Source: Limnochordales bacterium (GTDB lineage Bacteria; Bacillota; Limnochordia; Limnochordales; DUMU01). Taken from it: a DNA stretch of 64,000 bases. The notes beneath the pieces are model-generated. The model had not been told where the DNA came from, did not search any database, and saw only the letters and a program-made list of their open reading frames with translations. How positions within the stretch are numbered: the stretch's first letter is position 1; the number at the start of each line of letters is the position of its first letter. Below, piece after piece: positions 1 through 64,000 of this stretch. Position numbers and translations under genes: made by a program. The stretch is from positions 201,557 to 265,556 of the forward strand of contig JADBKP010000001.1 of the NCBI GenBank assembly GCA_014896315.1. The letters run 5' to 3'.

Positions 1-2466
1 AAGCGACCTGTGAGTGGAGATCTCCTGGATGTAGGGGCTTTGGTGATCAGAGCTCGTGAGTAGGACCAGCGAGTCTCTTGCTCTCGTGACGGCCACATAG
101 AAAAGCCGCCGCTCCTCATCCTCCACTTTAGCCAGTGTATCCCCGAAAAGACGGCAGTACTGCCAGTTTGGATGTATGAGGGGGAAGCACCGGTCCAGTG
201 CGTCCAAAACAATGACGGCGTCACATTCTTGGCCTTTGAAGCGGTGAACGGTCGACGCCGCGATCTTGTCCTCGAAAGCTTTAGGTAAGCACCGCTTGAT
301 ACGAGTCAACAACTCGTCAAGATCCCTGGGTTTGCCGCCAAGGGAGTTGGCGGGGTACCCGGGCCAGGAGACCTCGTTACGGCGCGCTAGCAAGACAACA
401 CTCTTCCCGCTGTCGAGGAAATGCCTGGCAAGACGCAGTACGGCGACCACCAAGGGGTCCCTGTGGTGGGCTTGCAACTCCAGCTCGGTGGGGGCGAAGT
501 CTTCGATCCTGTACAGAGCCACTGTCCCTTTCCCGCTCCTGCGTGCGACTGCGGACGTGCCCCTCCCGCGCATCAAGGCGTTACCCACGTCTACCACCGC
601 AGGTACCGAGCGGTAGTTAGCCGGCATATACAGCGTCGTGGTGTCCCGAAAGAGTCTTTGGAACTCCGAGAAGTAGCGCAAGTCTGACCCGGCGAACCCG
701 TTGATGGCCTGCCAATCATCTCCGACACAGAAAAACGACACACCGGGGTTCACCGACCGGATAGCCTCTATCAGCGCAAAGAACGCCTCCGAGAAATCCT
801 GAAACTCGTCAATCAGGATGTACCGGAGTCTTGCGACATTGCCGCGCTCCCTTCCACGATCACGAGTAAAGGCCGTGACTCCTGACCTGATCCGGTTCAC
901 CGCCCGCCATAGCAGGCCACTGAAGTCCTCTTTGCGGTCTCTGGCCAACAAGCGAAGATAATCGTCGTATATCTGGCTGGCCGCCTCCAAAAACAACTTT
1001 TCAGATCTGGAGCACGGTTTGTGTGCGGAGATCAGCCTTCTGAGCTCATCTGCACTGAGGTTACGCAACCGGCACCGACCAACAAACTGAGTAATCGCTT
1101 CTGTGAACCTATCTATGGCACGGCACTTTACTAATTCCCAAATTTCTTCTTCCGAAAGGCGCCTGTAGGAGATGCCCAACCTAGCTAGCTTGTTCAGCAG
1201 TGTTGACACGAACTGGTCGATCCCGACCTGTAGATCCCGTGGAAAGACCTCAATCAATTTCCACCCGGGTTTGCGAGCCCAGAACTTCCGCTTACTCTCA
1301 ATCGCCTCATCGTAGTCTGGATCGCCCTCAAGACCGAAGTACTCGATAATCACACCACGGTCGCGACCCGTAATAATAGTAAAGTCCGGCCTATAGGTTA
1401 TACCCTCCCACCGGATAGGACGCTCGTAGTGGTAATCGATCGCATGCTCAAAAAGAGCATTTGCTATCACTTTCTCGCCGAACGACCGGACGCGCTCGCC
1501 CCTCAGTGTCTCGCGGGGTAGCGCTCGACGATATTCAAGGAACTCCTTCATGGGGAGCTCGAAGCGCCCGTTGACGATGCGTTCCCAGTCCTCCCGGAAG
1601 TCCGCCAGCATGATCTCCCGAACAGTCGGGCGCAGGCTATCAGAGCGTATGTGTTCATCGATGATCTCCTGTATTTCTCGACCGAGGCCAAACTCGTCAT
1701 CGGGCCCTTTATCATAGAGGATGGACTCGTCGGGATGGACGATCGCATAGGCCAGGGCGTGGAATGTCATCACGTGGGGGATGGCTGCTCCCAACTTCTT
1801 TTCCAGCCTAGTGCGCATCTCCTCAGCAGCCTTGCGGTTTAACGCCAGCAAGAGGAGCTGGTCGGGGGAAACCCCGCAGTGCTGCTGCAGGAACACGGCT
1901 CGTGTGACCACCGCTGTCGTCTTGCCGCTACCCGCCCTGGCTACAACCTGCACGTCCCCAGTAACGGTAGCCACAGCAGCGGCCTGTTCGTCGTCCAACC
2001 TTACATCAAGTTGGCGGTCCGCCCACTCCCTGACAAACTCGGTCTTGAGCGATTTGTACTCGTCGGCCGTGATCAGGTTCTTGTCGGGATGTTTATCAAA
2101 GATCTCGTCAGCTGACAGGTAGCTAGACTCAAATGTCGCTCTGAGGGCCTTTAGGAGGTTTTCTCGTTTGACCTCCTGTTCACTTGGGTAGAAGGCCACA
2201 AACCCGGCCCTGTCGAAGTCAACCCTTGAAAACCTGGTCTCCTGCGTGCCGGCTTGCTCGAAGCGGATAAACACGCTATCAATATATCTTTCCTGTCCGG
2301 CATTGGTCGTTACGGTGACGACTCTGGTGATCACCCCCAGACCCCATTCGGGATGCTGCACTTGCCAGCCCCGGATGTTGTCCTCACGGCCCGACTGTTT
2401 TCGGGCTGCAGCGATCAGGTCGTCCAGTGACAACCGTCCCAGGCGGGTTGTCGGAAGTATCGACAT
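1..2466 (-). CDS. Superfamily-1 UvrD/Rep/helicase-IV-like DNA helicase (3' end runs off the window start)
   Basis: Not in the ORF track because no stop codon lies inside the window. My reverse-strand translation from the ATG at 2466 stays open to base 1 (~822 codons). Walker A 'VARAGSGKTTAV' (codon phase checked at 1920), motif II 'YILIDEFQDF' (phase checked at 810), 'VHRFKGQECDAV', 'RLFYVAVTRARD'. A ~170-aa non-helicase N-terminal region as in helicase-IV-type proteins. AGGGAAG upstream of the ATG. Confidence 0.85.
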   Translation of the reverse strand, partial: MSILPTTRLGRLSLDDLIAAARKQSGREDNIRGWQVQHPEWGLGVITRVVTVTTNAGQERYIDSVFIRFEQAGTQETRFSRVDFDRAGFVAFYPSEQEVKRENLLKALRATFESSYLSADEIFDKHPDKNLITADEYKSLKTEFVREWADRQLDVRLDDEQAAAVATVTGDVQVVARAGSGKTTAVVTRAVFLQQHCGVSPDQLLLLALNRKAAEEMRTRLEKKLGAAIPHVMTFHALAYAIVHPDESILYDKGPDDEFGLGREIQEIIDEHIRSDSLRPTVREIMLADFREDWERIVNGRFELPMKEFLEYRRALPRETLRGERVRSFGEKVIANALFEHAIDYHYERPIRWEGITYRPDFTIITGRDRGVIIEYFGLEGDPDYDEAIESKRKFWARKPGWKLIEVFPRDLQVGIDQFVSTLLNKLARLGISYRRLSEEEIWELVKCRAIDRFTEAITQFVGRCRLRNLSADELRRLISAHKPCSRSEKLFLEAASQIYDDYLRLLARDRKEDFSGLLWRAVNRIRSGVTAFTRDRGRERGNVARLRYILIDEFQDFSEAFFALIEAIRSVNPGVSFFCVGDDWQAINGFAGSDLRYFSEFQRLFRDTTTLYMPANYRSVPAVVDVGNALMRGRGTSAVARRSGKGTVALYRIEDFAPTELELQAHHRDPLVVAVLRLARHFLDSGKSVVLLARRNEVSWPGYPANSLGGKPRDLDELLTRIKRCLPKAFEDKIAASTVHRFKGQECDAVIVLDALDRCFPLIHPNWQYCRLFGDTLAKVEDEERRLFYVAVTRARDSLVLLTSSDHQSPYIQEISTHRSL

Positions 2467-2502
2467 GGCTTGCTTCCCTGCCTCGCGACGCGAGTCGCCT
2501 CA

Positions 2503-3777
2503 TTAGCCGTGCATTGACATGGATCGCAATATAGCTAGAATCCGCTCACTGGCGTGGCCGTCGCCGAAGGGGTTGTTGGCGCCCCCCGCATTGGCCATCT
2601 CCTCGTACCGGCGCCGATCGGTCAGCAGCGCGAGGGCTTCTTCCCGGATGCGGACCCGATCTGTGCCAACCAGGCGGGCAGTGCCCGCCTCCACTGCTTC
2701 TTGGCGCTCGGTCTCCTCCCGCAGAACCAGCACCGGTTTGCGCAGGGCAGGCGCTTCTTCCTGCACACCGCCCGAGTCAGACAGGACAAGCGTCGCTGCC
2801 TGCAACGCATGAACGAAATCCCTGTAGTCCAGGGGGTCCGTCAACTTCACTCGCGGGTGCGCTCCGAGGATGCGATTGGCAGCCTCTCGCACCACCGGAT
2901 TGCGGTGGCAAGGAAAGAGCACCCACACGTCGGGCAAAGCCTCAAGAATATCAAGGATGGCGTGGTAGACCTGTTCCAGAGGCTTGCCCCAGTTCTCCCG
3001 GCGATGGGTGGTGACGAGCAGCATCCGGGAAGCTCCCCCCGAGCCTAGGCCTGGGGCTAGGCCCGGGCCTGGGCCTGGGCCTGGGGCTAGGCCTGAGCCT
3101 GAACCTGGGCCTGAGCCTGAGCCTGAGCCCGCTGCCGATGACGCCGCCTTTGCGGACTTCGCGGTCAGTTCAGACGCGGCGGCAGCCTCAACGCCAGCTG
3201 AACTTGCCTCGCCGTGCAGCGCCAGGACCGCATAAAGCGCATCGATGGCAGTGTTACCAGTTACGTGAACTGTCTCCGCGGGAACTCCCTCCGCCAGGAG
3301 ATTGGCAGCGGCCCTCTTCGTGGGGGCAAAATGAACTGCCGCAAGCCGCGTGATGAGCCGGCGGTTGGCCTCTTCCGGAAAGGGAGAAGCGATGGAGCGA
3401 GTACGCAATCCGGCCTCCACATGGGCCACCGGGACGTGAGCGTAAAAGCCGGCCAGAGCCCCCGCAAAAGCCGTGGTCGTATCACCCTGCACGATTACCC
3501 AGTCCGGCTTTTCCTTAGCAAGCACCGGCTCCAAACCCAGCAACACACGGGACGTCAGGCTGCAGAGGCTCTGCTGAGGCCGCATTACGTTCAGGTCATA
3601 GTCGGGACGTATGTCAAAAAGGTTCAAAGCCTGGTCCAGCATCTCGCGGTGCTGTGCCGTGGCCACTACGACAGGCTCAAAGTCGCTGCTCTTCTTCATT
3701 GCGATGATTACTGGCGCGAGCTTGATCGCCTCAGGTCGAGTGCCGACAACAATCAGGCAGCGGAGCGTGTTACTCAT
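2503..3777 (-). CDS. UDP-N-acetylglucosamine 2-epimerase paralog (WecB/MnaA family) with a Gly/Ser/Pro-rich inter-domain insertion
   Basis: 424-aa ORF. 'LIVVGTRPEAIKLAPV', 'HVEAGLRT' and 'DSGGVQEEAP' are 2-epimerase signatures. About 60 extra low-complexity residues ('SAAGSGSGSGPGSGSGLAPGPGPGPGLAPGLGSGG') sit between the two Rossmann halves, compared with the 362-aa copy at 26668..27756. Confidence 0.9.
   Translation of the reverse strand: MSNTLRCLIVVGTRPEAIKLAPVIIAMKKSSDFEPVVVATAQHREMLDQALNLFDIRPDYDLNVMRPQQSLCSLTSRVLLGLEPVLAKEKPDWVIVQGDTTTAFAGALAGFYAHVPVAHVEAGLRTRSIASPFPEEANRRLITRLAAVHFAPTKRAAANLLAEGVPAETVHVTGNTAIDALYAVLALHGEASSAGVEAAAASELTAKSAKAASSAAGSGSGSGPGSGSGLAPGPGPGPGLAPGLGSGGASRMLLVTTHRRENWGKPLEQVYHAILDILEALPDVWVLFPCHRNPVVREAANRILGAHPRVKLTDPLDYRDFVHALQAATLVLSDSGGVQEEAPALRKPVLVLREETERQEAVEAGTARLVGTDRVRIREEALALLTDRRRYEEMANAGGANNPFGDGHASERILAILRSMSMHG
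3041..3130. repeat. Imperfect hexanucleotide microsatellite (GCCTGG/GCCTGA/GCCTAG units) encoding the epimerase linker
   Basis: Read directly: gagcctaggcctggggctaggcccgggcctgggcctgggcctggggctaggcctgagcctgaacctgggcctgagcctgagcctgagccc. Confidence 0.9.
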
Positions 3778-4054
3778 CGTACCACCGATCTCTTGCTGTG
3801 AACTGCTGAAGTGCTACAACTGCCAGGCCAGCGCATGCTCCTGCAGTCTGGATATCAACCGGTCTGGACTTACCGCTCCACTCCGGGCAAATACGTGTGC
3901 GCAACGCCGTCGGCTAAGCACACCAGAACAGGGTCTTGCGCTCTTCCCGACCGATCCAAGAATGGGGAGCACTGTCCCGTCAATGGTGCCCTGGACCGAT
4001 TCACGCCGGGTCAGCTCGGCGACGTCGACAATAAGCACCGCTTACCGCTCCCTC

Positions 4055-5122
4055 TCATCCAAGGTCATCGAATAATGGAATCTGTTCGATCTCCGCCGGT
4101 TGTGTATGTTCCGCCGAGAATTCCATCATCGCTTGCAGGAGAGACTGGTGCTGTCCTTCATCGGCTACCTTTATTAGCCAAACCTGGTCTTGCCCTACAT
4201 ATGTCAGCGCTTCTGGAATTATCTGGTTTGCCTCTTGGGCCAGATTCCTGATAAAGTGCTTGCATAGCCGCCTCATATGCACGGCGGAATCGCGGTTCTC
4301 CCAGAATTCATACACGCCAAGTGTTGCATCTCTTAAAAGGTCCTCACAGCTAATTCGAATCTCGCAGGGCGGGGTTGAACGGCCAACCACTCTGATGAGT
4401 GACGCAAGTATCCTCTCCAGTAGTATCCTTCGGCACAGGTTCCTCTCAGCCGGCGACTGCTCTACATCCGGGTCATACGGAATGAAGTAAAGGGGTCGCG
4501 GATCTGTATCAGGCCAAACGCGGAGAAAGAAATGTCCCCCCGGTTCAAAACCAAAGAAGCTCGCACTGCGAGAATCGAAGACGAGAGCGATGCGCTCCTG
4601 CTCGACCTTCAGACCGAGGGTGGCCCAATCTCCCGCGGGACATCCGATGCTCCGCAGTTCTGCCTGTAACGCACCAAGCGTTTCAGTGAAAAGGCTTCTT
4701 TGAGGTTCCGGCAGCACCGTAACCAGCATCGAACCCTTCACTCGTTCACGGGCCTCTCCTAAAACCTCTGCTAGCCTTGGGCCGGATATCGCCAAGAGAG
4801 TGTGCATCTGGTCGCGGTTCGATGACTCCGAACCGAAAGAAGACTTCTTGCACTCAGTAATTGCAAACTTTCCCTGGCCCTCCAGCACCACGTCGGGTCT
4901 AACCCGCTCCTTGAAAGCAACACCTGCACGTATCATGGCAAGCCTCAAGTCCGGAGGAGCGGCCAGTAACGGGGCGATAGCGTAGACGGAAAAGCCTTGT
5001 TCGTAAAGAAGCGGTCGTATACCGAGTGCCTGAAAGTCTCGCGGCAGTGGTTGCACGAGCCAAAGCATCGCGTTGAGTTGGAATATCGGATCCTCCACCA
5101 GCTCAGCCAAGTCCTGCCTCAT
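4055..5122 (-). CDS. Hypothetical protein (355 aa), possible PD-(D/E)xK nuclease fold
   Basis: The track gives 4055..5269, but the first 49 codons overlap the upstream gene. The ATG at 5122 follows GAGGAGGTG and overlaps the upstream stop by 20 nt. 'RVRPDVVLEGQGKFAITECKKSSFG' resembles a D..ExK restriction-endonuclease-like core. Nothing else is recognisable. Confidence 0.65.
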   Translation of the reverse strand: MRQDLAELVEDPIFQLNAMLWLVQPLPRDFQALGIRPLLYEQGFSVYAIAPLLAAPPDLRLAMIRAGVAFKERVRPDVVLEGQGKFAITECKKSSFGSESSNRDQMHTLLAISGPRLAEVLGEARERVKGSMLVTVLPEPQRSLFTETLGALQAELRSIGCPAGDWATLGLKVEQERIALVFDSRSASFFGFEPGGHFFLRVWPDTDPRPLYFIPYDPDVEQSPAERNLCRRILLERILASLIRVVGRSTPPCEIRISCEDLLRDATLGVYEFWENRDSAVHMRRLCKHFIRNLAQEANQIIPEALTYVGQDQVWLIKVADEGQHQSLLQAMMEFSAEHTQPAEIEQIPLFDDLG

Positions 5123-6407
5123 ATGGCACCTCCTCGACCGAGCGCTGCACAAGGTCGATGTAAGGCTCGTTTCCGATGTATGCCGTCGCCCCGGGGTCGA
5201 GATATCGCTGGACGTTTCGTACAAGACGATGCACTGTGTTTCCGCAAGTGCCGCTCGGTACGATGGCAATACATCCTGTTGTAGTCAGCTCCAGCCACAG
5301 AGGCTGCCACAAATGGCGGTCGAGTCCGTAGACCTGCACCTTTTCCGGTCCCAGATGGATTGGGTGGCCCCAAAGCCTGAAACGGTTCGGTTTGCTTCCA
5401 AAGGTCGTCGAGATCCAGCGGGAAAACACCCGCCGATCAAGCGGTTCGCGGAATCGAATTACAACGGGTGCGCCTACAATCCTCTGTAACTGCCCTGGTG
5501 CATTGATCGATTCGCGGACCTCGTACCACGTCTGCTCTTCGGTCTTTCGCAACAACTTTTCATATACCTGAGAAACGTAAATGACGTGAGCTCGGTGGTC
5601 CCTGAAACTGCTACTCTTGTTTGTTACATGCCCGTCATCATAAAAATCGTGCCCTCCACGGCCTACAGGGGAGGGAAACCTGAGCTGACTGATCGCATAG
5701 AGCGGTGAATAGAGCGCTTGCAATTTAGAGAGACGCTCCTTGATTACCCCGACCCGATCCACTAGCCGGAACGTTGCGGAGCGTCGTTCTCTAATGGATT
5801 CAAGATCTTCTTCGTCCTCCCCCTCGTGGTCTGACTCGAACTCGTCTTCGTCGGGCTCCTCTAATAGGTCATCCTCAGCTGGTAGACCATCAGGAGTCCG
5901 TTGTCCGAACGTTCCCGGGTCAAACACGCTCTCAAACGCGCATCCTATGCGAGTGAATCGGGCAGGGTGGGTCGTGGTCTGGACTACGTTCCACAAAACA
6001 TGGAAAGTGAGCCCGCTCAGCCAAACATGGTCCAGTTCGGGTGTTGAAAGCACCAGCGCCCGAGCCCATTTTTCAAGGGAGTCCGCCTCCATCGGGCTGT
6101 ACAGTGCCACCACTCGAGATCCGACGGGTTCCAAGAAACCTATGTCACCCTCCTTAGGGTCGGTAACTCGAAACAGAGACTCTTCCAACCGCGTAACACC
6201 CAGACCGCGCCGCTCGAGCAGCAATTTTATCGTCTCGGACGTGACCGGTCTGGATCCGTCGAGTACCTCGAGCAGCCACGTCTTCACCACAGGGCGCTTA
6301 AGTTTACTACGCTCTCGAAGTTCCTCCATTCGCTCGATGGAGTACCCGTCAAAAAAGCGAACCATGTCTCGCTGAGTTGCAATCTTTGTCAGGTCGAGGG
6401 CTGTCAA
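5103..6407 (-). CDS. Hypothetical protein (434 aa) with acidic linker
   Basis: Long ORF translationally coupled to the downstream gene. Contains a D/E-rich linker 'PAEDDLLEEPDEDEFESDHEGEDEEDLES'. 'FRDHRAHV' fits an Rx4H (HEPN-like) pattern, but this is weak evidence. I cannot assign a family. Confidence 0.6.
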   Translation of the reverse strand: MTALDLTKIATQRDMVRFFDGYSIERMEELRERSKLKRPVVKTWLLEVLDGSRPVTSETIKLLLERRGLGVTRLEESLFRVTDPKEGDIGFLEPVGSRVVALYSPMEADSLEKWARALVLSTPELDHVWLSGLTFHVLWNVVQTTTHPARFTRIGCAFESVFDPGTFGQRTPDGLPAEDDLLEEPDEDEFESDHEGEDEEDLESIRERRSATFRLVDRVGVIKERLSKLQALYSPLYAISQLRFPSPVGRGGHDFYDDGHVTNKSSSFRDHRAHVIYVSQVYEKLLRKTEEQTWYEVRESINAPGQLQRIVGAPVVIRFREPLDRRVFSRWISTTFGSKPNRFRLWGHPIHLGPEKVQVYGLDRHLWQPLWLELTTTGCIAIVPSGTCGNTVHRLVRNVQRYLDPGATAYIGNEPYIDLVQRSVEEVPYEAGLG

Positions 6408-6479
6408 GGGCAGACCCCCTCCCTTCTCGCCCGAACAGGGCGTTACCCCACCAGACCGGGCATGCTTTGGATTCCTCTA

Positions 6480-7065
6480 GAACACCGCCGGCCCTTCGGA
6501 ACTCGTTCGACCATAGTGTAACCCCCCGGGCCTCTCGGCTGCCATAAATTGCGACATTGGTTCCATGGAGAGCCACACCTTACTCGGGGACTTTGTGAGA
6601 TCATTTCTGGTCATATGATACTCGAGCAGTGTAACGCTATCATAACTGCCCCTTCTCCCGACTGAGCTTTGCTTCTCCAGGTAGGCCAGGAAAGCTCCGA
6701 GGTTCAGATTCAGCGGTGAACTCAGGGTTGTGGAAGTTGCCGACATCTGCCTCCCGTTCCTTCGGCGCGATATGTTTGGAACACTCGGCCGGCATCTCCA
6801 AGTATCTCTCGTGGCGGATAAGCCCAAGACCACGGACTCGCCGGGTGACGACCCGCACACTAACCCGCAACTGGCTCACCCAGCGCAGCCACCCACCTGC
6901 CCATGTCGGGCCTGTGTAGATGGGGCTGGCTTCTCCCGCAAGCCAGACACCGGCTATTTCGGGCTTGACGTCCACGGTTTAGGCAAGACCCTCTTGCCCC
7001 CGCTGTACACGGCGCAGTGCCCAATCGAGCGTTTCGGGGCGGATGCGCACTTCAAGGGCAGGCAT
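6480..7065 (-). pseudogene. Decayed ImmA/IrrE-HTH-like gene (remnant of a paralog of 16392..17540)
   Basis: The reverse-strand ATG at 7065 gives 'MPALEVRIRPETLDWALRRVQ', matching 'MPTLEVPINPETLAWALRRAR' of the intact gene, then a stop. Other frames retain 'SQLRVSVRV' (~'QRLRVSFGQ'), 'GNFHNPEFTAE' (~'GNFDHN..FTNAV') and 'LNLNLGAFLAYLEKQSS' (~'LNISLGAFVAYLEKRSS'). The HEXXH core is missing. Confidence 0.7.
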
Positions 7066-7482
7066 AGCGTTGACACCTCGGGCAAGCAAGAAAGCTCAGA
7101 AATCCGAGTCTAACTCTAGAACGATTCTTCTTGACTGACCCTCGGATCACTTCGCGCCCCGAACCTCAACAGGCACCGGAAAACGGAGCCCCACGAAGAC
7201 TCCCATGATCTACCCGCCAGGAAACCGTTCAGCCGCGGCGGCTGGCCTCTCACGTCAGTGCTCCAGGACCCCACGGGCGTCCCACAAGCTTTTGGGGCAG
7301 CAGCGTGACCTCGTTCGCGCTGCCCCTACATGCCTCCATGCCAGTAGCCCACTACCGGCTGACGGCAAACCTGAGCGCTCTTGCCAGTGCAGCCTCGCGT
7401 ACGATAAGGAAAGGCCTCCGCCGCTCTCGTTAGAAGTTTCGGCTTTACGGAAGTGGCTACACGCGCTATCCCGAGAGACTCC

Positions 7483-8238
7483 TCAAACAGCCACTTCGGA
7501 GCGCAACTTGACCTCAAGAGCTCCTCTTACCCAGCCATGCCCTGTTGACACCTTACCTCCTATTGAGCAGATGGATTTTAGCGGTTCCACTACGTATTTG
7601 TCGATTAATCGGTCGACGTGCCGTTCCTCGTGTGAGAGCTCCCGCAGCCACGAATCCGTGTTCGGCTCCAGGTGCTCACGTTCCCGGCCCAACGTCCATT
7701 TCCGCTGCTGGTCCTCTATGAGAATCCGCAGCACACCCCTGAACGTCGTCCCGGGAGGCATGACCTCAACGTTTCGGTTAAACCCGCGGTGAACGGCACT
7801 CGTGGCGCGGTCACGAGCCGCGGCATACGCAGGCTCGGGGTCCTTATCTGCCTCGAGGTAAGGTACCATGACGAAGCCCGGAAGACTCTGACATCCCAGG
7901 AAGTAGCAGGCAGGACATATTGGTCCTTTGCCATACTCGCAGGCACCACCCCTATAGACGCCTGCCCGGACTAACGTATGCTCATCAGCGCTTAACCGAC
8001 TGAACGGAAACGGAATGCACGGTCTGAAAACCGGATTACGTGCAGCTTGCTGAATGAGCAAACGCTCTAGTTGAGACCGCAACGCACCTTTTACCGATGT
8101 ACCAGGAATCACGGCCCTACCACCGATTCTTGCCACCGGACTATGGAACTCTGACATCGGATCCGGGGGGCCCCCCACGAAGAGGGGCTGATCGATAGTA
8201 AGCCATAGGTCGTACTCCCTGAACACCCTATCAGGCAT
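7483..8238 (-). CDS. cas7: Cas7-type RAMP protein (Csm3/Cmr4/Csf2-like backbone subunit)
   Basis: The track ORF is 7483..8349. The ATG at 8238 has GGAGG 9 nt upstream and overlaps the upstream stop (ATGCCTGA). 'RAVIPGTSVKGALRSQLE', 'ICPACYFLGC', 'ARDRATSAVHRGFNRNVEVMPPGTTFRG' and the glycine-rich 'IGGKVSTGHGW' follow the order of the canonical Cas7 RAMP motifs. Confidence 0.8.
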   Translation of the reverse strand: MPDRVFREYDLWLTIDQPLFVGGPPDPMSEFHSPVARIGGRAVIPGTSVKGALRSQLERLLIQQAARNPVFRPCIPFPFSRLSADEHTLVRAGVYRGGACEYGKGPICPACYFLGCQSLPGFVMVPYLEADKDPEPAYAAARDRATSAVHRGFNRNVEVMPPGTTFRGVLRILIEDQQRKWTLGREREHLEPNTDSWLRELSHEERHVDRLIDKYVVEPLKSICSIGGKVSTGHGWVRGALEVKLRSEVAV

Positions 8239-8536
8239 GATCCGAAACCTCCTCGCTGTAGTAATTCCGAATAGCTTCGAGCTTGGCCAGCACGTACCTA
8301 CCCTCAGCCCTCGTCGGGAGCTTCGAGACCAGATGCACAACCTGTACAAGTATCGTCAGGTCCTGAAGCCTTTCCTCATATAACTCATCTTCCCGCTTGC
8401 CCACCACAAATGCCTCTGCAGCTTCCGGTCCGTGAATCTCGTACAGCCGGGCTAAGTCACTAAGCAAGCCCCGGACCGCGAGTCCGCCCTTCTCGTCCGA
8501 GTTCAACTTTCTTACAAGGTCAATCAGGTCAGGCAT
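8231..8536 (-). CDS. Small helical protein in the position of a Cas11 small subunit
   Basis: The track ORF is 8231..8593. The ATG at 8536 has GGAAGG 5 nt upstream and lies 26 nt after the upstream stop. The protein is 101 aa with Leu/Glu/Arg-rich, helix-like composition. The assignment rests on size and position only, not on a sequence motif. Confidence 0.45.
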   Translation of the reverse strand: MPDLIDLVRKLNSDEKGGLAVRGLLSDLARLYEIHGPEAAEAFVVGKREDELYEERLQDLTILVQVVHLVSKLPTRAEGRYVLAKLEAIRNYYSEEVSDHA

Positions 8537-8562
8537 GACTACCTTCCATGCAGACTCCACCC

Positions 8563-9204
8563 CTAGATCCCTCCTTCGGGATGAACCAAACACCGGGGAC
8601 CGCGCACGACGCTGCCTTCAAACAGTGCGCGCACGTAAACACCTCCGACTCTATTTTCGTCCGGTTCAAATAGGTACCCCCAGACAGGCATAGCTACCTC
8701 AACTATTCCAAACTGTTCCAAAACATCTCCCCGTTCGGGCAACCGCACAAGCAGCGAACCCCAGCAACATTCGGCTTGATCCTCGGTCACCGGGCCAACA
8801 CGTTCCATGGTGCAGTATCCCAACCCCTTGCTTCGCAGGGCACCAACTTGAAGCGAGAAATGCTGAGGAAGGCAGGCTGCCCTGGGACCCGTGACAAAGG
8901 CTCGTGCTTTAACGTCCACCAAAAATGCATACTCAAGCGGCAAATAGGCTGAGCCCAACGCCCTATTACGTGTAGAAGCAGCCTGCCAGTACGGACCGGA
9001 GTATTCCTCAATTATTGCCACACCAGCAACTCCCTGTCCGAACTCTGCTGTCAGCGCGCCAGTAAGCTGCGAATACGGGATGGACCGTTCCAGGGTCCCG
9101 CGGAAGGTTCCCTTTTTTAGCCTCTCACCCAGGGAAAGCGTTTGAGCGTTAAGGATGTATTCTATAAGAATCGCCACCACCCCCCCGCACGCGGCTGCTT
9201 TCAC
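8563..9204 (-). CDS. Cas5-type RAMP protein (Csm4/Cmr3/Csf3-like), start uncertain
   Basis: The GTG at 9204 overlaps the upstream gene by 56 nt; GTGs at 9180 and 9177 are alternatives. 'RSIPYSQLTGALTAEFG' resembles the Cas5 N-terminal strand. A glycine-rich loop is present at 'LRSKGLGYC'. Confidence 0.55.
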   Translation of the reverse strand: MKAAACGGVVAILIEYILNAQTLSLGERLKKGTFRGTLERSIPYSQLTGALTAEFGQGVAGVAIIEEYSGPYWQAASTRNRALGSAYLPLEYAFLVDVKARAFVTGPRAACLPQHFSLQVGALRSKGLGYCTMERVGPVTEDQAECCWGSLLVRLPERGDVLEQFGIVEVAMPVWGYLFEPDENRVGGVYVRALFEGSVVRGPRCLVHPEGGI

Positions 9205-11377
9205 CGCTAAAAGTCAATTCGAGTAACGAAAGAACCTGGACAGGTCCGAAAAGTCCTTTTCTGATACCGTCGTCGAAGCGGTTGACCACCTCTTGCGCAG
9301 TTGCTCGGATAGGACCCGGCTCCTTGCTGTCTGCCTTGACAACCGCCCAAGCAAGATCAGGCAAGCCTGTCCGGCGCTCCACCTCAGCCAACTCGTGCAG
9401 GTAGCGCCGTACTCGTGGAGGCCGATCATCCATCCATTTGCCCATTCCGGTGATCAACGCTCGCAACCCAGGGAGGTCGGTTTCGAATCTAAAGGACCTG
9501 ATACCTCGTACAGCAACCGCATGCGAAGGGTCGGAAACGTGCCGCCAGTCCACGTAGAACGGCCATTTGGCAGGGCCGTAGCTGACTCCCAGTCTGACTG
9601 CCTTCGCTGCTTCCGCTAAGAGGCCAGACCGCCAATGGTGCTCAAGTAGGACCGGAAAGTGCTGCTTCATCAGGTCAACGTAGCTCCTGAGCAACTGCAG
9701 GAGCTGCCGCTTTTCTGCGAGTTCGGCAATCCAGACGCCTTCGGCGAGTTCCACTACATGGCTGAAGATTCGCCGTACGGCTTCACCGAGCGCCGTAATC
9801 GTCCGCGCGAACTCGTCGTGCATGTCCCGAAGAATTCCCAGCGGCCGGAATTGTGACAGCACCGGTATGAGTTTCTCGTTCTGCTTAGGGGCCATCCCTA
9901 CGAAGAGCACTCCATCAATCACCCTTTGCCCGTACAGAGCTTCGACTAGAAGCTCTGCCCGGCGTGGATCCAGAGAAGCACAGATCCAGCACGCCAGGCT
10001 GTCGCGCTCCTCCCACTGCCTCAGATCAGCCTGCCGGAAACCACGATCTCGCAGTTCCCAGCAGCGGTTGCACAGGTTCTCGGTTACCGTCGCCACCCTC
10101 TGCGGGATTCCACGCCGCACCTGGCACACATCACAGAGCGGGGGTTCAATCTCGACTGTGGAGTCAACCTCAGGCGGGTAGAACGAACTATACGAGTCAG
10201 GTGTAGTAGTCCGCGGTACGGGCGCATCAGACTCGAGTTCCCGGAGGGCCCTCAGCTTCTTATCCAGTCGCCCGACTTCTGGACCGACCTCACGCTTCCG
10301 CCCAGGGGGAGTCCCAGGATGGTCAAGCAACGCCTTAATGTGATCTCGACGCTTTTGTAGCTTTGCTGACGCCGCTCGGATCAGCTCGCGGTGGACATCC
10401 CCCGAACGGGGAGACCGCCACAGCTGCAGGGAGCTAGGCGGAGCTTCACGTGTGTGTGCTTCGGCGTAAAACCCGCGATCTGTCAGAGGTTTCAGAATGC
10501 CTCGCAGGCTCAGCGCCGAGCTGGGCAAGAAGAGATACAGGGTCGTTCCTGTGCGAAATAGCAGGTACGGCGACTCAAAGTCGTCGAGTGCATCACGCAA
10601 CTCTCGGAGGACTGCTACATCCATAGCCCGCGCAAAGGACTGATGGAATTTGACAGTCACACGCGCTATGCGTAACTTCCATCTCTTGGAGGCGTCCTCG
10701 TGGTTTCGCACCTCCACGCCGTCAAGGGCCAAGGAGAGACCTTCGTGGCTGGTCCGTACCTCAACATGTTTCTCCAGTGCCCGGTAGTATTGGCCCGTGA
10801 GTGTGCAGTGCGCCCACAAGGAGGTTACCTGGTTCGGCCAGGCTTCGTCTTCGCCCCGAGCACGGAAGTTGTCTGCTAGACTCTCTAACACTGCGCTAGC
10901 CGAACTCTTCTCCCACAGCGTGAACAACTCTTCTAAGTCTGCAGGCGTCTTGATCGGCTCGGGATCTTCATGCGCAGGTTCATTCCTCCAAACCGCAAAC
11001 ACACTCTTGCTCCAAAGATTTCTCCACTCGTTCGCCTGGGGACCCTCGTAAACTGCTCTGACAGTTGTCGCGGCAAGGTTGTCGGCTAAGCACACTAGGA
11101 ATAGGGCCTTACGCTCTTCTGGACCGATCCAATGGTGAGGAGCAGGCCGGGCAAGATCCCTCACCCAGTCACTCCAATCGGCCAGTTTCATGTGATATAT
11201 GACTGATGCCCAAGTTAAATCTCGCTCGACTATCTCTGGGATCAGAATTCCAGGCATAAACTTTCCTGAGCGGTAAAAACTATGTTTTTGGCCGCGTAGA
11301 CAGTCTGCCGCCAGCTTCCCGAGGTCATGTAACTCGGGGATGATCATGCTTGTCACCTCGCTATTCTCTACAGCCAC
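9149..11377 (-). CDS. cas10: Cas10-like large subunit with N-terminal HD domain and degenerate cyclase palm
   Basis: 742 aa; the GTG at 11377 follows GGGGAG. HD motif 'IIPELHDLGKLA' plus 'LVCLADNLAAT'. 'VTSLWAHCTLTGQYYRAL' resembles the Cas10 palm-1 entry. Cys pairs 'CDVCQ' and 'CNRCW' are present. 'LACWICASLDPRRAELL' resembles the first palm-2 Asp strand. Where GGDD is expected I read 'VELAEGVWIAE'. The only GGD is 'GGGGDS', 7 residues from the C-terminus. Confidence 0.75.
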   Translation of the reverse strand: MAVENSEVTSMIIPELHDLGKLAADCLRGQKHSFYRSGKFMPGILIPEIVERDLTWASVIYHMKLADWSDWVRDLARPAPHHWIGPEERKALFLVCLADNLAATTVRAVYEGPQANEWRNLWSKSVFAVWRNEPAHEDPEPIKTPADLEELFTLWEKSSASAVLESLADNFRARGEDEAWPNQVTSLWAHCTLTGQYYRALEKHVEVRTSHEGLSLALDGVEVRNHEDASKRWKLRIARVTVKFHQSFARAMDVAVLRELRDALDDFESPYLLFRTGTTLYLFLPSSALSLRGILKPLTDRGFYAEAHTREAPPSSLQLWRSPRSGDVHRELIRAASAKLQKRRDHIKALLDHPGTPPGRKREVGPEVGRLDKKLRALRELESDAPVPRTTTPDSYSSFYPPEVDSTVEIEPPLCDVCQVRRGIPQRVATVTENLCNRCWELRDRGFRQADLRQWEERDSLACWICASLDPRRAELLVEALYGQRVIDGVLFVGMAPKQNEKLIPVLSQFRPLGILRDMHDEFARTITALGEAVRRIFSHVVELAEGVWIAELAEKRQLLQLLRSYVDLMKQHFPVLLEHHWRSGLLAEAAKAVRLGVSYGPAKWPFYVDWRHVSDPSHAVAVRGIRSFRFETDLPGLRALITGMGKWMDDRPPRVRRYLHELAEVERRTGLPDLAWAVVKADSKEPGPIRATAQEVVNRFDDGIRKGLFGPVQVLSLLELTFSGESSRVRGGGGDSYRIHP

Positions 11378-11399
11378 TGCTGCTCCCCGGTTCCATTGC

Positions 11400-11430
11400 G
11401 TATATATGCACCGTTTTTAAAAGTTTAAAT
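11400..11430 (-). promoter_or_regulatory. Candidate sigma-A-type promoter of the cas10-like operon
   Basis: The minus strand reads TTTAAA-17 nt-TATATA in the only AT-rich patch between the IS3 end and the GTG. The match to consensus is weak. Confidence 0.25.
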
Positions 11431-11503
11431 GCTTTTGCCCAGTAGGAACTTGACGACAAGTGCCTGGCTAGCCCCCTAACCAGAGTGGACAGGTAGCCTT
11501 TGA

Positions 11504-11839
11504 TTGGGTAGAGTCCTGTTGGGAGGATTGACAGTGACTCGGACCCGATACGAACCAGACTTCAAGCTGCGGGTAGTCCGCGAAGCGTTGGAGACACGCA
11601 ATGCATCCCTGGTCGCACGACGCCACAATCTCGCTCCTAACCTGGTAGCGCGTTGGGTTCGGCAGTATGGCGCTGATGGGGAGGCCGCGTTTTCTGCCAA
11701 GCGTCGCCGTTCGCAAGTGGAGACCCCCGAGTTGAGGGACATCCAGCGGGAAAACGAGCAGCTCAAGAAGCTACTGGGCGAGAAAGACCTCGAGATCGCC
11801 ATTCTCCGTGACCTTCTAAAAAAAACAGCCCGACCCTGA
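11504..11839 (+). CDS. IS3-family transposase OrfA (HTH / leucine-zipper part)
   Basis: 'YEPDFKLRVVREALE', 'LVARWVRQY' and the coiled-coil tail 'ENEQLKKLLGEKDLEIAILRDLLKK' are typical of IS3 OrfA. Confidence 0.85.
   Translation: MGRVLLGGLTVTRTRYEPDFKLRVVREALETRNASLVARRHNLAPNLVARWVRQYGADGEAAFSAKRRRSQVETPELRDIQRENEQLKKLLGEKDLEIAILRDLLKKTARP
11818..11825 (+). promoter_or_regulatory. Programmed -1 ribosomal frameshift site (A8 run) linking orfA to orfB
   Basis: The A8 run lies at the end of orfA. orfA is in phase 2 and orfB in phase 1, which is a -1 relationship, as in IS3-family OrfAB fusions. Confidence 0.7.
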
Positions 11840-11853
11840 GGGATCGGCTGGAG

Positions 11854-12186
11854 GTGGCGGAGAAATGGATTCAAAGGGGGTACCCCATCGCCGTGGTTCT
11901 TCGCATAGTGGGGGTCGCCCGGTCGACGTATTATGCTCATCGTCATCCCAAACGGCCCAAGAGCCCACGAAAAGGGGGAAGGCCGAAGCCAGGGTATTCG
12001 TGGACCACGGCAGGAAAGCGAGTACCCGATGAGCAAATCCAAGAGTGGCTATGCGAACTCATCGCTGGGGAAGAGGCCTGCTATGGCTACCGCAAGCTGA
12101 CTGTGGTGCTCAGGCGCCGGTACGGGCTGATAATCAATCACAAGAAGGTCTATCGGCTTTGCCGCGAACTGCGGTTGCTGCGGCCG
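11854..12186 (+). pseudogene. IS3-family transposase OrfB, 5' portion (interrupted by IS21 insertion)
   Basis: 'HKKVYRLCRELRLLRP' is followed directly by IS21 terminal sequence. The reading frame resumes at 14417. Confidence 0.8.
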
Positions 12187-12292
12187 TGTCAACGCCGGCT
12201 TGAAATTGACCCACTACGCGCCGGTTTGGAATTGACCCACCCCCGAGAAAGCAGTCCTACAGTGCGTAGCACCAAGGGACGCCGGACACCGG

Positions 12293-13087
12293 TTACTGTT
12301 TCTCCGCTCTCACCCCCTCTGTGGATGGTGGCGCTATGCCGAAGATGCCGGCCCGCTTCTTTTCCCGTAGCCGGTAGCTTTCACCCCGGATGTTGAGCAC
12401 GTGGCTGTGGTGAAGCAACCGATCGAGAATGGCAGTGGCAATGACCGGATCCCCCAGCACCTCGCCCCACTCACCGAAGCCTTTGTTCGACGTGAGGATG
12501 ATGCTGCCGCGCTCGTACCGCGCGGAGATGAGCGCAAACAGGGCGGTTGCAGCCGACCGATCGTAAGGCCAGACACCGAATTCATCGATGATAAGCACCT
12601 TAGGCGCCAGATAAACCCGCATGCGGCGGTCAAGACGGTGCTCTTCCTGGGCCCGGCGCAGATCTTCGAGCAGGTCGTATGCCCGAGCGAAGTAGACCGC
12701 GTGACCGGCCTCGATCGCCTTGATACCCAAAGCGACCGCCAGATGGGTCTTGCCCACTCCGGGTGGGCCCAGCAGGAGGATGTTGGCGCTCTCGGCCACA
12801 AACGCCAGGGAGGCCAGCTCGCGCACCTGACGCTCATCGATGGAAGGCTGGAAGCTGAAGTCGAACTGTTCCAATGTCCGGTGAAAGGGCAGGTGCGCCA
12901 GGCGAGTTCTGGTACGCAAGTAGCGCTCCCGGCGTGCAGGTGCTTCGATCTCCATAAGGTCAGCAAGGAAGTCAGCGTAAGGCAGTTCCTTTTGGGCCGC
13001 TACTTCCAGACGGCTTTCCAGTACGGACGCTGCTTGTGCCAGCCCCAGTTGCTCCAAGTACGAGCGGGCCTTCTCCAGCGCAATCAT
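12293..13087 (-). CDS. istB: IS21-family helper ATPase IstB
   Basis: 264 aa with Walker A 'LLLGPPGVGKTHLAVALG' and 'LLIIDEFG'. It overlaps the istA end, as is typical. Confidence 0.9.
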   Translation of the reverse strand: MIALEKARSYLEQLGLAQAASVLESRLEVAAQKELPYADFLADLMEIEAPARRERYLRTRTRLAHLPFHRTLEQFDFSFQPSIDERQVRELASLAFVAESANILLLGPPGVGKTHLAVALGIKAIEAGHAVYFARAYDLLEDLRRAQEEHRLDRRMRVYLAPKVLIIDEFGVWPYDRSAATALFALISARYERGSIILTSNKGFGEWGEVLGDPVIATAILDRLLHHSHVLNIRGESYRLREKKRAGIFGIAPPSTEGVRAEKQ

Positions 13088-14374
13088 TCGTTTCTCACCG
13101 TCCCAATCAGCGACTCATAAACCGCCAGGGGACGCTGCGCCACCTCGACCGAGCTCACCTGGAAAGCCACCGGTTCCCGCCGGCGATTGTCGCCGGCTGT
13201 CGGCACCTCAGCCCATTGAGCGGGATGGGTGAATCGCTGCCCGGGTCGGGTAGCCCTGGGGTACACGGCCAACAGGCGGTCGCCTGTCCACAACTGGATG
13301 ATCTCAGCCCCCGGTTGCACCTCGACTCTTTCCCCGGGCTTCCACGGCCAGGGTACACCGTACCAGGACCCGTCCCACTGTACGTATCCATCTCGTCCCA
13401 CTGCCCGACTCTCCCGCAGGAAAGGTTGCAGGCGTTCCCGACCGGGTAAGGGCTGCAAATGATGCCGCTCAACCGCCAGCCTGTCTATCGGTCGCTCACG
13501 GGTGGTACCGTGGATACGGACGTTTGCCACTGTATCGCTCCAGAGCAGTGCTTGCCGGTTCAAGTCGTCGAGGTCCGTGAAACGAATACCCGGCCAGAAG
13601 TTTCCCTTGACGTACTTGATTCCGCTTTCCACACGTCCCTTGGTCTGCGGTCTGTAAGGATGGCAGAGCTGTACGTTGAATCCCATCCGCAGCGAGAAGT
13701 CCAGAAAGCGAGGGTTCCAGACCGGCCGACCGGCATCGTCTGTTTCCAGCGCCACCAGTTTCGTTCGGTCGTAGAGGCACTTCTCCGGTACGCCGCCAAT
13801 GGCAGCGCATGAAGGTAGGAGTATCAGCCCGGTTAACAAACTCCACGTAGATAGCTCTTGACCAGCTCAGTACCATGGTGAAGTACCACTTTCGCTACAC
13901 CGTGCCGTGTGGGAACACCACCGCACAACTGCCGAAATCGACCTGAGCTTACTCACCCGGGCGGGTTTCGAAACGAACGGTCACTTTGGGCTGGTGTTGA
14001 TGCCGCAATGGTTGGACGAAGTCCTTGAGTATCGTATAGCCGCCCGTATATCCGCAGGCGCGGAGTTCCCGCAGGAGAACCTTGCAGTTCGTCACTCCCT
14101 CCGCCCATCGTTGCATGATAAACTCCTTGTAGGGATCCAGCTTCGAGGGTCTCTTCTGTCGAGGAGCTGGCCTGGGCACTTCTGGGGCCCTCAAATACTT
14201 GCGAACCGTGTTACGCGAGATTCCCAAGGTCCTGGCGATGGCTCGGATGGAGTACCCCTCGCCTTTGAATTCATAGAGCTTTTTCACTTTCCCGCCTCCC
14301 AGCACGACAGTTTCGACACCTCCGACTCGTGGTGGAATCGGCGGTGTCTTTCGCTGGGGGCGGGTCATTTTCAT
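13084..14374 (-). pseudogene. istA: IS21-family transposase IstA, inactivated
   Basis: The N-terminal HTH ORF (13949..14374) ends at a TAA inside the conserved 'PGE*AQVDFG'. A second in-frame TAG follows ('PHGTV*'). A frameshift near 13800 joins to the C-terminal ORF 13084..13839 ('GGVPEKCLYDRTKLV', 'YRPQTKGRVE'). Confidence 0.8.
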
Positions 14375-14416
14375 TCCGGCGCTACTGGGTCAGTTTACAT
14401 CCGGCGCTGACAGCCG

Positions 14417-15004
14417 CAGCGTCCCAAGAAACCCCACCATCCCCGGCGGCTGGCTCGTAACCGGCTGGTTACTGGGCCTAACCAGCTATGGGAAGTCGAC
14501 GTCAAATACGGGTACATAGCAGGGGAGGAGCGGTTCTTCTTCGTGATGCCTATCCTGGACGTGTACGACCGCTCGGTGGTGGAGTTTCACATTGGCCTGA
14601 CTTGTCAGGCGGAAGAGGCGGCCAACGCGCTCAGAGAAGCAGTGCGCCGACGCAAACCGGAGTGGGAGGACACCAAACCAGTGGTCCGAACCGACAAAGG
14701 GCCACAATTCATTAGCCAGCTGTTTGAGGAGACGTGTGAGCAATTAGGGCTGGAACACGAACGGATACCGAATGCAACCCCCAACAAGAACGCCCACATC
14801 GAAGCGTTCAACGGGATCATGGAGGAGGAATGCCTAGCCCGCAACGAATTCCATACCTTTGCGGAAGCATATCTGACAGTGATCGACTTCATCGACTTCT
14901 ACAACGAGCGTAGGTTACACTCCGCCCTGGGGTATCGTAGCCCTCAGGAGTTCCGGGAAGCATACCGGCAGAATCATACGCGACTCGCCCCGGTCAAGGC
15001 ATAG
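14417..15004 (+). pseudogene. IS3-family transposase OrfB, 3' (DDE/rve) portion
   Basis: My translation from 14417 reads 'QRPKKPHHPRRLARNRLVTGPNQLWEVDVKYGYIAGEERFFFVMPILDVYDRSVVEF', then 'RTDKGPQFIS' and 'NAHIEAFNGIMEEE'. It is in frame with 11854..12186 once the IS21 is removed. Confidence 0.8.
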
Positions 15005-15039
15005 CTGTCCATCGATAGGGGGTCGGCGCGGGTCTGCAT

Positions 15040-15180
15040 GTGCTGCGTATGTTCCGTTGAGAATCGCATCATGACTTGCAGGACAGATTGATGCTGTCGG
15101 GCATCACCACCCTTATTATTAGCCAAACCTGTTCCTCCCGCATATATGTCAGCGCATCTGGCATTGTTGACGTTCACCTG
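15040..15180 (-). pseudogene. 3'-terminal fragment of a second copy of the 355-aa gene (4055..5122)
   Basis: By-eye DNA alignment of 15040-15178 with 4098-4230. Shared blocks are GTATGTTCCG, CATCAT, CTTGCAGGA, TTATTAGCCAAACCTG and ATATGTCAGCGC. At the protein level, 'HQSVLQVMMRFSTEHTQ' matches 'HQSLLQAMMEFSAEHTQ'. Confidence 0.7.
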
Positions 15181-15218
15181 TGTCAACGGACAGCGACTTT
15201 GTCCACCTCGTGTTGACA
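15181..15218. repeat. 38-bp nested palindrome with IS21-like termini (TGTCAACG...GTGTTGACA)
   Basis: It begins exactly where homology to the 355-aa gene stops. Its first 8 nt are identical to the IS21 left end at 12187. An inner hairpin GGACAGCGACTTTGTCC is present. Confidence 0.5.
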
Positions 15219-15439
15219 ATCAACGACCAAAGGTGATAAGCTACCCCGGGAAATACACGGGGTGCGGTGTGTAGGTGAGCGGTTTCCCACGGGAAAACCC
15301 AACCGCCTGCTCGCCAAGCCCCTTTATCGTTGCTTTGCTCATCCGGTTATCACCAGGTCAGCAAATGGCATGTCTTGGTTCGTTATGCAAAAACCTCCTG
15401 TAGTTTAGCCTACACGGGTTTCAGGGTCAAGTTGCTTCC

Positions 15440-15746
15440 CCCTAGCCCCGTATCTGGCGGGAGAACGAGCAGCTCAAGAAGCTTCTGGACGAGAAGACCT
15501 CGAGATCGCTATTCTCCGTCACCTGTGGAGACAAACAACCGCGCACTGAGGAATCCTCTGGGGGTCGCGGAGAAATGGATTCGAAGGAGGTACCCGATCG
15601 CCCTGGTTCTTCGCACGGTGGGGGTCACCCGGTCGAAGCACTAGGCTTACAGTAAGCCAAAGCGTCGTCGTCATGCCTATCCTGGACGTGTACGACCGTT
15701 CGGTGATCGAGTTCCACATTGGGCTGAGTGTCAGCGCGAGGAGGCG
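15440..15746 (+). mobile_element. Internally deleted remnant of a second IS3-family copy
   Basis: The remnant retains three stretches. CTAGCCCC is like the left IR. GAGAACGAGCAGCTCAAGAAGCT..GACCTCGAGATCGC..GGAGAAATGGATTC..GGTTCTTCGCA aligns with 11748-11930. ATGCCTATCCTGGACGTGTACGACCG..GAGTTCCACATTGG aligns with 14543-14595. The A8 slippery run and most of orfB are missing. Confidence 0.7.
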
Positions 15747-15841
15747 CTATCGAAAGGTGGCCGGCGCTACTGAACTAACGGTTTGTCAACTAAGAATAGG
15801 CACAGGTCCCTGGGCTTGCATCACAGCCTCTCCTGGGGAAC

Positions 15842-16408
15842 TCACGCGGTCCTCCCAGCCAACTCATCAAAGGCCTGGTACAGTGATATACACCGTACGC
15901 CGAACGCCCAAGCGACAAAAGGTATGCGCACCGGGCCAACGATCTTTTTCTTGACCCTATCGTATCCGGGAATGGTGTGCTTTTCCAACGTGACCAGTGT
16001 GGCCTTGTGGGTTTTGGCCAGAGCAACGAACATCGGATCTTCTCCTCGCAAGAAGGTGTCATCTTGCTGAACCTCGAAGTTATTCAACACAAACTGGCAT
16101 ATATCAGCTACGTAAGAAAAAGTGTTCGGAGTAGGACTAAGGATTTGGATTAGCCCTTGCCTCTCAAGGGCTTGAAGCAACTGGCTTACCCGGTCCTTCT
16201 TTACTTTGAGCTCTCTGATAAGTCCATCGGATCCTACCAGCTGACCACTCCTGAAGCCTTGAATGAACCACTCTTCAAGCCACTTGCTGGCCTGAGCAGC
16301 GCTCCTGCCGATGGAAGGGTACCGCGAGCGCAGTCCCAGCGCTAAGCTGGGTAGTACTCCGCCGTAAAAAGAAGTGATAAGAACGTTTGAGTCAATAAGA
16401 TACTTCAC
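15842..16408 (-). CDS. PIN-like protein (DUF4411-like), putative toxin/nuclease partner of the ImmA-like gene
   Basis: The track ORF is 15842..16435. The GTG at 16408 follows GGAGAAG by 7 nt and overlaps the upstream stop by 17 nt. The N-terminus 'VKYLIDSNVLI' is the PIN-type first acidic strand. Confidence 0.65.
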   Translation of the reverse strand: MKYLIDSNVLITSFYGGVLPSLALGLRSRYPSIGRSAAQASKWLEEWFIQGFRSGQLVGSDGLIRELKVKKDRVSQLLQALERQGLIQILSPTPNTFSYVADICQFVLNNFEVQQDDTFLRGEDPMFVALAKTHKATLVTLEKHTIPGYDRVKKKIVGPVRIPFVAWAFGVRCISLYQAFDELAGRTA

Positions 16409-17540
16409 TGCTACGCTTCTCCAAGTAAGCAACAAAAGCTCCCAGGCTTATGTTCAACAAAGATGCTGCCTCTTTAAAGGTGAGTTCGCCCTCAATAGTA
16501 GCGGCGACTACCGCGTTTGTGAAAGTAGGGCTATTCCAAGCTGCGAGGTTGTGATCGAAATTGCCACTGGAACTTTTGCGTTTTTGCTTTCCAAGACCTT
16601 TGTAGTACTCTCCCACCAGGTTCTGGTATTCCTCGCGGGAAATGAGCCCAAGGTCATGGGCTCGACGCGCAGCAACCCATACACTCACCCAGAACCGCCT
16701 GGCCACGTTTTGTGCGGCTTCCCTCGGGTCTGAGCTCCACATGCGGCGAAGCTGTTGCTCCGGGACTAAGAGCTCCGCGGCAACTCGGTCGCAAAACTTT
16801 TCCAACTCGGGGTCGGGTTCGAGCTCGTGATTGTCGTCCAAAGCGCTTTGTCCAACCCAGATATGGGCAAGCTCATGGGCAAAGGTGAAGTTGCGCCGGG
16901 CCTGATAATCCCTCATGTTGACCAGAATGATCGGGGCCACCGGGTCGGCAATGGCGAAACCCGAGAACTCGGTCGGATCCAGGGGGAGATGGGTGTTGCT
17001 CCCCACAATGCCCCTACGAAGGACTAGAATCCCTATCTCTTCGGCTCGCTTGCTCAGCTTGCGCAGGAAGTCATCCCAGTCTTCAGCCTCCACGCGGATT
17101 GCTTGCACAGGGATGTAGCTACGGATTGCGTCCGCCACCTCTTCCGGTGCGGCTTCCTGCCAGTCGACACTTCCGACAAAGGCAAGTGGACGATTCCCCC
17201 GGTACTCCCGCCACCAGTCTCGCTTTCGCAGGGCGTCGTAGATGGTTTCGGTCAGTTCGAGGCTGGGCTCTTTCGGAGCATCAGCCCTCCTGCGCAGGTC
17301 CGGAATGGGAATCTCCACCCGGGCTGGTGGAGGAAGAAGAAGCTGGCCGAAGGAGACCCTGAGCCTTTGCGCGATCTTCTGGGCCTGCCGGTACGTCGGG
17401 CGCGCCTTGCCTCCGATCCAGGCATGAACTCTCTCTACGCTAGCCCCCGCGGCTCTAGCCAAGTCGTCAGGGTCCAACCTTGCGCGCCGCAGTGCCCACG
17501 CCAGGGTCTCAGGATTGATAGGCACTTCCAGGGTGGGCAT
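16392..17540 (-). CDS. HTH + ImmA/IrrE-family zinc metallopeptidase
   Basis: The track ORF runs to 17594. The ATG at 17540 follows GGGAGGTG. The N-terminal XRE-like HTH region includes 'LARAAGASVERVHAWIGG'. The peptidase motif is 'FAHELAHIW' (HEXXH). Confidence 0.8.
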   Translation of the reverse strand: MPTLEVPINPETLAWALRRARLDPDDLARAAGASVERVHAWIGGKARPTYRQAQKIAQRLRVSFGQLLLPPPARVEIPIPDLRRRADAPKEPSLELTETIYDALRKRDWWREYRGNRPLAFVGSVDWQEAAPEEVADAIRSYIPVQAIRVEAEDWDDFLRKLSKRAEEIGILVLRRGIVGSNTHLPLDPTEFSGFAIADPVAPIILVNMRDYQARRNFTFAHELAHIWVGQSALDDNHELEPDPELEKFCDRVAAELLVPEQQLRRMWSSDPREAAQNVARRFWVSVWVAARRAHDLGLISREEYQNLVGEYYKGLGKQKRKSSSGNFDHNLAAWNSPTFTNAVVAATIEGELTFKEAASLLNISLGAFVAYLEKRSSEVSY

Positions 17541-17793
17541 GGCCGTCACACCTCCCACAACCAAGTTCGGCAATACACCGTCAGCTGGAGACAAGTGTGA
17601 GCACTCTTGCCACTGCAGACGCGCGACGACCGGAGGAAAATCTTCACGTCAGTGATGTTGATTACCTTCCGGCTTGCCATTCGTATGCCGACTCTATACT
17701 TCCATTATGCAGCATAAGGACTGTGGTAAACTGGTGCCTTGCAACTTGAGGCATCTGTGTCTGGTGGGGGCTCTCGGAAGATCCCGGAAAATG

Positions 17794-18465
17794 CTACTCG
17801 TAATGGTCAGCGCTGCTAGGTGCAGCTTCGGCACGGGCGACGACCTCGTCCAGGGCCGGCTCTTCGCGGCCCACGGCCAGCAGCAGCGCCCGGACCTTGA
17901 CCGGCTGGGCCGAGGCCGCCACGCCCGCCAACAGCCTCAGCCCATGCTCCAGCCACCCCACACCCACGCCCCCGCCCGCCCGCACCCGGAGCTTGACAAT
18001 GTCCTTGTGCGGGGTGGGTTCGACCGTTTCGCCCTCGGTGTGCAGTTCCTCGAAAAGCCGTTCACCGGGGCGGATGCCGGTGAACTCGATCTTGATGTCC
18101 ACGTCCGGTTCAAGGCCGCTGAGGCGGATCATCTCCCGGGCCAGGTCCAGAATGCGGATCGGCTGGCCCATCCGCAGGACGTAGATCTCGCCACCTTCCC
18201 CCATCGCCCCCGCCTGCAACACCAGCTAAACCGCCTCCGGAATGGTCATGAAATACCGCTTCATCTCCGGGTGCGTGACGGTGACCGGCCCGCCGGCGGC
18301 AATCTGCCGCTTGAAAATCGGTATGACACTGCCCCGGCTGCCGAGGACATTGCCAAAGCGCACGGCGACAAACCGGGTACGGACCGGACGTCGGTCTACT
18401 CCGTCACCGCCACCGCAGACTCCGTCAGCCCCAACGGACCTATCCAAGCCGGCGACATGCGCCAA
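17794..18465 (-). pseudogene. CapD-like dehydratase fragment (C-terminal half only, in-frame stop)
   Basis: Two ORFs are colinear with the C-terminal half of 22344..23486. '[45 protein letters not shown]' is identical in both. They are split by a TAG at 18223-18225 where the intact copy has CAG. The NAD-binding N-terminal half is absent. Confidence 0.85.
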
Positions 18466-18667
18466 GCGGGCCTGCTTTACGTGTTCCTCGGAAAAAGGGC
18501 AGCTCCACCCCGACCTTTACATTACTCGTGAACCGATCGCCGGCTAGCACGTCAACATCACTATCGTCCGCGAATAGCCCCGCCCGCTCCCTGCGTGCTA
18601 GCATGCCGAGTGTACCGTTCCCCAACCGCGTCGCACTCCCGGGCACTGACCTACGAAGTGCGCTGCC

Positions 18668-19887
18668 CTAACAGCCGTGCATCGACGTAGAACGCAAAAT
18701 ATTGAGAATCCGCCCGCTGGCATGTCCGTCGCCGAAGGGGTTGTTGGCGCCGCCGGCACTGGCCATCTCCTCGTGCCGCCGGGGATCGGTCAACAGTGCG
18801 AGTGCTTCTTCCCGGATGCGGGCACGGTCTGTTCCAACCAGGCGGGCGGTGCCCGCCTCCACCGCTTCCTGTCGCTCCGTCTCCTCACGCAGAACCAGCA
18901 TCGATTTGCGCAGGGCAGGCGCCTCTTCCTGCACACCGCCGGAGTCAGACAGCACAAGCGTCGCTTCTTGCAACGCGTGGACGAACTCCTTATAGTCCAG
19001 AGGATCCGTCAGCTTCACTCGCGAGTGCGATCCCAGGATACGACTGGCTGCTTCTCGCACTATCGGATTGCGGTGGCAAGGAAAGAGCACCCAGAAGTCG
19101 GGCAAAGCCTCAATAACTCAATAATGTCGAGGATGGCGTGATAGACCTGTTCCAGAGGTTGCCCCCAGTTCTCCCGGCGGTCGGTGGTGACCAGCAGCAT
19201 CCGGGAAGCTGCCTGCCGACCCAAGCCTGCACTTGCTGGCGATGGTGTCGGCTTTTTGGTGTCAGGATTTGCGGTCAGTTCAGATTAGGCGGCAGCCTCG
19301 ACACCAGCTAAACTTGCTTGGCTCTGCAGCGACAGAACCGCGTAAAGTGCATCAATAGCCGTATTACCCGTCACGTGAACTGTCTCCGCGGGAACTCCCT
19401 CCGCCAGGAGATTGGCGGCGACCCTCTTCGTCGGGGCAAAATGAACTGCCGCGAGGCGCGTGATGAGCCGGCGGTTGGCCTCCTCCGGAAAGGGGGAATA
19501 GATGGAACTGGTACGCAACCCGGCCCCCACGTGGGCCACTGGGACGCGAGCGTAGAAGCCGGCCAGAGCCCCCACAAAGGCCGTGGTCGTATCTCCCTGC
19601 ACGATCACCCAGTCCGGCTTTTCCTTGGCCAGCACCGGCTCCAAACCCAGCAACACTCGGGATGTAAGGCTGCTCAGGCTCTGCTGCGGCCGCATGACGT
19701 TCAGGTCATAGTCAGGACGTACGTCAAAAAGCTTTAAAACCTGGTCCAGCATCTCACGGTGCTGTGCTGTGGCCACTACGACAGGATCAAAGTCGCAGCT
19801 CTTCTTCATTGCGATGATTACCGGCGCCAGCTTAATAGCCTCGGGTCGAGTGCCTACTACGATCAGGCAGCGTCGTGTTTTACTTAT
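18668..19887 (-). pseudogene. Disrupted copy of the WecB-type 2-epimerase paralog
   Basis: ORFs 18668..19105 and 19285..19809 match the C- and N-terminal parts of 2503..3777 but lie in different frames. The initiator position reads ATA (19885-19887) instead of ATG. The linker region is shorter and lacks the hexanucleotide array. Confidence 0.85.
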
Positions 19888-20068
19888 CGTACCTACGACT
19901 CATTGGGCCAGGGCATGCTGCTATAGCCTCGACCCCGACCAGTCTGCGCCTCCAGCACCACTGTCGGTAAGTACTTGTACGGGAATCTTGTCCAGCGCCT
20001 GCCTAATAAGTCAAACACCGTTAGAAACAGTGTAGCGACACGCATCACTATGCGCCTGAAGTTGAACC

Positions 20069-20797
20069 TCACGCAAAGAGCTCGTCGAGATCGTCTCGAC
20101 CCAAGATGCCTATGTCCCCGAACCCGTACTTCTGCAGACACAATCGCAACGGCTCGCAATCTTCATCAAGACCTGTCAAAAACACTCGGCTGGCAAAGCC
20201 CCTGGCCTCGGCTTGCCGAGCAGTCTTTACCATGAAGTCAAGTTTGCTGAGGGTGTCACTCTTCCAGGTAGATATCGGCTGGTCACACGACAGAAAGTTC
20301 CTGACCCGGACCTTGCATTCATGACCCTCAAAGCGCTTGGCCCCCAGAAAAGCCGCATCGAATGTTGATTCGGAGTCTACCAGGGATCGGGTATGATTCT
20401 GATCCAGGCGCTCGTGTAAAGAGCACTGATACTCCCTGCGTAAGCATGTGCAATTACGAAATGGTCTCGCAAATGGTCCCATCTGGTAGATTAGGAATTC
20501 TAGAAACCTTCCTCTCGGTTCAAGTCTCGAGGAAGCTATGCTGTAAAGTTTCTCAAGCATTGTCCACAAGATACCTACGTCGCGCGACGAACGAGATCCA
20601 GGAGGCAAGTGTATTTTCACCAAGAGTTTGAATTTCTCCTCGCGCAAGCCGCTATTGTAAGACGTCAATACCTCACGCAAATAATCCGCAACGATGGGCC
20701 AATACTCGGCATGGAGAATCAGAAATTCAGTGAGCTTCCTTACTGGAGGAGGGTATCCGTAGGTCTTTTTCGCCCGTACCAACTCTAGCTCTGCCAT
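20069..20797 (-). CDS. Hypothetical protein (242 aa), possible PD-(D/E)xK nuclease fold
   Basis: The track ORF runs to 20893 but overlaps the upstream gene. The ATG at 20797 lies 5 nt after the upstream stop. 'STFDAAFLGAKRFEGHECKVRV' resembles a D..ExK core. No other motif is recognisable. Confidence 0.55.
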   Translation of the reverse strand: MAELELVRAKKTYGYPPPVRKLTEFLILHAEYWPIVADYLREVLTSYNSGLREEKFKLLVKIHLPPGSRSSRDVGILWTMLEKLYSIASSRLEPRGRFLEFLIYQMGPFARPFRNCTCLRREYQCSLHERLDQNHTRSLVDSESTFDAAFLGAKRFEGHECKVRVRNFLSCDQPISTWKSDTLSKLDFMVKTARQAEARGFASRVFLTGLDEDCEPLRLCLQKYGFGDIGILGRDDLDELFA

Positions 20798-20802
20798 TAG
20801 GG

Positions 20803-21237
20803 TCACCGTGTAATCTTGAGCGTGGGCAATATGAGAGGCGACAAGCCCATTTTCGCTGTCATGGTAGCCACGGTCTCCCGTATGAAGGGCCAAACGTTTA
20901 TGGGGACATTGCGGTCCAAAAACTCACGTATCAACTCCTCGCTTGGCTCGAGCTCTGCCTGCGACAGAACATATATCAGATGATATGTCAGCTTGATAGA
21001 TAGATCAGGAGTCGGCTTCTCTTCTTTTTGCTTTTCCTGATTCTTCGGAAAGGCATCTAGAGAGAATTCCGCTCTCGCGGCAAACTCCCTTTCAGAAAAG
21101 GACTCTAGCCCAACGCTGAACTCGTATTTTATCTGTAGAGGCGGCCGAAGATTGAGCTCGCGATGATGGCTGAGATCAGTGAGCGCTATGGCCTTAAGCT
21201 CTACTGCTCGGACGAGCTTGTTGTATTCCTCTGTCAC
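20803..21237 (-). CDS. SecB-like chaperone family protein
   Basis: 144 aa; the GTG at 21237 lies 7 nt after AAGGAGGTG. The C-terminal 'RNVPINVWPFIRETVATMTAKMGLSPLILPTLK' resembles the conserved SecB segment (LfPY-Re..pp..LpP.nF). Size and beta-rich N-terminus are compatible. Confidence 0.6.
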   Translation of the reverse strand: MTEEYNKLVRAVELKAIALTDLSHHRELNLRPPLQIKYEFSVGLESFSEREFAARAEFSLDAFPKNQEKQKEEKPTPDLSIKLTYHLIYVLSQAELEPSEELIREFLDRNVPINVWPFIRETVATMTAKMGLSPLILPTLKITR

Positions 21238-21265
21238 AACTATTCACCTCCTTGGCCACCAGTGT

Positions 21266-21298
21266 GAAAATAAACCCCGGCAAGGTCATTTGCCGGGG
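21266..21298 (-). terminator. Rho-independent terminator after the 228-aa gene
   Basis: The minus strand reads CCCCGGCAA-ATGACC-TTGCCGGGG followed by TTTATTTTC, a 9-bp perfect stem. It lies about 60 nt downstream of the stop at 21357. Confidence 0.8.
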
Positions 21299-21356
21299 CT
21301 CAGGCAGCACGCCTCGGATAGGCGACCTGCATCCACTCTTCAAAGTTGCCCCGAAC

Positions 21357-22043
21357 CTAGGCGGCTACCAGGTAGCGACTGCCTTCGCAACCACTGGGGA
21401 CACATAGACCGCTGAGGTCGTAATCCATCCAGTTCGAGGGCAACTTGGGTGGGTCCAATCGTTGGTTCTGAAGCCAGGCACTGACAAATGGCTCGACCAG
21501 CTTGCGCGTATCGGCATGGTCCACCCTTACCTCCACAACTGGCTGCCCCTGGAATCGCTTGAATGCGCGCCGGAGCGAGGGAAGGATTCCCCGTGCCCAG
21601 TCAAGAATGACATCCCACTCTTCTGGGGTTTGCAGGCTCTTGTGCGAAACCTCTACAAGCTGCTCCGCAGCCTGCAGCGCCTCCGCCATTTCCTTTTGAT
21701 CACAGGGAGGGGCATTCTTGATTCTGGAGCGAAGCTCGCGGTAAATCTCCATGCCACCCGTTTCCAGCCATCGCTCTGCCCACCCAACCCACTGCAGGCG
21801 AGCATCATCGTTCATAGCTGTCACATGCTCCCTGTAGATCTCCAGCTCCACGCGGATGCGCTCCCATAGGCGGTCGAGCGCTTGCAGAGCGGGCCGAGCG
21901 CTAGCAGGAGGCAGAAACTCCCAGGACAGGGTAGAGGAATCAGCATCCGATTGCCATGCTTCCGGGTGTACCAGAGTCACGACCGGTCCTCCTCCCCACT
22001 GCCATCCACCGCTCACCGAGTACACTACAGATTCGCCAGGCAT
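21357..22043 (-). CDS. Hypothetical protein (228 aa)
   Basis: The track ORF runs to 22076. The ATG at 22043 lies 8 nt after GGGAGGG. No recognisable motif. It has its own terminator. Confidence 0.55.
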   Translation of the reverse strand: MPGESVVYSVSGGWQWGGGPVVTLVHPEAWQSDADSSTLSWEFLPPASARPALQALDRLWERIRVELEIYREHVTAMNDDARLQWVGWAERWLETGGMEIYRELRSRIKNAPPCDQKEMAEALQAAEQLVEVSHKSLQTPEEWDVILDWARGILPSLRRAFKRFQGQPVVEVRVDHADTRKLVEPFVSAWLQNQRLDPPKLPSNWMDYDLSGLCVPSGCEGSRYLVAA

Positions 22044-22343
22044 GCCGGGATCCCTCCCGGCACATACTATTCCCACCGAATTCTGGGTTATTCTGGCAAG
22101 TCGGCGTTACGTGCAGTGCAATATTGTCTTTTACCACACTCGGGGCGTTGGGGCAACGTTGAGATCTCAGCTTTTGACAGCCGAAAACCCATCTGCCATC
22201 CGGTCCGTGATCGCCCCTCGGCCAACTTCTCCACGTCAGTGGCGTCGGCGAGCAGGTCAAGTTTCACGACGAACGAGTCCGGGCGCCGCTCCCGCACGTC
22301 CCCGTACGCGAGAAGACCCACTCATGGCTGGACTTGCTGCCCC

Positions 22344-23486
22344 TCAGACTCTTTCGTCCGCCGATGCCGCTTCTGCCTGAGACAAGACCCGGTCCAAGGC
22401 AGGCTCTTCGCGGCCCATGGCCAGCAGCAAAGCACGGACCTTTCCCTGCTCGCCCGAGGCCACGGCCTCCGCCAACAGCCTCAGCCCGTGCTCGAGCCAC
22501 GCCACATCCACGCCCTCGCCCTGCCGCACCCGCAGCTTGACAATGTCCTTGTGCGGGGTGGGCTCGACTGTTTCAACGTCCGTGTGCAGCTCCTCGAAAA
22601 GGCGCTCCCCGGGCCTAATCCCGGTAAACTCGATCTTGATGTCCACGTCCGGTTCAAGGCCGCTCAGGCGGATCATCTCCCGGGCCAGGTCAACGATCCG
22701 GATCGGCTGGCCCATCCGCAGGACGTAGATCTCGCCGCCCTCTCCCATCGCCCCGGCCTGCAACACGAGCTGAACCGCCTCCGGAATGGTCATGAAATAC
22801 CGCTTCATCTCCGGGTGAGTGACGGTGACCGGCCCGCCGGCGGCAATCTGCCGCTTAAAAATCGGTATGACACTGCCCCGGCTGCCGAGGACATTGCCAA
22901 AGCGCACGGCGACAAACCGGGTACGAACCGGACGGCCCACGGCCAGGCTCCCCCGGCTCATCGCCTGAATGATCATCTCCGCCACCCGCTTGGAAGCCCC
23001 CATGCAGTTCACCGGGTTAACCGCCTTGTCGGTGCTGATGAGGACGAACCGTTCCGCCCCGACCTCCGCCGCCGCCCGGGCCACGTTCAACGTTCCAAAG
23101 ATGCTGTTGGTGACCGCCTCATCCGGATTCTCCTCCATCAGCGGCACATGCTTGTGGGCGGCGGCATGGAAGACGATCTGGGGCCGCCACTCACCAAACA
23201 CCCGCCGCATCTTCGCCCCGTCCCGGATATCCGCAATGCAGTCCACAGTCTCCAGCCCGGGGAACTTCTCCTTCAACTCGCCCTGAATCGCGAAGATGCT
23301 GTTTTCCCCGTGCCCGAGAAGGATCAGCCGCCGCGGGCCAAACCCGGCCACCTGCCGGCAAAGCTCGGAGCCGATCGAACCACCTGCTCCCGTTACCAGC
23401 ACCGTCCGGCCCCGCAGGTACCGGGCGACCCCTCCGGTATCGATGAACAGGGTGGTTGATGTCCTCGTCAATCCGGTTGAACCCAT
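22344..23486 (-). CDS. CapD/WbpM/PglF-type nucleotide-sugar 4,6-dehydratase/epimerase (soluble short form)
   Basis: 380 aa with the NAD-binding motif 'VLVTGAGGSIGSELCRQ' and 'VLISTDKAVNP'. It lacks the N-terminal membrane domain of long CapD forms. Confidence 0.85.
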   Translation of the reverse strand: MGSTGLTRTSTTLFIDTGGVARYLRGRTVLVTGAGGSIGSELCRQVAGFGPRRLILLGHGENSIFAIQGELKEKFPGLETVDCIADIRDGAKMRRVFGEWRPQIVFHAAAHKHVPLMEENPDEAVTNSIFGTLNVARAAAEVGAERFVLISTDKAVNPVNCMGASKRVAEMIIQAMSRGSLAVGRPVRTRFVAVRFGNVLGSRGSVIPIFKRQIAAGGPVTVTHPEMKRYFMTIPEAVQLVLQAGAMGEGGEIYVLRMGQPIRIVDLAREMIRLSGLEPDVDIKIEFTGIRPGERLFEELHTDVETVEPTPHKDIVKLRVRQGEGVDVAWLEHGLRLLAEAVASGEQGKVRALLLAMGREEPALDRVLSQAEAASADERV

Positions 23487-23575
23487 GACTCCCGAGTGAG
23501 CTTAACGATAGCCACTTCTGGACGGAAACCAGGCAGGGATAACCGCCCCGGCCCGAACTACCGGAACCGGCGGGC

Positions 23576-24955
23576 TCATCTGCCATCTCTTTTTCCTCCC
23601 GCCGGTTCTTGAAGAGCTACCGTGTTACCTCCCCCGTTTGTAAGCGGGCCGTCCTGCGAAGCCGCCACTTCCGGAACCGCGGAGACAAAATGGGAGGCCT
23701 CTGCGGCAAGGGCAGGTGGGGGTTCAGCAACAAGCCGGGAGCTCCGGGATCTTTCCGGAGTGAGCATAATCCCAATCGTCCGGAACATGATCTTGAGGTC
23801 GAGCAGAGGCGACCACAGGAAAATGTAGGCAAGGTCATAACGAAGCTTGTCCTCAGCCGGAGTGTCATAGTTGCCGCAGACTTGGGCCAATCCCGTGATT
23901 CCCGGTTTAATCAGGTGCCGCAGCTCGTACCCTTCTACCTTTCTCCGAAACTCTTCAACAAACTCTGGGCGCTCGGGCCGAGGACCGATGAGGCTCATTT
24001 CCCCCTTCAACACGTTGATCAATTGAGGGAACTCATCAATTCGAAAAGCGCGTAGCCACTTGCCTACCCTTGTGATGCGGGGGTCGTCGCGCGAGGCCAG
24101 TACAGGTCCGGTGCTATTCTCGGCCTTGTCGACCATGGTCCGGAATTTCAGTATCTCAAAGGTGCTGCCCCCCTGCCCTACCCGTGTCTGACGGAACAAG
24201 ACGGGGCCAGGCGAATCGAGCCGAGTAGCTATCGCGGCAAGCATACAGAGGGGAGAGAGAACGACAATTCCGATGAGGCTCAGAACAACGTCGGCAATTC
24301 TCTTCAGGGTCCGTGCAGACCACTGGCATGCCCTAGGACGGATTTCGAGCAGCAAGCGGCCTTCATCCTCAAAGACGCGACTGGATGCCAAAAGGATGTC
24401 CCCGGCACCGGGGAGGACGAAGAGGGCATCTTTCCATGCAGTAGCGTCCTGCAAGAACTCGACGAGCTCGGCAGACCTGATTGCCCGCAGTCCCAAGGTG
24501 GCCGCATTGACGCTGTCAGAGGCTGCGATCCTTATCCGAAGTACTGCCCACTTCCAAAAGACAAGACCCGCCCACAAGAGACAAAAAGTCACAGCATACG
24601 TGAACCGCGGGATAGCGACCATCCGGAAGGCGTAGACCGAAGCCGTAGTGAATATCACTGAGAAGGTGGATGCCACAAAAGCCGCGTACGATATGGCAAG
24701 CCATGATCGGTGGCGCCCCCATAAATCTACCAAGCTGCCGCCAACAAATAGGCCGAGAAGCCCGGCTGCCGTCGTGAATCCGATTTGCAGGTGGAGGTGG
24801 GATGGAACGTCTCCACCGCACAGGATCCAAAGAGCAACAAGGTGAGTGGCAGCTCCGATCACCAGGGTACCGAACAACTCTGCATGCCAACGGCTTAAGA
24901 AGGCGATAGGCAAACCTTTAGCATCGTGGTCCGCCTTCAGAGAAACGCGACCCAT
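23576..24955 (-). CDS. Polyprenyl-phosphate hexose-1-phosphate transferase (WbaP/EpsL-type priming sugar transferase)
   Basis: 459 aa with N-terminal TM segments. 'VLFRQTRVGQGGSTFEILKFRTM', 'DPRITRVGKWLR' and 'DEFPQLINVLKGEMSLIGPRPERPEF' are bacterial sugar-transferase signatures. Confidence 0.9.
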   Translation of the reverse strand: MGRVSLKADHDAKGLPIAFLSRWHAELFGTLVIGAATHLVALWILCGGDVPSHLHLQIGFTTAAGLLGLFVGGSLVDLWGRHRSWLAISYAAFVASTFSVIFTTASVYAFRMVAIPRFTYAVTFCLLWAGLVFWKWAVLRIRIAASDSVNAATLGLRAIRSAELVEFLQDATAWKDALFVLPGAGDILLASSRVFEDEGRLLLEIRPRACQWSARTLKRIADVVLSLIGIVVLSPLCMLAAIATRLDSPGPVLFRQTRVGQGGSTFEILKFRTMVDKAENSTGPVLASRDDPRITRVGKWLRAFRIDEFPQLINVLKGEMSLIGPRPERPEFVEEFRRKVEGYELRHLIKPGITGLAQVCGNYDTPAEDKLRYDLAYIFLWSPLLDLKIMFRTIGIMLTPERSRSSRLVAEPPPALAAEASHFVSAVPEVAASQDGPLTNGGGNTVALQEPAGGKRDGR

Positions 24956-25453
24956 GAAGTGCTATGCCTCCCGCACGATCGGATCATCCATCTACCGCAC
25001 ACGGGTTCCAGACCGCGGTCATTTCTACCTTCGATCCCATCCAACAGCAGGCCGCAAAGGTTCACTAGCGGGGCGCGCCGCAGTTGCTATCCTATGTTTC
25101 GCGGAGGGTCTCTTCCCTCCACATGACCAATCGTAGAAAGCCGTTGCCTCGGGACAGGTCGGCCTGGCCCATAGGTGCTCCCAGCTCACCTGATTGGATG
25201 AGGCGTCAGAGACCGAAGAGCCCGCGACCGCGGAAAAGACCGTGAAACCTATTGCCCGACCAATCAGCGGTGCCTCCTGCAGCCCTTTGCTTCTTCCAGC
25301 ACCCCACAGTGGAGAGCCACGATCTCATCGGACGTGCGCTCAAGGAAAACACGAACTCCTTGCTGACCAAAGCAAACAACTAATAGGCTGTTGCAAACTT
25401 AACACAAAACCATCCTGGCATGTCCTCGGTGACTCTCAGGTTCTCCAGGTGAA

Positions 25454-26671
25454 TCAACTTGTTGCCTGCCGCAGGGTATGCTCAAGTTTATCAGCAAGAA
25501 CACTGAATGAGTCATTATTTTCAACATACATTCTCCCACGCATCCCCATTTCCCACCGCTCTTCATAGCTCATTTCTGCAATCCGGACCGCCGCCTTGGC
25601 CAACTCCGACGGATTTCCCGGGGAAACAGACAGGCCCGCCCTTGCTTCCTCCACAATGTTGAATGGTGTATCAACACAGAACAGCACCGGCCGCGCCGAA
25701 ACCATGTAATCGAATAACTTGTTTGGACTGATTCCCCACCGGAAAAGAGGCGATGTCTTCAAGACCATCAGAAAGGCATCAGCTTCAGCTAGAACTTTGT
25801 AAATGTCCTGCTTCGGCACGGGATCTTCAAAACTCACGTTAGTCAATCGTAGCTCTTGTGATTTTCGAACGAGAGATGGCTTCTCAGGACCATCTCCGAT
25901 TAAGCGAAAGCGAATTCGTTGGGCCCAGCCGTTTTGCTGCAGCAAATACGCTGCTTCTAGGACAACTTCTAAGCCGTTTGCCAAGCCATGAGACCCGGCA
26001 TACATTACGGTGAGTGTGTCGGTCCTACGTGGGGGGGTCGGGGCTGGAATCAGATCAAGATCTATACCGTTTGGTATCCAGTCAACCTTTGATCGCGCAG
26101 CCCCTTTTCGTTGCATGTGGTCACATGCCCCTGGCAGGAGTGTGATTATACGAGTCGCGCGTCGGTACAAATGGCGCTCAATACCTTCGAGCATGGCAAT
26201 AAACGGATGATGCTGGTTAAACCCGCCGAGGTCTATTAGACTTTGCGGCCAAAGATCGCGAACCTCAAACACAAAAGGTACTGCATATCTGGCAGCAAGG
26301 CGTTCTGCAGCTAGCGCTGCGAACAAGTGTGGGCTCGAGCCAAGGATCACATCAGGTTTGCCCAATAGTTGAGGGGACACCAGTCTGTAAACCCGGTGCG
26401 AAAAAGAAAGCATGTTTCTGACCCGCGCAACAGTGTTACCAGCATAGGGGGGCGTGCGCAACCAAAGGAAACGTACTCCGCCAACCGTGTCAAGCTTGTA
26501 GCACTCTCCAGGATTTAAATGAACCTCTCGGCGGGTGGTGTGGTTAAAACTGGAGGCCACAATCGTGACGTTGTGGCCTCTCTGGACCAGATACTTAGCC
26601 AAGGAATAATGTCTGGTCCCTCCGGGGCAATTTGGAGGGACAGCGTAGTGATTGATTATCCAAATATTCAT
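25454..26671 (-). CDS. GT4-family glycosyltransferase (WbuB-like)
   Basis: The track ORF runs to 26983, inside the upstream gene. The ATG at 26671 forms an ATGA overlap with the wecB stop. The N-terminus is 'MNIWIINHYAVPPNCPGGTRHYSLAKYLVQRGHNVTIV'. Confidence 0.85.
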   Translation of the reverse strand: MNIWIINHYAVPPNCPGGTRHYSLAKYLVQRGHNVTIVASSFNHTTRREVHLNPGECYKLDTVGGVRFLWLRTPPYAGNTVARVRNMLSFSHRVYRLVSPQLLGKPDVILGSSPHLFAALAAERLAARYAVPFVFEVRDLWPQSLIDLGGFNQHHPFIAMLEGIERHLYRRATRIITLLPGACDHMQRKGAARSKVDWIPNGIDLDLIPAPTPPRRTDTLTVMYAGSHGLANGLEVVLEAAYLLQQNGWAQRIRFRLIGDGPEKPSLVRKSQELRLTNVSFEDPVPKQDIYKVLAEADAFLMVLKTSPLFRWGISPNKLFDYMVSARPVLFCVDTPFNIVEEARAGLSVSPGNPSELAKAAVRIAEMSYEERWEMGMRGRMYVENNDSFSVLADKLEHTLRQATS

Positions 26672-27756
26672 ACGATTTTCCCACCCAGTCGAGCAACAAT
26701 TTGGCGGGCAGCCGTTCCAACTCCGTAAGGAGTACCTTCTGCCCCTTTTCTTCCTATCATTGCCCTGATGGCCTGTGCCACAACCTTTCCATTCTCCGGA
26801 CAGCACAGCGTGTTCCAACCCAGTTTTACAAGCTCGACCCATTCGGTCTCCGCACGCAGGGTCACACACGGGACACGGTAGAAAAAGGCTTCTTTCTGCA
26901 CACCACCTGAGTCGGTGACAATCAAGCACGCGTGCTTCTCGAGCATCACCATGTCCAAGTAACCTACTGGGTCGATCAAGCATAGATGGATCCGAGCGAC
27001 CTCTATGACTCCGTGCGACTCGAGAGCTTTCCGGGTGCGGGGATGCACTGGAAAAACCACGGGTATATCCGCTGCTACGTGAGCAAGCCCCTCCATTATC
27101 GCCCGGAGACGCCAGGGGTCATCTGTGTTCTCTGCTCGGTGTATAGTAGCGAGGATGTAAGAGCCAGACGCTAATCCCAGGCGGGTCAGGATTTGACTCG
27201 TCCGCTCGGCCTTGTCTCCGTAATAGAGCGCCACGTCATACATCACATCGCCAACCAGGTGGATGCGTGTTTCAGGAATCCCTTCCTTACGTAGGTTGAC
27301 CACAGCGTTCTCAGAGGGAGCAAAGAGTAAATCCGAGATATGGTCTGTAACCGTCCGATTGATCTCCTCAGGCATTCGACGGTTGAATGAGCGCAGCCCT
27401 GCCTCTACGTGAGCGACAGGAATGTGAAGTTTGGCGGCAGCGAGGGCCCCGGCTAGCGTCGAGTTGGTGTCACCGTAGACCAGTACCCAGTCTGGTTTTT
27501 CTTTTAACAGCACCCGTTCGATGTGTTCGAGCATCCTACCCGTTTGGGCTCCATGCGTGCCTGCACCTATTCCCAAGTTGTAATCTGGTTGGGGAATATC
27601 CAGCTCCCGGAAGAACACCTCAGACATGTTCGGGTCGTAGTGCTGCCCTGTGTGCACTAACACCTCCCGAACATCCTCCACACCCCGCAGCAACCGAGAG
27701 ACTGCAGCAGTCTTTATAAACTGAGGGCGAGCGCCTACCACCGTCAGTATTTTCAT
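26668..27756 (-). CDS. wecB: UDP-N-acetylglucosamine 2-epimerase (non-hydrolysing)
   Basis: 362 aa with 'MKILTVVGARPQFIKTAAV', 'HVEAGLRSFNRRMPEEINR' and 'TDSGGVQKEAFF'. Confidence 0.9.
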   Translation of the reverse strand: MKILTVVGARPQFIKTAAVSRLLRGVEDVREVLVHTGQHYDPNMSEVFFRELDIPQPDYNLGIGAGTHGAQTGRMLEHIERVLLKEKPDWVLVYGDTNSTLAGALAAAKLHIPVAHVEAGLRSFNRRMPEEINRTVTDHISDLLFAPSENAVVNLRKEGIPETRIHLVGDVMYDVALYYGDKAERTSQILTRLGLASGSYILATIHRAENTDDPWRLRAIMEGLAHVAADIPVVFPVHPRTRKALESHGVIEVARIHLCLIDPVGYLDMVMLEKHACLIVTDSGGVQKEAFFYRVPCVTLRAETEWVELVKLGWNTLCCPENGKVVAQAIRAMIGRKGAEGTPYGVGTAARQIVARLGGKIV

Positions 27757-28934
27757 CTTGCACCCTTCTCAAAACGAGCTGCCAATTGGTTCACGACTTT
27801 GTCTAGCGCAAACTGCTCCTGGACCCGCGCGCATCCAGTCCTACCCAGCTCTCGGGCTAAATCCTTGTTGTCCATTAAACGCCGGATGGCCTCAGCCAGT
27901 GCTAACGAATCCTTAGGGGGTACCAGCAGCCCCGCACCTCCATCGAGCAGTTCCGGTACACCTCCGGTTCTAGTCGAAATCACTGGGAGACCATAACTCA
28001 TGGCCTCGATCAGCGCAACCGGGATTCCCTCGTGAAGGCTTGGAAGCACTACAGCGTCCACTTGGCGGTCCTCATATAGCTTAAGTAAAGCGTCATGCGG
28101 ACATTGGCCCAGGAATCTCACTCTGTTCTGCAAACCCAGTTTTACCACTTGAGCCTCTAAAGCTTGCCGTAGCTCACCGTCCCCGGCAAGCCAAAGCTCA
28201 ACGTCCCGGTCAAGGAGGGATAATGCTTCGATTAAGTAGACGTGTCCCTTGCGAGGGATTAAGGCAGCTGGACACAGAATGCGAAAAGGCCGTGGCTCCG
28301 AGAAACACCGTGGCTGGTCTGCTAGATTCGTGCTAGGTAACCTCACGCCTAGGTGCAAGACGAAGCTCTTTTGCCGGGAAACGCCCTGTGAAAGCGCCAT
28401 CTGCAAGCCGCTCTGTGAGATGAACCGAGCAAACGTCGCGTGCGCACTCTTCCTGGCAATCAGATTGCCTTCAATTATATCCCAACGGTGGGCTGTAAAG
28501 CTCCACGGTACACCAGACACCTCGCTCGCAACCATGGCTAGACTTGCAGACGTTGATGCCCAATGAGCATGAATGTGCTGGGCCTTCCAATGGCGGGCCA
28601 GTTGCGCCAACCAGAGTCCCTTAGGATAAGCACAGAGGTTCTTCATAAGATGGACCGGATTGACAGTTACCAAGAGCCTGAGAGCCCGAACACATTTCCA
28701 TGGCGCACGTTGAAATTCCCGGGCAGCGCTCCGAACAATAGTCCATGAGATTACCGGCTGCACCAAAGCCGGGTCCACGAGGTCCTCGGCACCCTCATGG
28801 ATCAGCTTGCCCCGGGGGTAAAGAGGCACCACCCCCACTGTATGGCCTTGCCGGCGGAGCTCATGTATTTCAGGGATAATGAAAGTTTCGGCAGAACCGA
28901 ATGGAAGGCTAGAAGTAACGTACAGCACTCTCAT
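27753..28934 (-). CDS. GT4-family glycosyltransferase
   Basis: 393 aa with 'HEGIPVALIEAMSYGLPVISTRTGGVPELL' (the E-x7-E region). It overlaps both neighbouring genes by 4 nt. Confidence 0.85.
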   Translation of the reverse strand: MRVLYVTSSLPFGSAETFIIPEIHELRRQGHTVGVVPLYPRGKLIHEGAEDLVDPALVQPVISWTIVRSAAREFQRAPWKCVRALRLLVTVNPVHLMKNLCAYPKGLWLAQLARHWKAQHIHAHWASTSASLAMVASEVSGVPWSFTAHRWDIIEGNLIARKSAHATFARFISQSGLQMALSQGVSRQKSFVLHLGVRLPSTNLADQPRCFSEPRPFRILCPAALIPRKGHVYLIEALSLLDRDVELWLAGDGELRQALEAQVVKLGLQNRVRFLGQCPHDALLKLYEDRQVDAVVLPSLHEGIPVALIEAMSYGLPVISTRTGGVPELLDGGAGLLVPPKDSLALAEAIRRLMDNKDLARELGRTGCARVQEQFALDKVVNQLAARFEKGAR

Positions 28935-29932
28935 TCTAAAATCACCTTTGGTGGATTCTTGACTTTTTGGTATGCCTTGAGGATCACGGCCCGTATACGA
29001 TTTACTTGAAGGGATTCCTGGCGAATGAAAATACGGCGAATTTCTCCAAAGGCGCTTGAGTATTTCGGAAAGGTCTTCTCCAGAGCAATAAGCTGGGCGA
29101 CATGTAGGCGGTGATAGAACGGACTAGCGAGATTGCCTGACAGATCGTAGTAGGACCAGTAGCCTGCATTGTACCGTGGCAGATAGGTAACTAGGGTTTT
29201 CAAACTTTCTTCCAGAAGAACTGCCGCACCCACGTCTCGGTCAACAAGCAGATAGTCATACAGTCCGAAGAGACCAAAAATCCAACCATTGAGAACGCCG
29301 TTCGGTTCTGGGTACGGCACCTCCTCAAGGATTGAGCCCTCTGGTACCACCCGACGCGTACCCCCCTGCTCAACAGTTGTACAAAGGGGGCCGAGGGCTA
29401 GCCTAGCCGCCTCCAAAAAGACACGTTGGCCTGAGCACATATGTGCTCTTACCAAAATAGATATGCCTTGGCCCTGGGTCATGGCAGAATATGGCGAGGG
29501 AAGGTTCATCCCCAATAGGGGCCAAACACTCCACCCTCCCTTATCATCTTGAGTCTTAACCGCCCAGTCAGCGATTAGCAAAAAGGCGTTTTTGTTTTCA
29601 TCCTCCGCCATTCCTTGCTCCAACCACCTATCCCAATGTCCGAGAGCCTTCTGAAACAGGGTGGTAGGGAAGTGTACCAAGGAGCGTCCGTTCACCCGGT
29701 TGAGAGGGAGACCACGGTCGTCTACCGGACCCGCCCATGCTGTCTTGGCAGTCAGGTCGTTAAAATAACCACGGAGCTCGCCCTCGACAAAGTGCTTTCC
29801 CATTTGTTGTGCGACATGCCAATAACTGCGCCCTTTCAACATTTCTCCCCATCGCGCCAGCAACCTGGCATAAAGCTTGACTCTGTCCGCGGCTTCTAGC
29901 ACGTTCCTCATAACGCCATCTGCACTCCACAA
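28931..29932 (-). CDS. D-glucuronyl C5-epimerase C-terminal-domain family protein
   Basis: 333 aa. 'YSAMTQGQGISILVRAH' and 'VLNGWIFGLFGLYDY' match my memory of the C5-epim_C (PF06662) conserved blocks. The start could also be the ATG at 29911. Confidence 0.65.
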   Translation of the reverse strand: MWSADGVMRNVLEAADRVKLYARLLARWGEMLKGRSYWHVAQQMGKHFVEGELRGYFNDLTAKTAWAGPVDDRGLPLNRVNGRSLVHFPTTLFQKALGHWDRWLEQGMAEDENKNAFLLIADWAVKTQDDKGGWSVWPLLGMNLPSPYSAMTQGQGISILVRAHMCSGQRVFLEAARLALGPLCTTVEQGGTRRVVPEGSILEEVPYPEPNGVLNGWIFGLFGLYDYLLVDRDVGAAVLLEESLKTLVTYLPRYNAGYWSYYDLSGNLASPFYHRLHVAQLIALEKTFPKYSSAFGEIRRIFIRQESLQVNRIRAVILKAYQKVKNPPKVILE

Positions 29933-30134
29933 CTAAGAACCAGTCCAGCAGCGCACCCTTACAGGGCTTGGTGCGCAAGCACTGCCTCACCGCGCACGGG
30001 CCCGATACTTACTGCACCAGGCTGCACCACGCCGACTTTTGGGTGACCAAGGGCAAATCTGCAAACCTTTGACTCCAATTCCGAGGTCACTTGAAACGAC
30101 AGTCACACAGTTTACCGCTTGAGGCCTTTTCCTA

Positions 30135-31716
30135 GAGTCTGTCCAAGTATTTCCTTGCTCCTTGACAGGTGAACTGGCAACCCGCTCGTTTCAGTCATAT
30201 CAAGAGCCCGACGGGGTCGCATGGTCCTGCGATCCAGTCAATACATGATGGGGGGTTAACCATCATGCCCAGGTAGCTGCCGCCCGCATGCCCCGTATCG
30301 TGTCCAGCACGTAGCTCGGGAACAGGGCCAGCTTCCGAAGATTGTGCCCAATGGCTACACAGATCCACTCTACGTTGACCTTCTTCAAGCCCCGAGTCAG
30401 AAATTGGGTGAAGCGCAGCCCACGTTTGATTTGACCGATCACTGGCTCTACCGTCTTCATCCGCTTGGCATATAACTCCCTGCCGAGCTTGGTCCGCAGC
30501 TTGCGACGCATACGGTCAGGATAGGAAAGATTCGCGGGAATCCTGCCTTTGGGCGCGGGATCCAACTTTTGGCCATGCCGCATCTTGTCAGGCGGCACAA
30601 GAACGTTGATACCTTTATCTTCCAAAGTCTGGAGTTCCATCTGGCTAAAATAGCCTGCGTCAGCGAGAACGGTATCGGGAGTTCGGCCGCCAAGCTGCCG
30701 CGTCATTTCTACCATTGGCGTCAGAAGGCCCTTGTCGTTGCTCTGATTGGTCACCATCACTGCTACAATGATCTGGTTGTCGCCATCCACAGCTAGCTGT
30801 GCGTTATATGCCTGGATGAATGCTTTGTCCGCCGAGAGCATGATACGAGATTCGGGATCCGTAAAGTTACGCTGTGCTTTCGGATCAGGCGTTGCCGGGG
30901 GTTGATCAGACGGCGGTGTCGGCTTGTCGGGATCGGAATGGTCATCTGATCCCGACTTGCGTGCCTCCTCGGCTTTGGCTTCGGCCTCCAATGCCGCTAT
31001 AGCTTCCCTGATCTTGGCCAACCGTTTCTGCCGGAACGCCAGCTCGGAAGGGATATCATCCTGCCGGTCGGGCCCGAACTCCTCATCCTCTTGCCGGTCG
31101 ATAGCCTCCGCTTTGGCCATCAGCTCTCTAATCTCGGCCTCCAGCCTTTCCATCTCTTGCTTCAATCGCCCGTAGCTCATCGCCTTGTGTTTGGAAGCGT
31201 TCGCCTTCACCTTGGTACCGTCAATGCTTACATGGCGTAAGGTTGCGATGCCGGCCTTGCGTGCTACCTGTACCAACTGGGCGAAGAGGTGAATCATTTC
31301 TTCGCGGTGACGCTGGCGGAAGTTATTGATCGTACGGAAATCCGGCTGCGTGTTGGCGGAGAGATACCGGAAGGCCACGTCGTCGTACAGACGGCGGGCA
31401 ATCTGCCGGGAGGACAAAGTCCCGGTCGCCAGGGCGTAGAAGAGAACTTTCACCATCATCCGGGGATTGTAGGGCGGCTGCCCCCTGAGGCTCTTCTCCT
31501 CGTACCACCGGGTGATCGGGGTCAGATCCATCTCGTCCACCAGGTCGTTGATAAAGCGGGCGAGGTGACCCTCAGGCAACCAATCCTCCAGGGACGGAGG
31601 CAACAGCATCATCTGATCAGGTTGATACTCTTTGTACCGCTTGCTCATACTAAAGAAATTCCCCATCCCCCTTGATTTTTCCTGGTCCCCGCGGAGAAAT
31701 ACTTGGACAAACTCCT
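30135..31716 (-). mobile_element. IS1182-family insertion sequence
   Basis: Inverted repeats: GAGTCTGTCCAAGTATTTCC at 30135, and the reverse complement of 31694-31716, GGAGTTTGTCCAAGTATTTCTC. They enclose the transposase gene. The outer limits are approximate. Confidence 0.65.
30263..31666 (-). CDS. IS1182-family DDE transposase
   Basis: 467 aa. 'MSKRYKEYQPDQMMLLPPSLEDWLPEGHLARF' is the characteristic N-terminus, and the C-terminal DDE region includes 'LADAGYFS'. The start could be 31648. Confidence 0.85.
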   Translation of the reverse strand: MGNFFSMSKRYKEYQPDQMMLLPPSLEDWLPEGHLARFINDLVDEMDLTPITRWYEEKSLRGQPPYNPRMMVKVLFYALATGTLSSRQIARRLYDDVAFRYLSANTQPDFRTINNFRQRHREEMIHLFAQLVQVARKAGIATLRHVSIDGTKVKANASKHKAMSYGRLKQEMERLEAEIRELMAKAEAIDRQEDEEFGPDRQDDIPSELAFRQKRLAKIREAIAALEAEAKAEEARKSGSDDHSDPDKPTPPSDQPPATPDPKAQRNFTDPESRIMLSADKAFIQAYNAQLAVDGDNQIIVAVMVTNQSNDKGLLTPMVEMTRQLGGRTPDTVLADAGYFSQMELQTLEDKGINVLVPPDKMRHGQKLDPAPKGRIPANLSYPDRMRRKLRTKLGRELYAKRMKTVEPVIGQIKRGLRFTQFLTRGLKKVNVEWICVAIGHNLRKLALFPSYVLDTIRGMRAAATWA

Positions 31717-31977
31717 GATATGAACGAGGCCGTCAAGCCCCGCAGTATAAACATTGGCCGGAGTGGATTCAGGGGCCGGGCTACGTCGACGGTTGGCAGC
31801 CTGATATCCGCGGGTTGGTTACCGCACCACATACCTCCGTCGGGGAGCAGCCTCTGACTAGCAACGCGCGTTTGGCTATGCCTAGCGCTTAGGAGTTCTC
31901 GAGGATCCTCCCATTCCCGGGACCCTGCGCCCCTGTACACTCCAACCAAGACCAAACTGCCTTAGCTTTCTGGGTGT

Positions 31978-33099
31978 CTAGGCCGCCATCGTTCTCCTGG
32001 TTTCCTCCACCTTGCAGGCAATCGCCCAAACAAAACCTAACAGTTCTCTTGCCACAGCCGTGGCGGCTACAGCCGGGCTTTTGCCGCGAAGGACCAATCT
32101 GTGGTATTTGCGACGTAGTCGATTCTGGGCCTTCCAGGCGATAGCCTGGAGTTGTGGGTTTTGTCCTTCCTGACGTCTGCGCAAACCACCCTTAAGGGCT
32201 GGGGCATAACGGTAGCTCCAGGCAGCTTCAAGGAGCACTCGTCGGACGTGGGCGTTGCCCGCTTTGGTAATTCCACCTTTGCGTGTGGTACCCCCGCTCG
32301 AGTGCTCTCTGGGCGTTACCCCAGCAAACGCCATTAGCTGGCGTGGATTGGTAAACCGCGAAAACTCTCCAATCTCAGCCACTAATGTGACCGCAGTGAC
32401 CTCCGCTACTCCTCGTAATGTCTCCAAAGCCTGGATCACTGGCGCATGTACGCTATTGGAAGCTTGCTCATGGATCTCCGCTTCCAAACGCTTGACCCTC
32501 TCCGTGATCTCGTCGATAGCGTGCAGATACTCCTGGAAGGTCACCTGCAATGCCTTGTTTTCAAAGTGCAGCCCATCCAGCCACCTTCTATGGGCTGCCC
32601 CCCAAGGTTTAACCCTTTCAGGAGCATATAGCCCGTGACGCAGCAAGAACTTCGACAAGCGGTGGCGTGCCGCTAACAAATCCTTCTTGGCATCTTCACG
32701 AGCCCGGGTGAGATCCCGCAATGCTTCATCCTCTTCTCCAGGCACCCAAACCGCTGTTAACTCGCCCGCACGTAGAAGCTGTGCCAGACGCAACGCATCC
32801 CGGCGATCGGTCTTGACCCTATCGCCAGGCCTAACTGGGGTCAGCGAGGGAGCAACAACGATGCACTGAATGCCCATCCTGGTCAACTGACGGTACAGAT
32901 CATACCCCGTCGGCCATGCCTCATAGCAGACAAGAAGCTCTTTCGGGTCACCCAGCTTGCGCATGAGCTTGCTCACCGCCTCTGGACAATTGGGGATCTT
33001 TCCCCAATACCGAGGGGCTTCCCGGCCATGGTCCGCTACCGCCACGTCCACGCTCTTCTTCGATACGTCCAAACCAACGTACTTTGTGATACTCTTCAT
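31978..33099 (-). CDS. IS110-family transposase
   Basis: The track ORF runs to 33153. The ATG at 33099 lies 8 nt after AAGGGAG. 'MKSITKYVGLDVSKKSVDVAV' is the DEDD N-terminus, with a C-terminal 'GVTPREHSSGGTTRKGGITKAGNAHVRR'. Element ends were not determined. Confidence 0.85.
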   Translation of the reverse strand: MKSITKYVGLDVSKKSVDVAVADHGREAPRYWGKIPNCPEAVSKLMRKLGDPKELLVCYEAWPTGYDLYRQLTRMGIQCIVVAPSLTPVRPGDRVKTDRRDALRLAQLLRAGELTAVWVPGEEDEALRDLTRAREDAKKDLLAARHRLSKFLLRHGLYAPERVKPWGAAHRRWLDGLHFENKALQVTFQEYLHAIDEITERVKRLEAEIHEQASNSVHAPVIQALETLRGVAEVTAVTLVAEIGEFSRFTNPRQLMAFAGVTPREHSSGGTTRKGGITKAGNAHVRRVLLEAAWSYRYAPALKGGLRRRQEGQNPQLQAIAWKAQNRLRRKYHRLVLRGKSPAVAATAVARELLGFVWAIACKVEETRRTMAA

Positions 33100-33545
33100 G
33101 GTACCGGCTCCCTTCATTTGTGGCTCTGTCCTGGTGTGCGGTATCGCACGCATCCAGGATAACCCACGTAGCGTGAAGCGGAGCCGGCCTCGTTCATTAT
33201 GACTAGAGCGAAACTGAACCCCCGCGCGAGCAACCTTCGGTCCCTAAGGGGGATTCACCGGCCTTCCTGGGCCTACACTTGTTTGCCGGCGCCGGCATCA
33301 GCAACTTCCAGCTACCTGTCAATTGCCAGCCGTCGCACTCCGTAGCTCACTTGATGTCATCTGATCCTCGGGCTGTCTCCACGCCGCGACTGTATACCGA
33401 GAGCGTGAAAACTACCCCCACACGGCATCCTTCACGTCATTGTTGGGTATTGGTCATCTGACGATTACCTTCCTGCCTGACTCTGGCCAAATGATTACCG
33501 AGACCAACTCGGCGTACCACTTGCTCAAAGTCTTAGGCTTAGCGA

Positions 33546-34460
33546 TTAACCACTGTGATGCCTCTGTCGCACACCCCACCATACACCCTCAAGCAACCCT
33601 CTGACATATAATGGCGCCTTTCGAATGCGATTTCTTTCTAACGCCAACCGCAGCCCATAAGCAAAGCACACTAAGGGTACGTCGACGAGTAAGAAGCGCG
33701 ACAGGCCATGCTTTTGGCGCCTCCTTATCAAAGCATTTCTCGGATAGTGACGGGCCTTCCAATCTGGAAGATCCCATGCGGTAACGTAACCCATCAATGG
33801 GATTCTTACCAAACGGCATGGCATTGGTGGGTGAAGCACGTTCGCCTCTGCGTCTATCACAATGTCAAAGCCGCGCTCCCGGACTCTCTCTCCGTACCAT
33901 GTCTCCTCGCCACTCCAAAACCTTGCATCCGGCAACCCAACCGCCTCTATTATACTCCGGCTCAACAGACTGCCATTAAAATGAACCTTGTTGGTAGGTA
34001 CTAGCCTCCCAAACGTTTGGATAAACTCCTCCTTCGTCCTAATTATCCTACCGTTATGAACCCGCGCGGCAATGAGTGCACCTCTCGCGTCACTAATTGG
34101 GAGTGCGTTAACAACAGCGATACTGTTCAGTTCCAGCATAGTCCGTACAAGTGTTTGCAAGCAAGACGGAAGGGCTACACTATCATCGTCGCTAATAAAG
34201 ACGGCGTCCGCCCCGGCCCGGAGGGCCTCCTCCATCCCGATGGCAAGTGCGCCGTCAACGCCGCAATTCCGGTCTAGCCTAATCCACCTAGCGTTCGGAT
34301 ACTGAGCCACAACGCGCCCCGTTTCGTCTGTACTACCATTGTCAACAACAACCACATGTGCAAGGGGCAGTAGCTGCTCTCTTAGAGATTCCAAACAGGT
34401 GGCCAGGAGACGTGCTCTATTACGAGTAGGTATGACCGCTATTACCTTCATTTTTCTCAC
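33546..34460 (-). CDS. GT2-family glycosyltransferase
   Basis: 304 aa with 'IAVIPTRNRARLLATCLESL', 'VVVVDNGSTDETG' and 'FISDDDS'. Confidence 0.85.
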   Translation of the reverse strand: MRKMKVIAVIPTRNRARLLATCLESLREQLLPLAHVVVVDNGSTDETGRVVAQYPNARWIRLDRNCGVDGALAIGMEEALRAGADAVFISDDDSVALPSCLQTLVRTMLELNSIAVVNALPISDARGALIAARVHNGRIIRTKEEFIQTFGRLVPTNKVHFNGSLLSRSIIEAVGLPDARFWSGEETWYGERVRERGFDIVIDAEANVLHPPMPCRLVRIPLMGYVTAWDLPDWKARHYPRNALIRRRQKHGLSRFLLVDVPLVCFAYGLRLALERNRIRKAPLYVRGLLEGVWWGVRQRHHSG

Positions 34461-34478
34461 TTGGAGCGGTGCGAAGAT

Positions 34479-35753
34479 TCAGTTACGCGCTACACTCCGT
34501 CGCTTCGCCAGCAACCGTTCGTATAGAAGTTCATAGCCGTCTATCATGCCTTTGGCCGAGAACCGAGCACTAGCGCGTTCTTCAGCGGACCTTCCCATCG
34601 CCTCACGAACTGCAGAGTTAGTAAGCTGCACCATGGCACGGACCAGCGCGCCCTCGTCTCCAGCCCTAATCAATATCCCTGACCTACCATCCTCTATTAG
34701 CTCGGGTACTCCTCCAACCGCTGTTGCAATGACAGGTTTCCCAGCCGCCATCGCTTCCATAACGGCGAGAGGATTGCCTTCCCAGTCGGATGCGAGCACA
34801 AAAACATCCGACGCACATAGCACTTTTGGAGTGTCTCTTCGAAACCCCAGGAACGAAACGCGGCTACTGACTCCCAACTCGGAAGCCAGTGATTCCAGCT
34901 GCGGTCTCTCCGGTCCGTCTCCAGCAAGAAGTAGTCTAGCATGCGGCGCTTGTGCCACCACTCTAGCAAACGCCCTCAAGAGAAGCCTGTGATTCTTCTG
35001 TGGCCTCAGACTAGCTACACACACAAACACTATTTCCTCAGAGGAAAGCCCAAGCTCCTGCCTCCACTGGTTTCTCATGCCGCGCAAACTTCTGTACGCG
35101 TGAACATCTATCCCATTTGGTATTACGACAGGTTCATTGATTTTATACAACTCTTTCAAGCCTTCAGCAACGCGGCTTGCAATGGCTACCGGAACAACTC
35201 CCCGGCTAAAACAAATACGGTGAATAAGTAACCCGATTCTATCAACCTCTTTCTCCGGCACATTATGGACAGTATGCACCACTATCCAGTCGTGGCGACC
35301 AAAGAGGAACGGAAACAGGTACCGCAATACATACTTATGCGTGTGGACAATGTCGGGCCTGTATTCGCGCAGAACTCGCGATAGCCTCCAGTACATTCGC
35401 GGGTCAAATCCGACGTGCTTGCCCAAATACCATACAGGAACTGAGGCTCGGTCAATGGCTTCTTGGACGTCAGTCGTAGTGCGACCAAAAAGGCTGACTG
35501 CTGCGACGTCGTATCTGCTTCTATCTATACCCACTATCAGGCTGGAAACAATTCGTTCCGCTCCGCCCGACCCAAAATTCGGTATCACGTACAAGACTCG
35601 CGGTCTTCTTCCGTATAATACTTCAATAGCCACGTTCCACACGTCGCCGTTAAATTGGTGTGGCTGCTTCACCACGATGCACCACCAAGTTGAGGCTACT
35701 ATAAGAAATGCCCCCGGAGTACAAGGCGACAATCGAACCACGGGCAGAGCCAT
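34479..35753 (-). CDS. GT4-family glycosyltransferase (start uncertain)
   Basis: 'RVLYVIPNFGSGGAERIV' and 'DWEGNPLAVMEAMAAGKPVIATAVGGVPELI'. The first ~55 codons of the track ORF look non-native. Confidence 0.8.
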   Translation of the reverse strand: MALPVVRLSPCTPGAFLIVASTWWCIVVKQPHQFNGDVWNVAIEVLYGRRPRVLYVIPNFGSGGAERIVSSLIVGIDRSRYDVAAVSLFGRTTTDVQEAIDRASVPVWYLGKHVGFDPRMYWRLSRVLREYRPDIVHTHKYVLRYLFPFLFGRHDWIVVHTVHNVPEKEVDRIGLLIHRICFSRGVVPVAIASRVAEGLKELYKINEPVVIPNGIDVHAYRSLRGMRNQWRQELGLSSEEIVFVCVASLRPQKNHRLLLRAFARVVAQAPHARLLLAGDGPERPQLESLASELGVSSRVSFLGFRRDTPKVLCASDVFVLASDWEGNPLAVMEAMAAGKPVIATAVGGVPELIEDGRSGILIRAGDEGALVRAMVQLTNSAVREAMGRSAEERASARFSAKGMIDGYELLYERLLAKRRSVARN

Positions 35754-36054
35754 GGAAAGGGACTGGACAAATCGGCCTTATCGCGGCAACGTTGTTGACT
35801 AGACTGACTGATGTGGATTGCGTTATCTGACTGGATCACGCGTATCCGTGTGTATAAGCCATCTTTACCACGGCGCATTGTAAACATTTGACCTTCGCCT
35901 CACAGTTGAACTGCTAGTCTCGCGTGGGTTATTCCTAGGTTTTCCGTTCATGGCAATCAGCAATTACATGAGGATTCAAACCACGAGCAAAACGAATGTG
36001 CGAGTGGATGTTTCCGAGATTATCGGAGCGCACAGCATGTTCGCGGCGACGCAG

Positions 36055-37803
36055 CTACGTGCGTTGCACGCGTGAAACCTTGTGCCAAGCACGCAAAGCA
36101 GCGTCTTCAACAAGCTTCAGTTCCCCGATCCTCAAGACCTTGGACACCAAGGCGTACGATGTCACGCCCATTCCCACAGAGCTCAGCAACCGAACGCCCT
36201 GCAGTGCGATACTATCGCCTGGAAGCTCCACTTCCATGACCGAATTGACAAGCCACATCGTGCTGCCCATCGCACTCGACGCCACTAGGATACGCCACAA
36301 AGGTACTAGGATGGCTTTCCAACTGAAAGCAACCCTGTTACGCGAGTCTGCGCCGTATGTGATTCGATTCCTGACAAACCAAAGCCCCCTGCTCGCCCCT
36401 ACAGGCGGGCCGGCCACGGCGTACTGCTCTGGCTCGCTGGTTGGTTTGGCTAAATTTGACATTGAATTCGTAACCGCAATTGTCTCGTTACCGACTATCG
36501 CACGAATCCGTGGGCGCAGGATCAGTAGTAGAGCTACGGCGCCAAAGAGTCCTGACAATGAGGCGGATAGCGCTAAGCCTGCATGCAGCAACGGTCCGAC
36601 CAGGGCAAAATTCAGAACGATGTTTACCGCTACGCTTATTATATTAATCACCGTGGGCACGGTAGTCTCCTGCAACGCGAAGAAGGCCCTAGTAATCATC
36701 TCCCGTATAGCGAGTACCCCCCCGCCTAGGCTATAAAAGAGTAGTGCCCATGCTGTTGCCTGTGTCGCCTCTGAATCAAAGGCACCCCGCTCGAAGACAA
36801 ACCTTACTAAGGGTACCCGTAGGACAGCCATCCCGACAGCCACAGGTACGAGGACAAAATTGATCATATTGACAGCTCTCACAAAACCTGTACTGAACCT
36901 TGCCCAGTCTCGATCTGCAGCCATAGCCGCCAGGGCAGGATACACCACGGTTACAATCGCCAGGCCCAGCACCCCCGGGACTAGCGCCATCAATCTATAA
37001 GCGTAGTTTAGCGCGGCCATGCTCCCCTCCGGCAAGCGCGAGGCCAAGCTCCTCTCTACGAAGCCGTTCAATTGAGCAGCACCGGTAGCTACTAACGTGG
37101 GGATTGTCAGAATTGCTACACGCCTCAGCCAAGGGTCGCGCAGATTGAGAACCGGCCTCCAGCGGTACCCTGCCCTGTATAGGGCTGGCAAGTGCAGTAC
37201 TACCTGCGTGGCAAACGCGATAACGGTCCCCACAGCTACGGCCACGATGCCGTACCTGGGTCCGAAAGTTACGATCGATATGATAAGTACGACATTGACC
37301 GCCGCAGACGCCAGCACAGGCACGGTAAACTCTCCGATCGCCTGCAACATTCCTGTTAACAGACCCGAGAGAGTCTGAAACACTGCCATTGGAAACATTA
37401 TCCTAGCCATGTCTACAGCGAGGTCAAAGATAGGACCCTGGAACCCCGGTGCCGCTAGACGGATAAGGAATCCGGTCGACACCTCTCCAGCGGTCACTAG
37501 TATTAAGCCGACCAAAACCGCCGCGTTGATCACGGAGTTAGCCATGTCAAAAGCGCTACCAATTCCGCGCTCCCGTCGAACCTGGGAGAACACAGGAATA
37601 AAGATTGTACCAACAGCGGAACCAACAGACGTAATAAACAGGTTCGGAATTGTCTCTCCTACCAAATAGGCGTCAACAAACCCCGTGGCACCGAATATCC
37701 CTGCCAGTGATGCCTCACGAGCCAGACCAAGAAACTTACTAACGATGGAAACCACGGTAATCGTTACCGCGGCTTTCAATAACCTTTCTCCCGGTTCCAA
37801 CAA
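36055..37803 (-). CDS. MurJ/MviN-family lipid-linked oligosaccharide flippase
   Basis: 582 aa and polytopic. The N-terminus 'SKFLGLAREASLAGIFGATGFVDAYLVGETIPNLF' is the MurJ signature. It is ~50-70 aa longer than typical at the C-terminus. Confidence 0.8.
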   Translation of the reverse strand: MLEPGERLLKAAVTITVVSIVSKFLGLAREASLAGIFGATGFVDAYLVGETIPNLFITSVGSAVGTIFIPVFSQVRRERGIGSAFDMANSVINAAVLVGLILVTAGEVSTGFLIRLAAPGFQGPIFDLAVDMARIMFPMAVFQTLSGLLTGMLQAIGEFTVPVLASAAVNVVLIISIVTFGPRYGIVAVAVGTVIAFATQVVLHLPALYRAGYRWRPVLNLRDPWLRRVAILTIPTLVATGAAQLNGFVERSLASRLPEGSMAALNYAYRLMALVPGVLGLAIVTVVYPALAAMAADRDWARFSTGFVRAVNMINFVLVPVAVGMAVLRVPLVRFVFERGAFDSEATQATAWALLFYSLGGGVLAIREMITRAFFALQETTVPTVINIISVAVNIVLNFALVGPLLHAGLALSASLSGLFGAVALLLILRPRIRAIVGNETIAVTNSMSNLAKPTSEPEQYAVAGPPVGASRGLWFVRNRITYGADSRNRVAFSWKAILVPLWRILVASSAMGSTMWLVNSVMEVELPGDSIALQGVRLLSSVGMGVTSYALVSKVLRIGELKLVEDAALRAWHKVSRVQRT

Positions 37804-38448
37804 GATACCTCCACAAGGTACATACTACTCTGCCCTTACCAACACGTCCCAACGCACTTTGGCTACAACCACTGCCCTTGCGGCAGGCTCCGGACCACAT
37901 AATCCAAGAGCTCTCGCGCCACCGTCTGATTCTACCTTTTGTCCCCACCGCGGTCCCGGTCGTCGAGCCCCACGTCCATCTCGATCCTAACGATTACCGA
38001 GTGTTCACCCGATTTTGCCTGATGCATCACCAGGACGCCAAACCGAGAAGCAGTCCGAAAGCCCGCTTGCCAACTGGCTGTTGAGCATGCTACCCAGACG
38101 GCCGCTAATCTGGCAGGGCGAAATCCGTTAGTAAGAACTTCTTTCGCCGTGTCAAGGTTGGTATCACCCCCTCGGGTTGATACGCCATTGAGCCCCATGC
38201 GTATCTCGGCTTCGATAAGACCGTCCTTGGTCTACGCCCAATCATGGATGTCAGGCGCGATGGCTTGGCCGTCGATACTGCGTACCCGCGGCGGGTAATG
38301 CTACCCCGTCGTGCGGGTCAAGGAACCCATGCTTGCTCGACCCGTTACCTCCAGGTGCCCATGACCACACTCGCTCACTGAGTTTCCTCCATGAGTCGGC
38401 GCAGTATTATGATCCTTCGGTCGGCCAAGGAGCGATCAAGGCTGCTCT

Positions 38449-39621
38449 TTACGAACTTCCCGCGCCCACGAGCCCCCCGTATATCGCTGCATACTCCGCA
38501 ACCACACGCCCTATATCGAATCTCTGAACCCTGTTACGGGCAGCTAAGCCCATCTGATAACGCAACGACGTATTACGCGCCAAGGCGATCAAGCGCTCGG
38601 CCATTTCAAACTTGTCATCAACCAAAAAACCAGTTTCCCCGTCCTCTACTACCTCTGGGATCCCACCAACCCGCGTCGCAACGACTGGCAATCCGGCAGC
38701 CATAGCTTCAACAATCGATAAGGAAAATGCCTCCGATGTCGATCCCAACGCGAAAACATCTGCGCTAGTCAGCATGGCACCTACATCTTGTCTCTTCCCT
38801 AGGAAGTGCACGCAGCCTTCCAATCCCAGTTGCCTCACCCTTTCCTCGATAGCACCCCGCATGGGGCCGTCACCAATCAGGAGCAGGTGTGCACGCACCG
38901 AACAGCGTACCTGACAAAATGACTCAATTAGAAGGCGATGATTCTTCCACGGGGCAAAGTTGGCTACGCATACGATAACGAAAGTGTCTTCAGATATTCC
39001 CAACTTGTTCCGTAGCTCGCTCCGCAGACTGCTTTGGTATCGAGAGAGATCAATTCCATTATACACAACTTTTACCTGTGGCACCTTGAATACTTCCCGT
39101 GCAGCGTCAGCTACATACTTACTACAGCCAACCAGCTCTGTCCGAAGGAGTCTGGCGAATACGGCATCAGTAACTCTCGACAGCGTTGTCGATACCACTC
39201 GCGGGTCCCCATGAATTGTATACACGTTTCTGCCGCGGTATCGTCTCAGGGAAGGCACGGCTGCGTACCTTGGAATTCCACGGTGAAAGTGGAGAACATG
39301 CGGCCGAAAGCTGCCCACGATTTGCCAGAACCTCCGTACTAAGCGCAGGTCATCGAACCTTCGGGATTTATTGAGAGAGTATATCGGTATCTGTTCAACA
39401 TTCAGTTCGCGTTCCAGCGAGGTGTTACCCCGCGAGTAAATCACACACACTGCCGAATTAAAGAAAGGTCTACCATGAATACACAAATCGGTTACAAGGC
39501 GCTCCGCACCGCCGCTATTAAGGTCAGGGATTACATGCAACACCCGTATAGGGTATTTAACTTCTACGTTAGAAACACCAAAGACAGTTGGCTTTGCACT
39601 ATTCACTCCGCTTACACGCAT
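38449..39621 (-). CDS. GT4-family glycosyltransferase
   Basis: 'IRVLHVIPDLNSGGAERLV' and 'SEAFSLSIVEAMAAGLPVVATRVGGIPEVV'. Confidence 0.85.
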   Translation of the reverse strand: MRVSGVNSAKPTVFGVSNVEVKYPIRVLHVIPDLNSGGAERLVTDLCIHGRPFFNSAVCVIYSRGNTSLERELNVEQIPIYSLNKSRRFDDLRLVRRFWQIVGSFRPHVLHFHRGIPRYAAVPSLRRYRGRNVYTIHGDPRVVSTTLSRVTDAVFARLLRTELVGCSKYVADAAREVFKVPQVKVVYNGIDLSRYQSSLRSELRNKLGISEDTFVIVCVANFAPWKNHRLLIESFCQVRCSVRAHLLLIGDGPMRGAIEERVRQLGLEGCVHFLGKRQDVGAMLTSADVFALGSTSEAFSLSIVEAMAAGLPVVATRVGGIPEVVEDGETGFLVDDKFEMAERLIALARNTSLRYQMGLAARNRVQRFDIGRVVAEYAAIYGGLVGAGSS

Positions 39622-39887
39622 GTCGTTAAGATCTCGCCCTTTCGGCCTACCGCGGCTCTAGACGTGTCATGCTGTTTCAAAATACGCCACTGCTAGCGAA
39701 TCTCTCGCCTCTCACTTGCTCCCTGCTGCATCTTGATCAAGTGTTGATATTTACACCCTAGGAGACCGCCCGAGAAATAAGCTTTGCAACGCACTTACTA
39801 CTATACCGGGTCTTGTAACAGGATACGTTGCCATGTAGTGATAATAGATGAGACCGTGACAGACTAATTCTTGGACGGCCTCCTAGT

Positions 39888-40865
39888 CTATCTCGCCTCC
39901 TGATGTACCTCTGCAGCAAGTCGCCTCAAATACAAGTATGCTCCGGTCACAACTCCTTCGATTGGGTCGAGCGACCAAGCCCTGATGCTGGCACCTATCG
40001 CCAGTAATACTATACCCAGGCAATGCCAGCATACGGCCGCTCTGGCTAAGAGACGGCTTAAAGGCCGCGTCCTATAACACAGAACGTACCGACGCCAGAA
40101 TATCAGGTGGTTATGGATCAGTGCCTCATAGGCCCATTTTCGCCGGCGCTGATCAAGACGCGTGGTTCCACCAAGATGCACAATCTCTCCAGCATTTACC
40201 ATGACGACCCGTGCGCCCCGCTGCTTTTGGCCAAAAATAAAGGCCGAATCCTCGCGGAGCGAATATGGATTCCAGCCATGTTCCAAACAGTAATCTCCAA
40301 CAAACCCTATCGTCATCGCCCAGTCTCTATTCAAAAGTACGGCCGCCCCCATCCCGCCATCAGTCTCACACACCGCACCCAGCGGCATGGGCTGCTTCGG
40401 ATATCGGAAACCACCGCTGGCCAAGTATCCTATCCCGTGTTGGCGGCTTGGGACCGCGATTAGGAACAGCGCGCTGAACCATTTTCTTACCAAGCCCCTC
40501 GGATAGCCATCAGAGACATACGGGACCACGCATTGTGCGCCGTATCTCATTGCAACGTTAACAACTGTTTCTATAAACGTTTCCGGCAAGACAATATCAT
40601 CGTCCATCAATAGGATGTATTCTGTTGAGCTCTGGATTATACATTCAGCGCGCTGTGATATCATTCCACGCTGTGCCTTCACAAACCGAACAGGAAATCC
40701 CATGCCACTCGGCAGACCCCAATTTTCAACATCGAGGTCTTTGGGAACAGACAGAATAATCTCATGCGGCGGTAAGGTTTGACGCATGAGGGCTGACAAA
40801 GTTTGTAGAAGGCGCGGATTAGGCCCCACCGTCCTAATTCCTACCGTAACTCGCGCACAACTCAA
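39888..40865 (-). CDS. GT2-family glycosyltransferase with C-terminal membrane segment
   Basis: 'VTVGIRTVGPNPRLLQTLSALMRQT', 'ILLMDDDIVLP', and a hydrophobic C-terminus 'AAVCWHCLGIVLLAIGA'. Confidence 0.75.
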   Translation of the reverse strand: MSCARVTVGIRTVGPNPRLLQTLSALMRQTLPPHEIILSVPKDLDVENWGLPSGMGFPVRFVKAQRGMISQRAECIIQSSTEYILLMDDDIVLPETFIETVVNVAMRYGAQCVVPYVSDGYPRGLVRKWFSALFLIAVPSRQHGIGYLASGGFRYPKQPMPLGAVCETDGGMGAAVLLNRDWAMTIGFVGDYCLEHGWNPYSLREDSAFIFGQKQRGARVVMVNAGEIVHLGGTTRLDQRRRKWAYEALIHNHLIFWRRYVLCYRTRPLSRLLARAAVCWHCLGIVLLAIGASIRAWSLDPIEGVVTGAYLYLRRLAAEVHQEAR

Positions 40866-41663
40866 CTCTTGCCACTCACCCTTTCAATCATCCTACACAC
40901 CCAGCGCTGCTCTTTACACAATTCTGCCCTGCTGGTATCGTGAGGCAGTGGAGATGCACCTCCTCACTAATCTACTTACCGGTGCATACTTCGATAACGT
41001 ATTTTACCCTCTCGAGGTCCGAAGAACCCGCCAGGTTACTTGTTCCACCTGGCCAACAATCGAAGGAACCACAGTCGCGCGCTTCATGCCGACCGGGCCG
41101 CCAGGTTCTTGGTAGCCCTCTTCGCAGAACACAACCCCTGAATCACTGCGCCGTAAATCCGTCTTCCTCGACTCACCCGCAGCAGGCGTTTCCGGACCGA
41201 GGCCTGGTTGGTCTCATCGGGAAATGTATCATCCAGGTTAGCCCTGGAAAGAACCGAAACCTCAGACCGCTCCAGACATCCATATCGGGGAACCTTTCAC
41301 GTAGTCTCGACATTGAGTGCTACGACTTCGTGGGCAGCACAACCGCCAGGAATGGCGATGGACCCGGTGGGACTTGAGCCCGGAGAACTCGGCTTCCACA
41401 GTAAGCAAGAGAAACCATGAGTGCTGTACGCCCATCGGTCACCGTGAGGGCGTCGGCGTGTCGCCACTAACGAGCTCGTGGCCACCCAAATGAGCGATCC
41501 TTTAACATCCTAACTTAACTGTCGCGCACCGGATTGATCACCTAACGACCCAATGTCTCGTAGTCACGTTGTGCCGAACTCCACATTACAGCCGACCCAA
41601 CCCCTGACCTATACATCTACACACCGACAACTCCCAAAGCATCAACAGACCCCCGACATCCAT

Positions 41664-42875
41664 TTATTGTGCCTGTGTTCTTGCCGCCGCCAACATTTGT
41701 ATCAGCCAAAAATATTTATAGTTAAGTGTACCTAGCGTAGCGCTAACCACTATCAACGCAACCATGGCAGCGGCAACAGCTTGGTAAAACTCCGAATTGC
41801 GCCCCAACTTCCTTGCTCGTGCGTAGTGCGTCGCAAGCACACTTCCCAACAACAGCAGCCCTACTATACCCAATTCACTCAGCGACTGTAAGTAGATACT
41901 GTGCGGCACCGTGCCTAACACCCCAGCCCAAGGAACCATCCCTGGAGCCGGTCTGCCAAAACTACCGAATCCCCATCCTATCAGCGGTCGCTCAAGAAAT
42001 GCTGCGAATGCCACGCGCCACAGACCTAATCTGCCAGAGCCTCCGGAGTTCAGAACTCCTTGCACACTGAACCGATCCTTCAACTCGGATGGTACAGCGA
42101 TCGTCACCACGATAAGCGTTAAGATCAGAATTCCCGCCACATATATCGACCTCTTCGAAGATAACCCCTTTGACAAAACCAAATGTGCGACGGCTAAAAT
42201 GGACGCTAATACAGCTCCTCTCGAGCCGCTCAAGACGATAGCTAGTGCTACAATAGCAGCAAATATTGCACGGACAATCCGGCGAAGACCCCCGTCCTGT
42301 TTGCCAAGCAAGAAAACAAGGGGAAGTACCAAGCTTGCCGCAAAATGGTTAGGATCAGCGCGCCGGTTCTCACCCAAGACCAAGGTGCTTCGATGGGACG
42401 AGAGATACGAATATCCTTGAAAATACATGACGATTGATATAGCGCTTGCGACAACTCCTCCGAACACAATACCCCTACTTATTTTCGCGACAGTCTTTCT
42501 GTCCCAAGGAAGACGCAGTATTACAAGGTACATAAAAAACAGCAGAAGTGTACTTGTCAAAGTTGCCACTGCAGACGGGTATACAGACCACAATGCAGAG
42601 CTCAGGGCGAAAACCAGAAAGAACACCCAAGAAATCTCGCACGCAGAGAGCCGCAGAAACATGCCGCGCCCCCTCACTAGCATGTCTGCTACTGCTGCAG
42701 CAGCAACCACGGCGCCCACGTATTTGGTTAGCGACCCAGCTCCTCCTATCCCTAGAACACTGTCAAACGGTATTAGTGCTGCCCAAATTGCCAATAGGGT
42801 GCCCGGCAACCGCCCCATCGAGCAGAGATTCCTCGCGTGTTTGTTTACATTGTCGTGCATACTATTGGCCAACAC
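41664..42875 (-). CDS. O-antigen ligase/polymerase (Wzy_C) family membrane protein
   Basis: 403 aa with about 10 hydrophobic segments. 'VLSGSRGAVLASILAV' is followed by a periplasmic-loop-like region. Confidence 0.75.
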   Translation of the reverse strand: MLANSMHDNVNKHARNLCSMGRLPGTLLAIWAALIPFDSVLGIGGAGSLTKYVGAVVAAAAVADMLVRGRGMFLRLSACEISWVFFLVFALSSALWSVYPSAVATLTSTLLLFFMYLVILRLPWDRKTVAKISRGIVFGGVVASAISIVMYFQGYSYLSSHRSTLVLGENRRADPNHFAASLVLPLVFLLGKQDGGLRRIVRAIFAAIVALAIVLSGSRGAVLASILAVAHLVLSKGLSSKRSIYVAGILILTLIVVTIAVPSELKDRFSVQGVLNSGGSGRLGLWRVAFAAFLERPLIGWGFGSFGRPAPGMVPWAGVLGTVPHSIYLQSLSELGIVGLLLLGSVLATHYARARKLGRNSEFYQAVAAAMVALIVVSATLGTLNYKYFWLIQMLAAARTQAQ

Positions 42876-43579
42876 CCCTAAAGAGACATATGTGCGTCAG
42901 CTTTTCTCAACAAACCGTTAACTTTTGCGTTTGTAAGCCCATTCCCACTATCTCTGTCGTGACATGGTGTGTACCCAGCTGGGCTGGTTTCTTAGGGCTG
43001 TCCGCAGAATCCTGCCAGGCAAAGCGCTTTCTGTTCATTTGGGGCAGACGGTAAGTGGGAGGACTCGTGTAGGGAGCAGGGCCGCAACTGCCCTGGGCCT
43101 TGGTGCAGGGAGGCAGCGGATTCTACCAGTTATAAAGCCATCTTGCAAGGGAAGAGGCCTGGTGCGAGGATCTTGTTCAAGAGTGTTTTGTGGACCCACT
43201 TCGTCTGCCCTTATCGTGGGGCTCAGGAGTATTGCCAAGCATCGCCGACGATCAGCGCAGCATTACAGGAAAGGAATTCCCCTCTGCAAAAGTCGTTTTG
43301 GGTTTTTTTCTGAAAGATCTCGACGCGTACGCATCCTTGTCGGGGGTATCCCATCCTCTTCGGCACAAGTATGTGCAATCGTACCTCGTGGATTCTGCCG
43401 GCGGAGACAATCGATCAAAGCAATTCTTCTAGTTATAGTTATTGGAACCATGTACGAGTCTTCAGACTGTTTCCAAGTAAGAACTGGTATTACCCGACTA
43501 CAACAAAGTGGTTGGGCATCTGCGGTATTGGCTCGCCTCCAGACCCAAGGGGTTACCACTGGACTTAACGGCTCTTTGG

Positions 43580-44737
43580 TCACTGTGAGCGTGAGTCTTT
43601 GATATCATGGCACCTATCACCGGGTTTGATACTTACTGCGCTCATCCCAGGAGCTGACATTTTTCCCTCGCTCCTGTTGCACTGGTAGATGCGAAGGACC
43701 AGATCAACCGCCTGTCGCCCGGCTTCAGCACTTACGGGTACCGGCTTGTCAAACCCTACGGCGTCAGCCATAGCCGCAAGCAACAGGCCGTGACCATTGC
43801 CGTACACACTGGCCGGATCAGGCTGCGAGGCCAACTCAGCCTCGACGTCCAAAGCGTGCCGGTCAGTTGCGTCGGCGAATTCCCAGCGTTCGATCCTATT
43901 CAAGGCAACGCCACCGATGGCAGCGCTGCCCCGTTCCCCAAAGATCGCCAGGGTCTCCTCCCAGTTCGCGGGAAAGACGTTGGTCGAGGCTTCGATCGTG
44001 CCCAGCGCGCCCGACTTAAACCGCACCACCGCCACAGCTACGTCCTCGGCCTCGATCCGATGAAACTGCGTGGCGGTAAAGGCAAAGACAGACTCAGGCT
44101 CTCCCATCATCCAGCGGAAGATGTCGATGGCGTGGATGGCCTGGTTCATGAGGACGCCACCGTCCAGAGCCCAGGTACCTCGCCACGGTGCTTGATCATA
44201 GTACTCCTGGCTGCGGTGCCACCGAACCGCTACCGCTGCATGCGAGATCTTGCCGAAACGACCGGCGTCCAACGCTTCCTTTAGCTTCACTACTGCAGGG
44301 TTGAACCGGTTCTGGTGGACAACACAAAGTTTGACCTTCTCCCGGTCACAGGTTTCGATCAGAGCGTCGATCTCCTCCAGAGTCAAACCAATCGGCTTCT
44401 CCACGACCACGTGCTTGCCGGCCCGGGCCACGTCTATCCCGTGACGCGGATGGTCACCGCTGGGGGTACAGATGCAAACCACATCTACGTCCTTCCGGTC
44501 AAGCAGGTAGCGGTAGTCAGTGTAAGGATCTGCACCGTAGCGCGAGGCAAACTCGTGCGCTCGCTCGGGGATAATGTCACAGACCGCCTTCAGCTCAACA
44601 CCGGGGATCCGGCGCAGAGCTTCAGCGTGGTACTTGGCCACCCGCCCGCAGCCAATGATGCCAAAGCGAATGGGTGGTAGCTCATGTGCCGAAGTTCTTC
44701 CGTTGGTCACGGCGTCATCTCTATTGCTTACTGGCAT
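43580..44737 (-). CDS. Gfo/Idh/MocA oxidoreductase (WbpB-like UDP-GlcNAcA 3-dehydrogenase candidate)
   Basis: The Rossmann motif 'IRFGIIGCGRVAKYHAEAL' and 'VVVEKP', plus operon context with the dehydrogenase, aminotransferase and acetyltransferase genes. Confidence 0.75.
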   Translation of the reverse strand: MPVSNRDDAVTNGRTSAHELPPIRFGIIGCGRVAKYHAEALRRIPGVELKAVCDIIPERAHEFASRYGADPYTDYRYLLDRKDVDVVCICTPSGDHPRHGIDVARAGKHVVVEKPIGLTLEEIDALIETCDREKVKLCVVHQNRFNPAVVKLKEALDAGRFGKISHAAVAVRWHRSQEYYDQAPWRGTWALDGGVLMNQAIHAIDIFRWMMGEPESVFAFTATQFHRIEAEDVAVAVVRFKSGALGTIEASTNVFPANWEETLAIFGERGSAAIGGVALNRIERWEFADATDRHALDVEAELASQPDPASVYGNGHGLLLAAMADAVGFDKPVPVSAEAGRQAVDLVLRIYQCNRSEGKMSAPGMSAVSIKPGDRCHDIKDSRSQ

Positions 44738-44785
44738 AGCTCAGTCAGACTCCTTCTGGTATTGAGAAGCCCATTGCCGATGTCG

Positions 44786-46264
44786 CTACAGGTAAACCAC
44801 CTTGCCTCGTTGACCCTGGCTGATTCCAAGCCACCTGGTCACGCCACGAGTGTCCATCACGAGCTGAGCATGCTCCACAATCCAGGCGTAATCGATGCTC
44901 GAATGGTCGGTTAAGATCAGCACCGCATCCGCGCCCGCAACTGCCTCCTGCGTCAACTCAATGCTGGTCAACGGCTCGATAACGCCCTGCCGGCGATCCA
45001 CCGCCGGAATGAAAGGATCGTGGTACGATACCCGGCAGCCCTCTTTCTGCAACAAAGAAATGACTTTGATCGCCGGCGACTCCCGTTCATCCGGAAGATC
45101 TTTCTTGTACGCCACTCCGAGGGCCAGCACATGGGATCCTGTCAGCGGTTTGCCGCGACGTCCCAGAGCTCGGGTGAGCTTCTGAACCACGAAGTACGGC
45201 ATGGTAAGATTGATTTCGCCTGCAAGCTCGATGAAACGAGTGTGGTAGTCGTACTGCCGCGCCTTCCAGGTCAAGTAGAAAGGATCGATGGGGATGCAGT
45301 GACCGCCCACGCCGGGCCCCGGGTAGAACGGCTGGATCCCAAAGGGCTTAGTGAACGCCGCATCGAGCATCTCCCAGACGCTAATTCCCATCCGGTCGCA
45401 CAGAAGCGCCATCTCGTTCACCAGAGCGATGTTGACGGCCCGGTAAGTGTTTTCAAAAACCTTGGCCATCTCTGCCACCCGGGGTGAAGAGACCGGAATG
45501 ACCTTCAGAATGGTCTGGCTGTAGAAGGCATATGCCACCGTGAGGCAGGCCGGCGTGACTCCGCCCACCAGCTTGTTTGTGTTGTGGGTTGTGTACCGCT
45601 TATTACCCGGATCGACCCGCTCCGGGGAGAAGGCGAGGAAGAAATCTTCACCAACGGTAAGCCCGGAGGTCGCCAGCTTCGGCAGCACAACCTCCTCGGT
45701 TGTTCCGGGGTACGTGGTGCTTTCAAGCGAGACCAGCATTCCCGGATGAAGAAACTCGGCAATCCGATCGGAGACGTTCTCAATGTAGGAAATGTCGGGG
45801 TCATAGTTGGGCGTCAACGGCGTCGGGACACACATGACCGCTATGTCACAGTCGGCTAGGACCGAAAAGTCCGAGGTGGCTCGCAGCCGACCGGCTGCCA
45901 CGAGCGACTTGAGGTCGTCCGGCTTAACGTCCAGGATGTAGTTTTCGCCCCGGTTGATCTTAGCGACCCGGGCGGGATTCTGGTCAATGCAGATCGTGTC
46001 GAACCCTACTTTACCTTTCTCCACCGCCAGGGGCAGGCCCACGTAGCCTGCGCCGATGACCGCCACCCGAGCCGTCCGGGTGCGGATCTTGTGGAGCAGG
46101 TTGCGGCCCGCCGGCGTCAGCTCCGCCTCGGTCAAGAGCCGAGGCACGGCCCACGCCGTCGGCAGGTCGACCGTCGTCGGAGCTTCGCTTGCCAACGCGG
46201 CTGCAGCCATCTCACTTTTCGCCTGTTGACCCTCATCCCTTGCATCTTTGATGTCCATATTCAT
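44786..46264 (-). CDS. UDP-N-acetyl-hexosamine 6-dehydrogenase (WbpA/WecC-like nucleotide-sugar dehydrogenase)
   Basis: 'RVAVIGAGYVGLPLAVE' and 'GGHCIPIDP' (catalytic Cys). The ATG at 46264 follows GGAAGG by 8 nt. It has a ~60-aa N-terminal extension. Confidence 0.85.
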   Translation of the reverse strand: MNMDIKDARDEGQQAKSEMAAAALASEAPTTVDLPTAWAVPRLLTEAELTPAGRNLLHKIRTRTARVAVIGAGYVGLPLAVEKGKVGFDTICIDQNPARVAKINRGENYILDVKPDDLKSLVAAGRLRATSDFSVLADCDIAVMCVPTPLTPNYDPDISYIENVSDRIAEFLHPGMLVSLESTTYPGTTEEVVLPKLATSGLTVGEDFFLAFSPERVDPGNKRYTTHNTNKLVGGVTPACLTVAYAFYSQTILKVIPVSSPRVAEMAKVFENTYRAVNIALVNEMALLCDRMGISVWEMLDAAFTKPFGIQPFYPGPGVGGHCIPIDPFYLTWKARQYDYHTRFIELAGEINLTMPYFVVQKLTRALGRRGKPLTGSHVLALGVAYKKDLPDERESPAIKVISLLQKEGCRVSYHDPFIPAVDRRQGVIEPLTSIELTQEAVAGADAVLILTDHSSIDYAWIVEHAQLVMDTRGVTRWLGISQGQRGKVVYL

Positions 46265-46318
46265 CTGGCTTACCTTCCTTCTTCGCTGCGCTGCCCCGTA
46301 AGGGGCAGTTGCATTTTG

Positions 46319-47500
46319 TTAGGCGTTAGAACCAACCGGCGGCTCAAAGGTATCGATGACCGCTGCCACGTACTCTATCTCGTTGTCGGTGAGCTCCGGG
46401 AACATGGGAAGCGATAGCACCTCTGACGTCGCCCACTCGGCTTCCGGGAAGTCACCTGGCTTGTACCCCAGCGGTTCGAACACTTTTTGCAAATGCAGCG
46501 CCAGCGGGTAGTAAACAGCCGTCTGCACGCCGTGACGGGCAAGATGTTGCCTCAGGGCGTCTCGATACGGCTGACGTACCCGAATGGTGAACTGATGGTA
46601 CGTGTGCTCGGCTCCGGGTGCTTCGGCCGGGAGTGTAACCAAACCCTCCCGAACTGGGCGGGTGCCGGCCAGCAGGAGGCGGTAGCGGGCGGCGATGGCC
46701 CGGCGACGCTCGATCCACGACGGCAGATGCGGGAGCTTAACCCGCAGTATAGCGGCATGGAGGGCATCCAGGCGACTGTTATACCCGAGCAGATGATGGT
46801 AGTACTTGGGCTTTGAGCCGTGAGCCCGCAGCATCCGCAGTCGGTCAGCCAGCTCATCATCGTCAGTTACAACCATCCCGCCGTCCCCGAACGCGCCCAA
46901 GTTTTTCGTCGGGAAGAAGCTGTAACAAGTAACGTGGCCGTAGCTTGCCACGGGGCGCGACTCGTAGCGTGCTCCCAAAGCCTGGGCCGCATCTTGTATG
47001 AGGGTCAGCCCGTACCGGTCCGCAATCGCTCGCAGACGCGGCAGATCCACCGGCTGCCCGTACAGGTGGACGGCAACAATCGCTTTTGTCCGGGGAGTGA
47101 TGGCCGCCTCCACCATGTCCGCGTTGAGGTTGAACGTGACAGGGTCTATGTCGACGAACACTGGTCGGGCACCCAGGCGTGCAGTCGCTCCCGCAGAGGC
47201 GAAAAAGGTGAAGGGAGTTGTAATGACCTCGTCGCCTGGGCCGATGCCCAGCGCCAGCTGAACGAGGTGCAGCGCGTCCGAGCAATTACCCACGCCAACA
47301 CCGTGCTTTACCCCTGACAATGCAGCGACTTCCGCCTCGAAGGCAGCTACTTCGTCGCCGAGGATAAACTGGCCTGCTCGAATCACCCGTTCAAAGGCAG
47401 CAACCAGGTCATCGTGTAAGGCTTCGTTCTGCCGCTTCAGGTCAAATACCGGAACCTGCATTGCTTGCGTCAGACTAGCCATGCGGCTCATCTCTTTCAC
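46319..47500 (-). CDS. DegT/DnrJ/EryC1-family PLP aminotransferase (WbpE-like)
   Basis: 'ITTPFTFFASAG' and 'FFPTKNLGAFGDGGMV' (PLP lysine). The GTG start forms a GTGA overlap with the upstream stop. Confidence 0.85.
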   Translation of the reverse strand: MKEMSRMASLTQAMQVPVFDLKRQNEALHDDLVAAFERVIRAGQFILGDEVAAFEAEVAALSGVKHGVGVGNCSDALHLVQLALGIGPGDEVITTPFTFFASAGATARLGARPVFVDIDPVTFNLNADMVEAAITPRTKAIVAVHLYGQPVDLPRLRAIADRYGLTLIQDAAQALGARYESRPVASYGHVTCYSFFPTKNLGAFGDGGMVVTDDDELADRLRMLRAHGSKPKYYHHLLGYNSRLDALHAAILRVKLPHLPSWIERRRAIAARYRLLLAGTRPVREGLVTLPAEAPGAEHTYHQFTIRVRQPYRDALRQHLARHGVQTAVYYPLALHLQKVFEPLGYKPGDFPEAEWATSEVLSLPMFPELTDNEIEYVAAVIDTFEPPVGSNA

Positions 47501-48225
47501 CCGTTTGATCGGGGAAACAAAAGCTGTTCAGCTGGCACTTCCCTCACAACCCGGGCGGGACAGCCCATCACAACACTGTAGGGGGGCACATCTCTCGTTA
47601 CCACCGACCCGGCAGCAACAACCGCTTCCTGCCCGATCTCTACTCCGGGCAGGATGACCGCACCCGCGCCAATACGGGCCCCCCGACGGATGGTCGGTCC
47701 CCGCCGGTGCTTGAACCGCTCTTCCGTGCGCCCCATGTAGTTGTCATTTGTGGTTATCACCATCGGTGCGATAAAGACGTGATCTTCAATGGTTGTGAAG
47801 GCGGTAATGTACGCTCCTGTTTGAATGCGAGTGTTATCGCCAATTGTGCAGTCGTTTTCAACCGTAGCGTTATGTCCGACGATCACGTTCTGACCGATGA
47901 GACACCTTTCTCTTATCTGTGCTCCGTCGGCAATGAAACTTCCCTCGCCGACAATGCTGCCAACATAAAGTACCGCGCACGGTCCGATGACGCAGTCACT
48001 GCCGAGGCGTAGCCACAGCTCCTCATTCCCGGCCGACCGCTGCAGCCGCGCCAGAGTGCTTGACCTGGCTACGGTAGGGATCATTCCCAGCACCGCATGG
48101 TCACCGATCTGGCACCGATCACCGACCGCAACGTTATCTCTGACCACGACGAAATGGCCGAGCCGGACATCAACGCCAAGCCGGGCTCGCGGGCTTACCC
48201 AGCACAGCTTGTCCGCGCTATCCAT
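47497..48225 (-). CDS. Left-handed beta-helix (hexapeptide) N-acetyltransferase (WbpD-like)
   Basis: Repeated hexapeptide units ('IGDHAVLG', 'IGQNVIVGHNATV', 'IGDNTRIQTGAYI'). It is the first gene of the minus-strand operon. Confidence 0.8.
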   Translation of the reverse strand: MDSADKLCWVSPRARLGVDVRLGHFVVVRDNVAVGDRCQIGDHAVLGMIPTVARSSTLARLQRSAGNEELWLRLGSDCVIGPCAVLYVGSIVGEGSFIADGAQIRERCLIGQNVIVGHNATVENDCTIGDNTRIQTGAYITAFTTIEDHVFIAPMVITTNDNYMGRTEERFKHRRGPTIRRGARIGAGAVILPGVEIGQEAVVAAGSVVTRDVPPYSVVMGCPARVVREVPAEQLLFPRSNG

Positions 48226-48248
48226 CCTAATTCACCGTCTGTCGACCG

Positions 48249-48281
48249 CAATGACGGCCGTCGTCATTGTTTGTCTTTTCC
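48249..48281 (+). terminator. Terminator-like hairpin oriented against the polysaccharide operon
   Basis: CAATGACG-GCCGT-CGTCATTG followed by TTTGTCTTTTCC on the plus strand. On the minus strand it would be a 5'-UTR hairpin 24-45 nt upstream of the ATG at 48225. Confidence 0.35.
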
Positions 48282-49097
48282 ATTTACGTCGCTTTGCCTT
48301 GTGATTTCCGTTTCAATCTGTCGGAAACAACCCGGTCTCCTTGCCACCCGGCCTCGCTCTGTCACCCCTTGATCCCCGTTCTCAAAAGAACCTGCGCCCG
48401 GCGAACTCCACCTAGAGACCGGGCTGCACCCTATCTTTTGAAGGCTTTCTACAGCTGTCGCCAGCTTCCTGCCCCGCAAAAGGCTTTCTGAACCCGCGCT
48501 AAACTGGCATAAACTCTGACATTCATTCCTTCGGTTCTAAACTGACTGCGTCCGCCGGGCGTGCTGATATCACGTGGCCACAGCGAAACAACAGTGGGCG
48601 GGTTGCGTTCTCGCCCGCCCGAACAGCCCCTCGGCCTACCGCGCCAGCAGAAAACAGACCACAACCACGATAGCCGCCACCAACGCATACAGCAGACGCT
48701 TGCTCTGGCGCCGCCTGTGCTCCAAGTGCCACGGCATCCAACCCCTCCCCGACGCACGCAAGGCCCGGCCACAGACACAAAGGGCCGGCTTCTCCCAAGC
48801 ACGGCCGGTTGCGCCACCAGCTCCCGCCGGTATAAGGCGCCCAGCTATAACCGGGGTTCATCGCTTCCGTTTACTGGGTTGATTTTCGTCTCGTTTCCTG
48901 TAATTCCTATCTATCCCTAAGTGTATCGATAAAACACTCGGCGGCGCGACCGCCACCGACGAGAATCGCAGCTCTCGCCGGCTTGTTACCCGTTCCTCTG
49001 TTCCTAAAATAACCCTAGCTCGCCGCGCCCGCAGAAAACAAGCGACAACCAGGCCGGCTGCCTATTTCGCCCTTCGGCAAAGATTTCGAAGAAGGTC

Positions 49098-49123
49098 TAA
49101 ACTGCCATGATTGTCGTGCCGAT
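49098..49123 (+). promoter_or_regulatory. Sigma-28 (FliA/SigD)-type promoter of the flagellin gene
   Basis: TAAA-16 nt-GCCGATCC compared with the consensus TAAA-N15-GCCGATAT. It lies 55 nt upstream of the ATG. The RBS AGGGAGG is at 49162-49168. Confidence 0.55.
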
Positions 49124-49177
49124 CCTAGCCTTGGAAGCACCTCCACCTCATCCCACCGGTACAGGGAGGCGGGCGAA

Positions 49178-51166
49178 ATGCGGATCCACTACAACCTCGG
49201 TGTGGCGCAGGCGTTGATGGCACTGCAGAGGAGCAACAGGGCGATGGCGGTGGCCAGGGAGAGGGTTGTGTCCGGGCGCAGGATCAACCGGGCGGCGGAC
49301 GATGCCGCCGGCCTGGCCATTGCCCAGCGTCTGAAGGCCCAGATCCTGGGCATGAACCAGGCCGTGCGCAACGCCATGGACGGGATCTCGCTGCTTGCGA
49401 CCGCCGACGCTGGCATCGGGCAGCTGCAGCAGATAGTTCACCGGCTGCGGGAGCTCGGCGTGCAGGCGGCCAGCGAGACGCTCACCTGGCGGGACCGGCT
49501 GGCGATCCAGCGGGAGGCCGACGAGCTGACCCGGGAGCTGTCCGCCATCGCCAATCGTACCGAGTTTAATGGAAAGAATTTGCTCGGCGGGGGCTTGCGG
49601 CAGGCTTTGTTGCAGGTGGGGGCGAATGCCGGTGAAACAGTGGCGGTGGGGATTGACGCGCTGGACGCGAAGTCGCTCGGCCTGACCCCGGAGGTGCAGG
49701 GGTATGTGATTGAGGGGCGGGGGATTGTGGAGGTGGCGGTGGACCCGGCCGCAGCCGTAGCCGTAGGAGTCGTCGAAGGCCAGGGCGCTGGCTCAGGCGC
49801 AGGCTCAAGCGCAGGCTCAGGCGCAGGCTCAGGCCCGGGCTCAGCCGCAGGCGCAGGCGTAGGCGCAGGCGCAGGGCCAGCGCTGCCCTCAGGAGCTTAC
49901 GAAGTCCGGCTGCACCAGGGCGGCGGTTGGGTGGTGACGGCCGGGGGCAACCTGGTGTTGACAACCGTTCAGCCCCGGCAGTTTACACTGGAGATTGCGG
50001 AGGCACCTCCGCCCGGCACTTTCACGGCTTCACTCCCGGTCGCCGGAGCACAGGGGGAAGGAGTGCCCGGAGAAGCCACAACCACACTCATCTTCCGTTG
50101 CGCCTATGCGCGGGGTTTCCACCTGAGGCTTGTCAAAGCGGCGACCGGGGGTGCCCCCACATCTGTCTCCTTTGGCTGGGACGACGGGCTCGGCATGAAC
50201 GTCCTCACCGTCACCCTTGGCACGGACGGCGCCGGCAATATCGCCGCCACCTGGCAAGAGGTAGCGGCGGCCATCAACAGGAGCGGCTTTGGCATCTACG
50301 TCAATGCCACCGGGGCGGGGGCCGCCTCGGAGACGGCGCGGCCACTGGAAGCTACTCTTGTCACTCAGGCCGCGCCCATCGCCACCTCCGCCACCTTCGA
50401 TGCCGCAAGCGGCACGTTGCGGGTGCTGCTCGGCCGCAATGAACGGGGCGAGGTGGACGCCACCTGGGCCGACGTGGTGGCCGCCATCAACGGGATTCAA
50501 CCGCCGCCTGGCATCACCGCCGCCCATGACCCGGCCCACGCTCAGGCCCCTGCCGATGCCCAGGCCTGCACCTGGCCGCCAAAGCTTCTGACCGCCGGCA
50601 TCTCCTTCAGCCTGGTGGATATGAACGGCAACGTGGTGGCCACCCAGGCCACGCTCCGGGATGACAATTCGGTAGTGCTGGCCGATATCGTCACCCTGCA
50701 CTGGAACACCGACCTGATGGCCGAGCTGCTGAACCCGACCGTCCCGAGCACCCCGACTCTCCCGCCCGGCCAGGCGGCCCCGACCGCCCCCTCGGCCTGG
50801 GGCCTCAACGTCATCGGCGTCGTAACCGGCGAAAAAGGCGTGCTGGTGGACACCCGTGAACACGCCCAGAACGCCCTGCCGCTCCTGGACCACGCCCTCG
50901 CCCGCCTCTCCGGTGAACGTTCCCACGTGGGCGCCCTCCAGAACGGCCTCGAACGCATCGTCGCCAATCTCCAGCTCTTCCGCGAAAACCTGACGGCGGC
51001 CCGCTCCCGGATCGAGGACTCCGACCTGGCGGCCGAAGCAGCGCAGCTCTCCAAGCACGAAATCCTTACCCGCACCTCTGCCACCATCCTAGCCGCAGCA
51101 AGCGCCCACGCCACCACCCACCTCGAATCCCTCTTCCAAACAATCCGGCAGCCGGCAATCCGATAG
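49178..51166 (+). CDS. fliC: Flagellin with enlarged hypervariable central region
   Basis: 662 aa. The N-terminal D0/D1 region includes 'RINRAADDAAGLAIAQRLKAQILGMNQAVRNAMDGISLL'. The C-terminal D1/D0 region includes 'HVGALQNGLERIVANLQLFRENLTAARSRIEDSDLAAEAAQLSKHEIL'. The ~400-aa central region carries two 'ATW..V.AAIN' units. Confidence 0.9.
   Translation: MRIHYNLGVAQALMALQRSNRAMAVARERVVSGRRINRAADDAAGLAIAQRLKAQILGMNQAVRNAMDGISLLATADAGIGQLQQIVHRLRELGVQAASETLTWRDRLAIQREADELTRELSAIANRTEFNGKNLLGGGLRQALLQVGANAGETVAVGIDALDAKSLGLTPEVQGYVIEGRGIVEVAVDPAAAVAVGVVEGQGAGSGAGSSAGSGAGSGPGSAAGAGVGAGAGPALPSGAYEVRLHQGGGWVVTAGGNLVLTTVQPRQFTLEIAEAPPPGTFTASLPVAGAQGEGVPGEATTTLIFRCAYARGFHLRLVKAATGGAPTSVSFGWDDGLGMNVLTVTLGTDGAGNIAATWQEVAAAINRSGFGIYVNATGAGAASETARPLEATLVTQAAPIATSATFDAASGTLRVLLGRNERGEVDATWADVVAAINGIQPPPGITAAHDPAHAQAPADAQACTWPPKLLTAGISFSLVDMNGNVVATQATLRDDNSVVLADIVTLHWNTDLMAELLNPTVPSTPTLPPGQAAPTAPSAWGLNVIGVVTGEKGVLVDTREHAQNALPLLDHALARLSGERSHVGALQNGLERIVANLQLFRENLTAARSRIEDSDLAAEAAQLSKHEILTRTSATILAAASAHATTHLESLFQTIRQPAIR
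49784..49878. repeat. Imperfect GGCKCA/GGCGCA hexanucleotide array encoding a Gly/Ala/Ser tract in flagellin
   Basis: Read directly: ggcgctggctcaggcgcaggctcaagcgcaggctcaggcgcaggctcaggcccgggctcagccgcaggcgcaggcgtaggcgcaggcgcaggg. Confidence 0.85.
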
Positions 51167-51204
51167 CAGCATCCCGACCGCACCGGTACATCCCTTTTGC
51201 TTCC

Positions 51205-51975
51205 TAGGTCCGCCGCACATCTGCTGCATACTATACACGATCAGCCAAACCAGCTCCGTTACTCCCCCGCCTCAAGCTGTTGCGTAAACTGCCTCCGCCA
51301 CCCCCCACCGCATAACCATTCACTCCACCCAACCCTCCCCGGCCGCCTCCATCCCACTTGCTCGCCTCCCGTTCACACAAACAACCGCTGCAAGCTGGCC
51401 TTCCGCTGCCACCCGAACATTCCCTGACCGCCACTCTCACTTATCGGGCCGAATAATATACACCCAGCAGCTAAGTCTCGTTACGCCGAACTGCAGCTAC
51501 ACAACGTTCGATTTAATACGTACGATACCCTTCACCGGCCGCCTCACGTTCGGCACTCCGGCCAGCTTTCAGTCCCAGCGCCGGATGCCCGTCTTAGAAA
51601 ACTCACACAATAGGCGTGCCCGAACCGAACGGTAATCACCAAACTCCACACGATCGTCGCCCTTTGATCGAACGGCTTGTAGCTGGGCTTCCCTGCACCC
51701 AGCCTCAGCAGCCCGTCGCATAATATACAGCCCATGGATGCCACTTTCACGATGTGAATGTTCGTGGTTTCGCGTAACCAGCAGTTCAGGCGGGGAAAAA
51801 CAGCGGCCGCCTGCAATTGCCTACGCAGGTGGGACGCTTTCCGTCCCGCCCGAAGTCCGCATACTCATGCAGCCGTCTTCCCTCGCGGTCAACTCTTGCC
51901 CTGCTAAAGTGGGGCTGCGCAATGGCCGCTCCCGCATACCATACAATTTACACTCGGATTATCTACGAATCCGGC
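51205..51975 (+). repeat. Intergenic modular repeat, copy A (modules M1 + short M2 + M3)
   Basis: M1 (51205-51520) aligns by eye with 56681-57000. Short M2 (51520-51650) aligns with 53103-53205. M3 (51650-51975) aligns with 53215-53533 and 57385-57670. Confidence 0.8.
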
Positions 51976-52136
51976 GGACGAATACGGCCCGTCTTCGGCG
52001 CATACGCTCGATCTTTCTCGGTCCAAATCGCCGACCTGATCAGACACGCTTCGACACACCCAAATGTTACCATGGGTGACAGGCTGGTTGGTGTTGGTAC
52101 ATCGCAGGACTGACTTCGGAATCGGGTGGTGAAGTA

Positions 52137-53102
52137 GTGTCGCCAGAAGGGGTGCAGCCGCAGGGAAGAGCTCTTTCGCACGATCAGCTTTTCAAGAGCC
52201 TGCTTGACCGGTTTCTGCCCGAGTTCGTGCAGCTCTTTCTTCCCGACCTGGCCCTCAGGCTGGACATGGGCACGGTCAAGTTTCTGCAGCAGGAGCTGGT
52301 CGGTGACCATGGCAAGGTCGTAGACCTGTTGGCTGAGATGAAGCTGGCCGCAACCGGCGACCCCGTCCTCGTCCATGTCGAAGTCCAGGCCAACCGGGAA
52401 CGAGAGTTTGCACGAAGAATGTTCTCGTACTACGCCCGCATCACCGAACGTTACCCGTACCCTGTCGCTCCTATCGCCCTCTACCTATTCGAACCCACAT
52501 TTAGTGAGCTATCCGCCAGCCAAGAGCTGTGTCGCAACGCCCGCCAGTTGGAGAGTTGGGTGGACAACAGGATCGGCATCGAGACGTTGCGGTATACGTT
52601 TTACGCGATACACTTAAGTCGAGTAGGCTGGCGGCAGCTCGCCGGAATCCGCAACCCCGTCGCACTTGCCCTTCTCGGAGTGGCGGGACGGCGGCTGAAT
52701 GACTCGAACGCACGGGTGCAGGTGACGGTTGAGTTTTACCGCGCATTAATCCAGGCGGTGGTTGAGCCACAGGATCGGCAGCTATTGGCGGGGTTTTTCG
52801 AAGCGTACATGCAACTGAGCGGCGAGGAACGACAGTGCGCGTGGAAGGTGCTCGAATCATTGTTCCCCAGGGAGGCAGAGGCAGTGGAAGAGATCTGGAC
52901 TCCTTTGCACGAGATGGGCAGAGCCGAGGGATACCTAGAAGTGGTTTTGCGCCTGGTTCGCAAGCGTTTGGGCCAGGTTCCACCCGATATTGAGTCATCC
53001 GTCCGCACCCTACCGCCCGACAAGGTGCTCGACCTGGCTGACGCTTTGTTCGAAATCGGCACCATTGAGCAGCTGCAAGCCTGGCTGGCAGCGAAGGCAT
53101 AA
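52137..53102 (+). CDS. Rpn/YhgA-like PD-(D/E)xK recombination-promoting nuclease / putative transposase with DUF4351-like tail
   Basis: 321 aa with a GTG start. 'SHDQLFKSLLDRFLPEFVQLF', 'VLVHVEVQANRE' and 'RMFSYYARI' fit the family. The C-terminal 'LPPDKVLDLADALFEIGTIEQLQAWL' resembles DUF4351. Confidence 0.7.
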   Translation: MSPEGVQPQGRALSHDQLFKSLLDRFLPEFVQLFLPDLALRLDMGTVKFLQQELVGDHGKVVDLLAEMKLAATGDPVLVHVEVQANREREFARRMFSYYARITERYPYPVAPIALYLFEPTFSELSASQELCRNARQLESWVDNRIGIETLRYTFYAIHLSRVGWRQLAGIRNPVALALLGVAGRRLNDSNARVQVTVEFYRALIQAVVEPQDRQLLAGFFEAYMQLSGEERQCAWKVLESLFPREAEAVEEIWTPLHEMGRAEGYLEVVLRLVRKRLGQVPPDIESSVRTLPPDKVLDLADALFEIGTIEQLQAWLAAKA

Positions 53103-53533
53103 GTTCGGCGGGCCGGAGAGCCTTCACTCCCAGCACCGGCTGCCTGTCCTGTAGAGCCCACCCAATAGGCGTATCCGAACCGAACAGTAACGCGAAAACT
53201 TCACACGATCGTCGTCCTTTGATCGAACGGCTTGTAGCTGGGCTTCCCCGCACGCAGCCTCAGCAGCCCGTCGCATAATATTCAGCCCATGAACGCTTCT
53301 TTCACCATGCGAATGTTCGGGATTTCAAGAAAGCAGCAGTTCGGGCGAGGGAAAACAGCGAGGATAACGAGTCTAGCAGGCAGGTGGGACGATGCCAGTC
53401 CCGTCCGCTCGTCGAATAGTCATGCAGCCGCCTTCCCGGGCGACCAACTCATAGCCTGCTACCGCGGTCCTGCCCGCTCCCCGTCCCTGTATACTATTCA
53501 CTCCGCGCTTCGATTACCTACGGATTCGAGAGG
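53103..53533 (+). repeat. Intergenic modular repeat, copy B (short M2 + M3)
   Basis: It starts 1 nt after the Rpn-like stop codon. It shares CTTTGATCGAACGGCTTGTAGCTGGGCTTCC, CAGCCTCAGCAGCCCGTCGCATAATAT, the GGGAC..GTCCC hairpin, AATAGTCATGCAGCC and TTACCTACGGA with the other copies. Confidence 0.8.
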
Positions 53534-53568
53534 TATCAGCGGGCCACTCCGACGGGCGTGACGCGGCG

Positions 53569-53648
53569 GCGGGGAGGAGGCCGGTGCAGCCGGTTCAGCC
53601 GCTGCGGGCAACCCTTTGCGGGCTCTCTTCTCCGGTCCTCCTCCCCGC
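53569..53648. other. Long inverted repeat (16-17 bp arms, ~47-nt spacer) downstream of the solute-binding-protein gene
   Basis: GCGGGGAGGAGGCCGG at 53569-53584 pairs with CCGGTCCTCCTCCCCGC at 53632-53648 with one bulge. No U-run follows on either strand. Confidence 0.6.
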
Positions 53649-53669
53649 TTCGCTCCGCTTGCCGTCTCT

Positions 53670-53713
53670 TTACCGCTTCCTTACCGCATCATTACCGCAT
53701 CATTACCGCCTCA
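53670..53713. repeat. Tandem 11-mer x4 (TTACCGCWTCM) overlapping the stop codon of the solute-binding-protein gene
   Basis: ttaccgcttcc ttaccgcatca ttaccgcatca ttaccgcctca. The last unit contains the TAA stop (53703-53705) and the final codons. Confidence 0.9.
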
Positions 53714-55004
53714 GGATCTGCGCCAAGCGGGCGTCGAGTTCGGCCATGGCCGAGGCCACGCCCAGCCCTTCCAGGACGATGTCGTTGCAGGCAGCGTTGA
53801 TCTCACGGATGATGTCGTCGAACTTGGGGTGAGCCAGCTCCATCGTGGCGTGGTTGAGACCGGTAAGCATTATCCGCATGTCGGGATCTCTCTGGGCCAT
53901 TTCGGCAATCCACTTATCACCCCTGGGAATGAAGAGGCTTCCCGTCTTGTACCAGAACGGGGCGTTCTCCGGAGAGGTGAACTCGTACGCTACCTTCCAC
54001 GCTTCGGCCTGGCGCTTGCTGTTGGCCAGAACGAAGTAGCCCCAGGCGTAAGCAATGTTGGCTGGACGACCGAAAGAAAGGTGCGGGTACTCGGCAACAC
54101 GCAGTTCAAAAGAGTTCTGAATCGCATCACGCAGGCCGACCAGAGCCATGGAGAGCCCGGCGACAAACCCGATCTTGCCTGCCTCAAAGTTCGTCTGGCT
54201 CTCGAATTCCGGAATTGCGGCCCGATAGCGGTTGTAAAGGTCGGCAAACACCTGCAAAGCGGCAACGCTCCGAGGGCTGGAGAAGTTCGGCTTCCCGTCC
54301 TTCAACCAGTCCTCACCGGCAGAACGCATCATACTCAAGAACCAAAAGCCGGTGAACGGCCCCCAGCGCACCAGGGCCAGACCGGCCCGCTCCACACCAC
54401 CTGGGCCGATGCGGGTGAGCTTGCCGCCAAGTTGCCCCAGTTCCTCCCAGGTGTTAGGAACCTTTGCGAAACCGGCAGCGTCGAGCATGCTCTTGTTGTA
54501 GTACAGCCCCAGCCAGGTCAGCTCGGTGGGGAGGAAGTAGAATTTGCCGCCAAAGTCGAGGGCACCGGCAACGCCCGGCAGGAAGAGCCTGGCGAAGTCG
54601 GCCTGCGAGGAGAGCCCGAGCGCCTTGTAGTCAACGGGAGCAAGCAGCCCCTGTTCGATGAAGCTCGGAGCGTAGCGGGTGGGAAGGAGGACCATGTCCG
54701 GCGTGACGCCTCCGGCCAGACCGGCCAGGAGCTTTGTTTGTACCTGAGTCCAGTCGATGTACTCGAGCTTCACATCGATATTCGGGTACTTGGCCTCAAA
54801 GTCTTTCTCCAGCTTAGCCTGGATCTCGGGGTATGGACTCGTGCCGGAAGTCCAGACGGTGACAGTCACCCTGGTTGCGGCGCTGGCCGGCGCCGGCGCT
54901 CCCAGCCCGATGCCAACAGCAGCGACCAGAAACACCAACAACCCAGCAAGAAGCGCAAACCTACCCCAGCACGGCTTTGCTGAACGGAAAAGCCCTTTCA
55001 ACAT
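53703..55004 (-). CDS. ABC-transporter extracellular solute-binding protein (carbohydrate type, family 1)
   Basis: The track ORF runs to 55034. The ATG at 55004 lies 4-5 nt after AAGGAGGG. The signal/anchor is 'FALLAGLLVFLVAAVGIGLG'. Length and composition are typical of sugar-binding proteins. Confidence 0.8.
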   Translation of the reverse strand: MLKGLFRSAKPCWGRFALLAGLLVFLVAAVGIGLGAPAPASAATRVTVTVWTSGTSPYPEIQAKLEKDFEAKYPNIDVKLEYIDWTQVQTKLLAGLAGGVTPDMVLLPTRYAPSFIEQGLLAPVDYKALGLSSQADFARLFLPGVAGALDFGGKFYFLPTELTWLGLYYNKSMLDAAGFAKVPNTWEELGQLGGKLTRIGPGGVERAGLALVRWGPFTGFWFLSMMRSAGEDWLKDGKPNFSSPRSVAALQVFADLYNRYRAAIPEFESQTNFEAGKIGFVAGLSMALVGLRDAIQNSFELRVAEYPHLSFGRPANIAYAWGYFVLANSKRQAEAWKVAYEFTSPENAPFWYKTGSLFIPRGDKWIAEMAQRDPDMRIMLTGLNHATMELAHPKFDDIIREINAACNDIVLEGLGVASAMAELDARLAQILRR

Positions 55005-55056
55005 GTTTCCCTCCTTAAGTTTCCCCGGGACCATTCACGCAAGAGTCGGCTGTTGC

Positions 55057-56526
55057 TCATGTCGATCCACGGACTAACAACCTCGGCGTCACCTTCCGGA
55101 CATCCCTTCGCGCCTTTCTCCCCTCCCCTTCCCCCTCTACGCCGGGTTGAACCGTCGGCAATAAGCACGGTTCAGCAACCGCAGCAGCCCCGGCGATAGC
55201 CACAGGCGCCGCAGCTCCAGCTCTAGCATGCTCGGCGCAGGCCAATGGCTCAGCCGGTCGACCGGACGTAGGCGTAGGCACAGGCTTAGGCGTAGGCATA
55301 GGCATAGGCGTGGACTTAGGCGTGGGCTTAGCAGGTGCGCTATCCTCGTGCTCTGGCTCTGCCGTATCCTCGTGCTCAATGAAAGACAACAATCGGTCGA
55401 CGGCGGCCTGGGCAATAGCTTCTACGTCAAGCGAGATCGATGTTAAGGGCGGAAAGACCAGTGCGCCGAGCTGCGTGCCATTCGTGCCGACAACACCGGC
55501 TTCCGCAGGGACCGCGATCCCCTGCTCGTGCAGTGCCTGCAGCACTTCCATCGCAGCCACGTCGTTTGCCGCGTAGAACCCCACCCGTTCCTGCCTGGCC
55601 CACTGCCACCAATCGGACTCAAGCACAGCCCGGGTCGACAGGTAGGATGGGCGGTACAGGACGCTGGCGCCAGTCTGCTCTTGTCCGACGTCTGCTACCA
55701 TTCCCGTTAGTTCTCCGTCTGCCACCCGGCCAATGCGTCCGTGGTCTACCACCGCACCGGTTGCCGTCGCCGGGACGATCCCCTCTGCCTCCGGTGGCCG
55801 TATGACGGGGGCAACCAGAATAGCCTCAGGGTCGACACCCAGATTACGCAGTTCGTCACAGAAACCGAACTGGCGGTGCCCCGGGGTCATCGGTGCGGGA
55901 AAACCAGCGGGCACGAAGACGAAGCGGCGGTATCCCCGCTCCCAAAGGTGGCGGGCAGCCAGGCGCCCCGCTTCTTCTGTTGCCAGGATCAGCACATGCT
56001 CGCTGAGCGGCAGCTGCCATTCGTACAGGCATTCTTCCCCCAGAACCATTACCGTGGGCACGAGGCTGTCGGCCGGGTCAATCACCTTGCCCCCCGGATG
56101 CCAGGGTGAACGGCGGGTGTCAACCAGCACCACGCCGTCGACGCTGCTCTTGCCAAGCCCAAGGTCAGCCCCGGACTCCACCCAGTCGGGCAGATCGGTG
56201 AGGAACAGCGTATAGCCACGAGCCCGCAAGGCCCTGCCAATTGCTGCGCTCAGCTCCGGGTAGAACGGGTCGGCAAGCCAGGAGACAGCAACACCTATCA
56301 GCCTGGTCGCTCCGCTGCGCAAGCTGCGGGCCGAGTGGTCCGGCTGGTAGTTGAGCATCTGGGCCGCCTTGAGTACCCGCTCAGCAGTCTCGGCAGAGAT
56401 CCGTAGCTCGCGGCCATGGCCGTTCATCACTACCGACACGGTGGTGGGCGATACCCCTGCCAGGCGAGCTATGTCCCGGATGGTGGGCGGGCGGGACTGC
56501 TGTGGTGTGCTAAAACGTTTCTTCAT
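55057..56526 (-). CDS. LacI-family transcriptional regulator with atypical internal and C-terminal extensions
   Basis: The HTH is 'TIRDIARLAGVSPTTVSVVMNG', followed by 'YQPDHSARSLRSG'. It is 489 aa compared with ~340 for a typical LacI. The tail contains 'KPTPKSTPMPMPTPKPVPTPTSG'. Confidence 0.85.
   Translation of the reverse strand: MKKRFSTPQQSRPPTIRDIARLAGVSPTTVSVVMNGHGRELRISAETAERVLKAAQMLNYQPDHSARSLRSGATRLIGVAVSWLADPFYPELSAAIGRALRARGYTLFLTDLPDWVESGADLGLGKSSVDGVVLVDTRRSPWHPGGKVIDPADSLVPTVMVLGEECLYEWQLPLSEHVLILATEEAGRLAARHLWERGYRRFVFVPAGFPAPMTPGHRQFGFCDELRNLGVDPEAILVAPVIRPPEAEGIVPATATGAVVDHGRIGRVADGELTGMVADVGQEQTGASVLYRPSYLSTRAVLESDWWQWARQERVGFYAANDVAAMEVLQALHEQGIAVPAEAGVVGTNGTQLGALVFPPLTSISLDVEAIAQAAVDRLLSFIEHEDTAEPEHEDSAPAKPTPKSTPMPMPTPKPVPTPTSGRPAEPLACAEHARAGAAAPVAIAGAAAVAEPCLLPTVQPGVEGEGEGRKARRDVRKVTPRLLVRGST
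55266..55331. repeat. Imperfect GGCRTA/GGCTTA hexanucleotide array encoding the Thr/Pro-rich LacI tail
   Basis: Read directly: cgtaggcgtaggcacaggcttaggcgtaggcataggcataggcgtggacttaggcgtgggcttagc. Confidence 0.8.
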
Positions 56527-56680
56527 ACGTCAGATAATATCCCTGATGACAACGGGTGTCAATACTGGCAACCCCCGGGGAGTGAACCAGAACATGGTCT
56601 ATGTCCATGTCTATGCCCTGGATCCTGCGGCCCAAGCCCAGCTAGCGCCCGGGCCGCGCCGGTAGACCCTCTCTCAGATG

Positions 56681-57670
56681 TAGGTCCGCTGCACGTCGAC
56701 TGAATACTATACGCACCCCGCCTGACTTATCCAGTCACTCTCCCGCCTCTAGCTGCTGTGTGAACTGCCGCCCGAACCCCCCACCGCATAGCTATTCACG
56801 CCGCCCGGCTCTTGTCGGCCGCTCCCGCCACCCGCACTCGCACTCCGTTCACACAAACACCCGGTGTAAGCTGTCCATCCGCCAAAAATCGAACATTCCC
56901 TACCCGCTACTTCGACGAATCGGGCCGAATAATATACAGCCTGCAGCTAAGTGTTGGTACGCGGAACTGCAGCTAAACAATGTACGAATTAACACGTATG
57001 ATCGCCTCCACCGTCCGCCGTATGTTCGGCATACTCGAGGAAATACCCCTGGAAGCGTCCCGCCTCCTGTTTCATCCGCTCCGTCTGAGCCACCCACACC
57101 TTGCCGAACCATCCGGGGGGGCGGCGGGGCAGCAGGAAAGACGGCCATGCGGTGTAAGAAGAAAGCAACAACGCTCCGGCAACAGCGACGGCAACGGCAA
57201 CAGCAATGGCACAGGCGGTGAAGGCAGTGGCCGCGACAACGGCGGCAGAGGCGCGGCGGCAAGGGCGTGGGCGTTAGCGGCAGCAACAAAGGGATCTCAG
57301 CTCGGAAAACAAGCAGTAACCAGACAAAGCCGATACAGAGCCAATAACCGAACATTAAGGCGGGAATCTGGCGCGATAGTCGCGCTTTGATCGAACGGGC
57401 TGTAGCTGGGCTTCCGCGCACGCAGCCTCAGCAGCCCAATGCATAATGTGAACGTTCGGCGTTTCGTGAGAAGGGCAGTTCAGGTGGGGAAAAGCAGCCG
57501 GCAAACCACAACAGAACGCGCAATCGGGACATCTTCCGCCCCGGTTGCGCGTGAATAGTCATGCACCAACCGTCGTCTGCTGCCAGCTCTTCACCTGTTA
57601 GAGCGGCATGCCCCAATACCGGTCGGTGTATGCCATTCACTTCAGCCCGGCGTTTCCTACGGACCCACCA
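56681..57670 (+). repeat. Intergenic modular repeat, copy C (M1 + long M2 + M3)
   Basis: M1 matches copy A. The long M2 (~57000-57375) matches 61423-61790 of copy D. M3 carries a ~24-bp deletion and ends at the poly-C tract. Confidence 0.8.
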
Positions 57671-57671
57671 A

Positions 57672-57692
57672 CCCCCCCCCCCCCCCCCCCCC
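57672..57692. repeat. Homopolymeric C21 tract
   Basis: Counted directly from the sequence lines (9+10+2 C). It lies 45 bp from the stop codon (57738) of the 1187-aa gene and at the 3' edge of repeat copy C. Confidence 0.95.
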
Positions 57693-57737
57693 ATCCCACC
57701 CTCCTAACGCGCCACCCCCTGCCCTCCACCTCCGCAC

Positions 57738-60700
57738 TTACTGCTTCCGCACCAGCTCGATCAGGTCGAGACCGGCAAAGTAGCCGGTGGAGTCGGGCGA
57801 CTTACCTACCACCTCCAGCCGCACCGTGTGCCGGCCCGCTTCTATCGTTACCGTCCCCAGGATGAGCCGGTCGCTGCGCAGGACCCGATCCGCATAGCCG
57901 TCTATGAGCTGGCCGATCGGCTTCCCGTCGATGAAGAGCCTGACCTGGCCGTAGTCGGGGGCGAGGGTGTAGTAGATTGCCACCTCGTACGACCCGCCCT
58001 TGTGCACTTCAAACGTCCCCTCTATCCGAGCGCCCGGGCGCTCAGCCCGGAAGAAGAGGTGCTGGTTGCCGCTCCAGAACGGTCCGACCCAGTCCATCGC
58101 CTGGAGTTCGTACGGGCCACCTTCAGCCTCGAGATTGGCCAGCCTTTCGCCCTCGATGCGCACCAGCCCCGGTGAGGCAGCGTAAACAACAGGACTGTGC
58201 GGCGATGCCGAGGTCGCCCTACCGTACCTGTCCAGCGCCTGGACCAGGTAGTATGCGCCATCGCCAGCGGCCGAGGCCGGATCGACCCACCGGGTGGCAT
58301 TCGTCTCGGCGACCAGCAACCAGGGAACCGGCTTCAGCTCCGGAGAGTCACCACGGTAGATCCGATACACGAACGCATCCGGACTGGCCGACCACTGCAG
58401 CTCGGTCAGACCGTCTGCTACCCCTGTGGTAACCTCGATCGTACCGGAAACCGGGGAGGCAGGAGCCGTCTGGTCGCTGAACGGAGTGAGCGGAGAGGGT
58501 GCGGAAAGCAGCGAGCCCGACGGCGAAGGCGTGATTAATGAATACACCTGATAGAGGAAGGCCGTCCAGACTCCGGCCGGTTCGATCTCCACCTGCACAC
58601 TCTCACGTCCCCGGGTTACCGCCGCCGCCAGCACAAATTCCGATTCGGCAAACCGGTGAATGGAGTTCTTCTCGAGGCTGCTCCACACCCCCACTACCTG
58701 ACCATTTACCCGGACCGTGGCCACCTGCGGCCCAACCCCCGCGTCCAGCCGGCGCCGGAGCACCACCCCCTGGTTGTTCGGATCCAGGCGGACCGTAAAC
58801 GAAGCCCGACCGGTGTGATACAGGCCGACATCCTGCACCCCCTCCCGGTCCAGCGGCCCTTCAAACGACGATGTGAGCAGCTGGCGGTCAACCGTACCTT
58901 CCACCTGCCACCGGTGCAACGCTTGATCGGCGGAATCAGCCGGCCGCAACTCGTCTGTCAGCCGCCAGGCGTCTGCGGGAAGACCATACCAGAAGGCCAC
59001 GCTCTCATAGTCGGCCGGGGCGTCGTTCTGCCCGCCGTGTTCGATCGTGTAGACGATCCCGCTACGGAAGTACACGGGGTCAGGAACGAACCAGCGGTAG
59101 ACACTGGTAACATCCTGTTCACCTTCGACCGTATGCCCGGGCGCGCCGTGGAACGGTAAGCTGAATGGCCCCCGGTTGAAATACCAGCCGCCGCCGAAGT
59201 GGTCCTCAGTGCCTGTCCCGTAAATCACCGGGGTGCTGCTGCCGTCGACACGGATACGTTCGTCACCTTCGAGGTACCACCGGCTGGGAGGACCGGCCAG
59301 GCGCATGCTGACACCAACCAGCTTGCCCACCCCTCCCACCTGCAGGATGGTGTAATCCCGGCCGGGGGTGGTTGGGCTTTCCCGGCGATAGGTGGCGTGG
59401 AAGTAGCCGACCCGGCCTTGCGCAAAGAGTTGAGGAAGCTCCGGCGAGCTCTCGCACTCTATGGTGAACTGTACCCGCACCGTGTCACTACCCGTGTTGT
59501 GCAGGCGCAGCTCGGCACTGCGGGAGAAGGGCATGGGCCAGAGCGAGGTCAGCTGCGCGCCGGCCTCGGTTCCGGCGTCGGCCGCGGCCACCCGGACGAG
59601 CGCCGAGTCGACCGGGTGCGGTCCGATAGGAGTGGCAAAGAAAAGAGAGAGCGGCGCCTCAGTGGCCGGCGTCATCTCTCCATCCCAGCTGGCTTCCAAC
59701 CACAGGTTGCTGAGGGTCCTTAGCGAGGCGGTCCGGCGGGCTTCATCCTCCTTGTTTTCGGCGGGGGGATATTCAAAGTCCCGGCTGCCGTACCAGTTAG
59801 CACCAACGATCAGGTAGTCATGGGCGATCTCCGACGGAGCGTAGCCGACGTCGATGGAGTCGGTCAGGATGAGGACGGCACCCCGTTCATCCCGGAGAAG
59901 AGGCGCTCCGGGCACTGAGTCGGATGCCCCGGCCTCAGCCCGGGGCTTACCTCGTGCCTCATGCTCGGCTTCGCCTGCAGCCTCATCCCCGGCCTCACCT
60001 GCGGCCGTGGTTCGGGTGTAGACCCAGTAATAGAACTCATTCCAGTCGATCTGCGAGGAGACAAACTGCACACGAATCCGCAGTAGGCTCTTGCCCCGCG
60101 TGTAGTCGGCGGGAATATCAAAAGCAGCATCCCGCCAGTTGTACCCGACGGCCGAACCGGGGGTGGACCATTCCCCCACCAGTTCACCATCGACATATAC
60201 CCGGCCTTTCTGGTTAGCGATGCCGTAGTCAAGACGGCGGATCAGGCGGACACCCTGGTTGTCCGGATCGATTTTCACCGTAAACTCGCTATATCCGATG
60301 AAGGCCCGACCGTTATCGTGAACCCTCCTCGTAATCGGTGGGTTCACAACAAGGACGTCCGGAAGCGTGAAAGCCAGCCGGGTGATGGTGGCCGGCCCCG
60401 ACAATACCGGTAAAGAGGCGGTCTGGCCGGGGGGAATCACGAACGCGCCGGTGATCGTCCTCGTCCCGGCAGCATGGTCAGCACTGCCCGGAGCTGCGCC
60501 CCGCGCCGCCGCCGCTGCCCCGGTCGCGGGGGTCTCCTGCCCAGCGGTGATCTCCTGCCTCTCGTACCCGCCGCGTGTGATCTCGTACCCCACGTGGTAA
60601 TACGTCGGTTCACCGGTGGTTGTCAGCTTGAACGAGTACCGGAAGGGAATACGCACGTAGGATACGAATCCGCCGCTCGAAAGCGAGTCATCTACCACCC

Positions 60701-61301
60701 ACGGGCGGACGAAAGGCGGATGGGTGCCGGCAAACAGCTCCCGTACCGGCAGGTCGTAGGTGGGGGTCGTGTCGTTGTCGATGTAGATGCGAATGTTACC
60801 GACCCTATCGATGCCGGTGAACCAGAGGCGCGTGATCGCCCCCTCGCCCTTGGCCTCGGCCAGCACCCGGTGACCGTAGCTGTCCCGGTACAAGTACCCG
60901 GGCCGGTTTGCGTTCTCATCGCTCCAGTCGTTGTTGCCCCCGGAACGGTCATGGCTGCTGAATTGGCCTGCGAACCGTTCTGGCTCAAGCTGCGGGAGCT
61001 GGCGGATGAGCGGATCATAGATGCCGGCGTCGCCGACGTCGCCGACGTCACCGGCATCACTAACATCTCGTGTTTCAGCTCCCGCACCGGTGTCGCCACT
61101 GGCGCGGATCGGAGTCATCCCAAGCATCCACAGTATCCCGAGGGCCCCAAGCATGCCCAGCATCCCCAGCATTACCCGCATCGTGAGCATCACCCCCAGA
61201 ACCCCCATCAGCCTGAATACCGCAACCCGGATGAGGCACGGACGCAACCCCCGGCTGACTCGTGGGCTGCGGGACTGACCGTTGACCTGGATCTGTAACA
61301 T
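57738..61301 (-). CDS. Secreted multi-domain DUF2961/GH172-like glycoside hydrolase with duplicated beta-sandwich inserts, an Fn3-like module and a C-terminal CBM-like module
   Basis: 1187 aa. DUF2961 blocks: 'SSHDRSGGNNDW', 'GEGAITRLWFTG' and 'WYLEGDERIRVDGSSTPVIYGTGTEDHFGGGWYF'. Two related inserts: 'FTVKIDPDNQGVRLIRRLDYG..VYVDGELVGEW' and 'FTVRLDPNNQGVVLRRRLDAG..VRVNGQVVGVW'. The start codon is uncertain. Confidence 0.75.
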   Translation of the reverse strand: MLQIQVNGQSRSPRVSRGLRPCLIRVAVFRLMGVLGVMLTMRVMLGMLGMLGALGILWMLGMTPIRASGDTGAGAETRDVSDAGDVGDVGDAGIYDPLIRQLPQLEPERFAGQFSSHDRSGGNNDWSDENANRPGYLYRDSYGHRVLAEAKGEGAITRLWFTGIDRVGNIRIYIDNDTTPTYDLPVRELFAGTHPPFVRPWVVDDSLSSGGFVSYVRIPFRYSFKLTTTGEPTYYHVGYEITRGGYERQEITAGQETPATGAAAAARGAAPGSADHAAGTRTITGAFVIPPGQTASLPVLSGPATITRLAFTLPDVLVVNPPITRRVHDNGRAFIGYSEFTVKIDPDNQGVRLIRRLDYGIANQKGRVYVDGELVGEWSTPGSAVGYNWRDAAFDIPADYTRGKSLLRIRVQFVSSQIDWNEFYYWVYTRTTAAGEAGDEAAGEAEHEARGKPRAEAGASDSVPGAPLLRDERGAVLILTDSIDVGYAPSEIAHDYLIVGANWYGSRDFEYPPAENKEDEARRTASLRTLSNLWLEASWDGEMTPATEAPLSLFFATPIGPHPVDSALVRVAAADAGTEAGAQLTSLWPMPFSRSAELRLHNTGSDTVRVQFTIECESSPELPQLFAQGRVGYFHATYRRESPTTPGRDYTILQVGGVGKLVGVSMRLAGPPSRWYLEGDERIRVDGSSTPVIYGTGTEDHFGGGWYFNRGPFSLPFHGAPGHTVEGEQDVTSVYRWFVPDPVYFRSGIVYTIEHGGQNDAPADYESVAFWYGLPADAWRLTDELRPADSADQALHRWQVEGTVDRQLLTSSFEGPLDREGVQDVGLYHTGRASFTVRLDPNNQGVVLRRRLDAGVGPQVATVRVNGQVVGVWSSLEKNSIHRFAESEFVLAAAVTRGRESVQVEIEPAGVWTAFLYQVYSLITPSPSGSLLSAPSPLTPFSDQTAPASPVSGTIEVTTGVADGLTELQWSASPDAFVYRIYRGDSPELKPVPWLLVAETNATRWVDPASAAGDGAYYLVQALDRYGRATSASPHSPVVYAASPGLVRIEGERLANLEAEGGPYELQAMDWVGPFWSGNQHLFFRAERPGARIEGTFEVHKGGSYEVAIYYTLAPDYGQVRLFIDGKPIGQLIDGYADRVLRSDRLILGTVTIEAGRHTVRLEVVGKSPDSTGYFAGLDLIELVRKQ

Positions 61302-61422
61302 CCCCGTACCACCCTTTCTTGAGCGTCGCGGTGGTCGTACTAACAGCCCGACATTCCTGCAACAAACGATTGTACCGCCCGTCCGTCGTTGTCATTCGAT
61401 TACCGGGGCAGCACTCCTTCGT

Positions 61423-61944
61423 CACCGTCCGCCGTTTGTTCGGCATACTCGAGGAAATACCCCTGGAAGCATCCCGCCTCCTGTTTCATCCACTCCGTCT
61501 GAACCGCCCACACCTTGCCGAACCATCCGGGGGGCGGCGGGGCAGCAGGAAAGGCGGCCATGCGGTGTAAGGAGCAAAGCAACAACGCTCCGGCAACGGC
61601 GACGGCAACGGCGACGGCAATGGCACAGGCGGTGAAGGCAGTGGCGGCGACAACGGCGGCAGAGGCGTGGCGGCAAGGGCGTGGACGTTAGCGGCAGCAA
61701 CAAAGGGATCTCAGCTCGGAAAACAAGCAGTAACCTGACAAAGCCGATACAGAGCCAATAACCGAACATTAAGGCGGGAATCTGAATTGCAGGCGCGGGA
61801 CGCAATCCGTCCCGACCGGAGCCCGCATAGTCATGCAGTTGTCGTCCCCTGATATCGACTGTGCCCCTGCTAAAAAGCGTCGGTGCTTGAACCGCTCCTG
61901 CATATCATACACCTCACACCCCAATTACCTACGGACCCGGGGGG
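61423..61944 (+). repeat. Intergenic modular repeat, copy D (long M2 + 3' part of M3)
   Basis: 61423-61790 aligns with 57000-57375. 61790-61944 retains the GGGACGCAATCCGTCCC hairpin, CATAGTCATGCAG and TTACCTACGGACCC. The 9-mer array follows. Confidence 0.8.
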
Positions 61945-61946
61945 AT

Positions 61947-62009
61947 ATCGACGACGTCAACGACATCGACAGCATCGACAACATCGACAACATCGACAAC
62001 ATCGACAAC
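61947..62009. repeat. Tandem 9-mer x7 (ATCGACAAC; last four units perfect)
   Basis: atcgacgac gtcaacgac atcgacagc atcgacaac x4, counted from the sequence lines. Confidence 0.95.
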
Positions 62010-62047
62010 CTTCGCCCCTGTACCACTTACCACTGCGACTCCTCAGC

Positions 62048-62911
62048 TTAGCGAGCGTCCAGAATCTCCCGCAGGACGGGCTCTAGACCATTAGCCATAC
62101 GCATAAATCCCAGATCGCTCGGGTGCGTCCCGTCTACCGTGCACTCGTCAAAGTCTTCCCCGAGCAAAGTCGAGCCGTCGTAGAAGAAGAGATTGGTGTC
62201 ACCGTCGGCACGCAGCCGTTCCACGGTCTGTTGCTGGAATTCCTTGCGCTCCGTGCGGGCCCGCAGCGTCTCCGGATCGACAAGATCACGGGCATAGGCG
62301 ATGCGCGACAACACCAGAATGGGCACGAGCGGGTGCGCTTCCCTGAAGATCCTAATGAACTGCGGCAGTGTCTCCCGGAACAACTCGGTGCTAACGCAGT
62401 TTGGCTCGTAGTCGAGGACGAGCAGACGGGGATTGGGAATCTGGGCGATGAGCCTGGCCACTTCCGGATCGCCCCGGCCGTTGCCGGAGAAGCCCAGGTT
62501 GATAGTTTCGATATTCAGGCGACGGCTCAGGATGTTGGTGTAGGCCATGCCGGGGCGAGAGGCACATCCGCCCTGGGTGATGGATGAACCATAAAAGATC
62601 AGGCGACCGCTGTAGGCGTATGGCGGGAAGGGCCGGATCTGGGCACCGGCGTCGAGGCCGATCTCTACCTCTTCCACGCCCTGGTAGAGCGGGAAGTTGA
62701 TGGTGACGGCCGTGAGTCCGTCGCTGCCGTCTGCCCCTGCCGTTGCACCCGCACCGACCCCCGCACCAGGACCCTCGGCAGCATCAAACAGCTTGTACTC
62801 ATACTCCGTCGCCTTCAGGTCGTACTTGGTGACGGTGTAGAACCGCTGTTCACCCGGACGTCCGAGGTAGAGGTCGAAACCGCACTGGCCGGTGGCCGGC
62901 ATGTGGTTCAT
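62048..62911 (-). CDS. SGNH/GDSL-family hydrolase (carbohydrate esterase-like), probably 5'-disrupted
   Basis: Catalytic blocks: '[12 protein letters not shown]' (Ser), 'GFSGNGRG', 'LDYEPN' and 'DGTHPSDLG' (Asp-His). A likely native N-terminus, 'MAEQKEIVWHSPTEKPFRLSG', lies in another frame at 62908..63030. Confidence 0.75.
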
Positions 62912-63424
62912 GTCGGCCGGCGCCCGCAGCCGGAGAGCCGGAAAGGCTTCTCGGTCGGCGAATGCCAGACAATCTCTTTTTGCTCTGCCATTCTCCTGTC
63001 CCCTTCCACAAAGCTACAGACAGTTCTGTCTCTGCTCTGCCCTGCCGAGTTCTGAAGCTTTTGGTGGAAGCTCATATTGGCGTCGTAGACGTGGTCTGAT
63101 AGGCCTGCATCAAAGGACATCGCTACCTTCCAGGCAGTTACTCTCGTTACCCGGCAAGGATGCTGCGGGGAACGGCGGCCGCCCCGACACCCGGCACGTG
63201 TCCGGACGGCCGCAGAACCAGTTATCTGATCGGCACAGGACTAGTCGGTAAAGACGATGTCGTCGACCTCAAACCACCCGGGTATCTTTGCGCCGTCCTT
63301 CTCCTTGATGGCAAAGAGTTCATCTGTTGGAATCAAAAGAGGGCGCTTGCAACCTGCTCTGCGAGCGCCCCCCGTGACGTACTAACCCAGCGCGGCGTGA
63401 CCTCACTGCCTTACTTCTACCACC

Positions 63425-64000
63425 CTACCTTTGCTGCTGAAGAAGTTTGGTAGCCTGTTCGTGGATCTGTGTCAGAGCCTCCTCCGGTATCAGCTCACCT
63501 CTCCAGAGCCTGGCCATCGTACTGTTGACCAGCGAATCAAGCTTCGCATCGGCTATCAGGTAAGGCGAGTAGCTGGCCGGGTCAAAGGCTGTCTGGAAGA
63601 AGACCATCCAGTTGTCGGGCAGGTTAGGCATAGCCTTCGGGTACTGCAACATCGCCTCCCGCAACGAGGGCATGCGCGCCGTGAACCTGGTCAGCTCCAG
63701 CTGACGGTTCACATCGGCCACGAGATAGCGCACCCACCTCCAGGCAGCCTCCTTGTTCTTGCTGGTTGCCACAATCTGAAAGCCATCGGGGTTCACCCGG
63801 GCCGCCCGGCTAACCGCCCCTTTTGGTTGGAGGGCGATTCCCCACTTAAACTTCACGTCAGACAGGTAAGTCTTGATCACGCCCGGCCCGTAAGCCAGAG
63901 TTAATCCAGCCTTGCCGTTCCACACCGAGTACGAACTGCTGAACGATTCGACCTTGTCCACCACCATAAGCTGGTAGAGCCACTTGACCGCCTTCAACAC
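63425..64000 (-). CDS. ABC-transporter extracellular solute-binding protein, C-terminal part (5' end beyond the window)
   Basis: The ORF is open to the window edge. Its Trp/Tyr/Lys-rich composition and C-terminal helix 'ALTQIHEQATKLLQQQ' are typical of family-1 sugar-binding proteins. The assignment is tentative. Confidence 0.55.
   Translation of the reverse strand: MLKAVKWLYQLMVVDKVESFSSSYSVWNGKAGLTLAYGPGVIKTYLSDVKFKWGIALQPKGAVSRAARVNPDGFQIVATSKNKEAAWRWVRYLVADVNRQLELTRFTARMPSLREAMLQYPKAMPNLPDNWMVFFQTAFDPASYSPYLIADAKLDSLVNSTMARLWRGELIPEEALTQIHEQATKLLQQQR

Follow-up and report, generated by a model that had tools for sequence, protein, structure and literature searches.

A horizontally transferred two-gene cassette encoding a predicted PD-(D/E)xK nuclease and a highly conserved alpha/beta partner, probably directed against foreign DNA

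Genes A (434 aa) and B (355 aa), located beside a type III-F CRISPR-Cas module in the 64-kb stretch of DNA analysed here (hereafter the window), form a strict two-gene unit that is translationally coupled and almost always adjacent. We lean, with confidence slightly better than even, towards their being an autonomous, horizontally transferred, nuclease-based cassette of ~2.4 kb, with foreign DNA as its most likely target. The pair is probably a hitherto undescribed module against such DNA rather than an accessory of the CRISPR genes beside it. For the window itself, this corrects the impression of the pair as a type III-F accessory. If A-B serves in defence, it would constitute a new immune family in many bacterial phyla, whose two components are both uncharacterised and which comprises 552 clusters at 50% identity.

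Gene A (5103..6407, minus strand) was called from a TTG, with AAGGGAGGGGG ahead of it at 6415-6425 (minus strand), and gene B (4055..5122, minus strand) with an ATG start at 5122-5120; in alignments, both chosen starts matched the N-termini of homologues. The first-pass annotation had described a coupled pair with a 20-nt overlap and a strong ribosome-binding site, and the ORF calls confirmed this: within the coupling region (5103..5135, minus strand), GAGGAGGTG (5127-5135) stands 4 nt ahead of B's ATG (5120-5122), and A ends with a TGA at 5103-5105. Sequence searches returned 572 homologues of A, on the same contigs as the B homologues, and 156 of B, with identities of 40-80% among the matches listed. 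Among 79 loci drawn from many phyla, 63 had B as the next gene after A in the same orientation; the junction was overlapping or abutting in most homologous loci, and most of the non-adjacent cases were contig ends or loci with a decayed B (B was decayed and A retained in L028, L071, L076, and L089). Judged by these homologues, both genes are real and under selection. The limits of the cassette were sharp: blastn homology to L090, the closest relative (78.7% identity), was confined to positions 6468-4041 of the window (2.43 kb), starting 61 nt before A and stopping 14 nt after B, and thus included a 61-nt leader (6408..6468, minus strand) carried with the cassette. A transposon was considered and rejected, as no transposase or recombinase travels with the genes and the nearest relative has unrelated sequence on either side. 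Short carrier contigs were likewise rejected as evidence for a multi-copy repeat, being ordinary for metagenomes.

B is predicted to consist of an N-terminal PD-(D/E)xK nuclease domain, a C-terminal alpha/beta domain, and a disordered tail. The string 'PDVVLEG..GKFAITECKK', put forward earlier as a D-ExK core, is present as residues 76-93, with the core P76-D77...E90-C91-K92 at 4847..4897 (minus strand), and proved to be conserved family-wide. In an alignment of 65 sequences, P76 was found in 63, and D/E77, E90, K92, and Q105 in all 65. The AF2 model (pLDDT 87.9) placed helices at residues 12-23 and 102-112 and strands at 45-49, 78-82 (after the PD), 85-91 (carrying the ExK), and 130-138, i.e., an alpha-beta-beta-beta-alpha-beta core with the motif on strands 2 and 3. 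The best fold matches obtained with Foldseek, all statistically weak, were SfsA (probability 0.85), Can2, Cdn1, YaeQ, AF1548, R2 endonuclease, and OkrAI. B, with its universally conserved active site, is a putative PD-(D/E)xK nuclease and predicted to be a DNA-cutting enzyme. It shares with this superfamily (e.g., SfsA and the Can2/Cdn1 nuclease domains) the P-D...E-x-K...Q set and the core order, and its weak fold matches are to members of it, but neither sequence nor profile searches linked B significantly to a described family, and it differs from them in having an extra C-terminal alpha/beta domain, an L-F-D/E tail, an obligate partner gene, and, in its close clade, a conserved DPRPLYFIPYDPD loop.

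The partner protein A stands alone, is highly conserved, and has an alpha/beta architecture in which a T-C-G-N-T-x-H-R loop is invariant and a linker is acidic and disordered. Its homologues formed 552 representative clusters at 50% identity (full-length members ~380-430 aa), among which no domain fusion was seen. The poly-acidic linker noticed in the first-pass annotation corresponds to residues 163-208 (5784..5921, minus strand; AF2 pLDDT 25-42) and was found in 72 of 72 family members, with a median length of 35 aa and 41% D+E. The signature T387-C-G-N-T-V-H-R394, with C-x5-R spacing (5226..5249, minus strand), lies at a strand-to-helix junction of the AF2 model, and each of T387, C388, G389, N390, T391, H393, and R394 was present in 72 of 72 members. 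Mean column identity was 67% in A vs. 52% in B; invariant residues of so enzyme-like a kind, together with a conservation exceeding that of the nuclease, are unusual for a mere sensor.

The string FRDHRAH, which had been read as HEPN-like, does occur at residues 268-274 (5586..5606, minus strand) and is invariant within the close clade of A, but the two residues of its R-x4-H pattern were poorly kept across the family (R269 in 33 and H274 in 30 of 72), family-wide conservation being limited to H271 (66/72) and R272 (71/72). Assignment of A to the HEPN proteins was rejected on this ground and because an alpha/beta fold is predicted vs. the all-helical fold of HEPN; apart from low-probability RnlA entries, no HEPN-domain proteins were among A's fold matches.

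The AF2 model of A (pLDDT 76.7, pTM 0.79) is mixed alpha/beta with ~20 strands, in which S-H-S-S-S-S-H units (strands, S; helices, H) were recognised at residues 41-121 and 315-402 and a similar unit at 209-292. Its top Foldseek matches pointed to the TBP-like fold class but were non-significant (best E 0.015, TM 0.23-0.31); at E ≤ 0.001, no Foldseek match was obtained for A or for B. No internal repeat was detected among the three putative TBP-like units (hhalign, probability <3%). Sequence and profile searches of the PDB with A and B returned noise, and the best match (PH0734, E 0.013, A residues 32-127) was not trusted. In its secondary-structure order and top Foldseek matches, A weakly resembles TBP, CENP-L, and the RnlA N-terminal domains (TBP-like fold), but its conserved residues, e.g., TCGNTxHR, have no counterpart in TBP.

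The earlier statement that neither protein belongs to a known family held in hmmscan searches of Pfam-A, NCBIfam 20.0, and PADLOC-DB 2.0, which yielded zero matches for either protein, including no component among the 5027 PADLOC-DB 2.0 models at E ≤ 0.1. It needs amending for A, since precomputed Pfam labels assign A and 120 of 120 listed homologues to PF25924 ('MJECL33'), a family of unknown function named after an uncharacterised ORF of an M. jannaschii extrachromosomal element. This label comes from the database's precomputed hits only; the Pfam-A search gave none, presumably because the model is absent from the copy used. Among the papers searched, none mentions PF25924 or MJECL33 and none links TBP-like proteins with anti-phage activity. 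Against PHROGs, A matched phrog_22469 (function unknown) weakly (5e-9) and B had no match, and a tblastn search of a phage collection with A found no match.

The genes of the window's 'Cas10-like module' correspond to a type III-F effector set, as identified by PADLOC profile search (Cas10f 1.6e-44, Cas5_IIIf 9e-41, Cas11f 4e-5, Cas7_IIIf 1.7e-41). The first-pass annotation had offered A and B as ancillary effectors of this cyclase-dead module, a reading suggested by their location on the same strand and in close proximity. It might also draw on the Can2 and Cdn1 nuclease domains among B's weak fold matches, and on the occurrence of a 'B then cas10f' junction twice in the window, once as B' remnant/IS/cas10f and once as B/cas10f' remnant. 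The remnants themselves, however, point to another origin of this arrangement. Immediately downstream of B lies the 5' end of a second cas10f (3879..3993, minus strand; tblastn with Cas10f residues 5-109; 81% nt identity to 11073-11144). The truncated second copy of B noted earlier at 15040-15180 falls within a diverged remnant of the C-terminal ~70 aa (15007..15218, minus strand; tblastn and blastn), which is cut off by an IS3::IS21 insertion and shares 46% aa identity with B residues 308-353 and 78% nt identity over 122 nt. Between cas7f and A, the decayed ImmA gene of the first-pass annotation was recovered by tblastn at 6663..7089 (minus strand), with matches to portions from both the N- and the C-terminus of an HTH-ImmA/IrrE gene that is intact at 16392-17594. 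Read from the sequence, the window contains an island (ImmA, A-B, and type III-F) twice in tandem, in diverged copies that have decayed reciprocally, which accounts for the truncated second B. A tandem duplication of this island, specific to the lineage, explains why A-B and type III-F are linked here.

Comparison with other genomes spoke against the effector reading. Relatives of the window's Cas10f, Cas5f, Cas11f, and Cas7f were found at 0 of 83 other non-redundant A loci. Conversely, four other Cas10f homologues were found, and on the contigs of three (85, 57, and 31% identity) A-B was not seen. The nearest (85%) has an HD protein upstream, with DNA homology to the window beginning just 20 nt before cas10f; the 31% relative (L093) has an unrelated 385-aa gene in this position; and the contig of the 57% relative (L092) begins 46 nt before cas10f, leaving no upstream region visible. 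The window's Cas10f has the HD motif but lacks GGDD, and therefore no cyclic-nucleotide signal would be expected; neither A nor B matched CARF or SAVED domains in Pfam, NCBIfam, or PADLOC. Type III-F systems have been reported without cyclase motifs or effectors (PMC11229360). In addition, the module has an IS element in front of it and neither cas6 nor a CRISPR array in the 64-kb window. The effector reading is largely refuted, being already contradicted by the neighbourhood data, and we regard it as highly improbable. In the reading favoured here, A-B in the window is not functionally tied to type III-F, and both are passengers of the duplicated, decaying defence island.

The independent two-gene defence system that had been suggested as the other possibility fits the wider distribution, with restriction-modification (R-M), DISARM, and Hachiman neighbours and plasmid and integrative conjugative element (ICE) locations. 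A scan with two conserved peptide patterns located 78 loci among 185,579 species genomes, a sparse and patchy occurrence, with carriers sporadic across many bacterial phyla and including plasmids, megaplasmids, and ICEs. The neighbours were counted at 83 loci with home-made ORF calls and no formal background model; on this basis, DNA methyltransferases (MTases) and SF2 helicases recurred beside A-B, and the commonest same-strand neighbours were methyltransferase, ResIII, Helicase_C, DrmA, DrmMI, and MTase_III. An MTase or helicase of these partner families was present at 28 of the 83 loci. Other settings included a T4SS element, an island inserted into an AcrB-family gene, and the B. cereus plasmid pBFR_2, where Hachiman adjoins A-B (BF33_RS28745/28740). 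Many loci sit among housekeeping genes, and these neighbourhoods were counted against a defence role, as were the weak fold matches, the lack of a PADLOC match, and the degree of conservation of A.

In ~17 loci other than the window, A-B was operonic with a DISARM set or with Res and Mod, which raises the alternative that it is an accessory of methylation-based restriction (type III-like R-M, class 1 DISARM, or PLD-SNF2/MTase) and depends on such a partner, for instance by adding a further nuclease or by standing guard like PrrC and firing when R-M is inhibited; the window copy would then be an orphan. Tight, same-strand Res-A-B-Mod or Mod-A-B-...-Res operons were found at ten loci (L018, L019, L020, L027, L032, L033, L039, L044, L051, and L053), spanning two A subclades only ~36% identical. 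At L018, A-B lies exactly between the two halves of a split mod gene, and L019 and L033, each at a contig end, hold the N-terminal half of mod upstream and the C-terminal half downstream, respectively. Six or seven Acidimicrobiia loci showed the class 1 DISARM order DrmD-DrmMI-A-B-DrmA-DrmB-DrmC, and at L009 and L010, PLD-SNF2 and an Eco57I-type MTase precede A-B. Against obligate dependence, about two thirds of the loci have no MTase or helicase partner within 10 kb, including the window, in whose 64 kb no MTase, SNF2, DrmA, or Res-like ORF was found, and the DISARM cases, all from a single bacterial family, may go back to one event. The Res-like helicases flanking A-B carry their own C-terminal PD..ExK nuclease, and the idea that A-B supplies them with one was rejected for this reason.

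A type I R-M operon is known to harbour PrrC. A Ppl-like gene and a PDC-M41B candidate, unrelated to A-B, are nested in the same type III-like operons, suggesting an insertion hotspot, and independent defence systems nested inside helicase/MTase operons have a precedent in Septu, PARIS, and Ppl inside Hma (PMC11232893). A-B resembles these systems in that it separates res from mod or drmMI from drmA and has other nested defence genes at its side, but it is unrelated in sequence to Septu, PARIS, Ppl, and PrrC, and a guard role for it would be hypothetical. Taken together, we consider dependence on a restriction partner unlikely. If A-B serves in defence, its nesting within type III-like R-M and class 1 DISARM operons would offer a way to study layering and guarding among immune modules.

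Insertion into other operons, even between the halves of mod, would also be expected of a selfish addiction or mobility cassette, either a toxin (the B nuclease) with its antidote (A) or a homing-type element. Such a cassette would agree with the compactness and sharp homology limits of A-B, the order of an upstream inhibitor and a translationally coupled downstream toxin, the four loci in which B has decayed while A is kept, and the extra partial copies in some genomes (the window, L059, and L047/L086). It is at odds with the lack of terminal repeats, recombinase, or transposase travelling with the genes, with the size of A and B, far larger than typical type II toxin-antitoxin partners, and with A being the more conserved partner with enzyme-like invariant residues. 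We therefore hold a purely selfish element to be quite improbable, while addiction and defence roles are not mutually exclusive.

The C-terminus of B gave reason to weigh a role in DNA repair or replication as well. The tail peptide EIEQIPLFDDLG includes Q347-I-P-L-F351 (4070..4084, minus strand), a short linear Q-x-x-L-F motif resembling the beta-clamp-binding motif Q-L-[SD]-L-F or Q-L-x-L-x-L, within a predicted disordered stretch (residues 342-355, AF2 pLDDT <50). Tails matching Q..[LM][FLM] or Q[LM].L.[LF] were found in 22 of 65 B sequences vs. 2.3 expected, a roughly ten-fold enrichment over controls, with examples such as QLSLF, QLDLF, QLELF, and QLSLDL beside QIPLF in the window copy. 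NucS/EndoMS, a mismatch nuclease of the PD-(D/E)xK type, binds the clamp through its C-terminal tail; B shares with it the superfamily and the clamp-motif-like peptide but is larger, has a partner gene and an accessory-type distribution, and showed no sequence or fold match to NucS. In one case, A-B immediately follows the dnaE2 gene of a LexA-ImuB-DnaE2 cluster; this locus and the clamp-motif-like tail also fit a DNA-repair role and were counted against the defence reading. A nuclease pair recruited to the beta clamp like NucS/EndoMS and serving repair rather than immunity would, moreover, be in keeping with the high, enzyme-like conservation of A. It accords poorly with the very sparse distribution, the megaplasmid and ICE locations, the R-M and DISARM contexts, the frequent pseudogenisation, and the presence of the motif Q in just about one third of tails, and we consider it more doubtful still than a selfish element.

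Under the preferred reading of A-B as an autonomous cassette against foreign DNA, A and B would form a complex with B as the DNA-cleaving effector. A might act as a sensor or regulator, or as a second catalytic subunit, that licenses B. The acidic linker of A may serve as an autoinhibitory DNA mimic, and the Q-x-x-L-F tail may dock B on the beta sliding clamp or on A. A bolder version, which we put forward tentatively as rather doubtful, is that of a widespread and unrecognised immune module that has lodged repeatedly inside operons of the type III-like R-M and DISARM kinds, where it would back up these systems as a second-line guard; its nuclease would be clamp-tethered through the Q-x-x-L-F tail and licensed by an enzyme-like TBP-fold partner with an invariant C-x5-R-type phosphate-binding loop and an autoinhibitory DNA-mimic linker. 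A clamp-tethered defence nuclease, if real, would be a new way to target replicating foreign DNA. The A-B hypothesis is directly testable, as the cassette is carried by plasmids of cultured strains, pBFR_2 of Bacillus cereus S2-8 and pB218 of Metabacillus sp. B2-18.

Genes A and B were matched exactly by database records of a Limnochordales MAG, in which they are listed as hypothetical proteins IMX00_00860 and IMX00_00855. Gene A (5103–6407, minus strand; 434 aa) starts at a TTG with AAGGGAGGGGG ahead of it, and its TGA stop codon (5105–5103) lies inside gene B (4055–5122, minus strand), resulting in a 20-nt overlap. Gene B starts at the ATG at 5122 and encodes 355 aa, with GAGGAGGTG located 4 nt 5' of this codon; a 404-aa maximal ORF from an upstream TTG found no support in the N-termini of homologues. 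The pair was compared across 84 non-redundant sequences, comprising 78 species genomes identified by scanning for sequence patterns, the contigs of individual homologues, and the window (which thus joins 83 other loci; ORFs are from our own calls). A was found in 79 of the 84, and in 63 of these B came directly after it on the same strand, the exceptions being mostly contig ends or visibly decayed B genes. The sequence strings quoted in the first-pass annotation were all recovered in the two genes, and the translational coupling it had proposed was borne out by the overlap together with this strict adjacency. Identity to the closest relative (79% at the nucleotide level) was confined to 6468–4041, which adds only 61 nt ahead of A and 14 nt past the B stop codon to the two genes; the flanks were unrelated. 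A-B is a fixed, compact unit. Its carriers belong to the Verrucomicrobiota, Acidobacteriota, Planctomycetota, Aminicenantes, Omnitrophota, Nitrospirota, Chloroflexota, Actinomycetota, Bacillota, and CPR, among others, a sporadic distribution driven by horizontal transfer. Four loci (L028, L071, L076, and L089) keep A intact with B cut to short remnants just after it, which suggests that B is the more easily lost, possibly costly, partner.

Neither protein had a match in the copies of Pfam-A, NCBIfam, and PADLOC-DB 2.0 searched, nor in any PDB sequence, and a large protein database listed 572 sequences homologous to A and 156 homologous to B. The AF2 model of B (pLDDT 87.9) showed an N-terminal alpha-beta-beta-beta-alpha-beta core bearing P76-D77 and E90-x-K92, a C-terminal alpha/beta domain (approximately 224–340) whose modelled helix and strand order appears to resemble a winged helix, and a disordered tail (342–355). 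Across 65 members, down to approximately 30% identity, P76 was conserved in 63, whereas an acidic residue at 77, E90, K92, and Q105 were present in all. Foldseek matches were weak and consistently hit PD-(D/E)xK nucleases (SfsA, Can2, Cdn1, YaeQ, AF1548, R2 endonuclease, and OkrAI), in agreement with the D-ExK core noticed earlier. B was accepted as a predicted PD-(D/E)xK nuclease at the superfamily level, with a conserved active site.

The disordered C-terminus of B also carries a short linear motif, [Q/E]-P-x-L-F-[D/E] in the close clade and QLSLF, QLDLF, QLELF, QLVLF, QLMLF, QLSLDL, or QLTLDL in other clades. Of the 65 tails, 22 matched a strict version of the motif (Q..[LM][FLM] or Q[LM].L.[LF]) vs. 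2.3 expected (maximum 7) from controls consisting of shuffled tails or other windows of the same proteins. Bacterial beta-clamp-binding peptides follow the consensus QL[SD]LF or QLxLxL, which this motif resembles. The motif could equally be a peptide docking B onto A. It is a lead that may also sustain a role of A-B in DNA repair, a reading that we consider quite unlikely.

Every A homologue among the matches listed was assigned by precomputed Pfam hits to PF25924 ('MJECL33'), a functionally uncharacterised family that the literature searched did not mention. An exhaustive profile search yielded 552 clusters at 50% identity, with full-length members of approximately 380–430 aa and no domain fusions. 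The AF2 model of A (pLDDT 76.7, pTM 0.79) was mixed alpha/beta, with two canonical strand-helix-four strands-helix units (41–121 and 315–402), a similar unit at 209–292, and a disordered acidic linker of 46 residues (163–208). This linker is constant in the family (median 35 aa, 41% D+E). The best fold matches (CENP-L, TBP, RnlA N-terminal domains, KA1 domains, and viral TBPs) were all non-significant and no internal sequence repeat was detectable; the TBP-like fold suggested by the model is therefore a lead and not a result. The R-x4-H motif that had prompted a HEPN-like reading was invariant within the close clade, but family-wide R269 was kept in only 33 and H274 in 30 of 72 members; as the fold is also non-helical, this reading was excluded. 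The family signature is instead T387-C-G-N-T-x-H-R394 at a strand-to-helix junction, invariant in 72 of 72 members, with D363 and H365. A combines an enzyme-like invariant loop with the acidic linker. The C-x5-R spacing suggests a possible resemblance to the phosphate-binding loops of cysteine phosphatases.

On balance, we lean towards A-B being an autonomous defence cassette. A and B would form a complex in which B cleaves DNA, and A would sense a signal or substrate, or use its C-x5-R-like loop for another activity, and license B. Before activation, the acidic linker may cover a surface that binds nucleic acid, and the B tail may anchor the complex to clamps loaded on DNA. Small nuclease-centred defence modules are a familiar kind; here neither family is characterised or represented in PADLOC-DB 2.0. 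A-B is a concrete candidate that occurs widely and lends itself to experiments.

A-B resides in defence neighbourhoods, where its commonest same-strand neighbours were DNA methyltransferases and SF2 helicases. Approximately ten loci, in two A subclades sharing only ~36% identity, formed tight operons of a Res-like helicase, a beta-class (type III-like) methyltransferase (Mod), and A-B, ordered Res-A-B-Mod or Mod-A-B-...-Res. In L018 (8701–13311) mod was split exactly around A-B, with residues ~2–348 upstream and ~341–622 downstream relative to the 628-aa mod of L032; L019 (145–3907) held the N-terminal half upstream of A-B and L033 (153–3430) the C-terminal half downstream, both at the ends of their contigs. 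The split gene consists of a 425-aa N-terminal catalytic ORF and a 267-aa C-terminal ORF, with A-B between them in L018; in L027 and L032, mod was intact and lay to one side of A-B. The class 1 DISARM order DrmD-DrmMI-A-B-DrmA-DrmB-DrmC was seen in six or seven Acidimicrobiia loci, and two loci had a PLD-SNF2 helicase and an Eco57I-type methyltransferase immediately 5' of A-B. No description of A-B nesting in type III-like R-M or DISARM operons was found in the literature searched. A role as the missing nuclease of the Res-like helicases was ruled out, because these carry their own C-terminal PD..ExK motif. Unrelated defence genes were also found between res and mod in A-B operons, namely a Ppl-like ATPase (L033 3453–6161; PADLOC, 7e-52) and a PDC-M41B/PDC-M30B candidate (L044 9003–9770; PADLOC candidate, 2e-120), and in Hma independent defence systems are nested inside a helicase/methyltransferase operon (PMC11232893). 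For these reasons an autonomous cassette tending to lodge in such operons was favoured. A functional tie to them, e.g., a guard role, is a serious rival; the reading of A-B as an accessory dependent on R-M or DISARM appears rather unlikely, and approximately two thirds of the loci lacked any methyltransferase or helicase from these families within 10 kb.

One A-B locus lay within a T4SS conjugative element, and others on Bacillus and Metabacillus megaplasmids with a MazF-like gene 5' of A-B (L096, B. cereus pBFR_2, 8052–11234; L097, Metabacillus pB218, 8057–11204). That A-B is a selfish addiction or mobility cassette is unlikely. The plasmid PemK/MazF-family genes, directly 5' of A-B, are unusually long (~240 aa), RefSeq annotates the plasmid A and B as hypothetical proteins, and pBFR_2 carries Hachiman hamA/hamB about 1–2 kb downstream of A-B. 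In L010 (1–14250), one of the two loci with the PLD-SNF2 helicase and Eco57I-type methyltransferase 5' of A-B, an island of ~13 kb lies in an AcrB-family transporter gene, with gene fragments at both ends, and contains a PLD-SNF2 helicase, a HigB/HigA-like pair, an Eco57I-type methyltransferase, A-B, and then HTH and ImmA genes. In L003 (3656–12323), A-B starts 14 nt past the dnaE2 stop codon at the end of a LexA/ImuB-like (IMS)/PDDEXK_3/DnaE2 cluster, which suggests possible SOS-linked expression in that genome.

The Cas10-like operon of the window was identified with PADLOC models as a type III-F effector module, all on the minus strand: Cas10f (9149–11377), Cas5f (8563–9204), Cas11f (8231–8593), and Cas7f (7483–8349). 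Cas10f bears an HD motif near its N-terminus (H17-D18) and lacks a GGDD motif, in agreement with III-F systems reported to lack cyclase motifs and effectors (PMC11229360). The module looks impaired, orphaned, or decaying, because cas6, which follows cas7f in the related contigs L092 and L093, is missing from the set, no CRISPR array was found in the 64-kb window, and an IS element lies directly ahead of cas10f. The proposal that A-B provides ancillary effectors of this module is very improbable: relatives of the window's Cas proteins were absent from all 83 other A-B loci, the nearest Cas10f relative (85% identity) had an HD-domain gene upstream, with homology to the window starting 20 nt before cas10f, and more distant III-F loci (cas10f-cas5f-cas11f-cas7f-cas6) had no A-B on the contigs examined, one of which begins only 46 nt before cas10f.

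The linkage in the window is accounted for by a decaying defence island of ~15 kb between two UDP-GlcNAc 2-epimerase gene copies (2505–3783 and 18673–19893, minus strand; 85–88% nt identity). The minus-strand order is epimerase-2, an HTH-ImmA/IrrE (Peptidase_M78) fusion (17594–16392; 400 aa), an overlapping DUF4411 gene (16435–15842; 197 aa), IS fragments (15457–15746), a B remnant (15218–15007), an IS3-family element split by an IS21 element (~15004–11440), cas10f-cas5f-cas11f-cas7f, an ImmA remnant (7089–6663), A-B, a cas10f remnant (3993–3879), and epimerase-1. The truncated second B copy and the decayed ImmA gene reported earlier are real. The order ImmA...B-cas10f occurs twice, pointing to a tandem duplication of one unit whose diverged copies decayed reciprocally, the first retaining ImmA, DUF4411, and the cas genes and the second A-B, which explains the second B copy on the other side of the module without calling for a functional link. 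The HTH-ImmA/IrrE and DUF4411 genes look like a toxin-antitoxin-type or regulatory pair. IS families were named from translations read by eye (IS3-family orfA 11504–11839 and orfB 11854–12396 and 14543–15004, plus strand; IS21-family istB 12293–13087 and istA pieces 13084–13839 and 13949–14374, minus strand). A 570-nt direct repeat (89% identity) was present at 17821–18390 and 22365–22934. The upstream epimerase copy is disrupted, spanning more than one reading frame, and a third, distant paralogue lies at 26686–27756. The intact epimerase gene contains a GCCTGG hexamer tandem repeat (14.5 copies, 3041–3129) encoding an insertion rich in Gly, Ser, Pro, and Ala midway through the enzyme.

Follow-up and report, generated by a model that had tools for sequence, protein, structure and literature searches.

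A rare subtype III-F CRISPR effector module lacking an adjacent array and cas6 in a Limnochordales genome

Gene content and subtype of the locus

Four co-directional minus-strand cas genes lie in an IS-rich island of ~15 kb in a Limnochordales genome, an island crowded with IS3/IS21 insertions and decayed gene copies. The window, meaning the whole 64-kb stretch of DNA that was analyzed, contains the open reading frames where a preliminary description had placed them. The features of the locus and its immediate surroundings are as follows.

11348..11397, minus strand: conserved 5′ leader of the operon (blastn of the relative L009 against the window; sequence)
9149..11347, minus strand: cas10, III-F large subunit (732 aa from ATG; 742 aa from an upstream GTG)
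8563..9177, minus strand: cas5, III-F Csm4-like subunit (204 aa)
8231..8560, minus strand: cas11, III-F small subunit (109 aa from GTG; 101 aa from the ATG at 8536)
7483..8238, minus strand: cas7, sole III-F backbone subunit (251 aa)
6408..7482, no strand: 1.07-kb stretch downstream of cas7 with no convincing gene
5103-6407, minus strand, as cas7: MJECL33-family protein (434 aa)
4055-5122, minus strand, as cas7: partner of the MJECL33-family protein (355 aa)

The likeliest start codons were chosen from ribosome-binding sites, gene calls made independently on a Logan contig of identical sequence, and conservation among homologs. GAGGTGA stands ahead of the cas10 ATG at 11347 and GGAGGG upstream of the cas11 GTG at 8560, and cas5 was independently called as a gene on the Logan contig. 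With these best-supported starts, cas10 and cas5 overlap by 29 nt and cas11 and cas7 by 8 nt, while a 2-nt spacer separates cas5 from cas11, giving two overlapping junctions instead of the three previously described. Nucleotide homology to L009 (blastn against the window; 87.7% identity) runs upstream as far as position 11397 and then ends. Upstream of the leader comes AT-rich sequence that resembles a promoter, and beyond it an IS3-family element; a Pfam HTH_Tnp_1 match lies at 11504-11839.

All four proteins match III-F profiles in PADLOC. Cas10 matches Cas10a|Cas10f at 1.6e-44, Cas5 matches Cas5_IIIf at 9e-41, and Cas7 matches Cas7_IIIf at 1.7e-41 as well as Pfam RAMPs at 4.2e-12; profile searching, the kind of check proposed earlier, thus retrieved the Cas10, Cas7, and Cas5 families in their III-F-specific forms. 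The match of Cas11 to Cas11f is weak (4.1e-5), and the syntenic cas11 genes of relatives, which have the same gene order and III-F matches in common with the locus, score 3.4e-8 and 1.7e-18 on that profile. Additional RAMPs of the Csm5, Cmr1, or Cmr6 type were not found among the scanned open reading frames of the window, so Cas7 is single. By these profile matches, the four genes are a bona fide but rare subtype III-F effector module and no new system; a search of 1.84 billion representative proteins yields only ~250 clusters for the subtype at 50% identity. III-F entered the 2020 classification and is tabulated, with its target listed as “DNA?,” in PMC8036902. The locus is a further example of this catalogued subtype.

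Motif status of Cas10 and Cas7

The AF2 model of Cas10 (pLDDT of 92.5, pTM of 0.92) matches III-A Csm1 structures along its full length, and the top 16 Foldseek matches are all III-A Csm1 (best E value, 3.7e-10). The model assigns the large subunit to the Cas10/Csm1 fold and, with the PADLOC and Foldseek matches, identifies it as a Cas10 homolog of the III-F/III-A lineage. The protein consists of an N-terminal HD domain, a degenerate palm 1, a four-Cys Zn ribbon, palm 2, and a C-terminal helical domain that is confidently modeled (helices 625-710). The HD residues H7, D8, H52, D89, and H180 are each kept in 106 to 128 of the 129 family members (82 to 99%), and the region aligns to “LLHDIGK ... 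YHM ... IADNIA ... SLADH” of Streptococcus thermophilus Csm1, an active DNase, with “YHM” identical between the two proteins. The HD domain therefore looks intact, as had been proposed, and nuclease activity is predicted. The paired-Cys Zn ribbon was likewise recognized correctly; C405, C408, and C429 are conserved in 129/129 members and C426 in 121/129.

The hairpin equivalent to GGDD is VVELAEGVWIAEL (residues 531 to 543), in which “LAEG” replaces GGDD in palm 2; the same hairpin reads VYSGGDDLFLLG in TtCsm1 and VYSGGDDVLALL in TtCmr2, a mapping that derives from motif spacing and predicted secondary structure. The “GVSYGPAK” strand is not the equivalent position. The preliminary description had correctly reported that GGDD is absent, and its reading of the palm as dead stands. 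The only GGD of the protein sits in the disordered C-terminal tail, and the hairpin is more degenerate than the family consensus “xILD[D/E]F.” Because the hairpin reads “LAEG,” the cyclase is predicted to be dead.

In Cas7, His32 (“EFHSPV”) occupies the column of the catalytic Asp, D34 of TtCsm3 and D26 of TtCmr4. This placement was obtained by hhalign with TtCsm3 (E value, 1.3e-5) and TtCmr4; it recurs when the profile is aligned to Csm3 4qts_C and when 121 sequences are aligned with MAFFT. The “PPDP” Asp, six residues upstream of His32, pairs with the noncatalytic D26 of TtCsm3. The full Csm3/Cmr4 motif set that had been attributed to the protein is thus incomplete: the catalytic Asp that precedes the IPGSSxKG motif in RNA-cleaving Cas7 proteins of this type is missing. 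His is found at the catalytic position in 25 of the 120 best family matches (∼21%), with an acidic residue two positions upstream in 11 of these 25, and the His site might still support RNA cleavage. The variant also occurs in relatives that retain cas6 (L008 and L005), so its presence does not depend on the loss of CRISPR components. The protein additionally carries a four-Cys insertion (C74, C100, C108, and C111).

Absent CRISPR components and competing readings

No CRISPR array was detected in the 64-kb window by TRF, repeat search, Rfam, or periodicity scan, and no match to cas6, cas1, or other defense HMMs was found in its scanned open reading frames. The preliminary description, which reported neither array nor cas6 nor adaptation genes, holds for this search of the window. 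PADLOC and Pfam returned no CARF/SAVED effectors dependent on cyclic oligoadenylate (cOA) in the flanking or window-wide open reading frames. No source of crRNA was identified within the window, and neither Rfam nor the periodicity scan pointed to a candidate guide RNA gene in the vicinity of the operon. Positions 6408..7482 correspond to the site where relatives hold a CRISPR array and/or cas6. This stretch has no repeats, a periodicity no better than that of shuffled sequences, no Rfam match, and no profile-detectable cas6 remnant (PADLOC); a single weak on-strand tblastn match to the Cas6 N terminus lies at 6868-6936 (E value of 4.6 window-wide, ∼0.04 when rescaled to the gap).

In all six relatives with readable flanks, cas7 is adjoined by cas6, an array, or RT-cas1; L020, for example, carries cas10-cas5-cas11-cas7, a 16-repeat array, and cas6. 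Since all six retain such components next to cas7, comparison of the loci points to secondary loss of the array and cas6, and not to a distinctive design, as the origin of the minimal layout. For the same reason, the locus may be newly orphaned and nonfunctional. Nevertheless, all four open reading frames are intact with conserved motifs, and dN/dS relative to L009, the closest relative (85 to 93% identical), is 0.21 for cas10 and 0.14 for cas5, values that average over the whole divergence and are compatible with a recent relaxation. The genes look functional and under purifying selection.

We consider it probable that the locus is a III-F module that secondarily lost its array and cas6, receives crRNA in trans, and cleaves DNA with the HD domain without cOA. 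We infer that the four proteins would assemble on a crRNA derived from an array at another genomic site, with Cas6 acting in trans, and that the complex would base-pair with a complementary transcript of the invader. Pairing would switch on the Cas10 HD nuclease, which would cut single-stranded DNA at the transcription bubble. A cOA signal would not be made, because the palm lacks GGDD. Target-RNA cleavage by Cas7 is probably absent or altered because His replaces the catalytic Asp, and HD activity would therefore persist until the target dissociates.

The most serious competitor, to which we assign a distinctly lower probability, is that the locus is a dead remnant whose effector genes fell out of use after the loss of the array and cas6 and have yet to accumulate disabling mutations. 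The 1.07-kb gene-less gap where relatives place cas6 and/or an array right after cas7, the many insertions and decayed gene copies of the island, and the visible degradation of another relative, L021, all fit such a history, but the intact reading frames, the conserved motifs, and the dN/dS of 0.14 to 0.21 speak against it, and orphan type III effector modules supplied with crRNAs in trans are reportedly common (PMC12669027, PMC8036902). It is less probable still that the complex was repurposed outside CRISPR immunity, as an RNA-guided regulator or with a non-CRISPR guide, a binding-only Cas7 (His32), and a redeployed HD domain. Such a change would accommodate the combined loss of the array, cas6, adaptation genes, and the canonical Cas7 catalytic Asp in genes still under purifying selection; against it are the lack of a candidate guide RNA gene near the operon and the His variant in the cas6-keeping L008 and L005.

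It had also been suggested that effector function could come from neighboring genes. The candidates are the 434-aa MJECL33-family protein and its 355-aa partner, both uncharacterized and encoded on the cas7 strand, ∼1 kb past the end of that gene. However, this gene pair, with a 20-nt overlap, recurs at 50 to 60% identity across many phyla, flanked by housekeeping genes; no cas genes lie near it in unrelated genomes, it is missing from all the III-F relatives, and the 1.07-kb gap separates it from cas7. The pattern argues that the two-gene cassette is an independent module, and a role as effector is very unlikely. Equally improbable is an assignment to type IV-C, which the preliminary description had named beside III-F, or to III-H. 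IV-C likewise has a minimal layout and an HD-bearing Cas10-like large subunit, and III-H is described as a distant relation of III-F in which Cas11 replaces the Cas10 C-terminal domain (PMC12669027). Type IV-C (Csf2-type Cas7, Csf3-type Cas5, no Cas11) was rejected because Cas7 scores only 2.7e-6 on the type IV Cas7 profile, against 1.7e-41 on Cas7_IIIf, and a separate Cas11f-type gene is present; III-H was rejected because Cas10 retains its own C-terminal helices and cas11 is a separate gene.

Significance and comparison with known systems

The searchable literature on III-F consists of classification and bioinformatic papers, and no experiments on the subtype were found there, in agreement with the preliminary description. 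The architecture, its HD-plus, cyclase-minus Cas10 included, is how III-F has already been defined in print (PMC11229360, PMC8036902, PMC12669027). The locus adds two points: His stands at the position of the Csm3/Cmr4 catalytic Asp in an appreciable minority of III-F Cas7 proteins, and purifying selection can maintain III-F modules that have lost the array and cas6. Neither calls for a change in classification, and no long-standing question is opened by them. A more specific and quite speculative proposal is that an orphan III-F complex under purifying selection, with neither array nor cas6 of its own and with His in place of the Cas7 catalytic Asp, does not cleave RNA and targets DNA purely through the HD domain with guides borrowed from another CRISPR system or, less likely, with a non-CRISPR RNA guide. 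If true, this complex would represent an “always-on until release” form of type III interference that occurs in nature. A compact type III complex of four proteins, cOA-free and HD-only, would offer a clean view of how target-RNA binding licenses the Cas10 DNase without the signaling branch. Better-equipped relatives such as L020 are the more sensible starting point for experiments.

Like III-F systems in general, in which the HD nuclease is present and cyclase motifs and effectors are absent (PMC11229360), the locus encodes Cas10, Cas5, Cas11, and one Cas7, with an HD domain and an inactivated cyclase; it has no cOA-dependent ancillary effectors, adaptation genes, or array, and arrays are absent from most III-F loci (PMC12669027). 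It departs from the subtype in the Cas7 His, which it shares with ∼21% of the best 120 family matches, and in its more degenerate palm hairpin, and from the sampled relatives of its clade in the missing adjacent cas6 and/or array.

The III-A Csm systems of S. thermophilus, S. epidermidis, and T. thermophilus share with it the full-length Cas10/Csm1 fold, the HD motif pattern including “YHM,” and a Csm3-like Cas7 with the motif “xPV.R...IPGSSxKGxxR.” In contrast, the system described here lacks GGDD (and so cOA), Csm5, and Csm6; it has only one Cas7 paralog, in which the catalytic Asp is His and which carries a four-Cys insertion resembling III-D/III-E Cas7 domains. With III-G and III-H (PMC12669027) it has in common a reductive type III organization, an inactivated cyclase next to an HD domain that is apparently active, a nonconserved Cas7 catalytic Asp, no adaptation module, and predicted targeting of DNA by means of crRNA acquired in trans, the last stated for III-G. 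It differs from III-G in its Cas7, which scores 2.4e-4 on Cas7_IIIg versus 1.7e-41 on Cas7_IIIf, and from both subtypes in having a separate III-F-type Cas11 gene and a Cas10 that retains its C-terminal domain.

Gene boundaries and subtype of the operon

The operon, from a Limnochordales bacterium MAG, comprises four ORFs that all run in the same direction on the minus strand (7483-11377). Starts were chosen from ribosome-binding sites read in the sequence, the N-terminal conservation of homologues, and the independent gene calls of L001, an 8.2-kb Logan contig with 100% identity over window positions 3277-11492. The most likely gene boundaries are as follows:

9149..11347, minus strand: cas10, 732 aa, with GAGGTGA 5 bases ahead of the ATG
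8563..9177, minus strand: cas5, 204 aa
8231..8560, minus strand: cas11, 109 aa
7483..8238, minus strand: cas7, 251 aa

A preliminary description of the locus reported a tightly coupled operon with three overlaps. The junction distances confirm the tight coupling, with two overlaps instead of three: cas10 and cas5 overlap by 29 nt and cas11 and cas7 by 8 nt, and 2 nt separate cas5 from cas11. In the NCBI annotation, Cas10 (IMX00_00885) is a hypothetical protein truncated to 580 aa, without its HD domain, and an exact-protein look-up returned no record for this version or for the 742-aa form.

All four proteins match III-F models in PADLOC, a library of subtype-specific Cas profiles, in agreement with the families assigned by eye. 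Cas10 matched the profile Cas10a|Cas10f (1.6e-44), Cas5 matched Cas5_IIIf (9e-41), Cas11 matched Cas11f (4.1e-5), and Cas7 matched Cas7_IIIf (1.7e-41, followed by Csm3 with 1.8e-12 and type IV Cas7 with 2.7e-6). Pfam and NCBIfam gave no match to Cas10, Cas5, or Cas11 and recognized Cas7 alone, through a generic RAMP match (4.2e-12); used by themselves, these general libraries would have led to mistaken rejection of the assignment.

The Cas10 family is rare, as an exhaustive profile search of 1.84 billion representatives recovered only 252 clusters (50% identity). An alignment of 127 sequences drawn from these clusters yielded an AlphaFold2 model of Cas10 with a pLDDT of 92.5 and a pTM of 0.92, which was used instead of an unusable model built from 5 sequences (pLDDT of 51). 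Among the PDB matches of the model, III-A Cas10/Csm1 structures took the top 16 places, aligned along the full length, ahead of III-D and III-B Cas10. Searches of the PDB with the single Cas10 sequence or a 5-sequence profile gave a spurious Pumilio match only, and an alignment with Csm1 of Streptococcus thermophilus (St Csm1, a III-A protein) was obtained only with the 127-sequence profile.

The locus has all of the defining features of III-F that could be tested, and related loci share its gene order and profile matches. The preliminary description had likened the layout to III-F or IV-C; the PADLOC profiles support III-F, and their scores show that the defining features of IV-C are lacking. 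Those of III-H are likewise lacking, according to the PADLOC profiles and the AlphaFold2 model of Cas10. The locus is real and correctly typed as III-F.

Active sites of Cas10 and Cas7

The HD motif of Cas10, previously described as apparently intact, is well conserved: in a 129-sequence alignment, H7 is present in 123 sequences, D8 in 122, H52 in 106, D89 in 124, and H180 in 128. The HD region of the family profile aligns with St Csm1 'LLHDIGK ... IRYHMAN ... IADNIASGVDR ... SLADHSRL'. Where most family members read 'HH', the window Cas10 reads 'YHM', which is exactly the St Csm1 sequence at that point, so that the III-A protein, an active DNase, and the window Cas10 share this variant. The HD site looks intact from its sequence. 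The motif also agrees with the 'HD.HH.D.H' pattern published for III-A and III-F (PMC12700095).

Because hhalign aligned the Cas10 family with TtCsm1 over the HD region alone, the GGDD cyclase motif was located from the spacing of motifs and the secondary structure, with the Thermus thermophilus references TtCsm1 and TtCmr2 taken from pTT27. The TtCsm1 palm reads '...VYSGGDDLFLLG-helix-...LTLSGG', the TtCmr2 palm reads '...VYSGGDDVLALL-helix-...SLSVG', and the window palm reads 'VVELAEGVWIAEL ... VRLGVSYGP'. In the AlphaFold2 model, the latter forms strands at 531-535 and 538-543, a helix at 547-563, and a strand at 584-592, which is the strand-turn-strand-helix-strand pattern of TtCsm1 and TtCmr2. 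On the basis of this shared pattern, GGDD corresponds to 'LAEG' and the later 'LSGG' strand corresponds to 'GVSYG'. The family hairpin is mostly 'xILD[D/E]F' and never retains the two Gly residues; unlike this family form, the window hairpin has also lost the Asp pair. As modeled, therefore, the earlier reading of a dead cyclase palm without GGDD holds. A dead cyclase palm is a published hallmark of III-F (PMC11229360).

The preliminary description also credited Cas7 with the full Csm3/Cmr4-type motif set, including the Asp of 'PPDP', which proved incorrect. Three independent alignments pair His32 ('EFHSPV') with the Csm3/Cmr4 catalytic Asp: the family profile places 'vhnPV' over 'TDNPV' of Csm3 (4qts_C), and hhalign places 'EFHSPVAR' over 'DLDNPVVR' of TtCsm3 (D34; E of 1.3e-5) and 'FHSPVAR' over 'IDLPIAR' of TtCmr4 (D26). 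TtCsm3 D34 and Cmr4 D26 are the catalytic residues of these proteins. The 'PPDP' Asp aligns with a different position, TtCsm3 D26. Asp occupies the catalytic column in 79 of the best 120 III-F-type Cas7 matches, His in 25, and Glu and Gly in 6 each, making the window Cas7 a minority His variant, which also occurs in the cas6-keeping relatives L008 and L005. An acidic residue (D/E) lies two residues upstream in 11/25 His forms versus 3/79 Asp forms, in counts that ignore kinship. Judging from these alignments, cleavage of target RNA by Cas7 may be lost or may proceed via altered chemistry.

Residues 74-111 of Cas7 form an insertion with four invariant Cys residues (C74, C100, C108, and C111; 'CPACYxxG'). 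This insertion could be aligned to the CPxC knuckle found in the Cas7 domains of III-D and III-E (Cas7-11/gRAMP), as well as to a PDB chain of 200 aa that is labeled only 'Cas7' (21bh_B and related entries).

Array, cas6, and genomic surroundings

No CRISPR array was detected in the 64-kb window by TRF, a direct-repeat search (spacing of ≤120), Rfam, or a periodicity scan (≥21/24 matches at offsets 50-99), and the repeats of the relatives L020 and L021 had no match there. Cas and defense profiles matched none of the other tested ORFs across 1-64 kb, and tblastn with Cas6 of two relatives gave nothing better than an E of ∼1. The reported absence of an array from the window, and of cas6 and adaptation genes among the ORFs tested, stands. 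Related III-F loci are arranged as follows:

L008 (Cas10 57% identical): cas6 immediately 3′ of cas7
L005: cas6 immediately 3′ of cas7
L012: cas6 3′ of cas7, interrupted by an insertion
L020: array of 16 repeats (37 nt each) 3′ of cas7, with cas6 beyond it
L002: RT and cas1 3′ of cas7
L021: degraded III-F locus; fragments of cas6, plus cas2 and an array of 6 repeats

Since relatives carry cas6, an array, or RT-cas1 after cas7, their layouts show the absence of the array and cas6 from the window to be a secondary loss. The corresponding position in the window, the 1.07 kb directly after cas7 (6408-7482), holds no convincing gene, repeat, or RNA-family match; Cas6 profiles did not match it, and a search of it for degenerate repeats gave nothing better than shuffles. 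One weak on-strand match to a Cas6 N terminus (tblastn/tblastx; window-wide E of 4.6) is at most a hint and is insufficient to claim a cas6 vestige. Gene content upstream of cas10 is different in each relative, and the unit therefore consists of the four genes plus cas6 and an array where present.

In L012 (3664-5146), cas6 is broken after ∼60 codons by an insertion of ∼950 bp with two small ORFs, and its 5′ end is duplicated beyond the insertion. In the Anaerolinea locus L002 (4335-6276), an RT (7.8e-88) and cas1 (3.7e-96) lie directly 3′ of cas7, which encodes the canonical Asp; the rule that III-F has no adaptation genes therefore does not hold for this locus.

The surroundings, according to Pfam, include polysaccharide-synthesis genes, IS3 and IS21 transposases, and a DUF4411/HTH-M78 peptidase pair. 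The III-F module sits in a ∼15-kb island between two copies of wecB (UDP-GlcNAc 2-epimerase) that are 85 to 90% identical to each other. The wecB copies and a neighboring pair of overlapping genes, the MJECL33 cassette, are placed as follows:

2486-3777: wecB region; intact copy at 2503-3777, with a Gly/Ser/Pro-rich insertion
18654-19809: decayed wecB copy; a 174-aa N-terminal ORF survives at 19285-19809
5103-6407, minus strand: 434-aa protein, Pfam PF25924 MJECL33 (precomputed)
4055-5122, minus strand: 355-aa partner, overlapping the MJECL33 gene

The preliminary description had looked to neighboring genes as possible effectors. The MJECL33 cassette is ruled out as a III-F accessory: in many phyla (its hosts include Planctomycetes, Deltaproteobacteria, Blastocatellia, and Chloroflexus), it recurs at 50 to 60% identity between housekeeping genes and without cas genes, the two partners overlapping in every case, and it is missing from the III-F relatives. 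It had no match in PADLOC or a local Pfam copy. By its distribution, the pair is an independent, uncharacterized module, which looks mobile and possibly defense related.

An IS3-family element (11504-15004; orfA at 11504-11839, orfB at 11854-12396 plus 14543-15004) ends ∼130 bp upstream of cas10. It is split by an IS21-family insertion (istB at 12293-13087; istA as two ORFs at 13084-13839 and 13949-14374), and a second, partial IS3 copy lies at ∼15330-15730. One copy of a 50-nt repeat (84% identity) lies at 4171-4220, within the 355-aa gene toward its 3′ end, and the other lies at 15116-15165, immediately beyond the IS3 integrase fragment; the repeat could represent an IS end. A capD-like gene fragment (22365-22664) is duplicated at 17821-18120. 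At 15842-17594 (minus strand), a DUF4411 gene (197 aa) overlaps an HTH and M78 peptidase gene (ImmA/IrrE-like, 400 aa), a pairing typical of mobile elements and defense islands. A c-di-GMP-II riboswitch at 48794-48877 (minus strand) exceeded the gathering threshold of Rfam, with 55.1 bits and an E of 1.9e-9.

Predicted function and relation to known type III systems

By homology with III-A, the complex would load a crRNA and recognize a complementary transcript, which would activate the Cas10 HD ssDNase. Signaling by cOA would play no part, and, with His32, target-RNA cleavage as an off-switch is probably absent or altered. The guide would be supplied by another part of the genome, a source commonly proposed for type III loci that lack an array (PMC12669027, PMC8036902). 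The strongest competing reading is that the locus, having lost its array and cas6, is a recently orphaned remnant and not a working effector. Its closest relative, L009, is 87.7% identical at the nucleotide level, with homology that begins 50 bp ahead of the cas10 start codon. Nei-Gojobori dN/dS values against L009 of 0.21 for cas10 and 0.14 for cas5 indicate purifying selection on these sequences over most of the divergence, with recent relaxation possible. No relative of Cas10 was found by tblastn in plasmid and phage collections.

Within the literature that could be searched, mentions of III-F were confined to papers on classification and bioinformatics, with no experiments found and with its target given as 'DNA?' (PMC8036902), so the earlier remark that it is experimentally uncharacterized stands within that scope. 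The locus is a further example of this already known subtype. What is specific to it, and of modest importance, is the loss of the array and cas6, an extra-degenerate palm, and the Asp-to-His change in Cas7, which has His where Csm3 and Cmr4 have their catalytic Asp.

Follow-up and report, generated by a model that had tools for sequence, protein, structure and literature searches.

A SecB-like chaperone gene between a degron-tailed protein gene and a PD-(D/E)xK-fold protein gene: a candidate toxin-antitoxin-chaperone cassette of unusual order

Toxin-antitoxin-chaperone (TAC) systems have recently been validated as anti-phage immunity in which the chaperone doubles as a sensor of phage structural proteins, and in their canonical order, toxin-antitoxin-chaperone, the chaperone gene comes last (Sala et al. 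2013). A locus of a Limnochordales bacterium raises the question of whether a SecB-like chaperone may belong to such a system when its gene stands elsewhere. In the 64,000-nt stretch of DNA analysed here (the window), the gene of a SecB-like protein (C) is followed by that of a nuclease-like protein (Y). The original prediction took the two for a self-contained unit in a non-canonical TAC arrangement, lacking an antitoxin-like gene and set apart from the gene upstream by a strong terminator. Both reading frames on the minus strand, the AAGGAGGTG site and the 5-nt gap between the genes were confirmed, and the upstream gene (X) was found to be a regular third member of the locus. The features are given below.

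22043..21357, minus strand: X, putative chaperone-addicted antitoxin, 228 aa, with a homolog in the corresponding place of every chromosomal locus
21360..21545, minus strand: C-terminal tail of X (residues 167-228), putative ChAD region and ClpX-type degron, pLDDT 25-37
21268..21302, minus strand: GC-rich intercistronic hairpin with U-tract between X and C, from folding
21245..21253, minus strand: ribosome-binding site of C, AAGGAGGTG, visible in the sequence itself, with 7 nt between it and the GTG start
20803..21237, minus strand: C, SecB-like (TAC-type) chaperone, 144 aa, GTG start, TGA stop at 20805..20803
20069..20797, minus strand: Y, putative PD-(D/E)xK nuclease toxin, 242 aa, ATG start
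20498..20500, minus strand: acidic helix residue E100 of Y, near-invariant in 61 diverse members
20312..20362, minus strand: predicted catalytic motif of Y, FDAAFLGAKRFEGHECK (D147 … E160-C-K162), from conservation in 61 diverse members

All three are real genes and not chance open reading frames, because their conservation reaches down to about 27-33% identity across independent lineages. The X frame as listed extends to a GTG at 22076, and the starts of the homologs align with the ATG at 22043. Between the TGA of C and the ATG of Y lie 5 nt; an alternative GTG overlapping the C stop accounts for a 245-aa form of Y given by some gene callers (P0001). The GC content of the module is 0.48-0.53, compared with 0.58-0.66 in the flanks, and this low-GC insert has duplicated gene fragments on its flanks.

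Sequence comparison places C in the SecB superfamily, apparently closest to the TAC chaperones, in line with the SecB-like character first assigned to it. Its best match in the defence library PADLOC was PD-T4-9_C (CmdC; 5.1e-07), and the profile of its family found Rv1957, the TAC chaperone of Mycobacterium tuberculosis, as the best match in the PDB (1.2e-04). The SecB models of NCBIfam (3.2e-05) and Pfam (1.1e-03) also matched C, both below their cutoffs, and among the PHROGs phrog_20189 was matched at 4e-13. SecB HMM matches were obtained for C in all lineages, the phage members of the family even exceeding the Pfam SecB gathering score. The protein holds the block 'VPINVWPFIRETV..GLSPLILPTLK'; comparison with a single E. 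coli SecB sequence (an approximate query) gave a weak match restricted to the FPYARE block.

Y, which holds 'FDAAFLG..FEGHECKV', showed no match in NCBIfam, PADLOC or the PHROGs, and no Pfam model matched any of 61 diverse family members. Its AF2 model (pLDDT 81.8, pTM 0.77) displayed a helical domain at the N-terminus and, towards the C-terminus, a nuclease-like αβββαβ domain, with the elements in the order H94-106, E126-141, E148-151, E155-161, H180-198 and E202-208. Foldseek matched it to Card1, Cdn1, McrC, Nt.BspD6I, BstEII, Can2 and BsoBI, and further to Mrr-type and PD-(D/E)xK viral proteins; the top matches were all of the REase fold (best E 5.9e-05, probability 0.99-1.00), but with low TM-scores. 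D147, E160 and K162 are invariant in the 61 members, R95, E100, C161 and K185 near-invariant, and the motif is kept among 141 family representatives. In its model, Y has the PD-(D/E)xK nuclease core fold, for which catalytic activity is predicted, and the D..ExK-like motif originally noticed is thereby borne out. The C-terminus of Y, where a chaperone-addiction-like segment had been looked for, is a folded helix (AF2 pLDDT about 90, falling to 79 and 58 over the final blocks), and its terminal residues vary across the wider family; a candidate for such a segment was seen in X instead.

The order X-C-Y is identical in every locus with enough flank, namely in about seven chromosomal lineages (window/L013, L009, L001/L016, L005/L021, L011, L019 and, in decayed form, L017) and in three lineages of phages (phiCD119 type, L028 and L036), so that the non-canonical arrangement holds throughout, in a form of three genes and not of two. 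The tight coupling of C and Y had been correctly recognised, as their junction measures 1-5 nt in every lineage. In the phage cassettes, X′, the gene at the position of X, and C are only 17 nt apart. Two contigs (L020 and L022) carry C-Y only, but end upstream.

The presumed terminator upstream of C has a real basis, the folded RNA revealing a 13-bp stem at 21302..21271 with a 6-nt loop, followed by UUUU, between the X stop and the ribosome-binding site of C; the structure is absent from the output of the consensus terminator scan. As a boundary of the operon it had to be rejected. Of the 7 chromosomal lineages examined, 6 have such a hairpin within the cassette; it is strong at the matching site in L013, L001, L019, L005 and L011 and weak or absent in L009. 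No room is left for a promoter before C, because only about 17 nt separate the hairpin from the ribosome-binding site. A promoter-like match in this interval is implausible since it overlaps that site. Probably the hairpin acts as an attenuator or leaky terminator, or else stabilises the RNA.

X had no match in Pfam, NCBIfam, PHROG, PADLOC or the PDB sequences. Its AF2 model, built on a shallow alignment, contains a helical core at residues 45-166 (pLDDT 82-91), with low confidence for residues 1-44 and 167-228. The latter part is a tail predicted to be disordered, which carries Trp, Phe and Tyr and ends in -LVAA. The tails of X and X′ vary in sequence, with two to seven aromatic residues in every lineage, and all of these proteins end in -AA or -VA (VAA, HAA, IAA, AVA, LAA or IAA-type; -VA in X of L001), so a ClpX-type terminal degron, one mark of a TAC antitoxin, was found on every X and X′. 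The same endings act as functional ClpX degrons in CmdA (AA) and in HigA1 of M. tuberculosis (VA), although such a degron is not universal among TAC antitoxins, E. coli HigA being without one. A terminal degron kept on an otherwise unconserved tail with predicted disorder is difficult to account for by anything other than regulated proteolysis. With an aromatic tail predicted to be disordered and an Ala-Ala or Val-Ala degron, X looks like a chaperone-addicted antitoxin, the kind of gene that the locus had been said to lack. As Foldseek was negative too, an identity of X with a known antitoxin or an HTH protein was rejected, and neither homology nor Foldseek searches found a DNA-binding domain. 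Nor could X and the phage X′ be recognised as remote homologs (hhalign probability 0.5%); as judged from the alignments, the X position is the fastest-evolving of the cassette, X and X′ having no detectable homology.

Independent decay of Y was observed three times, by a frameshift in phiCD119, a truncation removing ExK in L030/31 and a deletion in L017, each time with X intact. Such a pattern would be expected if toxicity lay with Y.

We hold with moderate confidence that the locus is a TAC-like cassette ordered antitoxin (X)-chaperone (C)-toxin (Y). Free Y, as a PD-(D/E)xK-type nuclease, would then be harmful to the cell and would be bound and neutralised by X, probably via the helical core of the latter. 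X would be unstable unless C binds and shields its disordered, degron-ended tail; once C is diverted, X would be degraded and Y freed to cut nucleic acid, be it DNA or RNA, leading to a growth stop or an aborted infection. If CmdTAC and HigBAC are a guide, the trigger would be a structural protein, abundant in phage infection, that competes for C. The hairpin and U-tract after X would allow more X to be made than C and Y, and the 5-nt junction would couple the translation of C and Y. That the cassette represents a previously unrecognised TAC class, with a new order, a new antitoxin type, a PD-(D/E)xK toxin and C as phage sensor, is a more tentative proposal, whose probability we put a little short of even.

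Other readings have to be weighed against this one. The tightest linkage within the cassette is that of C and Y, the hairpin with its U-tract separates X from C, and two contigs carry C-Y only, though cut off upstream, all of which would suit a two-gene unit without an antitoxin, where the nuclease-like Y is a direct client that the SecB-like C holds or folds and X is unrelated. Against this stand the presence of X or X′ upstream wherever there is enough flank, the position of the hairpin within the cassette about 17 nt from the ribosome-binding site of C, the short X′-C gap of the phages and the client-like tail of predicted disorder, found on X and not on Y; we regard such a unit as very unlikely. 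Hardly credible is the view that C, with coincidental neighbours, acts as a SecB of the general or export type or as a general phage-encoded chaperone. The RefSeq name of the phiCD119 homolog is indeed “protein-export chaperone SecB”, and Sala et al. (2013) classed this homolog as solitary. Yet the scores lie far under the SecB equivalog cutoffs (23.8 bits for C against 143, and 34.3 against 102.8 for the phage homologs), and the SecB-profile matches of C stop at about position 126-128 of 141, the protein ending a few residues later, right after the core domain, so that neither an equivalog-level score nor the C-terminal helix and tail for SecA binding of a housekeeping SecB was found. Moreover, the relatives with an organism label are from Bacillota MAGs or C. 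difficile elements, and SecB-type export is not usual in Bacillota (Sala 2013). That the neighbours are there by coincidence is ruled out, since C keeps its strictly syntenic place beside X and Y in roughly 10 lineages.

A three-component nuclease of a kind other than toxin-antitoxin is unlikely, but deserves to be taken seriously. In such a system X would be a sensor, adaptor or regulatory subunit, C would assist the assembly or folding of X, Y or both, and activation would come from a ligand or invading DNA rather than from degradation of X. The lack of similarity of X to known antitoxins and of a DNA-binding domain would agree with this, as would its hypervariable position, expected of a specificity or sensor subunit, and the best fold matches of Y include effectors with separate sensor domains (Card1, Can2 and Cdn1). 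The AA/VA degron, conserved on an otherwise unconserved tail, argues in the opposite direction, and the selective decay of Y with retention of X fits a toxin-antidote logic. The same parts could also have been selected for retention of the element rather than for anti-phage defence, as a plasmid or prophage addiction or superinfection-exclusion module. This appears quite unlikely to us. It would be in keeping with the presence of the cassette in C. difficile phage-plasmids and the temperate phage phiCD119, and with the low-GC insert between duplicated gene fragments in the window; the chromosomal copies, on the other hand, lie beside Wadjet, ImmA/IrrE–DUF4411 and Abi-type genes, and experimentally tested TACs do protect against phage. 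An addiction module would in any case be compatible with the TAC-like reading, the mechanism being identical and the selective benefit alone differing.

Among known systems, CmdTAC (PD-T4-9), an anti-phage toxin-antitoxin-chaperone system of E. coli (Vassallo 2022; Nature 2024, PMC11618068; Mets 2024), resembles X-C-Y as a three-gene operon with a SecB-like chaperone, which is the best match of C in the defence library. Its antitoxin CmdA combines helices at the N-terminus with a long, unstructured C-terminal region, much as predicted for X, and ends like X in Ala-Ala, which in CmdA is needed for ClpXP-dependent instability; as at the X position, the antitoxin sequence varies highly between otherwise homologous systems. 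Both cassettes are carried by prophages or genomic islands. The two differ in their order, which is T–A–C there and X(A)–C–Y(T) here, in the toxin, CmdT being an mRNA ADP-ribosyltransferase and Y PD-(D/E)xK nuclease-like, and in the length of X, which is about twice that of CmdA. The C component alone matches, as X and Y had no match at E≤1 to the PD-T4-9_A and _B models.

HigBA1–Rv1957 of M. tuberculosis has the chaperone that best matches the C family profile among solved structures, as well as an antitoxin, HigA1, whose C-terminal ChAD ends in a Val-Ala ClpX degron, comparable to the -VA of X in L001. This system and HigBAC, MqsRAC and HicAB-SecB differ in having RNase toxins (HigB, MqsR and HicA), HTH antitoxins and the toxin-antitoxin-chaperone order, and searches of Pfam, NCBIfam, PADLOC and PHROGs placed X and Y outside the HigBA, MqsRA, HicAB and CmdTA families. 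A degron-tailed gene directly upstream of the chaperone is, however, common to the canonical TACs and X-C-Y; in the canonical-order TAC of phage PhiR70_1, the product of the middle gene ends in -RVA. PD-(D/E)xK defence effectors (Card1, Can2, Cdn1, McrC, Mrr-type proteins and restriction enzymes) have the core fold and the D…ExK in common with Y, which in contrast carries no CARF, SAVED or GTPase partner domain and has an unrelated N-terminal helical domain. Our literature searches found neither a PD-(D/E)xK nuclease controlled by a chaperone and a degron-tailed protein nor a description of the X-C-Y architecture.

The C profile identifies gp38 of phiCD119 as a true homolog (E 3.5e-20) that has the same flanking genes. 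Sala et al. (2013) placed it in the TAC-chaperone community of Rv1957 and described it as solitary, and this SecB was earlier proposed as an ancestor of the TAC chaperones. Here it lies between the degron-tailed gp37, ending in YALAA, and a Y-family gene, which in phiCD119 is broken into gp39 and gp40 and in related phage-plasmids is whole. The proteins of the intact C. difficile phage-plasmid cassette are WP_021371073, WP_011861052 and WP_011861053. If the TAC-like reading is true, the “solitary” SecB would be reread as part of a full system, which bears on prophage-encoded immunity and phage-plasmid stability in a human pathogen. The chaperone-addiction principle would then also control a nuclease of the restriction-enzyme fold, differing from the TACs described in the literature consulted, with their toxin-antitoxin-chaperone order and their RNase or ADP-ribosyltransferase toxins against translation. 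Surveys requiring the chaperone as the third gene would miss systems with such a flexible operon layout, and the Y family, with its about 140 clusters of uncharacterised proteins, would gain a testable function.

Searching 185,579 species genomes for Y gave matches in two Bacillota MAGs only, no Y was found in the PLSDB plasmids with the window protein as query, and Y patterns yielded nothing in IMG/VR, where an alignment search with C did give loci. The neighbourhood holds defence-type genes, in line with the prediction: the neighbours of the window cassette are ImmA/IrrE+DUF4411, IS elements and a RAMP gene, and in L005-8 the cassette adjoins Wadjet. Chromosomal copies were also seen beside Abi-type genes. 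In the C. difficile phages, the cassette sits after the lysis genes.

The SecB-like gene (C) and the nuclease-like gene (Y), including the peptide blocks quoted for them in the original prediction, were recovered on the minus strand, where they are preceded by a third gene (X) encoding a putative antitoxin:

22076..21357, minus strand: ORF of X; an ATG at 22043 gives a protein of 228 aa, the start of which aligns with those of its homologs
21302..21268: GC-rich hairpin with a 13-bp stem followed by a U-tract, between X and C
21237..20803, minus strand: C, 144 aa, GTG start
20797..20069, minus strand: Y, 242 aa, ATG start

For comparison, we collected the contigs of Y homologs and X homologs together with the matches of genome and metagenome scans, and scanned each locus with HMMs for all three proteins. 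Wherever the contig reaches far enough, the gene order is X, C, Y, with an X of 209-228 aa, and each of the three proteins is homologous across lineages at identities down to about 27-33%. The observation behind the original prediction stands, and its interpretation was partly right; the unit, however, comprises three genes and not two. The GC content of the module is 0.48-0.53 versus 0.58-0.66 for the flanking genes.

The strong terminator proposed to separate the upstream gene from C does not mark a boundary. A strong GC-rich hairpin is found in the X–C spacer of the window and of the related loci L013, L001, L019, L005, and L011, with a weak one or none in L009. In the window, L011, and L019, a T-rich run comes after the hairpin. 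The window hairpin was not among the calls of a simple terminator scan. The stretch from the hairpin to the ribosome-binding site of C (AAGGAGGTG, 7 nt before the GTG start) measures only about 17 nt, not enough to accommodate a promoter of its own for C, and we regard the hairpin as a recurrent element inside the cassette. In the simplest reading, it would act by partial termination, giving more X than C–Y. The TGA stop of C lies 5 nt before the ATG of Y, and a junction of 1-5 nt in all lineages suggests translational coupling of the two genes.

The SecB-like nature of C was confirmed by matches that are mutually consistent and modest in strength. C matches the PADLOC profile PD-T4-9_C, the CmdC chaperone of the toxin–antitoxin–chaperone (TAC) system CmdTAC, at 5.1e-07, NCBIfam SecB at 3.2e-05 and well under the equivalog cutoff, Pfam SecB at 1.1e-03 (19.3 bits; gathering score 26), and phrog_20189 over the full length at 4e-13, and its homologs from four other lineages reveal the same pattern. 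For a profile of seven C-family members, the best match among solved structures was Rv1957, the SecB-like chaperone of a Mycobacterium tuberculosis TAC system (E 1.2e-04, 108 of 147 profile positions); a single E. coli SecB sequence matched the C profile weakly. Phage-borne members, linked to the C profile at E 3.5e-20, pass the Pfam SecB gathering score (30.8, 27.8, and 26.2 bits) and stay far under the equivalog cutoffs of housekeeping SecB. Judged by these profile matches, C is probably a divergent member of the SecB superfamily that belongs with the TAC chaperones and not with export SecB. More distant relatives (about 30% identity) were found on a Thermus plasmid (L024, 2345-2887), where the match lies inside a gene annotated as an HTH-domain protein directly 3' of another HTH regulator, and on plasmid pMP1 of Deinococcus radiodurans (L025, 1635-2995), downstream of a HicA toxin; each resembles a canonical TAC or antitoxin–chaperone arrangement.

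X did not match any entry in the family libraries or PDB sequences. An AF2 model from a shallow alignment of five sequences shows a helical core (residues 45-166, pLDDT 82-91), matching generic helical bundles only, between 44 N-terminal and 62 C-terminal residues of pLDDT 25-37. The C-terminal tail differs among lineages in both sequence and length, contains aromatic residues in all of them, and ends without exception in -AA or -VA (VAA, HAA, IAA, AVA). According to Mets et al., a disordered chaperone-addiction element at the C-terminus of TAC antitoxins is recognised via aromatic residues; the terminal Ala-Ala of CmdA, the CmdTAC antitoxin, and Val-Ala of M. tuberculosis HigA1 act as ClpX degrons, and their replacement by Asp-Asp abolishes instability. 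By this likeness, X appears to have the diagnostic anatomy of a chaperone-addicted antitoxin. Like the antitoxins of canonical TACs, X is located directly upstream of the chaperone gene, and in a canonical-order TAC of E. coli phage PhiR70_1, too, the product of the gene preceding the chaperone terminates in -RVA.

Y had no match in Pfam, NCBIfam, PADLOC, PHROGs, or PDB sequences. A word-indexed search of 5.8 billion proteins returned six clusters, and an exhaustive profile search yielded 141 representatives at 50% identity, mostly full-length and 220-250 aa long; none of the 61 members tested carries a Pfam domain. In the alignment of 61 members, only D147, E160, and K162 are invariant, R95, E100, C161, and K185 being nearly so. 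In the AlphaFold2 model (pLDDT 81.8, pTM 0.77), a helical N-terminal domain precedes a C-terminal one with the order helix(E100)–β–β(D147)–β(E160-x-K162)–helix(K185)–β. Foldseek against the PDB returned Card1, Cdn1, McrC, Nt.BspD6I, BstEII, Can2, and BsoBI, all of the restriction-endonuclease fold (best E 5.9e-05, probability 0.99-1.00, low global TM-scores), and a viral structure library returned a phiCD119 protein and Mrr-type and PD-(D/E)xK proteins. Fold and motif thus agree with the proposed PD-(D/E)xK assignment, and Y is predicted to be a nuclease.

The cassette is also carried by phages. A tblastn search with C matched gp38 of Clostridioides difficile phage phiCD119, annotated as "protein-export chaperone SecB"; gp37 to gp40 of this phage lie directly 3' of the holin and endolysin genes. 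Sala et al. had classed gp38 as a solitary SecB. Gp37 (197 aa) has an aromatic and acidic tail ending in DDYALAA, and a Y-family protein is split over gp39 (N-terminal half, E 1.9e-16) and gp40 (C-terminal half, E 7.9e-30). The conserved RGRFLE region contains the frameshift that separates the halves (L023, 3416-4121), which could alternatively be an error of the 2006 sequence; in C. difficile phage-plasmids, Y is intact (234 aa). Scanning IMG/VR with the C alignment revealed ten viral contigs, all with Y directly downstream of C and all with an upstream ORF of 198-222 aa ending in ALAA, YLAA, or CIAA. Homology between X and these phage proteins (X′) was not detectable (hhalign probability 0.5%), a divergence paralleling the wide variation reported for antitoxin sequences among CmdTAC homologs.

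Y is inactivated in three independent cases, and each time the degron tail of X or X′ is still intact: by the frameshift in phiCD119; in two IMG/VR contigs (L030/L031, 4416-4853), where Y is truncated, replaced just before the catalytic HECK, and has lost ExK; and in a Bacillota MAG (L017, 2162-3435), where a deletion from the 3′ part of C into the 5′ part of Y leaves about 40 residues of C, a truncated Y, and an intact X ending in TVAA. Such an asymmetry is what toxin–antidote logic predicts and, with only three cases, is suggestive.

The description that fits X–C–Y best is that of a TAC-like system in which the gene order as well as the families of toxin and antitoxin are new. In the account of Mets et al., the chaperone gene of a TAC comes after a classical TA pair, and our literature search found no published description of the X–C–Y arrangement. 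By analogy with CmdTAC, HigBAC, and M. tuberculosis HigBA1–Rv1957, we somewhat favour a mechanism in which X would bind and silence the Y nuclease, C would protect the X tail against aggregation and ClpXP, and titration of C would lead to degradation of X and release of Y; in known TACs, the competitor for the chaperone is a phage capsid or tail protein.

With X in front of C–Y at every sufficiently long locus, a genuine two-gene chaperone–nuclease pair is disfavoured, and a general SecB with coincidental neighbours is rejected. We consider a three-part nuclease complex with X as a sensor instead of an antitoxin unlikely; that the same machinery serves as an addiction module of a mobile element appears less probable still.

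In the window, the cassette has an intact Polysacc_synt_2 (capD-like) gene on one side and, on the other, a UDP-GlcNAc 2-epimerase gene broken into two ORFs (18668-19809). Both the cassette and the epimerase gene are flanked by copies of the capD 3′ part (17842..18390 and 22386-22934; 549 bp, 90% identity). In L001, the cassette is flanked by two fragments that are similar to a DegT-type aminotransferase at its 3′ end, and in the polysaccharide locus of L017 it lies 3' of an intact gene of this type. The cassette may enter polysaccharide-biosynthesis loci via recombination in which the 3′ end of the target gene is carried along or duplicated.

The description of the neighbourhood as defence-rich was fair: an HTH–Peptidase_M78 and DUF4411 pair, IS elements, and a RAMP-family gene lie beyond the cassette, and among the relatives, a lineage on about 100 contigs (L005-L008; e.g., L005, 4868-10717) has it directly upstream of a complete Wadjet (JetABCD) operon, others being near Abi_C and AAA+/S8-protease genes or in other polysaccharide loci. 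At 15842-17594 (minus strand), the gene for HTH and Peptidase_M78 (ImmA/IrrE-type, 400 aa) overlaps the DUF4411 gene (197 aa), the two resembling a TA- or defence-like module in its own right; L001 has a similar HTH–M78 gene near the cassette. A RAMP-superfamily protein of 288 aa adjoins proteins of 742 aa and 213 aa without Pfam matches at 7483-11377 (minus strand), and the group may belong to an effector complex that is type III CRISPR-like or related. At 11504-15004, an IS21-type element is apparently inserted in an IS3-type transposase, as judged from translations only:

12293-13087: IstB-like ATPase of the IS21-type element
13084-14374: IstA-like ORFs of the IS21-type element
11504-12396 and 14543-15004: pieces of the IS3-type transposase
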